Made by a program: the position numbers and the translations under genes. Below, piece after piece: positions 1 through 64,000 of a stretch of DNA of 64,000 nt (position 1 is the stretch's first letter; each line of letters begins with the position of its first letter). The notes under the pieces are model-generated. The model did no database searches, had not been told where the DNA came from, and worked only from the letters and a program-made list of their open reading frames with translations. Origin of the DNA: Amphiscolops sp. MND2022 (taxonomy: Eukaryota); the NCBI GenBank assembly GCA_964187785.1, contig OZ076409.1:11286001-11350000 (forward strand), read 5' to 3'.

Positions 1-1410
1 TGTGTTTCACTATGTGGGGTGTTTGTTTTCATTTCAGGTTGTATGTTATCCGTTGGGACTACGGATCTGAATGTTGTTTTCAGTTTTCTCTATTAGGTTG
101 AAGATGAACTAATTTTTTTTGAATTTCATTATCTCATTGTGATATTTGATTGGCATGGAGATTATCCAGAAAATAAAACCCTGAATGAAAATGACCGTGC
201 GCGAATTGTTAATCAGGCAAGTTTTAGTTTGAAAACTCCCTCAGTTCAAATTCTGCGTTGCGCGAACGTTAACTTTCGTATTCCAAAGTCTCCTACAAAT
301 TATTTAGTTGTTCTGTAAGTAAAGTTTAGAATAACTCAAAGGTCTTTGATTCTTCCGTGTCCCAGTCCTCGGTTGATCTATTTATTCATCACTTTGTTTA
401 CAGTTGTTTTAATATACTTGTAATTAGCCGGAGTAGACGAGTAAAGTCACGCGGCCTAATTGGTTCAAATCTAAAATCAGTTGGTGTAATTTTTATGATT
501 ATTGATAAAAGCAAATGTTTAAGTATTGTGTGTATTTAAATAAAAACCTTACCTGAAAGAATGTACCACTTGATGATACAATAAATCGTGACTGATAATA
601 CTACCACATATCAACCCCTGTTGCTAATACCCAAAAAAACCCAAGAGGCCGTTGGCCGTACATGTCAACCATTATTATGAAATGTCATGTAAACTTACTG
701 ATGCATTTAATTCTATACGTATGTTGTTCTAGTTTAGTCAGCACGCCCCCGGACTTTTATTAGGTGCTTTGATCTTGCCGTACTCATAAAAAACGGTGAT
801 GTGATTAAACTTTTTATAGAATTGATGGTTCCATACTTATGTCTGGAGCTATTTTCAGACTACATTTTCCTGAGTGTCATGCCCTGCTGGGTATTTGAAG
901 ACAATCAGAAGACACAATTGTTATAAGATTCATACAATAAAAGGTACTTTTGTCAAAGGTGATACTTCAAAGTTGGAAATTTGAATTACAGAAAAAATTT
1001 AAATATTCCTCTTGTACTCTCACTAATGCCTTCCGCCAGAAGACAGAACGCTAAAGCTAAAAAATCTAGAGAAATGGATATTTTATCTAATTATGGCAAC
1101 ATGCACATAGTGCTAGGAGAGGGAAATGCAAACTCCATTGAAAGAGATCTTGATAATGTTATAAATGGCCCAGAAAGGCACCAGGACTTCAATACCTTAC
1201 CTATTAGAAGAAGATCATCTCAGGAAAATGAGATCAGGAATTTAGATAAAAGAAATGGCCCTGATAGCCAAGACGGAAGTGAAGATTCCATTGAAATTTT
1301 ATGAAATGAATTTATTGCTAGACTGTCCCAAAAGATGAATTCACAGCTAGTGCAGACACAGATCAATAGGGCCATTTGTTCAGCCATAAATGATAGAGTA
1401 ATACTTGCTG
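1..1410 (+). mobile_element. Truncated LTR-retrotransposon fragment carrying the 5' end of a Gag-like ORF (ATG 1026)
   Basis: Peptide from 1026 (MPSARRQNAKAKKSREMDILSNYGNMHIVLG) aligns by eye with the LTR-encoded ORF start at 13841 on the minus strand (MPSTRKQKAKEKRSRQSDVLSDIENLDVMLG). Premature stop at 1302-1304. Both boundaries are approximate. Confidence 0.6.
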
Positions 1411-1459
1411 GGACAAGCAAGTCCCAGAGGGTGTCTTTCGTGCTCTGAAAACGCTTCAA

Positions 1460-1660
1460 AAGTTCGGATATAGCGTGCTGGGCCACATGGGAGCACTTTA
1501 TCAGAACTTCGGCCTCCTCCTTAGTAAAGGGCAACTTATTTCGGACATAAGGTCAAAGATTAGATATAGCGCAATAATTTCGATTCTTCGCTTCCTCCTT
1601 AGTAAAAAGCAATATAGTTCGGACATAACGGCGAAAATGCGGATATAGCGCAAAATTCTC
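1460..1660. repeat. Degenerate ~80-bp tandem units, probably a MITE remnant
   Basis: cctccttagtaaa...ttcggacataa and gatatagcg motifs recur at about 80-95 bp spacing. Confidence 0.45.
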
Positions 1661-1859
1661 GAATTTCACTTTGGATACAATATCAAAAATTCAAATAGTA
1701 TTAAGTAAAATTATCGCTGAAAACATATTGAGAAAATCTAATATCAGATGAAAAATGAAAAATTTGCACCGTCTCGTTGTGCCAAAAAATGAAGAGGGGA
1801 CCTTTTGAGATTTTTAAACATCGTTTCAGTTGCAAAATATCAAAAAAATTGAAGAAGGA

Positions 1860-2190
1860 TGTCGATACGCTCCTGATTGTGAGAACTTGATGTTCTCAGA
1901 GCGTTTTCTCCCTCGAGGCGAAAGGTAAACTGTTGGATTAGTGTCGATAATAACCCTTTAATCTCGTTCATTTCGGGTTTTAATTTCGCCATTTGGCCAT
2001 TCATTTCCGCTTATTAACTCAAACTAACTCCGTTCTGATGAGTTTCAGATGAATTTGAGTCGGAGTCTGCGTTTACGGCATTGTTTAGGCCAGAATCCAT
2101 ATTCAGATGAATTTTAGATGAATTTACAAAAGTGCAAGAATTATTGATGATCTTTCCACTTCTAAGTCTACTAGGAGAAACTACACTCAT
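1860..2190 (-). pseudogene. LTR-encoded Gag-like N-terminal ORF (110 codons, two adjacent stops)
   Basis: Manual translation: MSVVSPSRLRSGKIINNS…GVSLS**AEMNGQMAKLKPEMNEIKGLLSTLIQQF…HNQERID+A. It has an RLRSG-type start and a coiled-coil-like stretch, and runs to the LTR terminal CA. Confidence 0.55.
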
Positions 2191-2239
2191 ATATGCAATC
2201 GAGAAGAATTTGATTTTTCTGAAAAAAGGAATTTGATGC

Positions 2240-2259
2240 TAAGAGAGAGAGAGAGAGAG
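2240..2259. repeat. (GA)n microsatellite
   Basis: About nine consecutive GA units. Confidence 0.85.
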
Positions 2260-3032
2260 TAAAATAGGAGTCGAAATCAAGGTTTAGTTGCAACTGGTTA
2301 CAAAGGTAGGAAGTAAGTTAAAGAGCGCCTTTTTTCGCTACTCAAGTTGCGTCGACTAGTCGAATTTGTCACCTACGGGTGTGTCACCCTACTGGATTAT
2401 CAATTATCGCACTTTTAACTTAATCTTGGACTAGTGCGGCGAGGTGATAATTGTCACGTCGCTCCAATTCACCAACTTCAGTAGTAAGGTTCCATAATGC
2501 AGCAGATCAACATAATTGGCGAATTATAACCTCTATTCTTCATTGAGAATGAATTGATATGATAGCAAAGCGCTTGATTAATACCTGGTGGATTTACGAT
2601 GCTAAAAAGCATTTGTGATGATGTTAAGTTGAACAATAAGAGAATGACCAAATTTCGATGGATAATTGATGCGTGATGAATTATGCATGAAAATGGATAG
2701 GGCCCTTCGGTCTTAGAGGCATCGATTTCGTTGCCCCTGATTTTCCATCCCTTTTCCATCCAAGGTAGTGAAATGATTGTGAAATCATCAATTTCTCTTC
2801 AGAGAGCACGCAATGGTTGTAAGCACTTATTGACTGCTCTTATTTGATCACTAGCACCTTTTAAATGATTGTACTACGCGGGATCAGGTCCTCAGGTTGA
2901 TAATAATTACACTTGCGATAAGCAAGTGTTATGGGAAGTGCGGTTTTTCTTCCGCGCGACAACTCTCTAGTTTCAGACCGCAAGTCGCATAGTCTGAATT
3001 TGTGGCGTCATAACTATCATCACTTGTGGCAC

Positions 3033-3647
3033 CTAACTAGCATCATAATATCTTACATGTAGCTAATACTAGAGTAAATCAACATTACATGAAGTGGCAG
3101 CATCAATTTCCAGCAAAATAAGATTTCTGACCTAGCGTCAGCGTGACTGCATGCATTGGTCCGTTCCGAGTTCTGATTCGCCAGGAAATATTTAGACAAC
3201 GCGTCAATTCGACTAGTGTTGGGACAGTTGAACGCGTTTCCAATCCTTCAACCACTTTTGAATGCTATTAAAGCCCGTTACTGCATTGTACATTGATCAA
3301 TTACAAATATATTGCACTTGGATTAATTACCGCGCTGTCAAAGTATTAGAGTTACTAATCAAATGAAATTATAGAAGTTGAAGTAGCAATAAGTACAATA
3401 TTCTAACTAATTTAGAGTAATACCTTGCTGTCAAATTGACCAAAGGTCGAAATATTAAAATACAGTATCTAGTAATTATGTAATTGTTGATCTAGTCAAA
3501 TTTACATGAGATCACATTTGAAATGAAATAAATAACGTAAGTTGTATTGTTTTCAGTTGCTTCATATTGGGAGTACTCCTGGTCCAGGATTACTTTGATC
3601 ATTCTCCGACACGATTTGATAGTACATGCCGCCACAGGCGGCAGCCT
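3033..3647. repeat. ~615-bp direct repeat, copy 1 (copy 2 at 14131-14746)
   Basis: ctaactagcatcataat…acaggcggcagcct is colinear with 14131-14746, with scattered substitutions. Confidence 0.95.
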
Positions 3648-4408
3648 CGTCATTCCCCGGGGGATTAAGATGAGGGACCAGGCCTTCATACCATCTTGGA
3701 AGGCTTGACGTCTGGCTAATCTTTGGTCGTAGGTTTCGCCTCGCACATGAGTCCCTTCAAGATAGCCCAGAGTTATCTCTTCTTTGATCTCGTGGTAGGA
3801 TTTGCCGCAGACCACACAGCCAGTGATGAAGGTCTCATTCGGTAGACCGCAAGAACCACCTACTGTAATTGCTAAGCCCGTAATGTGAGGGTTGTGCGTC
3901 CATGGGTTACATTTTGTTCAAATTGGGGATAATTTTCGTAATGATAGGATGGCATCTGATCAATAGGTGGGGGCGAAGCTGGCGACTCAACCTCTGGAAT
4001 GAGTTGGCTGCAAACAGCGATTGGGTGTTCCCCAATTGCTCGATTAGCATAAGTAGAAGGTGGGTTGCCAATAATCCAGTTGATCAGTTCATCTGACGGT
4101 TCCGTGAAAGTGCTAGCGTCCTCTAGGAATGCCTCCGAGGGCAGGCTCAGGTCGTTAAGACATTGCGTCAAGTTCGCTATCATTGCTCTTCCAGCTAAAA
4201 GTTGCGGGGAGAATGGCGGATGCTCATAATAACATGCCAACAATTGTATGTCGTCGTCTAAAGATTCTCGGTCCTGTAGGTCTTGCACCGATGTAACAGA
4301 ATCAATCTCCATATTTTCTTCCGAAGACGCATAAGATAGGCTGACCAGTGATCTAGGATGTTCTTCGATCTCAAATTGTAGAGACATGGTTTCGCGACAG
4401 CGATTCAA
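3492..4408 (-). pseudogene. Unknown accessory ORF inside the putative LTR (frameshifted; acidic N-part, CxxC in C-part)
   Basis: ORFs 3872-4408 and 3492-3815 are adjacent on the same strand. The latter is preceded in frame by NETFITGC, giving GCVVCGKSY. No family recognised. Confidence 0.5.
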
Positions 4409-5626
4409 GAGAAGTTTCTTTACAATTTTGATGATAGTAGGAACGGACCGACTGACGTTTATTAGTTTTTTGAGATGAATGAGGATCTTCAGTGTACTTG
4501 ACGTAAGGTCGAATCTCGTTTTCGCGGGAAAATTGAGATGGAATCACCCCGAATTTTTTGCCAAAATTCCCAAATATGGCTTTCGATTTTCATTACGAAT
4601 TGGAACTTTTAGTAAACTTTCGTTTCAATTACCATGTTACTTAGCCACTTGAGATTGTTTTCCCTTCATCTTCGAAGTCGTGAAAAGACTGCTAGAGTGT
4701 TTATCATCACTAACGTTCTGTCAACAAACTTCAGCGAACACCTTCGGTCCGCCTGACAGCAATAAATGGCGGGCCAATCAGGTAGCAGAGGTGAGTTGAT
4801 CAATTAAATGGAGATGAATGAAGTTGTTCATCTTGTAAAATTTGGTAATTTATAGTAAGTGCTGAAATGAACAGGGTTAAATGTAATAAAGGTTGAAATA
4901 GATTACTAACTTGTAAGGTTTAAGGCTGAGTAATTTTCTAACTAATGCTAATCAAGTACTTCACTGGCAGGTTCGGTACTATATAATATGACGTTTATGC
5001 TAAAATATCGGAATGAGGATAATGATTTCAACTGTTATGGTAAGTAAAGCTAATTTATAAGTAGCCACGACTTCTGTTTGAATTTAACACCATTATTAAG
5101 CGGCAAGTTCAGTAGTGAGTACTGTTGAGTCACGTGAATTAATGAAATGTTGTGAATGATCAAGTATTTGGTTTTATAACAGTAAAGTTTCAGCAGCATT
5201 ATTAACTCTGATACCGCATTCGCACTTGTAGTCAAGAATTCATTCAATATATTTGAAAAGCCAGTTGGTTTTGATTTATAAGTGCCTGCCAAAAAATTAT
5301 TTGTTACCCTCCACTGATCGTCCAGTAATTGACATCAAGAGCATCACTTGAGCTGTACTAGATTATTCCGGTTATCTGTTGCAGTGTCTTTGACCTTGGG
5401 TCCATTACCAGCCATTTCGTGAAAGACTAACCACGTTTCTCCAGGCAAATTAGCAACTAAACCCTTATTCTCCTTCGAGTAAATCTTCTCGAGTCGGAAA
5501 CAGCTCACTCCCTTAGCGACTTCAGTTATTTTGGCTTTCCATCGACCATTCATTGGCTTACCTAAACTCTTCGATTCCTAGCATTTACCAGGGAGAGACT
5601 GAGCATCATCAAATCTGCCTCCACAT

Positions 5627-8600
5627 ATGGATGAGACATCAGGTTGGTTTTTTTTAAATTTGTTAGAAACAAACTTGATCAGGGCTTAATTCTAACTTTG
5701 TCACTTCCTCCATCGTGAAATGTTTTGCTAAAAGCATGAACATCGTGTCAAACTTACTTCCAGAAGATTTCATAATTTTGCGGCAAGACGGACTTTTACG
5801 CAGGAAGTCAACCGCGCTCATTCATTTCTTTCCGTTTAGGAGAGATTTCAAACGGCCCACCGGCTCAACTTAAGGATGAGGAGATGGAAACTGACCAACG
5901 AATTGCTGACGTCGCGGGCCAGTGACCAAACTGAAGAGGATTTAGAGGTGATTGAGATCACTGCCTCCTCACCTGAACCTGAGGATACTACTGAGAAAGT
6001 CCCAACCCCAGACGTCATGGCTCCGAAGCCACCAAGTAGTCCTCGAGTCAAAAGGGAAGCTGAGAGTACCTCTCTTTTGGCCGAAATCTATAGGAGGGGA
6101 GGTTTTGTGTTTAGCAGCAGCGGCTCCGACCAGAGTGTGAGCGCCTATTGTTCAAGGAAAGTGGAGGCATTAAGTCCGAAGGTAAAGAAATCTGCTTCAG
6201 TGATATCGACCACTGAACCAAAGGTCAGCGTTAGCGAACCCATTCGTCTAGCTCCAACAGTGCCAACAACTATCCCAGTCACAGAGAGTTGTATACAAAA
6301 CCAGAATCTTTCTCTCTCCGCACCGCAGCTCCACTCCAGCATTCGTGACCGAATACAGGGTACTAAATACCCTAAGAGTAAGGTCACAATCAATGCCCCT
6401 CCCATTGAATTTGTGTTTTCTTCTGCTCTGGAGCATCCCGTTCTCAGTGGAGCTTCTACCTCCAGTCGTATGGATCGACAGTCCAAAATCTTGTCCGATG
6501 AGGAAGTTCCCATGTCATGTGGTGAGACGGGAGGACAGGCAGTCAGTGACCCTGAGTCGGTGCATCCCAAGAGGTCAACTCTAGCTGATGCTTTTTCCGC
6601 CCCAGTTCGGAACTTTGCCCCTGCCCTAAGTTTACCCAGTTACGCTTCACCAGACGAAGTGGTTCAACGCTCTGGGGAACCTGCCCCGCTCTCAATTAAT
6701 AGCCAGGAACTAATTCGGACTTATTTTGAAAAGACCCCATCATTCAGTTTACCCCAAGGACATCCAACCATCTCCGTTATCTAGGAGCAAATTGGTCGCA
6801 TTCTCCGAATTGTAGCGGACGAGACGGCAAGGGCTTCATTCGAAATGCTTAACAGTGTCGTGATTCGTGCAAGCCAATTGAGCATTCGAGAATCCCCCGC
6901 TACAAGCAAGGTTCCGATGCACCGCCCTATATCATTACGCTCTTGCTCAACTGGATCAAAAGGAGACTTGACGTCTTTCGCAGTAGGAGACAGTAGACGT
7001 GAGCCTAACAGTAGAGGTGCAACTAGTGAGGGGGAGTTCTGGAGTGATGTGGATCTGGGACATAGTTCTAGCCGATTATCAGCCATTCAAGTGCCTAGTC
7101 CTCCCGTTGCCGGTAGTAGTCAGACAGATATAGTTGTTACTCCAAATCCTGGCACATGTGAAAGCCCTGGGAATCAAACTCTGGCCGAATTGAAACAGAA
7201 AGCAGCCATGGCTAAAGGAAAAGGTCGCAAGAAACCCGGACCAAAGGTCAAAGCAAAGAATCCACGCAAGGCCGTGGCAAGATCGAGCAAAATCCTCAGA
7301 GATGAGATGCTGGATGGGATGCCTTGGACTCGAACATTTGTGTCCGGACCAATGGACCCAAGATGGAAAGCTTACAAATTCTATTGCCAGATTTGTAAGG
7401 GGAACATCTCACTTTATGGCCGAGGCGATAAAGTGATCCTCAGACTCCATTCGCCTGAACGTCACCTCCGCAAAGACAACAGGTGGCGATATGAACATCT
7501 TGCAGTTGAAGATCCGCTCATAAAGACAATTCACCACCAAGTCAGAGATGGGAAGGGACAAATGTTGGCGCCTAAGTACCTTCGGAGGGAATACGAGTAT
7601 TTTAAACGTGCAGCACTAGTGGACATTAGAGAAAAGCTCCCTTATTATCATGAAGCTATGGCTGGCAAATCCCACATGACGTCCTCTTCAGAAAACAAAG
7701 TGCGGGTCCAGATTTCCATTCTCGGACGTTTCCTACCATCAGTCGATGACCTTGGGTTGCTCAGAGGGTTGTGGAAGGACGTAGGTGTTGTCGTCAACCA
7801 CCAAGCCCTCTTCTCGGATTTCAACTGGGGCAAAGAGAAACTTGCCGTTAGTTTCTTGAAGTATTTGTTTGTATGACTTCTTCACTCTAAGGACCTGCCT
7901 AAGCTAAAATCAAGTGTACTTAGTCTGCTCTAGTAAATTGAATGCAGCTTTACTCGATGTCTTCCCTGAGCGCTACCATATTCATTTTAGGTGGGTTGAC
8001 TCAAAAGGTTTTTTTCATTTTAGGTACAATTTCACTACATCTTTGTCCAAATGCTGGAAGATATCGGACACCATGTCGTTTCCAATGGCTATTATGCGGT
8101 CGAATGCGAGATCAGAGGTGTGTTCCTCTTCCTTCACCTCTGGTTTATGGAAGGACAAACAACTCTGTAGGGTCCTTCTCATGCGGACCAGACGTGTCCT
8201 CGGACCCATGCACAGCCGAAAATAAACTGTTAAGTTGACTCCTAGCTGCCATTTCGACGAGTCACTCTCTAGTTTGCTGCAGTGGATGTTCACTAGAGTT
8301 AGTGCAGTTGTTGGACAACAGTCCCTTATACCCCCTGGCGGTCCAGAGTCCTCAACGCTTCGAGGAGTTGTCGCTCCAGAAATTGATGTATGAGCGCAGT
8401 CACTGTGTCTTCAGGAGGATCAACTTCGTGTCGGTCATACAGTACCTTGTGGTTTTCCTGGGGGGTAGTCTCAGCCTTGAGTGTCTTCTTCTGTCTCCTG
8501 AACTTTCAAAGGTTAGTGCGCTACTTTAATTTATCCACTGACTTTTCATTTTGATTCTAGGCAGTCCGTTGTTGCAAATTGGACATTGCGAAGCTGCACG

Positions 8601-10128
8601 TGTTGTGTCAGGAGTTGCTGACTAACTGGGGTTCCGTCCTGGAGTATTCGGGTTCAGCTTCTCACTCAGGAGATGCAGGAAGTGAAGAACCAGGTAATGC
8701 TCTCGAGTCTACTGTACTGAGGGTCTGTCCTTACCCGACATTAGGCAATTGGTCTGATTCCTTTCAGGCACAGAGCTTGGAGTGGTCTATTGTGTATGAC
8801 GACCTGTTCACTACCAAACTTGAGCTTTTCCAATTTCTGGCACGGGATTGTTTGTATATTTTATTTTCAAACATAATAATGTTAATGTCTTGAGAACTAT
8901 CTCTTGGGAGATTTTCCTTTATCTAAGCTCGTCCCTCTATACTGTCTTGTTATAATGTATGCGTGAGTTGTCCCTCTTAGTGTACTTTACGTCTTACTTA
9001 CTGCATTAATGAGTGGTTTGTGGTGTTTAGACGCAAATAGCTTCACCATCAGTCTCAGCGGACGTAAAGACCGCAACTGCTATCTGTATCGGCAACTGTG
9101 TCAGTACCTGTTCAGACTTGCCCGAAGGTGTTCTAATCCTTCGGATTTACCAGACGACCAGAACTGGCCGGCTATATTGAACCTAGACATCAAAACTGTA
9201 ACAGCACTCACTGTCTCCGAGTTCATCTCTCGGATCAAATTAGGTCCCAGACTCCGGATCTCATGCAGGGCTATGGCCGAAAAGGACATCCGCGACAAAT
9301 TGGATCAAGGATTGCCCATAGGTGCACTAGCAAACAAGAACAGGGACGATTTTGGAAGGTCTACCCGAAGCTATATCTCTCTTTTCAGTTCTGTCCAAAA
9401 CCAAAAAACTCTTGCAACTGATTTAATGAAAGAGCTCGGCAGTTTTAATTTGGATACACTGTTACATGACCCTCTTCCACACGCAGTCTACTGTTTTTCT
9501 CGGCTGTTCACTAGCTTCCGCCTACGAGGATACTTTTCGCGTTTGACCGAAAGACAGAATGTCCGGAAGAGTATGCGTCCTTTCTTGATGATCTTCGACG
9601 CAAGTATCCTGAATTGCACCAACCAACGCTCTTCGTCCTGAATACCGTTGGTTTCCTGATTGATCAAACTTCCTTACAGAGTCGCCCTTCACTACTCAAG
9701 CTTTTTCGTCTGGCTTGTTTGTGTCTTGATGAGCCTTTCCAGACCTTACCACCTGTCAAGTTTGGCTCAGTGGATTCTGATGATCCCACAAGTGGTTTCG
9801 TAGATGTAGTGTTGCAAGTGCAGTCCTATTTCCAAAATGTGCCTAATAGTATAGAGTCCATCAACTCAGATGTTTAAACGTCAGATTTTTTAGTCCCTGG
9901 GACAGTGTAGATTTCTTTGGTCGTACTGGGATCCTTGAACAGTTATATCCCAGTAGTACATGCCGTCGCAGTCAAATTTTGGATCCTGTGTCCAATGTCT
10001 CTGATGCCACTAAGCCCGTTAGCTCTAAGAAGTCCGGAGTGTCAAAGAAGATGAGTCACTTGCTAACTGGGAAAGAGTTAACCCAATCAGCCGAGAACTT
10101 ATTGTCTGCAAGCAGTTCTAAATTTTAA
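5627..10128 (+). pseudogene. Multi-exon C2H2/BED-like zinc-finger gene antisense to pol (disrupted)
   Basis: Long frame 5840-7846 (ORFs 5876 and 6845 share a frame, separated by one TAG). Phase-consistent GT-AG introns at 7847-8023 (phase 0), 8512-8560 (phase 0) and 8694-9030 (phase 1). Motif FYCQICKGNIS…RLHSPERHL. Possible first exon ATG 5627 with a donor at 5643; 5' structure is uncertain. Confidence 0.65.
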
Positions 10129-10339
10129 TTGTACATATGTACAATTGTTTCTAGACTGCGTATTTGTTTATTTTCTCTTAGTTGCAGAATTTATATTAAT
10201 TAGATTGTATGCTTGTATTCTTAGTCATCTGTTTGTCTTACTTTTGACACTTAGTTTTGTTCGGTGTGAAAGTCGGACGAAGCCCCATAAAGATACCATT
10301 TATTGGTAAAGAATTCACGGGGCTATGAATTCAATTTTT

Positions 10340-13025
10340 CTGTTTTCATCAGTAAAGTTGGGGGTAGGGTTAGGGCGTAATTTTTATTTTCCTCCCCTGG
10401 GACTTTCAGTCTCTACAACGGAATCATCTGTTTTTTTTTGTCTGATAAATCGGGGACGATGATATCCTTCCCTCGAGATTTTGGAAAATCAGAATATCCT
10501 GCCTCTGAGATGCTCTTAGAGATGGTTGCATCAGTTTCTAAATCAGTAGTTGATTGCTGTCCAGTTGACCTAAGGTCCGTGTCAGCCGCAGTTTCGGCCG
10601 ACTGCTCAGGCAGTTGCTCAGACTCAGCTGAGTTGGTATCGTGTTGCAGTCTAGCGGACCGAAGGTCCAATTCGTCGAGTTCAATTCCCCGCTGCTCAGT
10701 AGCAGCGTCATCAGTATTTTCGTCGCGTGGCGTGGACCGGTGGTCCAAATCTGTAATTATTACGTCAGGTTGATCAGAATCAACTGGGGATTCATCAGAA
10801 GTGTTTGGTAAGTCAGAATATGAGGGGAAATCATCAAATTCTGCCTCCCAAGAAATAACATATAAAACATCTTGTTGAACAATAATTTCATCGTCAGCTT
10901 GGAAATTGCCTTCGAGGCGGACATCACGTAACTCAGTGACTGGAGTGTGTTTTCGTAAACGTATATGATGAATAATTTGCGTTTTATTAGAGCTGAGTTT
11001 GCGGACAATGTTATTGTCGTTCGGTAGGACTTTTTCGATGACATAGGGTCCAATCCACCGAATTTCTCGGAACGGAATTTTTGATCCCTGGTGGTCCGCT
11101 AGCGGCTGTAGTATGAAACAATAGTCTCCCTGTTGCAATGGAGCTAGTTTTGCTTTTCGATCATATTATTCCTTGCACTTTAAGTACGATTGCATGATAT
11201 TGTTCTTTGTCGTGTCAATATGAAGTTGAGTACGCCTTTGCAATTCATCAGCGAAATCTGTGATTGGTAGGATTTTCGGGTTGGGATTTAATCCTAACCT
11301 ATGGTCTAATATGTTATACGGCACTCTGCCATGAAAAATCCTGGAAGGTTCGCATCCTAGGCTTGAATGATAGGTGGTGTTGTAATTGAGAACAGCCAAT
11401 GGAAGATATGCCATTGGCGACGGTTTTCACTAGAAGCCATTTTAAGGTTGCCCTTGAGGCTGGCATGAGTTCTTTCTAGTTTACCTATCGTCTGAGGATG
11501 CTTCGTTGTTGCGCATTTCATCTGAATACATAGTATTTTTGCAACCTCTTCGACTAGACGTGACGTAAAGGCCGAGTCTTTGTCAGTGATCAGCGTTGTC
11601 TGAAGGTAGGTATGCCTCGTCATAATGTCAATGAGTACTTTTGCTGTGCTGGAGACTGAAGCGTCAACGACCGGATAAGCAAATAGGTATCTGGAGAAGA
11701 CGTCTAGAGCGGTAATGATACTTTCATATCCTCCACTTGGTGGGAGATTAGGTAAAAAATCAATTTGTAGGGCCAAGATTGCATTCAGACAAATTGAGTA
11801 GTTCAGGTGTTATCGATGGATTTTTGATTTTTTTTTGTCTTTTATGCATATATCGCATGTTTGAACCCACCTTTTGACGATTTTTGCAAATCCAGTAGAG
11901 TAGTATTTTTGACGGATCTCATGTAGCATTTTGGAAATTCCCGGAGGTTTTTTTCGCGGTTTCATGTAGTGATTGAAGTAGTTCAGTTAGGAGGTGTTTC
12001 GGTAGCAGCGGGTGGCGGAATTGGACGTTGCTTGTTTCATCGTAATAGTCTCTGAAGATGATGTCTTCATGTACGACAGACGGTCCAGCTGACGGCAGTA
12101 ATATCGGTAACGTGAATCTTGTTGCAAAATGGATTCTGAGTATTCTTCTTTTTGTATTTTGAGACGTAATTGTTGTAAGATGATGTCATTCTGTTGTTCA
12201 ATAGCCATACTGGTTGGTTTTGCTAGTTTCTGGAGAGTTGGGGTTTGGGCGTAAGTTCTATTGTGTGTACTCAATTTGTCTAACAAAACGTCAGGAAGTT
12301 GATTTGTCGGGATGACCTGGCGTCCTGTTTCCGCTTCCAATTTTGTTCCTCTGTTTCTTCATTTTCGTCTGTGTAGAATATCTGATCTTTTCCAGTGACT
12401 CCAGCTGATTGAATGTTGAGTTCGATGGGCGTTGTTGAGATATCTTCTCGTGTACGGAGTATGAGTTTCTCTTCGGGACAGATTTCTAGGTGCGACAGAT
12501 AGTCAGCTGCGGTGTTGTTTTTGCCAGGTATGTGTGCTATGGTTAAATTGAACTGGGTAACGTAGTCACATGCGCTCCACAGTTTTGGTGGAATGATTTT
12601 AGTTTGAAAAAAGCGAGTGACCGATTTGTTGTCTCTTAGAATTATCACCGGATTCGGGGTCCCCCAAAAGATATGGCCAAATTCTTTAAATGCAAAGAAT
12701 ATCGCTAGGAACTCTTTTGCATATATGGACATTTTCAATTGGGCGGGACTAATGGTCTTGGATCCATATGCTACTGGTGCAAAGGCTTTTCGCGTTGAAC
12801 TATATTTCTCCATTGGATCGTCCTCGATGAGAACTGCATAACCTGCCGCCGAGAAACTACCATTAGTCATTAATGGTATCTGTTTGTTGGGCAGAGGTTG
12901 TTTGAGTGCAAGTTCACAGCATCGGTCAAGAGCTTTGTTGATCTCGGTGACTTGTTCTAACAGATCAAGCGTCACTATGACCTTAGCTTCGTTTTTCAGT
13001 AGTTTGAAGAATGAAGTCAGTTTTT
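10340..13025 (-). pseudogene. pol: Gypsy pol remnant: RT end/connection, RNase H, integrase, GPY region and acidic tail
   Basis: RNase H motifs LMTNGSFSAAGYAVL, YAKEFLAI, RDNKSV, HIPGKNNTAADYLS. Integrase motifs LQIDFL…ALDVFSRYLFAYP…ITDKDSAF…GKLERTHASLK, then RWIGPY. Multiple frameshifts. Confidence 0.93.
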
Positions 13026-13841
13026 CTGAAAGTCTCGGGATGTAATAACGATTTGTTTCGGGATGGTGGTATCAAGCGTGTCATCGTTGACACACTGTTG
13101 ATGGAAAGTTTTATTTCGGGATTGCATGGGCCGTCTGGTCAGGAATTCAGGGACCATCTGAGGGGTAAGGTTGGCTCCTGTCACAATGTCGTAACCATTT
13201 TCGTCGTCACTATAGCGAGAATCCAGTGAATTCTCTCTACAATGACTTGTCCGGTTACTTCTCATCGTTACTAACCTGGGAAAATTATTTTGAACATCCT
13301 CAGCCAAGTGGCTGACGTTTTCTGGATGCAGTCTATTTGACTGAAGGTCATGCTGAGGACGAACCTGGCTGGAATTACTTGGATGCAGTCCATCTGACCG
13401 AAGGTCCAAATTTGCACTTTATCTGAATTTTGAGTTTTAACAGCAATTTTGATGCTTGGTAACACCTTTCTCTCAATCACAGCATTGAAAGCATCCAGTA
13501 TCTTGGAATTTAGGCTTGTTTGCATTTCCTCAAGTTTTCTGGACATTTGTGAAAAAATCTCAGAACTAATGGCTCCGCTAGTTTCAACAGCCATTCCACT
13601 TTCCACTATTTTCGCTAATATTTGTATTTAAATAAGATCTGTAATCATTTTCATTATGATTTGAACTTTATTTTCGTCTATTTGACTCTCAGTCAATTTC
13701 ATTCTCACTTGCTCTATCTTGTACTTCGCTGTTATTTCTTTGATAACTTCCTAACATAACATCTAGATTTTCAATATCTGACAAGACGTCAGACTGGCGG
13801 GAACGTTTCTCCTTAGCTTTCTGCTTTCTAGTTGAAGGCAT
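13025..13841 (-). pseudogene. gag: Gag-like ORF 5' portion; starts inside the 5' LTR and is fused by deletion to the end of RT
   Basis: ATG 13841 MPSTRKQKAKEK…, continuing through ORFs 13271-13606 and 13017-13409. It crosses the LTR/PBS junction at GYD|IVTGA. Confidence 0.6.
13173..13186 (-). promoter_or_regulatory. Primer-binding-site-like sequence TTGTGACAGGAGCC
   Basis: Immediately follows …TTACGACA. One mismatch from a TGG start; resembles the tRNA-Leu-type PBS TGGTGTCAGGAG. Confidence 0.55.
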
Positions 13842-14763
13842 ATTTTAAAAGAGGAGTTTGGGTTCAACAAGGAATTGTCAGAAGAAACAAAAGAACAAAT
13901 TCGTGTATTGAGTGTATTTCGCTTTATCAATGAATGATCAGTTTACAATAAGTTCCGAATATTTATAGTTACAACAGCATTACAAGCATAAATTTGTGTG
14001 TCAGGTAGCTAAATTTATGTTGAAGTCAGGCTAAATATAGCTTTAGCCCAAATATTAAATCGTCATATTCTAAAAATAGATTGGCAGAGTTGACATTACG
14101 TCATTTTGGGAAGGGAGGTATAAATAGTTTCTAACTAGCATCATAATCTCTTACATGTAGCTAAACTAGAGTAAACCAACATTACATGAAGTGGCAGCAT
14201 CAATTTCCAGCAAAATAAGATTTCTGACCTAGCGTCAGCGTGACTGCATGCATTGGTCCGTTCCGAGTTCTGATTGGCCAGAAAAAATTTGGACAACGCG
14301 TCAACTTGACTGCAGTGTTGGGACAGTTGAACGCGTTTCCAATCCTTCAACCCTTTTTGAATGCTAATAAAGCACGTTACTGCCTTGTACATTGATCAAT
14401 TACAAATATATTGCACTTGGAATAATTACCGCGCTGTCAAAGTATTAGAGTTACTAATCAAATGAAATTATAGAAGTTTAGGTAGCAATAAGTACAATAT
14501 TCTAACTAATTTAGAGTAATACCTTGCTGTCAAATTGACCAGAGGTCAAAATATCAAATTACAGTTTCTAGTAATTATGTAATTGTTGATCTAGTCAAAC
14601 TTACATGAGATCACAATTGAAATGAAATAAATAACGTAAGTTGTTTTGTTTTCAGTTGCTTCACATTGGGAGTACTCCTGGTCCAGGATTACTTTGATCG
14701 TTCTCCGGCACGATTTGATAATACATGCCGTCACAGGCGGCAGCCTGCGACACTGGCATGACA
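13187..14763 (-). repeat. 5' LTR (1.58 kb, mosaic)
   Basis: TGTC…GACA termini with a PBS-like sequence next to it. TATA-like CTATAAAT at 13968-13961 upstream of ATG 13841. Contains copy 2 of the 615-bp block. Confidence 0.6.
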
Positions 14764-15419
14764 GGGGACACTTTGCAGACAATAAAAAAATTTTGGAAAA
14801 AGTCTCAAAGCCGAAACAAGGCACAAAAGTGTATCGGGGGACGTGGTTTTAGCATCATTTGTTGAATATAGGTTTTTCTCGGAACTGTGGGTGCTAACGT
14901 GGGCCGTTCCAGATTTGTTAGTTTGAATCTTTGTGCTTTGTGCTTAATGTTCAATTTTTCTCACAAAACATTATCCATTCACAGTCCTGTGAAAAACATG
15001 AGGTCTAAAATTTTTTCTGGGCAACGTTCAGTGTAAAGTACTCAAAAACAACGTGGATTAGCCGTTTTCTGTGCGAACAAAATTTCTTCGAAGTTTCATC
15101 TAGTTCTGAATGATTTCTGATAATAGAATTATTATATATTTTAGTCGACGCTCCATGAAATGAAACCCGACTGCTTTAGTGACGTTTTGTCGTTTTGTCA
15201 ATCCGGTCAAAGTCATTAAAAATTCTACAAATTGGCAAATTAGTTGGAAGAGTCTTCCCGTTCCTATTTTAACACTTTTCTTGGAGTGTATAAACTTTTT
15301 TAACATACTACGTGGCCTTCGGAACTGTGAGACTTTGAGACTTTGGATAGGAAAATGCCTTTTCAAGGTCCAAACTTTCAGCACTGTGCGTTTTGTTGGG
15401 AAAATTCACAAAAGGGTCC

Positions 15420-17310
15420 TTGTTTTGGTTCTCTGGTTTGTGGTGAGAAAAGCTGAAAATTTTTTGACGTTTCTGGTGAGAATAAACGCAAAAAATGCCT
15501 TTTAAAGCCCATGGGGTCATCCTCTGGTCTTTTTCGATGCTGTAAAATTGTGAAACGATTAGAAATAGAGCTATGGACGCTTTGAAACACTTTTACGTTC
15601 TCTGAGCCACTTATGCCGTTGCCTGCTTGTTTTACATTGCTTTCTGTTAGAATATTTATAATAAAATTGATTGAAGTTAACCTGCTGTAGCAAAAAGTAT
15701 CCGGAGTTTCAAAGGCGTCGTTTTCAGTGAAAGAATTTGAAATATTGCTTTTGACAATTGAAATTCTGGACGAAAAAGTTTGTTGTTCTGTATTATTTTA
15801 TGTTTGCTGCAAACTATATTTCAAAGGAAAATAATTGTCAATGTGGCGATTTGGTTTCAAAAAGATTCCAATTCCAGGGTCCAAGTTGATTCGTTCGTAA
15901 AAAGCAATCACTTTTCCAAAAAACAGCAGAATTTTTTGTTTAAAAATTATGTGTAAACAAAAATACATTGAGAAAAGGATATAAAAGCAAAGTAGTACAG
16001 CGGCAACACAAATAAAAGGTAGTTTTCAAATGCTTTGCGATATTCATGTTTGAACAATTTTTGGAAAGAAAAGATTAATTGTATCTAGGAAAAACAACTC
16101 GCAGTTCTTTTACCTGTCATCATAGTATTTATTCATTTATTTGATGTTAAATAAATCAATTTTTAATGCGTGCCCATAAAAAATTAATAATTAAACATAA
16201 AAAAGGACGAAGAATGAGCTGTTCGGTGATTGCCCGATGATTCGATTTGACGAAGAAAAATTCATTGTTAAAAAATCTGTTTTATGTCATTATTTATTTG
16301 CTCTTTGAAAAATTACTAAATGGCATACTCGAAGTTTCTTTGCAATAATTTTGGCACTGAAACAAAAACAAAAAGACTACGTCCCAGATGAAAATACAGT
16401 AACTTCTAGTTTTCCATTCACTACTGGAGCTTTTTTCTGATCATCAAGGGCTTTTCCAGATTTATGAGAGGGCTCCTTATTTTACTCCGTTCCTCTCTTT
16501 CTAGAATAGATTTTTTAGGAAAAGTATTTTTTCAATTGATGGCTATTGAGATTCAAGTTCATCTACTGGAGAATGTTTAGAGTTGAAACAAAGCAATTTA
16601 ACTGAACTACTTTCAAACTACTTCAGATAAACTACTTTTGAGATCAGAACAAGGTAAATACTCTTGTATTCGAGTTCGAATTTTTGGTGTAAAGAAATTT
16701 CAGTACTTCGCTGAAAAGAGGAACTACACTAACATTCCAAAGAAAACTGGGGAAAACATTCGTGCAATTTCAGCAATCAGTCGAATAAAGCTTCGTCATA
16801 AAATGATAATTCTGAGAAAGAATGCCTTTTTTGCTCAAAGCGTCCCCCGTCACTGAGCAATTTAAAAAAAATACTTTTCTACTTCAGAAGGGTTCTCGTT
16901 TTAGCTTTTGGTTTCTGGTTGAAAATTTTGGTTTTTCTAGTTGTGTGTAGATGTTTCTAGTCAGAATAAAAACAAAAAAGATTTTTAAGCCCAAGGGGTT
17001 ATCCTTTGGGTTTTTTTCGATGCTGTGAAATTGTCAAACTATCGAAATACAATTCTTGACGCCTTGAAGTTTTTCTGAGCTTTAAGCGGCGCGCCGACTT
17101 ATGCCGTTGTCGCCTTGTTATTTTTTAAATATTGCTTTCCGTTATAAAATTATTAATGAAATTGATTGTAGTTAACCTGTATCAGAAAGTATCCTGTCGC
17201 TTTAAAGGCGTCGTGTCGTTTTTAGTGAAAGAACCTGAAACATTGCCATAAACAATTGAAAATCGAAACGAAAAAAGTTGTAGTTTTTTGTTAATATTAG
17301 TTTGCTGCAT
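15420..17310. repeat. Old direct duplication (~15420-15810 vs ~16900-17310) including a Helentron-like 3' end
   Basis: Shared aagccc…gggg..atcct…tttttcgatgctgt.aaattgt, acttatgccgttg…cttgtt and aaattgattg.agttaacctg. Confidence 0.7.
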
Positions 17311-18337
17311 CAAGTAAGTCGATAACCGGGTTGAGATTGCACGAAAGTTTTTCATGCGCAGGCATGCACGCAGGGATCATTTTTGACAAAGTTTAGAAAC
17401 TTCATGGACCCTGCTTGAAAAATTTTGTAAAATCTTTCATGCATCTTTTGAAAACTTCTAAAACTTTCCCTGCATCTCGGAAAATCTTGAAAGCATTTTC
17501 ATGCGCTTTGAAAAAGACCCTGCAGTCCATATATGCACTTCAAAAACAAAGTTCAAGAGAAAAAAAACTTGTGTTTCGGCATGACTTACAATTGTCGTTT
17601 TTGTTTTCAGTTCAGAAAAAAAGTACGAGCGTTGCATCAATAGGCATTTTGAGCCATTTCGTACCCTTCCAATTTCGTACTTCATCTTTGAAACGATTAC
17701 TAAATAATTGCCAAACTCTCAAGAAACTCTGTTACTTATTCTCTGATGAACTCTGTTCATTATTAAAAAAACTCGTTTCAAAAAGAAACAACGTAAAAAA
17801 ACTTCAAACTTCACATCGTGGTAGTAATTCTGACGGAACTGCAAATTTCTGACTGTTATTTGATATAGTAGTGTCGCAACCTGCCGCTTCTGACGGCAAT
17901 TGCTACCAGATATCCCATGATAATGATCTACAATACCTCCACCAGGTACTCTGCCGATCTAAAAATAAAGGACTCGAGTCAGCTTGACTACAACAAAATC
18001 CAGTAGCCAAAACACAAACTACGTATTTAAAACATTTCATTGTCTTGTAAGTTGTTTTACGTGATGATTTTTACAATTACACCAATGAACGGATCTGTAC
18101 CAGTATTACTGTTTTGTAAAAGCTGAATTAATATTCAAATGTAACGGAAACAACATGCAAAGTACACTGGTCAAAAGAAACGCGTTCAACTAGTACGGTG
18201 CTATAGTCTCATTGACGGTGGTCCAAATTCATTTAATAGCCAATCACGTTGCTGATTATACAACTGCTGTAGTCCAACACGGACGGTACGTCCATTTCTT
18301 CTATGAAGCAGTGCATGTAACCAACTCTAATGCAAAC

Positions 18338-18537
18338 NNNNNNNNNNNNNNNNNNNNNNNNNNNNNNNNNNNNNNNNNNNNNNNNNNNNNNNNNNNNNNN
18401 NNNNNNNNNNNNNNNNNNNNNNNNNNNNNNNNNNNNNNNNNNNNNNNNNNNNNNNNNNNNNNNNNNNNNNNNNNNNNNNNNNNNNNNNNNNNNNNNNNNN
18501 NNNNNNNNNNNNNNNNNNNNNNNNNNNNNNNNNNNNN
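18338..18537. other. Assembly gap (200 N)
   Basis: Run of N. Confidence 1.
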
Positions 18538-19828
18538 GACTCGAACCCGTGAGTTAGCAATTGTCTTCTATAAATCTACCAATCGAAATTGGAAGTAAGT
18601 AACCACCACGCCACTGTGACAATGGGAGTGGTAATCTAAAATCTTTATATTTACGCAGCTGAATTTTCACAGCTGAATCTAATGTATTATTCAACATTAC
18701 CTCACATGAATTATATAGGCAATTTGATTGCATTTGATGCGGCTTTGGTCTTGGTATCCATTGAGCGTGGTAACTCAGCAGACCCAAAGTCCGGAAGCTT
18801 TGATTTGCAAAGAATTACTTCCTTTGAAATTGGTTTCTATCCAGGACAACAAAAGATATAATTTTTGGTGACGAATTCATTTTCAAGTACCACCAAATAT
18901 CTTTTGTAATAACAAAGACGGTCAGAATCATCTGGTCTGAAGCTGCAAACTATTGACAAACTTGAAACAGTTTGCAGCGAGAAAAAGTTGATATTTAGAA
19001 AAGTAGACTTTGTTAATACCGAATTACTGAAGTATCACCAAAAAGCTCTCTGAATTTTTGCTACTTGTTTAGGGTGTAAGTTTATGAAATTCTATACTCA
19101 TATCAGCTACTAATGCAAAGCTTGGAGTTTTCTCCTCTGAAGTTTCATATTCAAGATAAATGCTGAACCTGGTTCTTCGAAACTCTCTGATAACTAGTAC
19201 CCCTAAGTTCTAATTTTCTATCATCAAAGGTTCAGATTTGAGGAAGTTGTTTTAGACTAGTTGCAAACTTTTAAACTGAATATGACTGTGGTGATTTATT
19301 CTAACTGACGATGGTGAAGAGTGGTAGTTCCTGCTGTTGAATTGTTTCTCGGTGTACGATTTGATTTGCTCTTCGATTTTCTAAAATAAAAAAGGCTGAA
19401 AGTCAATTTTTGCTTACTTTTTGAATCGGTCCTTGACTTTCTAATAGAGTATGAAAGTCAATTTTTGCACCTCTGAGCAAGTATTATGCTTTTTCCAAAT
19501 TTGCATTTCCACACTTTCCAACCTTCAACTGTTTCTCAGAATTTTGAAAGACAAATTGCCTAACCCTCAAATATTTTTGGAAAGACTGATTTGGACGAAT
19601 GAATTGTTTTTACTTCCAAAAAAGTTTTCTGAAGATTTTTTGGTTTAATCGTTTTTCGTGTTTGGATGGAATCAGAAGGATGAATTTGTTCCAAAGAGGA
19701 CTCATCAAAATTATTTGCCACCTGCAAGCTTATTCACTGTTTTGGAGTTTTATCTGAACGATGTTCGCATTCTCCAAATTCATTGCTTTTTTTCCACTGG
19801 AGTCTGTTTAATTTTAAACTTTCGCCGC

Positions 19829-19877
19829 TACCTCCTCCTCCTCCTCCTCCTCCTCCTCATCCTCCTCTTCCTCTTCC
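19829..19877. repeat. (CCT)n microsatellite
   Basis: cctcctcct… run with interruptions; reads as poly-Glu on the minus strand. Confidence 0.9.
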
Positions 19878-20569
19878 AGTGATGGCCCTACCTCCTGCGA
19901 CAGTTCGACTAGCGTATCCTGCACAGGATAGCAAAACGTTTGAGCTGCTGATTGGTTTAGCAAAAAAGTCGACAATTCCCGATTTCGTTGGAAATAATAT
20001 AAGCATCCCCATGCAAGGACAATGCCATAAAGTTGCAGTACCTATCAAACCAGTGATTAACGGAAAAGGATCGAGTGTATCGGAGCTAACTAAAAAGCTT
20101 CTCCAACTAATAGGACTGTGATATTATTGGTTCTGATAACACGTTGTCTCTCATACGAAATTTCTATGAAGCATTGTCTGAAAGAAAGTGTTTACCGTTT
20201 CTTGAAACTAATTTATGGTGAGGCTTAGTTTGAGTGAGAACGGCTTGGGTAACGACCGTGGAGGTGTGGAAGGTCATCCGTGCGGTATATCGGATTCCCG
20301 GTTTTCACCACGCATCAGGTCTACAATATTCTAATGCCTTTGAGCGGCGGTGACAGGAAAGAAGCAGAATGAAGAGTGAACGAAAAAACCAAAAGGAAGA
20401 TAGAAGAAAGAACACTGCTTACTGGTACGTACTTTTCGCTGTACTTCAATTTACTGGTGCAGTCAACAATATGAGCTTACACAATCTTTATATGAGCCAA
20501 GAGAGAATGCTATTTCATGTATCCTCTTTCCATTATAGATACTGCGAAGAGACTTTATTGCAGGCTTCT

Positions 20570-21170
20570 GCTTTTTAACCCATCGCTTATGACGCCGCAG
20601 TTAGGCCTGCGAAGGCTGCTTTTAAGGCCATTGTTCTGTTAGTTCAGCCAACTTTTTACCTGTAGCAATCTACCTGATAACATTCTACAGCTATCGTGGC
20701 CGCATGTTTTGCATTTCTAGACACGTTTTTTACCATTCTACGGCTATGGGGACGCACAAAGACCAGCGGAGCTGCTTTTAAGGCCAGTATTCTGATTTTT
20801 CACCTACGTTTTCACTATTTTACGAATAAATTGCCGCAAAAGGCCTGCGGAGGCGACATCGTAGCACAATATATTGCTTTTTCAGCCATGATTTTCCATT
20901 TTACAGTTTTGAATTCTTCGCCACAAAAGGCCTGCTTGGCGAGATCAAAACCCGGTATTTTGCTTTTATAGCGAAAGTTTTTATATTCTACAGCTATGGG
21001 GACGCCAGAGTTTCGCTTCTTCAGTCAAGTTGTTTTGTCTTTACGGTTATGGGGCCACAATTAGGTCTGCGGGGCGGCACTAAAACCTAGTACTTTGTTT
21101 TTTTAATGATCAATAGAATTAGAATTTTTAAGTAAAAGCTTGTATTCTACTGCTTTTGGGGAAACTTCGG
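20570..21170. repeat. Degenerate tandem array next to the Polinton-like element
   Basis: Recurring ttctac(a/g)gctatggggacgc, aggcctgcg and gctgcttttaaggcc motifs at roughly 60-100 bp spacing. Confidence 0.65.
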
Positions 21171-21336
21171 AGCCATTACACAATGCACAGGCCAATAAAA
21201 TGAGAATAAAACAGCAGAGAAATCACAGTTACTGAAGCACTTGTAGCTACTTGAAAATGTTCTCGACAGGTACTTGAGAACAAAACAAAATAAACCATCA
21301 AAGCACACGGACTAGCTATTGGCATATGAAAAAACA

Positions 21337-24300
21337 TCAGTTTTTTTCGCTTCCGGTATCGCTTGTAATTTCCACCTGTTTTCTGTTTGCTTTTTTGATC
21401 CAGTTTACGATGTTCTCGGCACAGAACAAAGTGTCAAAATCTATCAGATACTCCAAAAAAAATTTGTTTATGGCCCTGTCTTTGGCGTTTGTCCTGTCGT
21501 TCGTAAGTGTCTCAACAATCACGCAGTCATTGGCGTGTGATTCATCCTCCTCTTCTCCTTCGGGCTGACTATTTGCATCGGATACTCCTGTCGCCTCGTT
21601 TTCGATGAATGGGTTTAGTGGAGGGCTCTCCTCTCCATGAAATTCGTCCAAGTTTTCTTCGCCATGTTCAAGCTGGTAATCACTGTGACTTCTTTGTTGC
21701 AAGCTCGGATCAGAAGGCGACCACGCTTCAATCAATTCTTGAGTGAGTGGAATTGACCCATCCCACTTAGTCGTAATGGTGATGGAAGACGGGCATTCAC
21801 CGGCACAGGAGCTTCATCTGGCAAAACTTCATCTGGGAAAGCTTCATCTGGGAGAGATTGTGCTTTGAGGATCGATACCGTTCTCCCAAGTGGGTCTTGT
21901 TGATTTTTCTCTGTCTTCGTATCGCCAATCTGGTTCGTCCGAAAATTCTTGATCATAATGAACACCCTTGATTATGTAGTGACCAAGGGGTAAAGTTGAT
22001 ATGCCGTCTTCTTCTAATACATAGCGCTTATCAACCAAGGAGCTAAGAGACAGCTTGTTGACTTTGATTGTTTAAAATTGATGTCGGGTTGATCCGATTT
22101 GCGTGCTTATTGTCTTGAAGGATTTAACCGTCTGCAGAACTGTTTTAAGACTTTGTGTGTTAGATTTCGTTCAGCGAATTTTGTGACGCCCTTTGCTGAT
22201 AACTTGTGCTTCCCACCTGCCATGATGCAATACATTTTTGGCTTGAGGCCTACAAATTCTTCCATGGGTGTTCCTCCTAGCTCATATTTGAACTTGAGTG
22301 CCATCTTTTTGTTATCGGCGTTGTAGAGCGTATGATTTGTGGAGTAGTTTGACAAGTCAAATTATTGGAAAGGTTTTAGAAAGCTCTTCATAGAAATCTG
22401 TGTGTATAGCAAAGAGTTTGTGTCTGAGTACAACAAAAAGCAACTGAGATGCTTCCTCATCACAATGTATCAGAAATCCAACATGACGTATTTTGCCAAG
22501 TCTAGTATAGCAGACCCTTCTATTGTTCCACATGATGAATCCTTTTCCTTTTCCTTCAAGATAATGCTTCTAGATTCTCGTGAAAACTCTTGAACTCGTC
22601 ACGAAGAAAGGTGTCTGTCGTCCTCAAGATGGATTCGCTGTTGGCGATAAGGTGTAAACTCACGCGTGTTCCGTTTACTCTCGAGAATTTTACTGTAGCA
22701 AGAATTCTTCGTGCGTTTGAATAAACTCTTTTCGAATTTGCTTCGAGATTGTTTTCTCTTTGAGGTATTCAGCTCCATTTATGGTTTAGGCCATTTCGTT
22801 TTGTTTCAACACCCGGTGTACTTTCTTGACTTCCATGCCAAGAATAACTTAGAGCTTCAGTGATAATTAATGAACAGTGATATAAATAGTGATAAACAGA
22901 GATGTTGTACAATGAACAGTTATATACTTCTTTTTGTCACACAGAGATTGAATTAGCTGTTTACCTTGACCAAAACATCTAATTTCGTCCATCTTTTCAG
23001 GCAAAGTTTGTCGACTTTCTTCCTCACTTTTGTAGTAGATTCTCTTTTTTGTTGGAGTCAGTTGAAAATCTTCATGTCCATCATGAAGCTTATCGGGGTA
23101 TTGAAGGTCTTTTTCTAGAATATATCCTTCTTCAGAGTCTTTTGATGTTTCCAAAATTTTTTTAAAAATAATATGTCGAATAGTTTCGAACTTCTCAATG
23201 GCAATGGTAGTTTTTTCATGACAATACCATACAAGTTGTTTGCGTCCAGAAAACGCCATAGGTGTCATATTCTCCGTTGTTGTGGTCGTCTGAGTATCTG
23301 TTGTTTGCCTTAAAACTCTGAAGATACACCGCCTCTAATAATATCAATTTTCAACCATTTCCAAGTGGGAGCGGTCTGTTAAAAGTTCAATATCTGCCCG
23401 CATATTTTCAAGAAGGCATCGCCGGATAAGTAGGAGCAAAGAAAATAGTGTGCACAAGGCATAGGTCTTATAATAAAGGCTACCAAATTCTTCAACCACG
23501 CAAGCCAACAGTAGAATGTCAGGTAAGTTACAAATCGTGGTAATCACCCAAGATTGCGCATTGGAACTGTTCGTATACTTTCTCCGCATGTTGCCAATGA
23601 TCCTTAGTATTCGTAACTTCCCGCTTGGGCAGCGGATCTATCCATTGTTCTCTCGTTGGTAGCTTCTCATCTTGGAACATTTCAAGGTTGTCTTAGAAGG
23701 AGTACGGATAATTCGCCTTTTCATGTAAGAGATTTCGCTCTTCTTTAGAATAATCTGGAGGGCGTATGTCAAGAAAGTCAAACTTCTCGTCCGAGAAGTA
23801 CAGAACTAAGTTTTTCAGCGACGCACCCATGAATCGGTACGAGTCTAAAAACTGCTGATACTCAAATACTGTCTTTAAAACTGAATTTTTGTTTTGGAAG
23901 GTTTTAACAGGTACTCCGACAGATAATATTATGTCTCTTTCCATCTGTTGACCGTGTCACATCAAGTTTGTAAGGTGGTTTGAACTTATGGATATACGTA
24001 CAAACATGATTTTAGCCTGAGTAGTGACAATGGTGAATGATGTTGTCCTCTTCTATGTCTGTAGTCAGCCCAAACTGACCTTCGCATATCCAACAAATTT
24101 GTCCTTTCTGGGGTCTTTCTGGAACTGTATCGCGAAAATAACGGGTGGTTTTGCTTCCTCTTGTTCATTTCATGAACAATTTTCTCAATGGCTTTGATGA
24201 ATTTCCCCATGCAGTTTTGAGAACGTTCTAGCTGCAAGAAAATTGGGGTAGGGGTCTAATTTTCAATACCAACAGAACAGAAGCCGCTAGGTTGGTGTTG

Positions 24301-25463
24301 TCCAGTGATGCTTGCTGATTGTTTTTCGTTTTGGCAGCCGGCAAGTGATTAGAGGATTGATTCGAGATCAAAGTAGATATCCACTGGGGCAAAATAGGTC
24401 CTGCAAAGTACTCTCAGAAATAGTGAAGTTAATCCTTGAATCAAAATGACAAGTCTTGAAAGGTCCAGTATCAAAACGTAGTGATACGCCTGTCCATAAT
24501 CCGCTAATACGAAGTTAACCTTGAAAGGTTTGTTTCCCCGGGAAACTCTCATTGGAACTAGTCCGTTTTCAGTATAACGGAAAACGTTAACGTTGCAGTT
24601 GTTTGAATTCTCAAGTGGTAGCATCTGTCCAAAGCCCATGACCTATTCATAATCAGCCACCAATTGATGAGCTAATTGATTTCGTGAGGAATATGTTTCA
24701 GGGCTCGTTCGTCTTGCAATGGAAACCCGGCTAGCCACATAGAAAAGAGGTCCAAGTTTCAAATGCTACGCGGATGTAAGGCAGTACGAAACGCAATTGT
24801 GATCGTGCCGGTTGCGAATGTTATTCAGTAAATGTGGTGCCTCCAGTTCCAGTGGAGAAGGAAGGTAGGAGGATCCCCGAAGTGGATTGAAGGTGGCAAA
24901 TTTAATGTCTAGCTCAATTAATTATTTCAGAATCCACCCTTCTCAAGAAGAAGTGAAAGTAAACAAAGTGTCGATTATTTTGTCTACAGCAGTCAGGGAA
25001 TCGCTTTGCGGCAGGGTGTTGCTCTAGACAAGTACCATGTGTGATTGAAGAAAATTCCAGTTCCTTCTCCCTGTGTCGGTTTTGAAAGCTCTGTCCTCAA
25101 ACGAAGATGCATTTTTTGACTTGTGCAGTTTACACTCTGCTAGCCAGTTGATCAATTGGTTGTTTTTCTCCTCATTCGAGTTATTTTCTCGATAGGTGGT
25201 TGGTCGAGAGTTCATGTTTCTCTAACAATTGTTTGAAAGAAAGTTTGGTCGTCATCGATTCCAACTCCACAATAGACGCACGTTTTCCCAGCTGAGCTCG
25301 GTGTTTCGCGCGAACATTGAACCAGATAGGGCGACGGAAAGCTCCATCGTGTGACAAACATCACATTCCACGGGGAACAGATAAGTAGGGCTTTTGTGAA
25401 CATTTTGTCAATGAGACTCTTTTTGTTAGGGAATGTTTTATGACACTTGTCGCAAGTTCCCAT
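21337..25463 (-). pseudogene. Protein-primed DNA polymerase B (N-terminal Zn finger, acidic C-terminal extension), frameshifted
   Basis: CDKCHKTF at the start; FLDSYRFMGASLKNLV; EEGYILEKDLQYPDKLHDGH; FKRTKNSCYSKILE; LLYSDTNSLL (decayed YxDTDS); NKKMALKFKYELGGTPMEEFVGLKPKMY; VDKRYVLEDGISTLPLGHY. Whether 21337-21965 is the same ORF is uncertain. Confidence 0.9.
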
Positions 25464-26173
25464 TTTGACTGAGAGTTCTGATTGAAACTACTATATGAGA
25501 TGAAAATGTTGCCCAAACAACATCGTGCTAATTTATGAGTTAATATTTCACAAAAATTCTAGTCCTATTTACTCTGAAATAGTATTTTCAATCAAATACT
25601 GCAGGTGAGAGTTAGTATTTTCAACAAGTTTTGTCTGTGAGTGTTACTGATTTCTAACAAATTTCGATATTATTGAATTTTAGCTATCAGAGTTTTTGTT
25701 TTCACGATCAGGAAGTCGGGGTTAATCGGATTCGATGACGAACGCAAGCTGATGCACCCCTCTCAGTCATTCGTTGGTTAATCGCGTTCCAACAGGTCAT
25801 ACAAAATGCAAATGACTCTCTCAGGCAGTCGGCGGTAAAATTTTGTTTGAACCCACAAGGCAATTACAAACTGATGCACCCCTCTCAGTCAACCAGCGAT
25901 TGACTTATTCCAAACCGGCAAGATCACAAACTGCAACTGTTGAATGACATCCCCTCCAGACACGCTAAGAAGTAAACGGTCCCCGAGAAAGTGGTTTGTT
26001 GTTGGGAGTCAGCAGGCCAACTTCAATTGCATCTTGCCCATATCAACATCAACACGTACCTAATTTCACACAGTGCAACTTTCTGGCTCTTCGTCATCTC
26101 TCAGCAAACGGCTCTTTTAACACTCACTTCAAAATCTCCGAAAAACTGCCTTTTTACCTCAAATTCTTGTACA

Positions 26174-26512
26174 ATGTCCTCAAGACATGCACCGAGAATG
26201 TTCGATTCTTCCTTGATGCCAGTGAGGTCATGCCTGCGAGTGAACGACGAGATTGTCTCAAACTATGGACCTCCGCTTGGAAAGATTATCACGTTCCATA
26301 TCAATTTCCAAGTTTGTGGTGAGCTCACTCCGATTGTACCTTTTCCGTCACCTTCCACACCTCAAGAAATAACAGTGCAACCTTCATCTGTCAGAAAATT
26401 CAAGAGTCAGGTCCGGGTAACGTTTTCTCCCTTCCACACAACGATTGAACCGAATGGTCGGTGGTCCAACACATCCGTTGCAACGCTAGAGAAGAAGAAT
26501 GAGCACTGGTAG
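26174..26512 (+). CDS. Small unknown Polinton accessory ORF (112 aa)
   Basis: ATG-initiated open frame, divergent from PolB; no motif recognised. Confidence 0.3.
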   Translation: MSSRHAPRMFDSSLMPVRSCLRVNDEIVSNYGPPLGKIITFHINFQVCGELTPIVPFPSPSTPQEITVQPSSVRKFKSQVRVTFSPFHTTIEPNGRWSNTSVATLEKKNEHW

Positions 26513-26699
26513 CCGGGGTCTATTTATGGCGAACCCTTGTACATATTGAACTTTCAAACCATTTCATTTGTTTTTGTTTCTTGCTTTTGTTTTATCTTTC
26601 AGCTTTGTTGTTTTTTCCCATCACGATGTTTTTCCCATCACTTGAATACTTCATCTGTGTGCTCGTTGTTTTCGAAAAATATTGATGGAAAAAATTGAA

Positions 26700-27000
26700 T
26701 TACTCAAGACAGCATTGAAAGGAATGTTTTACATATCGCAGTATTTCTTGTTCACTTATGAAAGGATTGAGGTTGAATTTTGCGCCAAATATAAGAGTAG
26801 CTATAGAAATGCAAAAAAGTCCACACAAGTGTGAGTCTAAGATTTGCAGGTGAGCTTGTATGACCTCTGTCGTTCCCAAATTTGCGAAAGATAGTCGATC
26901 ACTAACATGAAATTAAATGTTGAGTACAAGTTCACGCGGATCAGCCAATGAAGACTTGTTTTCTAAGTTGCTAAGCAAAAGCGCTATGTAGAAGAAGGTA
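26700..27000 (-). pseudogene. Adenain-like cysteine protease remnant
   Basis: Manual translation near 26852-26793 gives HLQILDSHLCGLFCISIATL (Q…S..CG.FC motif), directly downstream of the major capsid. Confidence 0.6.
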
Positions 27001-27014
27001 TCGGAAGCTATGTA

Positions 27015-28287
27015 GTAGTTCTTTGAGACTTTTCTGCTGCTTTTGGTGTAAATTTTGGAAGCAGTCCCCCCCAATAAAAGTACTTCTGTAATTTGTGCCA
27101 AGGCAATATCAAACGGTAAAGTGGTTGAGATTGAAGCACTTGTAAGTTCAGGATGTAAATAATCGTGTGATGCTTGATGCGTACTGATTAGCTCGAAAAC
27201 CAAAAGATAATGATTTGCATATTCCTCGGATGATTTTCCGTGACTAAACTCATGAAACGCGAGTGTCCCATTGATTTCAGATACATCTTTTTATTGGTGT
27301 CAGTTTCTAAGAGTGTTCCAGGAAATAGATGACCACTACGATAGACTGTTATGCAGCGAAAACCGAATTTTTGATGGTGGAATGAGTTCGTTGTTTTAGC
27401 GCCCACAAAGCCAGCAATGGTTGACAAGGCAAGTAAAAATCTCCGAACTGGTTGAACGCTAATGACATTTTCTTGATCCCAACTTTGTTAGTTTTGCTCG
27501 ACTAGAAATGTTCTTGGAAATATCTCAGTGTACCGATTCCGAGTAGTGGGTTTCGCCAAAGTTTTTTCAGTTGCTAATTAGGCATTCTCGGTGAGAGTCA
27601 TTCCACAAACGTACAAAATGGCTTGTGTTGTATTAATTTTGTAGTCTTTTCCTGCGTCGTCATAAACCTAGGGAAATTCGGACAAGGTTCGAAGAAAGGA
27701 CATTCTCAGCTCAGCGATGCTCACAAGATGTATTTCGCATGAGAAAAAATCAGAGGCCACTCTCCCAATGAAAGTTACAGTGGTGGCTGAAGATCTTGTT
27801 TTAGGTTCTCTCTTTGTTAAATCTTTCAAAGGTATGTACTAGGGCTGGATTCATAGCTACAACCCTGACATTCCAAACAAGTGTTTTTGGTTTCGTCGTT
27901 GTGGGAAAATTCTGGTACAATGAAGGCTTTGTGGGCATAAAGTCCATTTGCAGAAAAGACATTTACTCCTTGAGCCGTTACAGTACAATCCGAGATTAAT
28001 GAACGAAGAGTGTTGCTTACAACTTGCGTCTCCAATCACATAATTTGAATAAGTGTTTTCTGCTCTAATAAATTTACACTTCACTTCCAAAAAATGTTTT
28101 GTATATCGATAACGTTGGTCCGGTCTCCTTCAACCTCAAACCCCAACATTGGTCCGTTTGGAGCATACAGCAGGTCAATTTTCTGCTCGAAAGACTCGTC
28201 AAAATTGACTAGGAGTTGAGATCTTTCAAAAATAATGAGCTAAGTGTGCAAGGTTTCGATTGGTAAAGCGTTACTGCTAATCACCAT
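27015..28287 (-). pseudogene. Polinton major capsid protein remnant (double jelly-roll type)
   Basis: GPMLGFEVEGDRTNVIDIQNIF/EVKCKFI; SNTLRSLISDCTV…NGLYAHKAFI; C-terminal LPFDIALAQITEVLLLG…SSRKV. These match Polinton MCP motif patterns. Confidence 0.8.
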
Positions 28288-28321
28288 TTCTTACTCTAGA
28301 GACAGACTCTGATCGACTTCT

Positions 28322-28620
28322 TCATGTAAACTTTTTACATCGAATGAATCGTTTGCCTCTTCTCTTTCTTTTGGATCGACCCAATTGTTTCTTTACAAGT
28401 TTGCGGACAGCTGTTCGCATAAGTTGGTGTCTTCTTTTTTGATGGCACGTCAAACAACTCGGGTATGATTTGTGATAAAAAAAGTCTTTGCAAATGGATT
28501 TGACAGCGGGGAGCAAAAACTCTTCGGCGAATGCAAAGCTACTTGTCCAACCGCAGCTGCTAATGGCCTGAAACCACTTCCACTTTGTCTTGCAGTTCCG
28601 AGAAATAGGGTAGTTGTGCC
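28322..28620 (-). pseudogene. Polinton/adintovirus basic core-type protein remnant
   Basis: GTARQSGSGFRPLAAAVG (QxGxG motif), FLLPAVKSI and an Arg/Lys-rich tail KKQLGRSKRKRRGKR. Confidence 0.6.
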
Positions 28621-28629
28621 TGGTGGGCC

Positions 28630-29258
28630 TAGTATTGTTCAATTTATTGAAACTGAGAGCTAGTACACCGGTACCAACAAAAGGAACTTGCTGTCCAGTA
28701 ATGGACATCAACTCAGTTTGAATTTCTTCAATTGTACTAGTTATGAGCTTCTTGAATTGTAGCTCAGTGAAATTTTTATGAGATGTATTTGAAGTGTTTC
28801 AAAGTTTCCCGTCTTGACATTCTTCTGTGTTTCTGATAGTTTGCCAAAAAGGCGACTTCACTCCAGCAACATGTTGATGTTCCATGATGTTGATAATGAC
28901 AAAAAACACGACGGGTTCCAACTGTTAGACCTGGAGGACTTCGTAGTTCGCTCATTTGGAAAAGCCTCCTCGATGTATCTGGCACTGCTTCGATGCCCCA
29001 AACATCAAAGACGCCCGTGACAATTATTCCTTATCCACCTTGTAAAACTAATTTCAATGCCATCCTCGGCATAATAATGAGCATAAGATAATGGGTTTTT
29101 GGTTTCAGTGGCCTTGTCTACCCGCCAGTCACCATCCAAACGATTTGGGTGAGCCAAGAGGTTACGAATCACTGGCCTTGTATTACCGTTGTGTGTATTC
29201 ATGGAACCTGCTGATTTCAGGTAAATGTCGAAATTTTGAACGAAATGAATTCGTCCAT
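28630..29258 (-). pseudogene. Polinton minor capsid (penton) remnant
   Basis: FDIYLKSAGSMNTHNGNT…NLLAHPNRLDGDWRV; IMEHQHVAGVKSP; C-terminal IQTELMSITGQQVPFVGTGVLALSFNKL. Confidence 0.75.
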
Positions 29259-30100
29259 TGACTTTCATAAGTTCGAGTTCATGAAATTTTCCGTTGATTT
29301 TATCACCACTTTCGTCCCTAAAATTGTATGTTGGGGGTTTGAACGTTGAAGTTTTGTTTATTGTAAACATTTCGTCCGTGAAATTTTGTTTATATTCCTC
29401 TTTGTAGGATAACTTTTTTTGCAATGCGAATTTCATCGCTGAGTCTAAACTAAACTTTAAGTTTTGATAAGTTTTGATAAAGATCGTAGATGTGGCGCGT
29501 GCTTCAGGTAACACTGTTTGGGGCTAAATTTGTTCCACTATTCACGCGTGAGTTTATTGTGCTGACAAATTGAGATCGCTTGCTGTTGTAATGATATGTC
29601 CATTTGTTTTCCATTTAGTTGTACAAGATATTTTCAAGAGAAAGAAAGTTTCTCTTTGCAACACCTGACGCTAGTTATACGTTGCTATTCCTTTCTTGTC
29701 ACAAACGTTTTGAAAGCTACTTCGAATTCTGCTCCCTTGTCTGACCAAGTTTTCTGCTATTGCTTTTTTTCAATCTTCTTTTCGAATGCTTTAGCAGCGT
29801 CAGGAGCACTTTCCGATCGCGTTGGTACATCTTCATAACACATCCACTGTTACAAGTAATCATCTAACACCGTTGTTATATTCAGCCACCTTGTCCACAT
29901 AGGCGACATGTCAAATCAAGTGAACGAGGCTTTTCCGATTAAACCTTGTAATATTGGACGGAATGCTAAAAATTACAATGTGGCGTTGTGATCAGAGCAT
30001 TCGAATCAAGTTCGAATCTTTCTTGACTCACTGTTTTGAGTGATCAAGCATGTCCTTCATCCCTACCAAGCTTAGAAATCTACTAATGGCAATAAATAAG
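29255..30100 (-). pseudogene. Polinton retroviral-like integrase remnant
   Basis: YVDKVAEYNNGVR*LLVTVDV; WSDKGAEF; C-terminal YKQNFTDEMFTI…PPTYNFRDESGDKINGKFHELELMKV. Confidence 0.85.
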
Positions 30101-30127
30101 GCATTTGGTGGGGAGAGGGCAATTGAA

Positions 30128-30575
30128 AACATTCCCGGACCGCCCCAAGTCGGCGCCGTATCTAAGGCTCAAAATTAGCACAAGGACTTCAACGTGTCAA
30201 AGTATTCTCTTCCACGGCACCCAAAAAAATTCAAAGGGTTGACACTTAGGGATTTTTCAAAAAGCCATTCTGTCGCAAAACTCCAAAAAATTGAAGGGGT
30301 CGCCCTTTAGGGAAAATTTTCCCGAGAAACTAAGTTTCGCAATGCCGAATAAAATGAAAGGAGGGACGCTTTGGTCTCGTCCGGTATTGTATGTTACGCG
30401 GGAAACCTTTTTGGTTCAGTTCCTTGGGCCAACAGGTACAATTTGGCGTCTTCTTAAAATTTCGTAGAACTTTTGGTACAACTATTTCGGTCACTTCAGG
30501 TGTATCGAATAAAAAACACTGACGAAACGCCATGACTATAGTCGACTCTTTTCTCAAGAAACGCACCGACTAAAA
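30128..30575 (-). mobile_element. Helentron/DINE-1-like non-autonomous element
   Basis: Subterminal inverted repeats agtcggcgc / gcaccgact, remnant terminal hairpin and A/T-run ends; same family as 52645-53309. Confidence 0.6.
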
Positions 30576-30866
30576 CGAATCGATGAGCAGTAAGATCGTA
30601 GTGATCTTTAGGAAGTCACTTTGAAAGCACAGCTTCAAGCCGACCATTGCTCGACCAATTGGCTGAATTATGGTGTCATAACTTGCTATCATTAGGAATT
30701 TTCACATTTTATTACGGATCGCTTGATGTATCTCAAAAATGGGGGAGCTCAAATTCTAGTTTTTTCTTCAAATCATTTGTCCAATTGTACATACAGAACT
30801 TACAAATCTGTGAATATTATGAACAATATTTCGACATTGTGGGATTTTTCGCAGAGTTTCCAGTCA

Positions 30867-31068
30867 TCACTGTTTCTTCACGAACTGCAAAGCTACTCCA
30901 TCGATGCAGTAGCGCGTATCAGCATCGACGTCAGCGTTGTGTTGCTTGGCGTCGTTGAACTTGTGACCTAGATGAGCCCCGCAGTGCTTGCATTCGACGG
31001 AAATGAGATAGCGTTTGGGCATCTCTCTCAAGTCCTCTCTTTCTACCATGTTCTCAAAACTGTCCACG
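30867..31068 (-). CDS. msrB: Methionine-R-sulfoxide reductase B, exon 2
   Basis: Acceptor ttttag at 31070-31069, phase 2 matching exon 1. CKHCGAHLGHKFND…RYCIDGVALQF, then stop. Confidence 0.92.
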
Positions 31069-32348
31069 CTAAAAACAGTTTTGCTATTTACTTTCCCCAA
31101 CAAGCAAAACTTTGACCTTGACGAAATAACCTTGAAAAAGTGACATATTAAAAATCCAAGTTTTTATATCGATGTAAATTGTAATGTGCATATATTATTA
31201 TGTGCTAAATCGGCTTGAAAACGGCCCAAAATGCAAATTTTCTCAATTTTTTTTCTTAAAAAGCCGCGATATTGACGGGAGTTGGAAAAGAAGAATTCCA
31301 TTTTTCAATATTCAAAAAGTAACTTTTCTAATTGCATTAAACCTTTCCTAGTTAGTGCTTCTGAATAAGCACTACCAAAGATGGTAATATAAGTTATTCT
31401 GGTTGCTTCTCATGAACAGAGTTGCAGAAGCAATGAATGACTCAAGGATACAACAAATTTGATAGACACTTGACATAAACATGCATGCATCACATCACTT
31501 CTTCCTCATGTATACCCCTAGGCTATAGCCAGGTTGCTTGGCGTATTCACCCGTGTTGACATCAAATGCATTTTCATTCATGACCATGATAATTACCTGC
31601 TTGCCATAATTAAATTCATAATTAAATTCATTGAATGCGATTGAATCGGTTTTTTAAATGTTTTGAAAAAACAATAAAAATCAATTATTTCAAGTTGTTG
31701 CACTCCGCAAGTACTAAAAAAGTTTCCGAGTTCAAAAATTCGTTTCAACGTTAGTTGCGTTGTCGCATTCCGCTGTTTTATGAATAGATGTTTGATAATG
31801 GAGAGCTTTGTATTTCAAGGAGGCACACGGGTTGTCGACTCGGGCAATCAATAACGGCGAATTCTCAAAAAAAATCCTAACCACAATCATTTTGACTAAC
31901 AACTTTAGTTTTCGAAAATCACAAACTCGGCCGAAATTCTTACCAAATAAGCAGTTTTTACAAGAATCTTAAAAGTTGGTACAAGAATCGCAAATTTTGT
32001 TCGTTAAATGTCAAACATTTATTGTGTAAGATTCTGATAACATTTTGCAAAAACTGTATCTCTTCGTAAGAAATTCCCACAAAATGCATTGCATATTTTT
32101 TCGGGGAAAAAATCGACCAAAAATTTGTTCAAAATTTTTTGGAATTGTCTTCTGTCTTTTTTGAATGACATTGCATGGTCTCTTTTTCAAAAATCTGTAG
32201 GCTGTGCGGACATTTTTCAAAGCACAGCGAAATGCTGCCTTCTTGAAATTCCCCTTTTTCAACATTCTTCATGTAAAAACTTCACGCTGCGAAAATGACA
32301 CCGAATTCTCAAAATATCCAACCCTAATTGTTTTTGTTCACAAGATAC

Positions 32349-32593
32349 CTAAACGCTGGCCATCCGCATTCAGAGTGGAATTTGTCTTCGGACTTGAAGA
32401 GGGCCGCGTTGCAACACACACAATAGTAGACACCATTTTCGTCATGCTTCCACAGGGGGGATGACTTCGGTGGTTCTTCTCCTCTGTGTCGAGTGACCTC
32501 AATTGCTTCTTTGGAAAGTCCCCGTTTGGCCCAATCTTCGTCTGTCAGTTTCTGATACTCCTCTTTAGATGGACGGTTATCTTCCTTGGACAT
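32349..32593 (-). CDS. msrB: Methionine-R-sulfoxide reductase B, exon 1 (spliced product 148 aa)
   Basis: LTDEDW…VTRHRGEE…GVYYCVCCNAALFKSEDKFHSECGWPAF. Donor AG|GTATCT at 32348; 1280-bp intron. Confidence 0.92.
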
Positions 32594-33069
32594 TGCTGGG
32601 GGATTCTTCGAGAAGAGAACTCAAATCACTTTTTCCGCTCTATGCGATTACGTATCAAAAAAGATACCCATTCGATTCGTATCAAAAAAAGGTTCCCAAA
32701 GTAACATTTCCAAAAAGTAGACTCTATACGTTAAATTTAAAAAGAACAAAAATAGATTCATATCTTCAAATATTGATCTTAATGCCGTATAGTTCCCCGT
32801 AATGCTTTTCAATTCAAATCGAAAATTTTCAGAAAACTTGCATGAACTTTTGACATTGATGATAAAACTGCGTATTCCTAATTTTTGTAGAATTCTTAAG
32901 GCCACTACAATCGCATTAAAAACGAAACAGAAAAAAGCGGACTAAAACAGATCTTGCCGGCTTTCATTTATCTTTTATTGAAGGAACTAATTTGGTCCAA
33001 AAGACACAGCTGTTTTTGAACAAAACCATTCACCCAACAATTTAGTTGTAGTTACAAGATTGAAGTAGA

Positions 33070-34443
33070 CATTACGATACATATGCCGCAAAGAGCTAGC
33101 AACTTCTTGCTAGTTCGATTAACCGCCAAAAAAACTCATTCTTATTTCAGATGCGCGTTACTAGTTTTGCTCGTTACACTGCTGTGTGAGTCGGCGTTAC
33201 GCGTAGTGATCGAAATACAGTAGATGACTACTTTACACTCTCTACAATTACGTACTTAGACTGGTTTCCACTTTACACACGAAGACGGAAAAAGATTGTT
33301 TTACACTTTAACCTGGTACACATTTTGACTGGAATTCACTTTCAAAGTGAAAAACAATCAAAGTGTGTAAGTTAGTGATCAAAACACACTGCTCACCAAA
33401 AGTAGCAAACTTGGAAAGAAAATTGGTTCAAAAGCGTTATTTTTTTATTTATGACTTTCGTTAAACATGAGTTACTTCACAACACACTTTTTCATTGCAG
33501 ATAGAAAATCTGGAAAAAAACTTTGTTCATCAAAAATGATAAACAATTCCAAATACTAAACCTGAATGTGAAAGAAAGTTTAGAATGAATTTAAACGAAA
33601 ATAAATTACCTGTCTCCAACATTTGAACACCCCACAGAAGCCATGTCACCCTGACAGGTGCTGCTTGTCACCCTTTTGTCGTGAGAGCCCCCAACAGAGG
33701 CAGCGAAGATTTCGGTTGATTCTCTGACAATTCTCTGAAACATTCATTATTTCTAAAATGGAACGCAACCCAGTCAACTAAACTTGTCGATAAAACTTTC
33801 ATGCACCGAATCATAATATAATTTCAATCATTTCACAAAACAAGTATAAAAATTATCATATATTTTAAATATGTATACATGTTACATTATTTATACGTGA
33901 TATGTATACATAATCTTCAATGTCTGCAATTATAGCAGATTAGTGTATGTTGGAAAAAATTGTTTTGGTGTAAACCATTCAAACGTAATTGTCACATGAT
34001 GTCAATTAGTCAAATTGGTGTAAACCAGTCAAAATAATTACCGACTGCAATTACAATGTGAAGCGTATCTATGAAAAAAGAAGGCAATAGGTTGAACTGA
34101 TTGTTTGGTGTACAGTAGTCAAACTTTGCACAGTTTCCCCGTTTTAATGAATAATATTTCAATGTACTCAAAAATAAATTCTGGCAAATAGTGACTAGTT
34201 TTCACTTCATCGACGTTACGGATTTCAGACTGAAAAATCTTGACTGGTTTCCACTTTTCTCTAATTACGCTCAATGATCACAATCCGAATTTTTTGCAAT
34301 TTCTGATTACACTGATTACAATTATCGCAATCCACGATGAACACGATGCACTGTTTGACTAGAAAACGGTTCGTTATCGTTTTACGAAAAGTACACTTTA
34401 CACTTGATGATATTTTCCCTTTTGCGGCATATGTATCGTAATT
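33070..34443. mobile_element. Non-autonomous TIR element, long form (CMC/EnSpm-like)
   Basis: 22-bp perfect TIR attacgatacatatgccgcaaa, possible 2-bp TSD GA, and internal repeated actggtttccac motifs. Confidence 0.8.
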
Positions 34444-35911
34444 GAAAAGTTAAGTTTTGTATGATCTCGGTGTGTTTGAAAGCGTTTTCGACTTGATGCA
34501 AGCTTTTCAGAAATATCAGCGAGTTTCCATAATCATTGAAAAACTTACCTTAATGGCAGCCCGTGTTAATCAAACTTTCAATCGTGGAAGCGACACATCT
34601 AATGCGGTTAAGGCACGCATTCAGCGCCCAACTATCCTAATTTTTTGAGAGATTTTCGCGGTCATCATAGTTAGGACAGTAAAGATTACTGTTTTTTTCA
34701 CAAAAACCACCACTTGATAAAAGTATTGTAGTGGAGTTCACAGGAACTGTTTGAAAACATGTGTTTGAATTAATGTCAACATTATTGAGATACCTGTCAA
34801 AAGAAATCATTGAAAAGAATCAGTTGAACGGAAGACTGACTTAGTTCCAATACGTACTGCATCAATTCAACAATCAACACTTCATTGTTGTTAACGTTGT
34901 TAACTGAAGTTCACCCAGTTACCATCCAACATGGCGCTGCAGGCGTGAAACTATCTTTAATGCAACTTCGCTACCTCATCTCCTGGTTTTGCCTGTCTTC
35001 TGGCAGAGATGCGAATGCCACACTATCTAAAGAATGAGAAAAGTGGCTTGACTTGTTTCACGTTGCGATAGAGCCGTTATGCTTATTCGATCTTTATCAC
35101 AGAAATGACGGGACAGCCAATTCAGGGATCGCACATTGATGAGGGACTTGACCGAAGATCCTGCCAACAAAAAGGTAAAAAGGTAGTATGTACAATGCAT
35201 ATACCTAAAGCACATTGTGAAGCTGCTAGAAGGCAGTTCAGAGATAAAAACATCCTCAAGTGAAATTTTGGGAACTAAAAGCTGGCGAGCAGAGTCAGAT
35301 GTGCACCGAAGGCTTCTTGAAGAACAGAAATCGCACCTTAGAAAGGCACCATTTTTTGCACGAATGCAACAACCTGGAGAAACGCTGTATCATTTCTGGC
35401 ACGCGCTAAATGGCCGTGCAATTTTGGAAAAACTACTAAGACTTTGGTTGTGGGTATGTTCAACATTCACAAAGCAACAAAACAGTCGAAAAAAATTGTG
35501 CATCGAACCACGCAATTTGCGAAAAAAGCCTCGGAGCCGTTTTTACAATTGATTCAAAAAGATGAAGAGTGGCAACCAATTAGTTTTGCGTTTAGATTTT
35601 CCGCAGACTTTGAAGCAAAGTATTCTATCAAAGATATAGAATTTTCAACAACAGTGCAGGCAATTGAACAATTTAAAGACTAAATATAGACAGTGTAACT
35701 TGACGCTTTATTGTCTGTCCTTAAACCAGACAGACGGAGTAAAACACTTTCAAGGCGATCAACACGATGGGTAGAAAAAATATTACCATTTGATTTCGTA
35801 TTAGTTTACCACTGAATTAGTATTGCTTAGTGTAGGGGCGTCAGTGAAAACAGAAACACCAAGGAAAAAATAATTTATTGTGAATTGTGTAATCAGATAA
35901 AATGATGTTTC

Positions 35912-36686
35912 AGACAGCAGCGCGGAAGTGAGTGAAAGAAACAAGGCGAAGATTAGAATTTTGAGATAGTTCCTGTCAACCGAGTGATTAAAGCAGAAAT
36001 GAAGCAATCAATCTGATCGCTGCAACAACTCACTACGCGGGGAACAAGAAAGAGTAGTCGTAGTAGTACCGAATTGAAAGTGTGAAGGTGTCAGAGCCCG
36101 TCTCTTTGCACATTGAACGAAGAGGTGTTACCTGGTAAAAATGCGGCATATACGTTCCGGGAGAAAATAGTAACTTTGAAAGAAATTGTAATCGCACAGC
36201 AGGAAACCGACTCCATTTGTCTTGGCTGGTATATTCCAATCATTTTCATTGGACAGAAGACATTTTTTTCTATGGATAACCACCTCCTCATTCCTCAAGA
36301 CAGCAGCGCGGAAGTGAGTGAAAGAAGCAAGGCGGAGATTAGACTTTTGAGATAGTTACTGTCAACCGAGTGATTAAAGCAGAAATGAAGCAATCAATCT
36401 GATCGCTGCAACAACTCACTACGCGGGGAACAAGAAAGAGTAGTCGTAGTAGTACCGAATTGAAAGTGTGAAGGTGCCAGAGCCCGTCTCTTTGCACATT
36501 GAACGAAGAGGTGTTACCTGGTAAAAATGCGGCGTATACATTCCGGGAGAAAATAGTAACTTTGAAAGAAATTATAATCGCACAGCAGGAAACCGACTCC
36601 ATTTGTCTTGGCTGGTATATTCCAATCATTTTCATTGGACAGAAGACATTTTCTTTCTATGGATAACCACCTCCTCATTCCTCAAG
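35912..36686. repeat. Tandem duplication, ~386-bp unit x2
   Basis: agacagcagcgcggaagtgagtg at 35912 and 36298; copies near-identical. Confidence 0.95.
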
Positions 36687-36839
36687 CCAAGCGGGCAATA
36701 ATATTGTGTTTCTTACTTGAAAATTTCTCAAAAACTAATTGTTAAAGTCCATAAAATCTTTTCAGGATGGCTAGGCGCGATATTTTTACATATCCCAACA
36801 ACAAAACAAATTCGTCAAGTTCATAGAAGCAACATATTT

Positions 36840-37250
36840 CAGGTTTTGGGGTCCCTAAGAAAATAAAGGACCGATTCAGCAATACAAAAGTTTTTCACGT
36901 CATTCGATACAGAAAGTGGAAAATGTCAATTAGGTAGAGAATAAACAACCAAGACCGAAAACATATTCTTGGTACCTTGATTGGTACCACCAGTATATCC
37001 AATCTGATTGAACTTTTTCCTGAACCATTTTTGTGACCAAAATCGTGATTAGGCTTTCAAGTAGCTGCACTTATCTAAAATCGATCCTAAGTGACTTGTG
37101 TTTTTGGAGAGAAAAAATCGAATGCTTTCGATGAATCTGAAAAGCAGCAGAAAGAAAGTGATTTCGCTCAATGAGATCTCAAATCTTTCCATTGATGGAC
37201 ATAAACAAATCAATTGAGACAAAGTTTGATTGAAAACCGAACTAATGATT
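36840..37250 (-). mobile_element. LINE RT fragment inside the Gypsy element
   Basis: Nucleotide similarity to 39311-39600 (taccaccagtatatccaatctgattgaac…gagacaaagtttgattgaaaacc). Confidence 0.55.
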
Positions 37251-38929
37251 TGACAGGGAAGAAATTTCAGAACTTAATGACGAAGGTTGCTGATGTAAAT
37301 GTTTTCCGAATGGCAACGACAGTTTGCTCCTCTGACACTCGTTGTTTGGAATGTTTCTTGATACAGACAAAAGTTCCCCAAAAGGGAATACTCCTTCAAC
37401 AGCTGTCACGATTGACTAATTGGATTTTGTGGAAAACTTTATCAATGGAATTTTCAGCTGCAATCTTTTCAGAATTTTAAGCACAGAAAAAATATATGTT
37501 TGTGTCCATACATCATTTTTCAGGATGATCTGATGCAAATATTTCACATACCCCAACATCGAAAAGAGTAGTCGTCGAGTTGCTGAAGCAACATATTACA
37601 TATTTTGAGATTCCGATGAAAAAAGGGCCGATTCAGTAACGGTTTTCATGAGCGATGAATTCTTGCCATTTTGTGAACAATTTTGGAATAAAACACAGAA
37701 CCTGTCCAGTGCACGATCACAGGGAGAATGTCAAAATAGAACAGCTAATACGTACAGTAAATGAACGATTGCGTGCGAATAAACAAATGATGATAAGTTT
37801 GTGCTGTCCGAAATATTTTGCCCTCCGAATAAAAAACGAAACCGGATGGAAGTTCACTTTTCGAAAAACAGTTGGAGAGAGAGCCAAATACCGTAGAATT
37901 GAACGTAAATGGAATGTTCTTGGCTGTTTTAGAAGGTGACTCCTATTTTGAACTGCAGCAATCCGACTTCCAAGAAGACTTGGACTCAGAAGTGCTAGTT
38001 CGAGAACAAGCTAAAGGCTCAAAACTGGAAGGGTTTTTTGACCGCGACGAAGCTAAGGTGATCGAAGACACTCCCCACACAGTCGCAACGCTACCAAAAA
38101 AGTCAGGAAAGCATAAAACATATTATTGTATTCAAAACGAGGCGTCGCTATTTCATCAAGCGAGCAAAACTGGGCTTTAAAAAAGACTGGGAAGAACAGC
38201 CAGCAAGACACCGTCGTGTCTTCAAGTTCGGAGGACGAAGATATAATTAGGAGACAATAAAAAAGAAGTTGTGGCCGGCGATGGCAATTGAGTTTGAAGA
38301 AGTGTCCTACGTTCTCAAGCAGTGTGAATAGTGAGAGGCCAGCAGCCCCCGAGAACGTGAAACGTGAGAGGGAGATAAGACGAGCAAAAGAGCGGGATCG
38401 CGCCTGGTGATAAAGATGCCGTATTCCCTGGAATTAGACCAAATGGAGGGCCAAGCAGAGCATGAGAGGTTGCGCCAATGAGAACGCTGGAGAGAGAGCG
38501 CAAGGCAAGACAAAGAAATGGCATTGATGTAATGCAACTTGAAAGCCAAAGAAAACCATATTAATCAGAAACTTTAACTTTACATTGAGTTTTGAAAAAC
38601 TACATCCTTTCGTTTTGAAACTAACTTTACATAACTTAACAAAAACAGTTTAATTTTGTGGACCTTTATATATTACAGTTGAATAAAAAAATTGACGTAC
38701 ACATATTGTGGATTAACCTTTCTCAATGAAAAGGGGGTGTAGTAGAAGTCATAGTCTATTTGTAAAGATGTGTTTAAAATAATGGTAACAATAATGAGAT
38801 ACCTGTCAAAAGACTTTTTAAAAAGAATCAGTTGAAGAAAAGACTGTATTAGTTCCAATACGTACAGCATCACTTCAACATTCAACACTTTAAGTTTGAC
38901 TGAGTTTCACTCAGTTACCCTCCGACAAG

Positions 38930-39600
38930 AACAGATGAACGAAAAGGAAATGTGTCCAAATCATCAATGCTTGAACTCTATGTTTTGATCACTTGTTCAA
39001 TTTCATTTCAAATAACTCTTTGTCATATTGATCAAAGTATTTTAATTTGCATTTAAGCAATCGGTCCATATTAAATATGACCGTTGCTGTACTCTTGAAT
39101 CAACTGTCATGACAGCGAACAAAGCAACAGAATCATGAATATAGTTAACCACTAAATCATCCAGAAAGTTTCCACTTTTTTCAAAAATTGCAGCAGTTCG
39201 CAACCTGTTGTGTACAGCATGTTGTCGCCTGCATATTAATTTTTTCTCCCATAAGTCGAAACAGAAGGTGGCATGTCATTTACGTAGAGAACAAACAACG
39301 AAGAACCAAGAACAATTCTTTGGAGCATTGCTTGATACCACCAGTATATCCAATCTGATTGAACATTTTCCCGAACAATTTTTTGTGGCCAAATCATGAT
39401 TAAGCTTTCAAGTAACTGCACTTAATGTTTCAAGTAAACCAAACCTAAGTGCCTTGTGTTTTTAGAGAGAAAAAAGTCGAATGCTGGCGATGAAACTGAA
39501 AAACAGCGGAAAGAAATTTCGCTTAATGGGATCTGAATTCTTTCCAACGATGGATAAAAACGCGTCATTTGAGACAAAGTTTGATTGAAAACCAAACTGT
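38930..39600 (-). mobile_element. Non-LTR (LINE) reverse transcriptase remnant (duplicated at ~41111-41781)
   Basis: LQRIVLGSSLFVLYVNDMP (cf. PQGSVLGPLLF.LY.NDLP), followed by frameshifted YAGDN (cf. YADD). Confidence 0.7.
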
Positions 39601-39971
39601 TTTCGGTTTATGGCTACGTTATTTTCATAAAATGCTCCAATCGAAATAATCTAGTGGCAATGAGCGAGAATTATCTGCATCATTATTTTTGACAACCCCT
39701 GACACTGGCGCCAATAACTGTCCCGGTTTGTTTCCAATTATTGCAATTGCCATTTTGAAAAGAATGAATAATTGCTATTGCTAAACGAAAATAAATTATT
39801 GCCATGGATAAAATGCAAATATTTAAAAATAAATCATTATTTGAACATCCCTGATTGTACATATTACAATTCACATCTCTAGGCTGCCAATTAACCAAAA
39901 AACCTTCGAAACGGTCGTCGAAGAAGTCAAAATCCGAGCTTTTTTCGGACGGAGAGTTTTGGAACTTATTA

Positions 39972-40442
39972 TTTTTAGGAGTCGGAAAAAATTTTCGACT
40001 ACTTATGCAATCGTGTTGTTTTTTTTGTTTTTTTTTCTCCCGACCTTTTCATGAAAATTTCAAATTTCTCAAAAACTGTCCATACGATTTTCACGAAATT
40101 TTGCACAGTCATTCTACACCCAAAGGGGCCCCTGCGTGTGCAAAGGCATCAAAATCGTATGGCTGGGATGTGAGAAACATAGCCAAAATTAGCCCAAAAA
40201 TGGCCAAAAAACAGCCATTTTTCGACTTTTTTCGATTTTCTCAAAAACTGTCCATACGATTCGAACGAAATTTTCTACAGTTATTCTACACCATATTAGA
40301 GTCCTATATGTGCAATGGCATCAAAATCGTATGGCTGGGATGTGAGAAACATAGCCAAAATTAGCCCAAAAAAGGGCCATTTTTCGACTTCAGAAAAAAA
40401 AGACCTAAGCCGACTCCTTTACCGCACATGCGGCTCTGGTTT
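39972..40442 (+). mobile_element. Helentron/DINE-1-like element, second family (copy at 42153-42623)
   Basis: T-run + aggagtcgg at the 5' end; ccgactcct + hairpin ccgca-ca-tgcgg + ctctggtt at the 3' end; internal ~177-bp tandem repeat. Confidence 0.65.
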
Positions 40443-43400
40443 GGTAATCTTGGGGAAGTGATTCAATTGCTTCGGTACAAACAAAGTTTTATCAAAAGAC
40501 CAGATTTTTCAATCATCTTCATTGTGTTACCAAGTTTCAATTGGTGCGTATATTTTATCAGGTATCAGCGTTTTCGCGATTTGATTAGAGGCTTTGACAG
40601 GGCATCATTCCATATTTCAGACAATCATTTCAGATAATAGTTTTGTTGCCCTAGCACAAGAATCAGTTGCGGTTTGATTGAGTCTGGTAAACTTGACCCT
40701 CGATGTATTCAACATTTGTAATGATCTCATCCGGAAAAAAACTATGAGGCGTTGCTAACCTCAAATGATTTGGAGATAAGAGCCTGGCTAACGCTAGCTG
40801 ACTGAATTAAGTGCAATAGAAAGAATTGACAACAAACTTTAAAATGGCGTATCATGATGAAGGTATCGTAACTGAACTAGCGGGTGTTGCTACTGTCACG
40901 GTTAAACTGTTACCAGGTACATGACATTTTACGTTTTGATTACTTCAGTCTTACGTAATATGGATACATATAATCTACCACAAGACTACTGCAGCTTTTT
41001 AAAAAGAATCAGTTGAAGAAAAGACTGTATTAGTTCCAATACGTACAGCATCACTTCAACATTCAACACTTTAAGTTTGACTGAGTTTCACTCAGTTACC
41101 CTCCGACAAGAACAGATGAACGAAAAGGAAATGTGTCCAAATCATCAATGCTTGAACTCTATGTTTTGATCACTTGTTCAATTTCATTTCAAATAACTCT
41201 TTGTCATATTGATCAAAGTATTTTAATTTGCATTTAAGCAATCGGTCCATATTAAATATGACCGTTGCTGTACTCTTGAATCAACTGTCATGACAGCGAA
41301 CAAAGCAACAGAATCATGAATATAGTTAACCACTAAATCATCCAGAAAGTTTCCACTTTTTTCAAAAATTGCAGCAGTTCGCAACCTGTTGTGTACAGCA
41401 TGTTTTCGCCTGCATATTAATTTTTTCTCCCATAAGTCGAAACAGAAGGTGGCATGTCATTTACGTAGAGAACAAACAACGAAGAACCAAGAACAATTCT
41501 TTGGAGCATTGCTTGATACCACCAGTATATCCAATCTGATTGAACATTTTCCCGAACAATTTTTTGTGGCCAAATCATGATTAAGCTTTCAAGTAACTGC
41601 ACTTAATGTTTCAAGTAAACCAAACCTAAGTGCCTTGTGTTTTTAGAGAGAAAAAAGTCGAATGCTGGCGATGAAACTGAAAAACAGCGGAAAGAAATTT
41701 CGCTTAATGGGATCTGAATTCTTTCCAACGATGGATAAAAACGCGTCATTTGAGACAAAGTTTGATTGAAAACCAAACTGTTTTCGGTTTATGGCTACGT
41801 TATTTTCATAAAATGCTCCAATCGAAATAATCTAGTGGCAATGAGCGAGAATTATCTGCATCATTATTTTTGACAACCCCTGACACTGGCGCCAATAACT
41901 GTCCCGGTTTGTTTCCAATTATTGCAATTGCCATTTTGAAAAGAATGAATAATTGCTATTGCTAAACGAAAATAAATTATTGCCATGGATAAAATGCAAA
42001 TATTCAAAAATAAATCATTATTTGAACATCCCTGATTGTACATATTACAATTCACATCTCTAGGCTGCCAATTAACCAAAAAACCTTCGAAACGGTCGTC
42101 GAAGAAGTCAAAATCCGAGCTTTTTTCGGACGGAGAGTTTTGGAACTTATTATTTTTAGGAGTCGGAAAAAATTTTCGACTACTTATGCAATCGTGTTGT
42201 TTTTTTTGTTTTTTTTTCTCCCGACCTTTTCATGAAAATTTCAAATTTCTCAAAAACTGTCCATACGATTTTCACGAAATTTTGCACAGTCATTCTACAC
42301 CCAAAGGGGCCCCTGCGTGTGCAAAGGCATCAAAATCGTATGGCTGGGATGTGAGAAACATAGCCAAAATTAGCCCAAAAATGGCCAAAAAACAGCCATT
42401 TTTCGACTTTTTTCGATTTTCTCAAAAACTGTCCATACGATTCGAACGAAATTTTCTACAGTTATTCTACACCATATTAGAGTCCTATATGTGCAATGGC
42501 ATCAAAATCGTATGGCTGGGATGTGAGAAACATAGCCAAAATTAGCCCAAAAAAGGGCCATTTTTCGACTTCAGAAAAAAAAGACCTAAGCCGACTCCTT
42601 TACCGCACATGCGGCTCTGGTTTGGTAATCTTGGGGAAGTGATTCAATTGCTTCGGTACAAACAAAGTTTTATCAAAAGACCAGATTTTTCAATCATCTT
42701 CATTGTGTTACCAAGTTTCAATTGGTGCGTATATTTTATCAGGTATCAGCGTTTTCGCGATTTGATTAGAGGCTTTGACAGGGCATCATTCCATATTTCA
42801 GACAATCATTTCAGATAATAGTTTTGTTGCCCTAGCACAAGAATCAGTTGCGGTTTGATTGAGTCTGGTAAACTTGACCCTCGATGTATTCAACATTTGT
42901 AATGATCTCATCCGGAAAAAAACTATGAGGCGTTGCTAACCTCAAATGATTTGGAGATAAGAGCCTGGCTAACGCTAGCTGACTGAATTAAGTGCAATAG
43001 AAAGAATTGACAACAAACTTTAAAATGGCGTATCATGATGAAGGTATCGTAACTGAACTAGCGGGTGTTGCTACTGTCACGGTTAAACTGTTACCAGGTA
43101 CATGACATTTTACGTTTTGATTACTTCAGTCTTACGTAATATGGATACATATAATCTACCACAAGACTACTGCAGCTTGTTCACGTTTTTCAGGGCAAAA
43201 AATTTTTTTCAGTTCAAAAATTTGTTGTTATTTCACTTGAACAATTTCTTCTCGCGAGAACTAACAGTCTCTCGTTTAGCCATAAATCTAAGAAAGAATT
43301 CAGCAGAAAGGATGTGAACTGAAGGAAAGAGGAAGAAAATTTTGTAACGGCAAGCGCTAAGTGGAGGAACTGATATCATGGATATAGTCCGGGACAAACC

Positions 43401-45141
43401 ACCATGACACCAGCTCATTTTACCTCCTATGGTTGCCGGTCCCGAGGAGGGGGAACCGTCTTAGCGAACGCTCTCTGTGGCCTGATACAAGTCTGTTACT
43501 GCTCGAGAATACGAGAATTGCACTGGGATTTGCAACCACCGGATAAATTAGCTTATAAAAACTTATTGTTCGTTGATAATTGAATTTGCTCCTGTGGGAA
43601 TCTCTTTACAAACAAACTTAATGATCGACACAAAATAGCAATAGCCCTCAGGCATATTATGATCTAAACACAGAAAAAAGCAACACGCAAATTATGATAA
43701 AACAGTCCAGTTTGTCGAAATAGTGGATGTCGGGTAGTTCTGGCAACAGCGTTCGAGCTGGGCACAACCCCGGGCATGGGCAGTTTCATCGGAAACACTG
43801 GGTTTTTCACCGAAAAACACAGAACTCTGTGGGCAAAACTATGGTTTCGCACGTTTTCGCTACTGTGTACAGTCGGTTCTGTTGGTCGTCTCGCGAAGCG
43901 GCTTTTTTGACCTTTGCTCTGCAGTTTTCGGCGCGGTTCTTCGTCAAAAACATGCTCAGGATGCCGCGTCACATTTGAACGATTTTTTTCAAAAACTGTC
44001 AAATTTAGGTTGGTCATTGGATGTCGTTACATCACTCCCAGGATTTTAGGCATGACGTCCCTGTCACGCGGAGAAGCTGGCATCGAAAACATCTCCATAT
44101 CATCATTGCAATCCACTGGGAGTTCAAACTGATGTTGCAAGGGTAAGTGGCACTCTCATTTTTCGCTGATCGGGCAACCTTGAGGTCTTGCTTCCTGTCA
44201 TCCACAGATCATGCAACGTCCACAAACTGTTGGAACAGAGCTACCTCTCGAGCTTGAAAACAAGTACTCAAAAATGCGCCTTCAAATTGATCAAATCAAA
44301 AACTCTGTACATCAATCTAAGAGCACCAATTTGTAAGCACCAGTTTTCTGCAAGAGATTTATATCTGAATTTGCTAGCATTTTGACTCGAGACGTTTCAA
44401 CTTTCTTTTACGGAACTCTCAACTTCCGTGGCGCACGCAGTTCTCATCACAAAATTTTTCCACGGCAGTAAAATTCCAGTTGGCAGAAAGTTGCAGATGT
44501 TTCGATGAAACTTCTTTTCAGCAGAAAAACCACTGTTTAAAAGGAAACAAGCTGTTTTTCTATACTTCTTTGTTCACAATTCGGGTTGGTTTGAGCAACA
44601 CGCACTGACATGCAGCCTCATACATCTATAGAGTACAGTTGCATGTGATAAGGAGCGCATCAAAAGAAAACTACAAATTGCTCGTAAGTGTAAGCACTGG
44701 ATCGAAGGTTGCTGCCTGAAGGACGTATTTGAAGCAGGAAGTCTAATATTGAGGACTATGGAGACAGGCTATGTCTCAAGGCTGGAATAGCTAATCGGAG
44801 GGCGATCACGCCTATGTCCCTTCGGTTGGTGCGACCATGGTAGTATCTTGGTATCATGCCAGCACTTTTTGCCATGAACGTTTACAAGAACTGCGCGGTG
44901 TTCGACCACGTGTATGTCCAGCTGGTCGAGTTTTCGCTGAACCGCCAGGCAACCACGTGATTGAGATTGGTAGGTCCACCAAAACAAAATCCTGCAGACC
45001 ACGTCTATCATTAAATTCGGCAGCAACTGAAAGGTTGATAATACGGAGTATGTTCCAGGGAAGAAAAGGTTGCAAGCCGAATTCATTTGAGTTTTCGATA
45101 GATGGTCTTGAAGGAGGTTAGGTGTTGATGCAGTTTCAACT

Positions 45142-45678
45142 TCAAACACAGAAGAGAATCCTCGTTCCAAAATTTGTTGCAGAGCATGAATTTGGAATTA
45201 AGGGAACCCCCTCCCCCTCAATTGATGAGATAGTGGAAGGTGATATTAGCGGCTCATCTTTCCTATCACTTGTGCAGAGGTTGCTCTTGAGCAATCCATT
45301 GTCACCAGCGTGGTACAGAGGGGAACATTGGCAATGCCCATGGTTGTAGTGTCCAAAGGTATTGAGGCTAACTCCAAATCTTTTGTCGGCAATGTCATTG
45401 GTTCTGCTTCGACGTCGTTTGGAATTTATACACTTCTGAGGTGTACCTGTACATCTGCACTTATCGAGCGCAATTTCCTCTCTGCGTAGTCCGCTTTGAG
45501 CCAACAAGACAAATACCTTTTCCATTTGCTGCTCCAGAGCCCCCAATTTTTGGTTCTGTTCCTTATCAATCTGAATACTGGTTCTATGGAGAGGAGACAT
45601 TCTCGACGACGATACTGAACTAGGACTGGAAGCACTTATGTTCCTCTCGGGCTCGGTAACTCGCGAGTTACCTGCCAC
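45142..45678 (-). CDS. Unknown ORF (178 aa) inside the LTR element
   Basis: Longest internal ORF. The frame continues upstream past one stop toward a possible acceptor near 45856. No family recognised. Confidence 0.3.
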   Translation of the reverse strand: MAGNSRVTEPERNISASSPSSVSSSRMSPLHRTSIQIDKEQNQKLGALEQQMEKVFVLLAQSGLRREEIALDKCRCTGTPQKCINSKRRRSRTNDIADKRFGVSLNTFGHYNHGHCQCSPLYHAGDNGLLKSNLCTSDRKDEPLISPSTISSIEGEGVPLIPNSCSATNFGTRILFCV

Positions 45679-46724
45679 TAAATCTAGAAAGTCGGAATCA
45701 ACATTGAAAATGCCCTCCAGTGGTCAGTCATCCACATTAAAACCCTCCAATCTCATTGATCGGCTATGTTCATCTGCCATTTGGAATTCAATTTCCGCGA
45801 TTAATTGCACTGCACTGACACCTTCTCCCAGGATACAATACACAGGATATCACAACTGTTGGTAACAAAAAGATATGATCCAGCAAGTAAGTACACTCGA
45901 TACTGATCGAAAATCACAAGTACAGCAAAGTGTTCACGAATAGGAGTTCAGACTAAGGGTTGCTACAGGTTTTTAGCACGTAAACTTGGCTTTTACTTCC
46001 ACTTTCCCAATTTTCGTCTCGGTGAAATTTAAACTGAAACAATTAATATGCACGTCCGATAAGTGTCGAAATGGCTTCCAAGGGTCGTAGCAAATTCAAA
46101 CTCTTTCAGGCATTTGTTACCAACCCACAAGCCCAAAAGGTGAGCTTGGTTTAAAGCCACATTTTCTCTGAGACAAGCACGAGTTGTTTTCCACAAGCTA
46201 TTCTCGGAGGGTACAACAAAAACACAAGTAGCTCGTATTCGTCACTGTGGAGTCAAATCTGGCTCAAAAATATCCAAAGGACCCTGCACCTACGTAGGTT
46301 GGAATTGAGCATCGATTTGGGCTCCGGGGCTGGCACACTGTTTCACCTCGGTACAGACATGCGGTACCCCTATGAATCAGTAGGAGTAAAATTGCAACCT
46401 TATCGCACAATTTCCGAGTTATGATTTCGCGGTCTGCGTTTTTCGATGCCGTTTTTCGGTAACAATGCACCAACTAGCAAACGTTATGTCAGGGGGCTGG
46501 AATTCATCCCCACCTTTCGGCCAAGGTGTTCTGGCACTTCCAAGTCATATCGAAAAAATCGCCTATTGGCAACTCTTTTGTGCAGTGCGTTTTCGTTAAT
46601 TGCTCAACAAATACTGCTTTTTATGGCACAGCACTTGGTAGGCACTGTCAATGAGAACACACATTTCTGATTCAACCGTCGGATGGAAGCTCAAGAGCTT
46701 ACCTGTTATTCCGATTGTGTTACG

Positions 46725-47527
46725 GCAGGTAGAATAGGGCTACCGTGTTGTCCCACTAACCACAGCACTGCCACAAGCCCCCAACTAGCTGTGCTCCTTG
46801 GGTAAAAGGCAGTATCGGTCTTACAGTTTTGGCTTTTTTCGGCTATTTTAGTTCTTTCTGACATTCTCGACTTTTCTCGACTTTGAACAGCGCTAGGCTC
46901 ACCAACTTTTCGGTTCTTATTTAAAAGATAGTTGGGAATATCTTATCACTTTTAAGGTAGAGTTATCAAATCGATGACCCAACCATGATATTAGGACAGT
47001 CCCGTTTTTGTCGAAAATGGTAATTTTCAGTGCGTTTTGCAATTTTCTCAACACTGAAAAGAAGAATTTTCACATGCGGTTTTCACTCAAACACGTTGCT
47101 TCATTTTAAAAACAAAAAAACGCGCAGGTAGAATAGGGCTACCGTGTTGTCCCACTAACCACAGCACTGCCACAAGCCCCCAACTAGCTGTGCTCCTTGG
47201 GTAAAAGGCAGTATCGGTCTTACAGTTTTGGCTTTTTTCGGCTATTTTAGTTCTTTCTGACATTCTCGACTTTTCTCGACTTTGAACAGCGCTAGGCTCA
47301 CCAACTTTTCGGTTCTTATTTAAAAGATAGTTGGGAAAATCTTATCACTTTTAAGGTAGAGTTATCAAATCGATGACCCAACCATGATATTAGGACAGTC
47401 CCGTTTTTGTCGAAAATGGTAAATTTCAGTGCGTTTTGCAATTTTCTCAACACTGAAAAGAAGAATTTTCACATGCGGTTTTCACTCAAACACGTTGCTT
47501 CATTTTAAAAACAAAAAACGCGCAGGT
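46725..47527. repeat. Tandem duplication, ~399-bp unit x2
   Basis: gcaggtagaatagggctacc at 46725 and 47124; GCAGGT microhomology again at 47522. Confidence 0.95.
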
Positions 47528-50500
47528 GCCCCAATAGCGAATGAGGCTCGCACTATAGAGGTTTTAGCAATGCACTCTACAACGACCAAAAACGTCTAAC
47601 ATTACAAGTTTTTCATTTGTCCACGATTCCAGAAATGGTTAATCTTGCAATAAAAGTTATCATCAGTGTCGTAGGGTTGCGTTTCGCTCGGGACACTACA
47701 GTAGACCAGTTCATCAGGGTTTTTGACTTGTCACACTTGTGTTTTTAGGTGACATTTCGATCTTTCTTCCACTTTTCGCACATTTTTACAATAAATCCAA
47801 CATTTGTGTGCTTCAAAGAGCCGTAGCAACTGTCGCCACTAAAGTTGCAAACCCTCTCAGGGCTTGAGGTTGCTTTTACGCTACTTTTCACAAGGTTGTT
47901 TAGGACTTACGGAGTACGAGTGCTCCAACCAAAGAAAACACCACGAAAACTCGAACATTTGCTATTTTTGCAGAAAATCTGTTTTTTTTTTCGCTCAAAA
48001 TCGTACTACAGGCTGCACCAACATTTCGTCTCGGAAAAAGGTGCACTTTCAAAATTTTCGCGAACCATGACCCATCTGAGCGACACTTCTGGTCGAAGGG
48101 GTGCACATTCACCACGCTTATTCGCCACATCCAGACCAGCTAGAGAAACGCGGTTTAGACCATTAACACTGTCAGCACGTGCTACCACTGTTCACCAGAA
48201 CTTATCCCTCTCAGGCGTCTCCTCGAGAAACGGGAAACAACAAATCAGAACACTCCATTTCACCTCTTCGTCGCTCTAGTGGAGTTAGGCTTTCCACCCA
48301 TCTGCCGCTGTCTTGCACAGCTCAAAAAGCCAAAAATAGCTGTAAATTCCACTTCAACACACGCAGCGACGTGCTACAGTCACATCTACCTGCAAACAAC
48401 ATACCCGATGATGGATTAACACACACGCAACTTACATCTACCGGTATTTCTCCTGAAAGTGTCATGATAGCACCTAAAAACGGGCTTTTTTAGGTTTTTC
48501 TGGGTCCATTCCGTTCAAACTCCCAAAGAAATACTGTCGTCAAAGAAGAAGGAAAATTCCGTCTCTCCTTGCTTCCACAGAGTCGAAACTGTCTTGGCGC
48601 TGGATACCAGTGGGCCAGATCTTTTGAAATCCTTGCAGGAAAACTTCCAGAGGCGATCCTGTGGTCGCCAAAAAATGAGGTTTTTTGCTACGGCAAGTGC
48701 TAAGCGTTTGTCACGTGACAAAATAGTGGAGGAATTGATGTCATGGATATAGCCGGGACAAACCACCATGACTCCGTCTCATTTTGCCTCCTAAGTGTTG
48801 TCGGTCCCGAGGAGGGGGAACCGTCTTAGTGGACGCCTTCTGGCCTTATACCAGTCTTTTACTGCTAGAAATTACGGGAATTGCACTGGGATTTGCACCC
48901 CCCATCGCTCGTAAAAACTGATTGTTCGTTGTTACCTGAATTTGCTCCAGTGGGATCTCCTTAAAATGAAATGTAATAATCGACAAAATATCAATCGCCC
49001 TCGAGCATATTAAGATCTAAACACAATAAAACAACACGCAAATTATGATAATACAGTCCAGTTCGTCGAAATAGTGGATATCGGGTCATTTTGCCACCAG
49101 CGCTCGGGCACGGGCAGATTCTTCAAGCTGTCATCGGAAACACTGGGTTTAGCACCGAAAAATAGAGGATTCTGTTGGGAACACCATGGCTTTGCACGTT
49201 TTCGCTACTGTGTACAGTATGTTCTATTGGTCGTCTCGCGAGGCGGCTTTTTTGACCTTTGCTCTGCGGTTTTCTGGCAGGTACTTGGTCAGAAACTCAG
49301 GATGCCACGTCAGATTTGAACGAATCTTTCAAGAACTGTCAAAATTTCGTTGGTCACTGGATGCCGTTACATACATTTGATTCATGGTTTAGTATCAATG
49401 GTTGCTTTATTACGTTTCGTTTTTAGAACGTTTTCATGGCCTGAGTGAAATCTTTGTTTCCTATAATTTGTCAAAATTTAAGCAAAAATAACCACTCTTC
49501 TCATTCATTTTAACTCTTCTCGTTTTTGTTTCGATCTTCAATACGTGTCAATTTATTTTCCAAAAAAAGTCGCACATCCCCTTGATACAAAAGTAATACC
49601 AATTTTTTAACAGAGTGAACAGTTTCGCGAATTCTTGACAAAATAATTCTGTACACAAACTCCTAATTGGGTTTATATGTTTATTAATTCCAATATTTTC
49701 AGATTCAAAATCAACTCAATTCGATAGGGTGACTAAAATACATAAATGAACATGACTGCAAATGAACAAGGCTGCAATTTGGCATTTGATATTACCTGGA
49801 ACTTAGGCCCTAACTGAAACAAACACGTGAATAGAGCGATACGGAGCATGCAATATGTAATCTAGTTCAGGGTTGAAACGTTCTGTTGCTCAGTAAATCT
49901 CTTATTGAGCTGATTGAACGCAATTAGCTTAGTGGCCTCGATTTACTGTTTGAATATTGAATTTATTGAGCTGGTATCTTTAGGTAAGAGGTGTTGTTTT
50001 TGAGAAATACGACAAAGTTCTACGATGGACGTAGATTTGCTAATATGGCGAGTTTTCTCACAAATTTTTCAGATGACTTTTCAACAGGATTTTCTGTTTC
50101 TCGAAACTACGAACGAGAACGAAGATTAGTTTTTCTGGATCCGTCCTCAGTTTTCATTGAACAAAAAATCTGTGATCATTCCGGTTTTCATTCATGCGTT
50201 GGTGCAGATTCTATTGAATATTTTCAACTGAAAAATGACAGATTTCATTTTTTGTATGTTTTCATACAACTTTTCCTTCAGTATCGACTCAATTTCGCAA
50301 GATAAACCTGATTTTGTTGTTTCGAATGAGTACGGGCTTCTTCCGAGGCCGTTTCGATTATGATAGTGAAAATTGTAAACTTGCCTTCTTTGCAGCTTTG
50401 GTTGTAGTAGTTTACTTGAAGACTAGTAACCACAGGAATGTTTTCTACAGGTTCCATTATCAAATACTTTTTCTGGGTACTTCGACAGAAATTTTGATAG

Positions 50501-50599
50501 AGGTTGCTGATTGCCTAACGAGGAAATTATAATACTTTTTACAATATATTTTTAATATATTTTTAAAGAGGGCCTGGGGTGGATCAGGCATGGGATCAT

Positions 50600-50756
50600 C
50601 CCCGGCCATCAATGGAAACCCAAGTTTACGTACCATGGCTTTACATTCATGAATCATGGGTGCGCCATGCCGAGAATTGTTCCATGACAGGAAATCCATG
50701 ATTTATGGATCATAATGGATGAAAAGCCATGAATGAGCCATGATGGTGAACCGGGG
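50600..50756. mobile_element. Small CATG-rich MITE-like element
   Basis: Imperfect TIR ccccgg…ccatca / tgatggtgaaccgggg with many ccatg/catgg motifs. Confidence 0.4.
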
Positions 50757-50799
50757 AATCTTCCGAGGATCAGTTTGGGCTCATACTAAAATAAGGAAA

Positions 50800-51450
50800 A
50801 AGATTTTTGGCCCAAACTTCGAGATGAAATGTTAACACGTTCGGGGAAAACTGGATCTGATATCTAATAAAATCAAGCTCTGTTATCTTCTAAGTTAAAT
50901 GATTTGAGTTCAACTTTATAGAACTAATGTTGGCAATTGAGTCGCGTACGTTGATATGACTTGATCCGAACTTTCTGATCAACTTTCGAAGCAAACTCCG
51001 AGTATCAGAGTTGATAAGAGAAACAAAGGTGATGGTCTTAGATTTTCCTTTAATAGGTGAGCTTTATTCGAGAACTTCTGGAAAAGTTCAGCTTCATTTT
51101 GTTGTTCATTTGACTCCAATCTAAATTTTGGTCAGTTTGTTAACCTCATTAAACATTCGGATTTTGATTTCTTTCAGTCGTATGGATTATAGCCGAACAG
51201 GCTTAACGAAGAAAAGTGTTATAGCAGAAAAGGATTGAATTGTGAATTTTGATTGGCCAAACTCTTTGAGAAAGTTAATGTTCAATTTCTTTTTCTATGA
51301 TGTCACAATTAGATGCAGTAAGAAGAATTGAAGTTAAGGTATGTAGATTCGGTTATAATCTCGAGCGGCTATAATCCTGTTCGGCCAAAGTCACTGTCAC
51401 TGAGTCGTTCAGTTGTGACCGATTTCATGATATACTCGTGGTTATTTTCG
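50800..51450 (-). mobile_element. Possible highly decayed LINE RT fragment
   Basis: LDWSQMNNKMKLN resembles the post-YADD W…N.M.LN motif; little else is recognisable. Confidence 0.25.
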
Positions 51451-51567
51451 GTCAAATTGTGACTTGTTGAAGCTGACAATGAACTTGTTTCCAAACAAGT
51501 CGTTTACCCAACAAGGCATTTCTTGATGAACTGGTTTAAACTGAAAGCTGAAACATGTTTCACATAG

Positions 51568-52376
51568 CCCTGGTCGAGAAAAAATGCGTTCCTTGCAAGG
51601 ATCTTGCAAGATCCTTGTAAAAATGCAATTACTTGTAAGATCTTGCAAGGAAATTTGTTCCTTGCAAGATCTTGCAAGGAAATGTTTTCCTTGAAAGATC
51701 TTGCAAGGAAATGTTTTCCTTGAAAGATCTTGCAAGGAAATTTTTTCCTTGAAAGATCTTGCAAGGAAATGCTTTCCTTGCAAGATTCTTGAGTTCAATG
51801 TACTTCATACTGAGAAATTATGTGAGAAACGTAGTCGTGATTTGAGAATAATGTCAAAAACGTTAATAACTATTATTTCAGAAGGGTAATTTAACAAATT
51901 GAAAAATAATTTCAATCGAAACATTATGCACAGTCTAATTTCAAATCAATAACTAGAACATAACACAATTGGTTGGAAAAAATTTTCAGAATACTCTGAA
52001 ACTGTATTTTAAATGTTGCGTCACAGAAATGTACTATTACTTTTCAAATAACTTCACTAAGATCACACTTTTAGAGATATTTTCTAGAGTTTGCATCTTT
52101 TTGGTGGTTGAATCCTCTAGTAAGTAAACCCCGTTCTGTGACAGAATCTAATAGTCACGATGCAGTAGTCAACTTGAAGTCAAAAACAATGAATATAAAA
52201 AATAGAAAAATTATTTCACCTTCCAAGAAATTTTTCTCCTTGGAAGAATCTTGCAAGGAAATTTTTTTTCTTGCAAGATTCTTGCAAGATGTCTTGCAGA
52301 AAAATGCATTATCTTGCAAGACCTTGAAAGAAAATCTTGCAAGATCCTTGCAAGGAGCGCATTTTTTCAACCAGGG
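51568..52376. mobile_element. MITE with ~45-bp TIRs and arrays of palindromic CTTGCAAG repeats
   Basis: ccctggt…aaaaatgcg.tccttgcaaggatcttgcaagat is inverted at both ends; ATAG flanks both sides (51564-51567, 52377-52380). Confidence 0.88.
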
Positions 52377-52644
52377 ATAGTTCACATGTTTTGTTTTAAA
52401 TGCTTGCGGGGAAAAAGCGATCATGCCATTTTAGTAAAGGCTTGTTTTTCAAAAAACAAATAACATCAAATCAAAAACCCAGCAAAATTTCTCGGGAATA
52501 AAAATACTTTAATCCTGATACATGTTCACAAGTCTTTGATTCGATCCAATTTTTTCGTCTTTGAAAAGAAACTGGACTTCGGAAATTATTGATATATCAA
52601 AAAATTCAATGATGCTTTTAGCTTTGCAATCCGATTACTTCTCG

Positions 52645-53309
52645 AAACAAGCCGGGACCGGCCCAAGTCGACGCCATATCCAAGGCTCAAAAGTAGCAAA
52701 AGGACTTCCAAGTGTCAATTTACAGTACTCGAAAATCGAAAAACCCAAAAAAGTGGACCGAGAGGGGCCACTTCTGAAATTGTCAACATTTTTGTCGCAG
52801 TTGAAGGGGGGACCCTTTGCCGAAAAAACAAATTTTCGAAAAAAAAGTCTCAATGCCGAAAAACAGAAAGGGGGCCCTTCGGGATTTTTAAACCCCCATT
52901 CTGTTGTAAAACCCTTTGGAGAGAAAAAAACTTTAGACAAAAAGTCTCACATTGCCGAAAAAAGCTGAAAAGGGGACCCCTTGGGATTTCTCAACATCCA
53001 TTCTGTCGCAAAACAGCAAAAACATTGAAGGGGGGGCCTTTGGGGAAAAAAGATTTCCGAAAAAAAGTCTCGCAGTGCCAAAAAAAATTGAACGGGGGCA
53101 CCCTTTGGTCTTGCCCGATATGGCATGTTACGCGGGAAAACAGGAAAAAACTTTTTGGTTCAGTTCGCTGGGCCAAACGGTGCAATTTGGTGCAATAATC
53201 ATTTGTAGAACTTTTAAGAACTATTTTGGTCAGTTCGTGTGGATTGAAAAAAAAAGAAAAAAAGTCACTATATTAGTCGCGTTTCACTTCATGAAGCGCC
53301 GACTAAAAA
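52645..53309 (-). mobile_element. Helentron/DINE-1-like non-autonomous element
   Basis: aaacaagccgggaccggcccaagtcgacgcc at one end and gcgccgactaaaa at the other; internal degenerate repeats. Confidence 0.7.
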
Positions 53310-53533
53310 TCTGAAGACCACAGTCTGACAGCTTTTGACGGTTTATGTCATTTTTTTGGAAACGTACTGTTATCACAATTCATTGTAGCCCTGAGTTCAC
53401 TCTAAACTTTTTCTAATTGGTGTTTTCGTCGCTACTGAACACTTTATGAGCAATTTGATAACAGCTGGAGCTTTCGGCTATACGCTATTTTTTAATCGAC
53501 GCTTTTGTAGAAAGCGACGACTATAGCCCTGGC

Positions 53534-53882
53534 TTTTAGTCGGCGCTTTTTCGTAGAAAAACGCAGACTATAGTAGTGACTTTTCTAAAGACAAACGAAG
53601 TGACAGATTTTATAAGCTTTATAAGCTAACTTGAACTAACACTAAATGCCACACTACTTCTACTGGCATTTGAGATAGAGGTTAAATAGGCTTTTTTGAG
53701 GTCCCCTTCTACATTTTTTGGCACTATGCGATTTATCGGAGACCAAAAAAATTTTGAAATGTGAATTTTTTGAATTTTTTCCTCATGCAGGTACTGTAGA
53801 AGAGAATTCTTGACAATTTGAAGTCCTATTGCTATTTTCAGGCTTATATGTGGCGCCGATTTGGGCCGTTCCCGGCTGGTTG
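53534..53882 (+). mobile_element. Helentron/DINE-1-like non-autonomous element
   Basis: ttttagtcggcgc at the 5' end; gcgccgat + hairpin gccg-ttcc-cggc + tggtt at the 3' end. Confidence 0.7.
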
Positions 53883-54407
53883 TTTTTTTAAGGCCAACGA
53901 AGAGACAAATTTTATAAGCTTTATAGGCTGTAACGTATACCGGATATAACGTTGGAGAATTTTTCAAAGCTGTAAAACGTGCTAAAGAATTTTTCAATTT
54001 TACAAAAGGGTCCCTCTTTGGATTTTCTTGGCGCAAACCCGATTTATCGCAAACCGGATATAACGTATACCGGATATAAGGTTTCTTGGAAAATTGTTCA
54101 ATGTTATTTCGACTTTGTGAGACTTTTTTCGAAAAAATTTTAATGTCCGCAAAGGGTCCCTCTTCAGTTTTTCGAAATTTTGCAGCAACATGGATGTTAA
54201 AAATCCCAAAGTATCCCCCATTTAGAATTTTTGGCACTATGAGACTGTTCAAAATTTTCATTTTTCGTTTTTTGTGGGTTATTTTTAATGCATCCAAAGG
54301 GTCCCTTCTTTTTTTTGACTTTTTGCGGAAGAATGGATGTTAAAAAACTCAAAAGCCCCCATTTTTCGGTATTATGAGATGTTAAAAACTTTAATTTTTT
54401 TGTCCGA

Positions 54408-54802
54408 TGTTAAGACTCGCGTTTGGGTCGTTGTTTTGGGTCGAATTAATTCTGACAGATTTTGTTGGAGTGTAGAAACTCCTAGTTCCATTTTCCGTTT
54501 CTTCTTCGGTGTTTTCTCATGTTATCCCCGGTTTTAGGTTTTAGCAATTTCAACATTTCCTGCGATTCTTTGAGAAGACTCTTAATTTCCGGGGTTATTT
54601 CCTCTTTCAAAGAAACCCTCAAACTCTCTTGGAGGCTATTTTCGACCCTGGGAGATTTTGGTCTTGAGGGACCCACAATGCTTACGTCCTGTTCCGAGAC
54701 ACAAGGATTTTCTACTACTATTGGTGAAACGAGACCTACACTTACACTTTCGATGCTCTCCTGTTGGTTGTTTTTCCTCATTTGGCTTCTTGTAGTTGAC
54801 AT
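54408..54802 (-). pseudogene. LTR-encoded Gag-like N-terminal ORF (~131 codons, one frameshift)
   Basis: MSTTRSQMRKNNQQ…LRVSLKEEITPEIKSLLKESQEMLKLLKPK, then after a frameshift near 54515 ENGTRSFYTPTKSVRINSTQNNDPNASLN+A to the terminal CA. Confidence 0.6.
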
Positions 54803-55839
54803 TATAAATGGAGAGATTCAATTTGAAGTTTCAATTTCAAACTGTATTTTTCAACAAAGTTGAGAATTAAGCTGAGTATTAAGACTTAATCAGAAGTCGT
54901 AACCCAACTGATTTTTACAGATGAGAAAAAACTGACTCCCTCAATCATCTAAAAGCATCATATATATACCCTCCTAGCATCATTTGATCACGAGTAAATC
55001 CTTAATTTTCTTCGAACAATAAGTCATTTTCTGTATTTTCGATGAAAAAATCATGTTGTTCCCAAATTTGCGTCGACATTTCGTCAAATTTTGAGACACG
55101 ACAATTTTAATCCAGGTATTAGTTATCAACCATCATTATATCATTTCATTCCGGCGTCCTTTTGTTTCCTCCCAAGCAGGAAGTAGATAGTACTTCAGTC
55201 TGTCAAACCGGGAATGATTCCCTGTTTTACCGCGTTGGTTCGTAGTAAAATTGACGCGGAAATGACGCTGACTTGAACAACTAATACTTGATTTTGAGTT
55301 TTTACTTGGACAAGTGCTATGACTAATTCTTGAAATATCATCATTTGAACGATGCTAGGAAAATATTGTGAATAGATTGCAAAGATGGATATTGGATAAG
55401 GGACTAAATAACATTAACAAACATCAACATATAAGTCAACGCATCAGTGGCATTTTTGGTCTGTCGCGACAATTGCAACAAGTCTACAAATTAGAGAGCA
55501 TCACATTCAATCAACCGCACCTTTTGGTGATGATTTACAATAATTTTACGAGTTAAGTAACAACATGTTCGCGCAAATATAATCAAAGTTGAGGTTTTGG
55601 AGCATGCATTTAAAAGATTATGTATAAAGGTACAAGCATATGAAATTATGTCTCTAGTATAAAATACATTTAGCTTGTTTCAGCTTCAATAATAAGCTGT
55701 GACTTTCACTCATATTCTACGGAGAATTTCATTTAATATATTTCTAGAACCCTTTTAGATTAATAAAAACTTGTCTGGCGGAAGGTTGACGCAATTTCCA
55801 AATTCTATTTCCCTAGTTAGATTAAGCGTACTTTAAACA

Positions 55840-56276
55840 CATTACTATACATATGCCGCAACGAACTAGCAAGATTTGCAAGTTCGATTAACAGCCAATA
55901 AAAACGCGTTATTATTTCAAATACGCGTTACGTGTTTTGCTCGATACACTGTGTGATTTGGCGTTACGCGTAGTGATCAAAATGCAGTAATCTCTACAAT
56001 TACGCACTTTGACTGGTTTCCACTTCACACACGAATGGAAGCGTCGTTTAGAGTCATTCTTACTCACGGTGTATACCAAAATTCTTTACTGGTTTCCACT
56101 TTTCTCTCTAATTACGTTCAATGGTCACAATCCGCAATTTCTGATTACACTGTGCATCACAATTCGCGATGAACACGATGCACTTTTTGACTAGAATACG
56201 GTTCGCTCTCGTTTCACAGAAAATACACTTTACACTTGGTGATAAATTCCACTTTTGCGGCATATGTATCGTAATG
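55840..56276. mobile_element. Short (437-bp) form of the 33070-34443 TIR element
   Basis: TIR cattac.atacatatgccgcaa / ttgcggcatatgtatcgtaatg, 2-bp TSD CA; both arms are homologous to the long form. Confidence 0.85.
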
Positions 56277-57600
56277 CACATTGTTTGAACCCGATTCACC
56301 GGCAAAGTATTCATCTCGAGATTTTAGGTGGATTCGAATAGCTATTTTGATGAATTTGTGACGTAGTGTTGACCATTTTTTGCAAACATTTTGGCAGATT
56401 TACTCCTTTCATCTAATTTCATAAACTTGTCAACGTTATTTTGACAAGTTTTCTTTGCAGAATTAAGATTTTGACTAGTTTGACGCAATGCTGACGAGTA
56501 TTTAGAACGAACTAGTAGCTAGTTGCCAAGGCCGTGTCGTCACACTGACGGACAATTGGAATGATTTCTGATATGACCGTTGGTTCAGTGACGTACCACA
56601 GGCGGTTAATCGGAATGACTTCATGCTATGCATAGTCGGAGTTGTGACGTCACATCATTATTTCCAAAACTTGTCTACGTCTTATTGACGACAAATGTAC
56701 ATGAATGATTATTCTTACTGCTGCCTTGTTTACTTAGCGCAATATCGTCGTTCTAAATCACACTAATTGCTGCTCAAACGCAATTAACTAGCCTTATTTT
56801 GGCGAGGAGTAAATTCTTAACGTGTATTTCAATGCGGTTTTCATTTTAGATCTAGGTATGCGCTCTTTTTAGAGATAATTTCGTATCTGTTTTCCATTTA
56901 GATAAATAAGTCTATGATTTCGAACCTGAGACGCAGTTTTGGTTCAATTTTCAGGTACCGGATGTTCCTTTTTTGACATGACAAAAACGTCATGCCGGAA
57001 ATGGGTGAAATCATTTAATTTCCTGTCTTCATTTCCGTTTAAGATTTGCGCAACATAGACGTATATTTTGTATTTTCAGTCACAGTTTAATTTAAATGCG
57101 AGCACTAATGATTGGAGTTAAAAGTTAAAATACCATTTGGGGAATCGCAGGCTGTTGCCGTGTCCTCTCCATGTTCCGATGCGTTTGCAGCAACATCCCA
57201 GACCGGGAGCGGGCTGTGACATCTGATACTAGATTTTCTCAATTTAGGTTTTCTCTCAAATCCAATATATTTTTTCAAAACTATCTGATTTTTTAAGTCC
57301 GTTGTTTTTTACAAGAAATCAAAAGCTTTGAGAGCATAGAGGACTCCCCATGGTTTTCGGCACAGTTGCGATTTATAGGAGGCATTTTTGTTTTTTTAAA
57401 AAAAGAAAAAAATCCCAATTTTTTGTTTTTTGAGGTTTTTGACTGAGCAAGATGGGTTTTTTGCTGTTGCCAGTTGTGGAAAAAGTAGATTTCGAGCCTT
57501 ATGCAAATCCCTTCGGGTATTCGTTGGTACTGTAAAATTGTAAAAGTTCCACAATTGTAAAAGTTCCACATGCAAGTGTCCTCATGCATATTTAAAATAC

Positions 57601-57793
57601 GGATCTTTTCTGTTAATCCCCCCAACCAATTCAATTCCCCCCCTGTTAAGCGGTCAAGAGAAATTATCATTGAATTAATAGTAACAACCAATCAAATTGC
57701 AGCATTTTATAACTCCAACTGAAATTCATTGCTGATAGTGGCAGGGAATGGAAATTTCCGCGCTTACTGTGGGGGAATTAACAGAAAAGATCC
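57601..57793. mobile_element. 193-bp MITE with GG…CC termini and 8-bp TSD (Merlin- or hAT-like)
   Basis: TIR ggatcttttctgttaat / attaacagaaaagatcc; flanks taaaatac / taaaaaac. Confidence 0.8.
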
Positions 57794-58923
57794 TAAAAAA
57801 CGTTCACTTTTTTGAACCTTGAGCGGCGCGCCGACTTGGACCGTTCCCGGCTTGTTGTGTGTGCAAAAGACCTATCTTCATTTTCTGTTGAAACTCTCCA
57901 AAGTTATTTTTTGCCAAAAACGTCAGTTAGAAATCCCAGAGATACAAGAAAAAGCCATTAAATGATCTATTTTCAAAATCAGCATCAAGATTTTCGACCT
58001 TGATTGTGAAGATGCTAGCTATTGTTTGAAATCACAGTCATCAAAAAACTTTTAGAAAATTATTGAATTGTAAAACAAAGAAGACCGTTAGTATTTTTTT
58101 CAATCTCTCAGGAGGCTTTGTTTTCTTGAAAATGCTTCAAAAATGAGATATTCAGACATCTTTCATCACTAAAATGATGATTGTAATGGAAAAAGCGTCA
58201 ACTAGCTTTGTGGGATTTTTCAGCAAGTGACTCTTTAGACTGAAAAGATTATTAAAAGAGCAATACGACGTTCATTGTAATTTGGATGAAATCGAAAGGA
58301 ACAATGGTCACTTCAAACTAAAAAGTGAGTCTCAAGTGAGCTGTCAATCAAAAAACGGGAACCGCATTTTGACTGTCAGTTTTTACAAATCATTCCTCCA
58401 TGTTCGTAACTCGTTGCCAAAAACACCAAGACTTCTTGATTTACGTTCAGAATACCTGCCATGCCTATATGGCGTGCTCCTCGAAACACGCTGTGATTGA
58501 AAAGCCACTAAATGATTATTAGAAAGATTTTGAAATCTTGTGGACAAAATGTTTGCATTGTCAATTTTGCGAGCTTTTAGTTTACCTTTTTGTGGTTCGC
58601 CTATCACTAAGTGACCCCCTAAAAGCGGAACACGTTTTTTGTTGAAGTTCAGTGAAGAGAATACAGACAATTTATATAATTAGTCTACCGTATTGTCTAC
58701 CATTTGTACTTTTTATATACCAACCTATGATGCTCTTTTATTAAATACCTGCCACTTTAGTGCAGATGATATTCCATCATAGAGAATTGGTAATGAACTA
58801 GAATACAGTTGATTTTATATGAAAACATCTCTTCGATATCGATGAGCTAGAATACAACATGGGGCAGTCAGAATAGACCCGAAGCTATACACGAGCCACC
58901 CAAAACAACAGACACCATTCACT

Positions 58924-59839
58924 ATGGAAGAAAATACGAGAGACGGAAAAAGCACATAGATGTCAACGGGAACGCAGCAAGCTGGACAAGTACTACCGAA
59001 CGAGACAATGAACAGGATGATTGACCGGACCTGCACCCAAAAGCTCACCATTCCCACGCTAGAAAAGCAAGATCAAGCCAATGCAAGTATGTGGTGGAGA
59101 AAATTCGTCCAATACATAAAGATGACGAAGGAAATAGATTTGTCAACTATGACAAACAGTAAAGAGATCTTACCACAATACTGTGATCAACTTGAAACAG
59201 ATATAAAAGACATTTTTATCTGGGCAATCGGAAAATATGCTATCACGGAAATGACAAAGACGGTCGGGGAAAGAGAACCGAGCTCACTACCACTATACAA
59301 ACTTTACACACTTTTCAGACTACATTTCACACCAGAAAGAAACGTACACCACAGCAGAACCGATTTCTTCGACTTAAAACGGGAAGACGGCGAAACTGCA
59401 GCACGCGTATGGAAACGGATAATGGATGTAGAAAAGAACTGCGAGTTCGAAACAATTACCGCAGCAGAACTCTTAGCATCAAAATTTTTGTCACTTATCG
59501 GTAAATCAACCGGTGATTACGATTTAAAAAAGAAAATCAGAAAAAGTGACATGTCTGTAGAAGCCATAACTGACGCAATACATGAGTACATGAAAAATTG
59601 AACGACTCACCCGAAACAGAAGAAAAAAAGAAAATCCGGTACGTAAATAAAAAACGAAAGCTACATAGGAACAACCAGAAAAACCGGCAAAATTCAAAAA
59701 AATTGACTGTAACCGTTGCGGAGCACCGAACTGGTCACGTCAACACGAATGTCCCGCCAGAGGAAAGAAATGCGCAAAGTGTGGTAAAATTGGCCACTTT
59801 GCCAAATGCTGCCGCACAAATAGAAAAGAGAACCACTTA
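58924..59839 (+). pseudogene. gag: Gag with double Zn knuckle (stop and frameshifts)
   Basis: ORF 58960-59601, plus CNRCGAPNWSRQHECPARGKKCAKCGKIGHFAKCC at 59708 in the pol frame. Confidence 0.88.
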
Positions 59840-61471
59840 ATGGAAGTCAAAACAAGCAGTGCCGGTGAAGATGACTGGACACCGAAAACAATCCATTCAG
59901 TGAAACAAAAAATATGTTCAACCCGGCCAACGAATAACAATGGACCGGAATTCTTCACAGTCACCGCCGTGGTCAACAACCGACCAATCAAAATTATTAT
60001 AGATAGCGGTTCCCCAGTAACGCTGATATCAAAATCACAATTAAATAAAATAACACCGTTACGCCCTCCAGAAACGGAATACAGGGACGTAAATTACAAC
60101 CGGATACGATTCGAAGGGAAAACAACCGCGAAAGTAGAAATCAACGGAACCCGTAAAGAACTAGAACTCTTAATTACAACGAAAAAAACAAATGCCCTTC
60201 TCGGACTGGATTGGATGGAAAAACTGGGGATAACACTAGAGACCGGTAAAACCGCTCCACAAACACACCAAATAAAAGGAGACCCGGATGTTACGAAATT
60301 GAAAACGAATTTCAAAAAACTGTTCAACGAAAATCATACAGTAAACGGACTAGAAGTGAAAATACAACTGAAAGAAGACGCGAAATTGATACAGCAGAAA
60401 ACAAGACCCATACCGATACACTTACAGCAATCGGTGGAAAAAGAAATAGAAAAGCTAATAAAACAAGGCCATATTGAAAAGGCCAATAACATCGACGAGA
60501 ATTGCTTTGTGAGCCCAGCAGTTATTACGGTAAAGAAAGATAAGTCTGTAAAATTTGCATTAGACTCAAGAAAACTCAACGAAATAACCGTAAAACGAAA
60601 AGCGCAAATGCCGAACATGGAGGAATTAATTTCAAGAATATCGAGAAAAATAGCAGATGGCCCAGCGGATGAAATCTGGATTTCCAAATTCGATTTAGAC
60701 TACGCCTACGGTCAGCTAATACTCTCGAGAGCAGCCAGAAACCTGTGCACATTCGCCGTGACCGGGGGAAATTTCACCGCTTACTACCGCTTCCTCAAGG
60801 GATTTTACGGGTTAGCTGATAAGAGACCGGCAACACTCAAGCCCCCACCAACCCCACCGGGAGGAACGAGCAATACCGGTCCACTCACCATTACCGCCGC
60901 CAACATGACAGACACGGAGATCGACCGTGCTATTGAGGACGCTAGACAAGCGAACGATGAGCTTTTTATCAGGGATGATAACGGTAAGGTGTTTGAAAAT
61001 CTTACTTCCTTCCCTAAAACGGGGGAAGAGAACAACTTTGAAAATTCAGAATTAGACCTGGCCAGCAATCTGAGTTCTAGCACCGAATTAGAAGCAGATA
61101 TTAAACACGGCGAAGAAAAAACAATACGCAGATCAAAAAGGCTACCAAAAACTAACCCCATTATTAGATATAATAATCCAATATGTCATGATTACAGGAA
61201 ACACCGTCGAAAGGCTAAACTCGGAAGTACCGAACCAAATGGAAATAGAGACGAACAGCCCCAACTAAACCGAACAACGGATAACAGATTGACATCACGG
61301 GCTAACAATCACCGTGACAACCACAAAAGCGAGGATCGGTTATCCGTCCATAAACAACTGGACCATTGGAGGAACTACCGCCATACAGTAGAAGAACAGT
61401 ACCCCATTGGCCGAACAACAGCCAATAGTGAGAGGGGGAATGAAGAGAATACAGATAATTTATATAATTAG
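59840..61471 (+). pseudogene. pol: Pol: aspartic protease and RT N-half fused in frame to the C-terminal tail
   Basis: IIDSGSPVTLI; SPAVITVKKDKSVKFALDSRKLN; SKFDLDYAYGQL; YRFLKGFYGLAD, then an abrupt switch to a low-complexity tail. YxDD, RNase H and integrase are absent. Confidence 0.93.
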
Positions 61472-62711
61472 TCCACCGTATTGTCTACCATTTGTACTTT
61501 TTATATACCAACCTATGATGCTCTTTTATTGAATACCTGCCACTTTAGTGCAGATGATATTCCATCATAGAGAATTGGTAATAAACTAGAATACAGTTGA
61601 GTTTATATGAAAACATCTCTTCGATATCGATGAGCTAGAATACAACATTCAGAATCAAATATGAGTGAAAAAAAAACAAAGATCCCTTTCAAAACGAAGA
61701 ATGATTCTGAGCTGGAATGACGATTGTTTGCTTCAAATTCAATTTACCAAATTCAATTCAGTCAAATCTATCTGTTCTTTTCGTTAATTTGCGAACTTTT
61801 TACGTGTGCCGTTTCTTGGGGGTTACCTCGTGAAAAAAATTCAACCTGGGAATATGATCGTCTGTCAAAAACAAGCTAAACGCTTCCCAAATTTGAATCA
61901 TCCGAAATGTACTTACAAACACCAACCGTTGACTCGTAAAGGGCAGTACAGGTGAATATGTGATTGACCAAAATCATTTTCGAAGGCAACATCAGGCATA
62001 TTTACCATATACTTTGACCTTGAATCCAAAAAATGTTGAGCAAAATACACCTTCGTTCACGGACGGTCTAAATATACCTTTCGCACGTTACGATAGACAA
62101 CTCACTTCAAGGTTACAGCTCGTTCCGAAATAAAATCATGTTAGTTTATTCATATTTAGTTGTTGATTTTGAGAGGAATTTTAAAGTAATACGTGTACCG
62201 TTTTGGCGTGTCGCCTCAGAGTGGTAATGTAGTTTGAACTACACGAAAAATTTACTTGTTTTCGAAGATCGCTCGCAACTTTTATGACTTTCTAAAACTC
62301 CTACAGAACCTTTCAAAACTTTCGAGCAAAAAAACGTTCCTATTCTTTATTCGACTCCATTTTTTGGTTGCGTTTTCAAGCCCTGACGCTTTGCCGGTTT
62401 TCCTATGAATCAGAGCATTTCAAATCCAGCTAAGGAACTTCAAGTTTACCGCCATTTTATTGCACTGCAACTTTGAACAGCCAAGTTTTGAACCATGCGC
62501 CGCCTTTAGCGTGCTTTTGGAGAAGTGTTGAGTACATCAGATGATTAGTTGCGAAATCAAAGTGCGAATACCACGTAAAGAAAGAGAATTTTATTTCAGT
62601 GGCATTAACAGAATCTGCAATAAAAATCTACAAAATTTACCGCTGGAAACTTTCAGCAAGCATGTTCTATGTTTTTTAACACAATAAACTGGAGCGTGTT
62701 ATAAGTTTCAG

Positions 62712-63147
62712 GGTGTCAGGACATTTCATCCTATGCACTTTCAACCTATGCATTTTCAACCGCTCACAATTTCAACCTATTGCATTTTCAACGTTCGCAA
62801 TTTCGACCTAAACTGGTTTTCGGTAATGGATCCTAATTAGTTACATAATTAGTTTGGTGGTTTTAACTTTCATACATTTCTAAATTCAAATGTGCTAGTT
62901 TTTACGCCAGTTTCGATACGTTTTGGCTTCTTCATGAATAATTACAATTAGTTAAGGCTGTTTGATTCATTAGTAATTATTACACTGAAAGAATAGCTCA
63001 ACCGAATCAAGACTACATAGCCAAAATTAGTTTAGGTTGAAACGGCGGACGGTTGAAAATGCAATAGGTTGAAATTGTGAGTGGTTGAAATGGCAACAGT
63101 TCAAAGTGCATAGGTTGAAAGTGCATAGGACGAAATGTCATGTAACC
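62712..63147. mobile_element. MULE/Foldback-like MITE with ~100-bp modular TIRs
   Basis: GG…CC ends; arms built of 15-16-bp tttcaacc units in inverted orientation; 9-bp TSD aagtttcag / aaatttcag. Confidence 0.85.
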
Positions 63148-64000
63148 AAATTTCAGGAGTCTTGACTAAGATAGTTTACTGGGCGTACATGTGGTTCATA
63201 TTACCCAGCAAGACTCACATAATTCAAAAATTCTGAAAACAGACTGCGTCACCAATCTCATGTGGCGAATGGTGGGACGTGCAATCATCGAATGGAAACA
63301 GCCCAGATCGAAACTGCTGAAACTTTTACTCCATGACAACTTCGGTATGAGTTTTTGAGAAACGTGATAAAAAAGTCGCTGACAACTTGACGAAGAAGTA
63401 ACAAGTCAGGAACGACAAAATACTTCAAGTACCTCAAAGCTTCAAAAACTGTTTCTGAGCATGTTTCGATTTCAGAGTGATAACTGGAACAAAAAAGTTG
63501 AAATTTTTGTTTCTTCAAAGAACCTAAACGTTAAAAAAACTATTAGCGTGAAAAGGGGTGTCGAGATGTCGGACCATGTGATCTATTTCCCCCAGGTACA
63601 CCTTGTTAGAAATTCCCCCCCCCCAAAAAAAAAAAAAAACGAAAACGGCTTTTTCACAAGTATATTAATTATTGAATGAATAAAACAAGTTGATATGCTT
63701 ACAAATATTAACAAACGCGTGAATTTAAACTTCGTGGCAAAAGACCCAAATTTTTTAAATGTTGAATGCAAAGTTCGTAGTTTTGTAAATATGGAAGTAT
63801 GTCCGTTTGGAAGCACATTTCAAAGAATAATGATTGATTTTAGCTGTGAATCAATGTAAAAGATATGATTATGTCGACATCAATTATTTTATTGGACTAA
63901 AATTTCAACGCAACGATTTCGACATAATGATATTTGACTATTTAAAATGTTATGTCGACATAATTAATTCGTTTAAAACTAGTATTTGAACCTACTGTAT

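Follow-up and report, generated by a model that had tools for sequence, protein, structure and literature searches.

LTRs that carry the first part of gag in an abundant Ty3/gypsy clade

The window and the boundaries of its LTRs

The stretch of DNA analysed here, hereafter the window (64,000 nucleotides, C1:11,286,001-11,350,000), comes from a 1.07-Gb eukaryotic genome whose assembly was searched for relatives of the window LTRs. The window consists mostly of repeats, among them remnants of four LTR families, designated A to D (Table 1). The family B element spans 14752 to 3033; a deletion at about 13050 has taken away capsid, nucleocapsid, protease and most of the RT, and the 3' LTR is truncated.

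Three of the LTRs hold an ATG from which a frame can be followed to the LTR end. In family A it runs from 2190 to 1860 as 110 codons plus one A, with ERID as the last residues and two in-frame stops. The family B frame (13841 to 13187, 218 codons plus one net nucleotide, ending in GYD) contains stops and internal frameshifts and was also located by tblastn with a natural Gag, while that of family C (54802 to 54408, ending in SLN plus A) has one net frameshift. The four starts (2190, 13841, 54802 and 1026) and the three ends all lie where an earlier note on this DNA had placed them. The start at 1026, claimed in that note as a fourth homologous one, turned out to belong to a fourth LTR family on the plus strand (D), whose peptide is homologous to that of B (E 2e-15) with no DNA match between the two in a self-comparison of the window.

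Table 1. Features of the window assigned to the four LTR families and to the family B element
Feature	Position	Strand	Remarks
Family D LTR fragment	1026..1407	+	Frame homologous to that of family B; cut off at about 1407, before the LTR end
Family A LTR, 5'-truncated at about 2909	1860..2909	-	No PBS after the end; no target duplication
Family A LTR-encoded Gag N-terminus	1861..2190	-	110 codons, two stops in the window copy
Family B 3' LTR, U3 part only	3033..3652	-	94.8% identity to the 5' LTR; truncated ahead of U5
Broken antisense ORF in the interval from pol to 3' LTR	9018..10116	+	Relatives of about 390-430 aa
Degenerate pol remnant: RT end, RNase H, integrase	10339..13050	-	
Family B internal gag spacer, start	13050..13186	-	Reaches the deletion at about 13050
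Family B PBS, 12 nt	13175..13186	-	Complementary to host tRNA-Leu(CAG)+CCA, one mismatch in the window copy; inside the gag frame
Family B 5' LTR	13187..14752	-	1566 bp, TG...CA; ends set by paired LTRs and target duplications of relatives
Family B LTR-encoded Gag N-terminus	13188..13841	-	About 216 codons; window copy with stops and frameshifts
Family B initiator-like TCATTC	13932..13937	-	30 nt below the TATA-like box, 13/20 copies; predicted start of R
Family B TATA-like box	13961..13967	-	TATAAAT in 13/20 copies; predicted promoter role
Family C LTR 3' part and Gag N-terminal frame	54408..54802	-	About 133 codons, frameshifted; no PBS after the end

The window contains further sequences. 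A small unrelated gypsy element at 58653-61648 (+), with 208-nt terminal repeats (98%) and an internal deletion in its RT, has its gag after the LTR, the ordinary layout. Near-identical tandem duplications lie at 38814-43181 (2181 nt, 99.9%), 35912-36689 (386 nt, 97%) and 46725-47527 (399 nt, 99%), and represent either recent duplication or an assembly artefact. The window also holds a 29-nt tandem array of palindromic units (51565-51815), a short element with inverted arms of 60-70 nt that is probably a MITE (62712-63147), and a run of N at about 18340-18545, an assembly gap read as X in translation.

The positions proposed as LTR ends proved to be shared by copies throughout the genome, where first-look candidates numbered 1862 for family B, 446 for A, 2209 for C and 944 for D. 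Among the best 40 or so candidates of each family concerned, 31 of 43 non-self matches stopped at query positions 539-542 for the end at 1860, and 37 of 41 at 592-595 for the end at 54408. For the end at 13187 the count was 22 of 40 at 714-716; of the other family B matches, nine entered the PBS, three ended early and six, all tandem copies, ended 8-9 nt later. At C6 27,677,059-27,684,824 (L003-L008), six units of about 1410 nt stand in tandem. The coding half of a family B LTR and its flank are present in every unit, and the first of them is a full family B solo LTR.

For family B, 30 loci were taken, leaving out five tandem copies, one duplicate, two truncated copies and one deleted copy, plus one 5'-truncated copy for pN/pS; nine of the 30 family A loci were excluded for partial or atypical ends, and 10 of 41 family C and 10 of 40 family D matches were retrieved. 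A family B LTR pair aligned from TG to CA over about 1.55 kb at 93.7% identity, and the whole element is flanked by an exact 5-bp duplication. Among the 20 family B copies with both ends located, nine are followed by the PBS, two are 3' LTRs, and the nine others all show a 5-bp target duplication (five exact, four with one mismatch). In family A the PBS follows 7 of 21 copies, and 10 of the 14 remaining ones carry a 5-bp duplication, exact or with a single mismatch, their 5' end in this test being the best of a few candidate motifs. A family C LTR pair was aligned over 582 nt, start region included. In family D the frame closes at a common LTR-like end, as a codon plus A, in all ten relatives, and the PBS follows none of them.

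The ends at 1860, 13187 and 54408 are thus LTR 3' ends, as the earlier note had proposed, and the LTR pairs contain the ATG, so that the LTR does not end upstream of it. The LTRs measure about 1.2 kb in family A and 1.49-1.58 kb in family B.

The reading frame from the LTR into gag

In the 5' copies (nine of family B, seven of A, two of C) the LTR end adjoins TGGTGACAGG(AG), from which no copy departs at more than two positions. This sequence pairs over 12 nt with the 3' end, extended by CCA, of a tRNA-Leu(CAG) gene that ARAGORN called in the host genome, so that what had been described as a PBS-like motif does match a tRNA of the host. The tRNA-Leu-like 3' end has 999 exact matches in the genome, and the majority of the 100 listed lie in a tandem array, spaced 230-300 nt apart, on C8 from about 35.587 Mb (L063). 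No gene was called by ARAGORN on a 601-nt piece of this array, which may be a satellite derived from the primer tRNA.

Above the LTR end, the longest open frame has the phase of full codons plus one A in 18/21 copies of family B, 19/21 of A and 10/11 of C. In natural copies of these families, for which 5' copies were sampled, the gag frame crosses the PBS and goes on into internal gag. By pattern match, the LTR/PBS junction is also crossed by 58 of the best 120 of 398 protein relatives, some of which reach a DUF1759 domain and a zinc knuckle; many of the database matches of 210-260 aa are LTR frames with short flank tails. The 3' part of the LTR is therefore a segment of 110-216 codons in frame with gag across the tRNA-Leu PBS in families A, B and C, family D being represented by copies other than 5' ones.

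Both the LTR-internal ATG with its gag-like frame through the PBS and the ending of the frames as a full codon plus A at the terminal CA, this last in four families, are borne out by the boundaries and the natural copies. Two details of the original description have to be tempered. The phase is fixed in all four families as had been stated, and this constancy is partly forced, since the PBS reads TGG-TGA in the third phase and leaves only two phases open at the junction. The predicted MVTG junction, in turn, does have its ATG in family B, with a methionine that arises automatically from the terminal A of the LTR and the TG of the PBS.

The LTR-coded part makes up residues 1-212 of a natural Gag of 567 aa, whose capsid-like DUF1759 domain lies at 308-438; about one third of family B gag is accordingly inside the LTR, and this third does not include the capsid region. 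A structural model of the protein has low confidence (mean pLDDT 37.6) and shows a basic helix at 5-29, a helix of 55 residues at 83-137, which is its best part (pLDDT about 70), and after it disordered sequence as far as the junction at 212. On this model, the LTR-coded N-terminus would consist of a basic tip, one long helix, probably a coiled coil, and a disordered linker. It matched no family in a Pfam search, reached a best score of 0.76 in an Atlas look-up and gave 1027 matches in a profile search. The A and C peptides bear no significant similarity to that of B (best E 0.07); the gag that follows the PBS in A and C is homologous to that of B (E 3e-12 and 3e-15). Because of this missing peptide similarity, the common origin of A and C with B rests on the PBS, the phase and the downstream gag.

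The order of pol, PR-RT-RH-IN with a YVDD motif, identifies the elements as Ty3/gypsy. The best matches of the RT among solved structures are the foamy virus and Ty3 RTs, and a short CCCCGG(G/A)GAG, a candidate polypurine tract although only partly purine, precedes both family B 3' LTRs examined (2/2). The DUF1759 match in Gag is barely above its cut-off (27.5 against 25.4 bits). This domain and certain pol profiles are associated with BEL/Pao; the profiles listed for three pol relatives are RT_RNaseH, Integrase_H2C2 and, as a weak match, Integrase_p58_C, and Peptidase_A17 is not among them. Several pol clusters have from hundreds to 1547 members, and some pol relatives (P0136, P0145, P0165) contain a dUTPase domain, located in P0136 between protease and RT.

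The antisense ORF of the family B element, also present in another copy (L062, 5938-6588, minus strand), encodes a helical protein kept in divergent copies, with four database relatives of 388-427 aa and 46-52% identity to the query. It has no Pfam family, weak recognition in the Atlas and a best structural Z of 5.3 on a low-confidence model. A derivation from a hAT transposase, suggested by a resemblance, was not confirmed.

Selection on the LTR frame was assessed by comparing variants shared by two or more copies, which arose mostly in transposing lineages, with private variants, which are mostly post-insertion. In family B, pN/pS was 0.25 for shared against 0.82 for private variants (105 synonymous and 104 non-synonymous against 83 and 273; Fisher p 1e-10; n=20), and shared changes were distributed 47/42/121 over the codon positions. 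The corresponding values were 0.31 and 0.85 in family A (p 5e-6; n=21), 0.19 and 0.72 in C (p 1e-4; n=11) and 0.20 and 0.86 in D (p 1e-10; n=11). As controls, the other reading frames gave 0.63-3.8 and the LTR sequence upstream gave 0.62-0.81 without an excess at third positions; in eight copies the internal region gave 0.10 for the spacer and 0.02 for the capsid. Within the family B frame the constraint is strongest at codons 1-120 (0.12-0.19) and weaker in later codons (0.40-0.42). Between pairs of copies, dS of 0.25-0.98 stands against dN of 0.05-0.22 in 27/28 pairs, and the closest pair has 0.09 for both. The LTR ATG is intact in all 20 family B copies. Shared indels in this family looked adverse as long as private insertions were left in (one in-frame, five out-of-frame); with private insertions removed, one shared gap, of 1 nt, fell in the frame against 13 in U3. 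The LTR frame was thus under purifying selection, in all four families, while the lineages transposed and not after insertion.

The junction methionine lends itself to a second reading, in which the elements make two forms of Gag. Translation from the LTR ATG would give the long form, whereas leaky scanning or internal initiation at the junction would give a short form that builds the capsid; the LTR-coded part would then act as a regulatory or targeting extension. The family B junction ATG has a purine at -3 and a G at +4, and Ty1 p22 offers a precedent for translation from internal AUGs (PMC4551931). However, the conservation of this ATG and of its +4 G is uninformative, since the terminal CA and the PBS dictate both, and several in-frame methionine codons lie between the two starts. 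We regard two isoforms as rather unlikely; they would in any case be compatible with a gag that begins in the LTR.

Inheritance, recombination and fate of the LTR frame

Transcription of the family B 5' LTR is predicted to start about 95 nt above the LTR ATG, as suggested by the TATA-like box (13967) and an initiator-like TCATTC motif (13937), each being exact in 13/20 copies. An upstream ATG precedes the LTR start codon in 5/20 copies and counts against the reading preferred here. Family A shows no conserved TATA or AATAAA. In family B, AATACA at 13909, a possible poly(A) signal, is present in just 10/20 copies; R could thus be extended and include the frame, which would then not belong to U5. 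Polyadenylation above the ATG, which would make for a short R, was also envisaged and could not be established.

From such a transcript, a single Gag would be translated, with its N-terminal part from the LTR and its capsid and zinc knuckles from the internal region. When a retroelement replicates, the region from cap to PBS is copied first and then passed to both daughter LTRs. The U5 of the daughters would thus be copied from the 5' LTR, the very copy that is translated, and selection on Gag would keep the frame, which the two daughter LTRs and any solo LTR would receive as a by-product. Since the translated copy would also be the inherited one, selection is expected during transposition and neutral decay afterwards. 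In family B the minus-strand strong-stop DNA is predicted to reach about 750 nt. When related RNAs are co-packaged, strand transfer would reshuffle the LTR segment against U3 and the internal region, and the common codon-plus-A end would leave the recombinants in frame. As to origin, a shift of the ancestral PBS/LTR boundary into gag appears likelier than coding sequence arisen de novo.

Such a layout would imply a long strong-stop DNA, a PBS and an integrase end under coding constraint, and a strand transfer that doubles as a domain-shuffling step. The clade could moreover serve as a natural experiment on the birth of genes from coding exons that LTRs distribute ready-made, with the sequence evidence pointing to decay for most copies.

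The earlier note had gone further, seeing in solo and 3' LTRs promoter-plus-ATG cassettes able to seed chimeric or de novo proteins or dominant-negative Gag peptides; in the reading weighed here, these products would matter to the host. Solo LTRs do carry a TATA-like box, an ATG and a stop-less frame, 3/11 family B copies other than 5' LTRs have a complete frame, the first-look candidates are many, and a mouse MT LTR gave D6Ertd527e its promoter and start codon (PMC5538554). Against this, complete frames are equally common in 5' LTRs (3/9), read-through beyond the LTR end stops soon, after a median of 14 codons (n=35; the medians of the other phases are 22 and 7), and private variants are near neutral and include stops in all four families (11, 10, 3 and 14), where the values of 0.72-0.86 are averages over sampled copies that could mask a few co-opted ones. 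The coded fragment also lacks the capsid, which weakens the analogy to Ty1 p22. We therefore consider this use of the LTRs by the host unlikely, and the thousands of copies left behind appear mostly to be in simple decay, with no sign of host use in the sampled sequences. It is similarly doubtful that, with every insertion and solo LTR scattering a promoter and a basic, helical coding exon of 110-216 residues, a subset of these exons is expressed. Their helix would then co-assemble with full Gag and limit copy number, as an N-terminal counterpart of p22 that grows with element load, or their frame would be fused to exons of the host and add a new domain for targeting or oligomerisation; strand transfer would meanwhile swap the module in frame between subfamilies.

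Exchange of the U5 segment, also put forward in the earlier note, can be followed within family B. Windows of U3 correlate at 0.71-0.88 among themselves and at 0.14-0.53 with windows of the U5 frame, which correlate mutually at 0.29-0.82. Conflict between well-supported splits of U3 and U5 is modest, at one of ten, against none of four within U3 and none of four within U5; between the 3' halves of the two regions it is four of six. U5 types that differ by 0.4 substitutions per site are found next to post-PBS spacers that hardly differ, and in one protein the U5 and the spacer are of different types. The U5 and spacer protein trees (21 family B proteins) reject each other with AU p 7e-6 and 6e-51, values that overstate the conflict because the trees are poorly resolved.

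These data lend some colour to a broader reading, in which the LTR frame would be a module swapped between distant families and would place different LTR-coded domains on one Gag core. Yet all 18 5' LTRs sampled (nine B, seven A, two C) are followed by the gag of their own family, with no swap between families among them; U5 and spacer distances correlate at 0.73; and spacer and capsid are discordant as well (dS of 0.85, 0.23 and 0.65 in U5, spacer and capsid for one pair), so that recombination also reaches deeper into gag. Swapping between distant families thus seems distinctly improbable, and of the exchangeable module only recombination within family B is retained. Finally, that breakpoints of deletions in normal gag genes were mistaken for LTR ends, or that the frames are products of chance, as the degenerate window copies (0/3 with their own target duplication) might suggest, is barely credible in view of ends common to dozens of copies, exact duplications, paired LTRs with the ATG and frame-specific selection, and is refuted by target duplications for A and B and by the LTR pair for C.

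Taken together, the LTRs very probably represent four or more related families within a single abundant Ty3/gypsy clade whose gag has its start in the LTR, with the proposed mode of transmission and origin outlined above.

Comparison with known systems

LTRs are usually treated as non-coding, and annotation tools seek gag after the PBS. Gags of the kind described here would for this reason be called 110-216 residues short, and the solo LTRs would pass as host ORFs. A literature search brought up no description of an LTR that holds 100-200 codons of gag, a weak negative obtained by strict phrase matching over a coverage that ends short of older subscription papers and of Repbase and GyDB; the available parts of PMC5408684 and PMC3286476 likewise contain nothing on a gag segment inside the LTR.

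With the animal Ty3/gypsy elements (Metaviridae), the window clade shares TG...CA LTRs, 5-bp duplications, a tRNA PBS, a gag with zinc knuckles and the order PR-RT-RH-IN. It differs from them in its LTRs of 1.2-1.6 kb, where the mean LTR of the training sets of six animal gypsy clades is 174-695 nt (PMC3601003), in its lack of a conserved AATAAA and in the share of family B gag held by the LTR. Ogre, Retrosat2 and Retand in plants and Burro in planarians are large gypsy elements as well, whose LTRs are long or which have additional ORFs (PMC6431247, PMC3485330 and PMC11963269). In Retand (PMC11963269), antisense ORFs follow pol ahead of the 3' LTR, an arrangement that the family B element shares. 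The antisense proteins of the window clade gave no TRP28 match in Pfam. In the portions of these papers available, the extra ORFs are described as separate ones and not as a gag that starts deep in the LTR. The LTRs of Ogre, at 1.9-6.5 kb (PMC6431247), are longer than those of families A and B, for which the term giant, used in the earlier note, was an overstatement.

The mouse MT/MaLR case of D6Ertd527e is similar in that a solo LTR supplies a promoter-like region and a start codon. There, splicing joins the AUG exon to sequence of the host, and the co-option was shown (PMC5538554), whereas in the window clade the LTR carries a long piece of the element's own gag, for which co-option would be hypothetical.

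Ty1 p22 carries capsid sequence, in contrast to the LTR-coded piece described here, which is N-terminal, capsid-free and known so far as a predicted product. The LTR of Ty1 holds only about 14 gag codons, and Ty1 is a copia element with its integrase upstream of the RT, while in the window clade the integrase comes after RNase H. Ty1 p22 and p18 are truncated Gags that inhibit transposition (PMC4551931, PMC8458377), p22 starting internally (nt 1038/1068) and running to the Gag stop (PMC4551931); the Ty1 PBS is inside the GAG ORF (PMC4974528); and the N-terminus of Ty1 Gag is disordered and experimentally replaceable (PMC10372613). Ty1 and the window clade are alike in a gag that starts upstream of the PBS and in a PBS within the ORF. 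They differ in that Ty1 is primed by tRNA-iMet and has the copia order, whereas the window clade has 110-216 LTR codons, tRNA-Leu and the gypsy order. The layout of these elements is a much enlarged Ty1-like arrangement in a gypsy clade.
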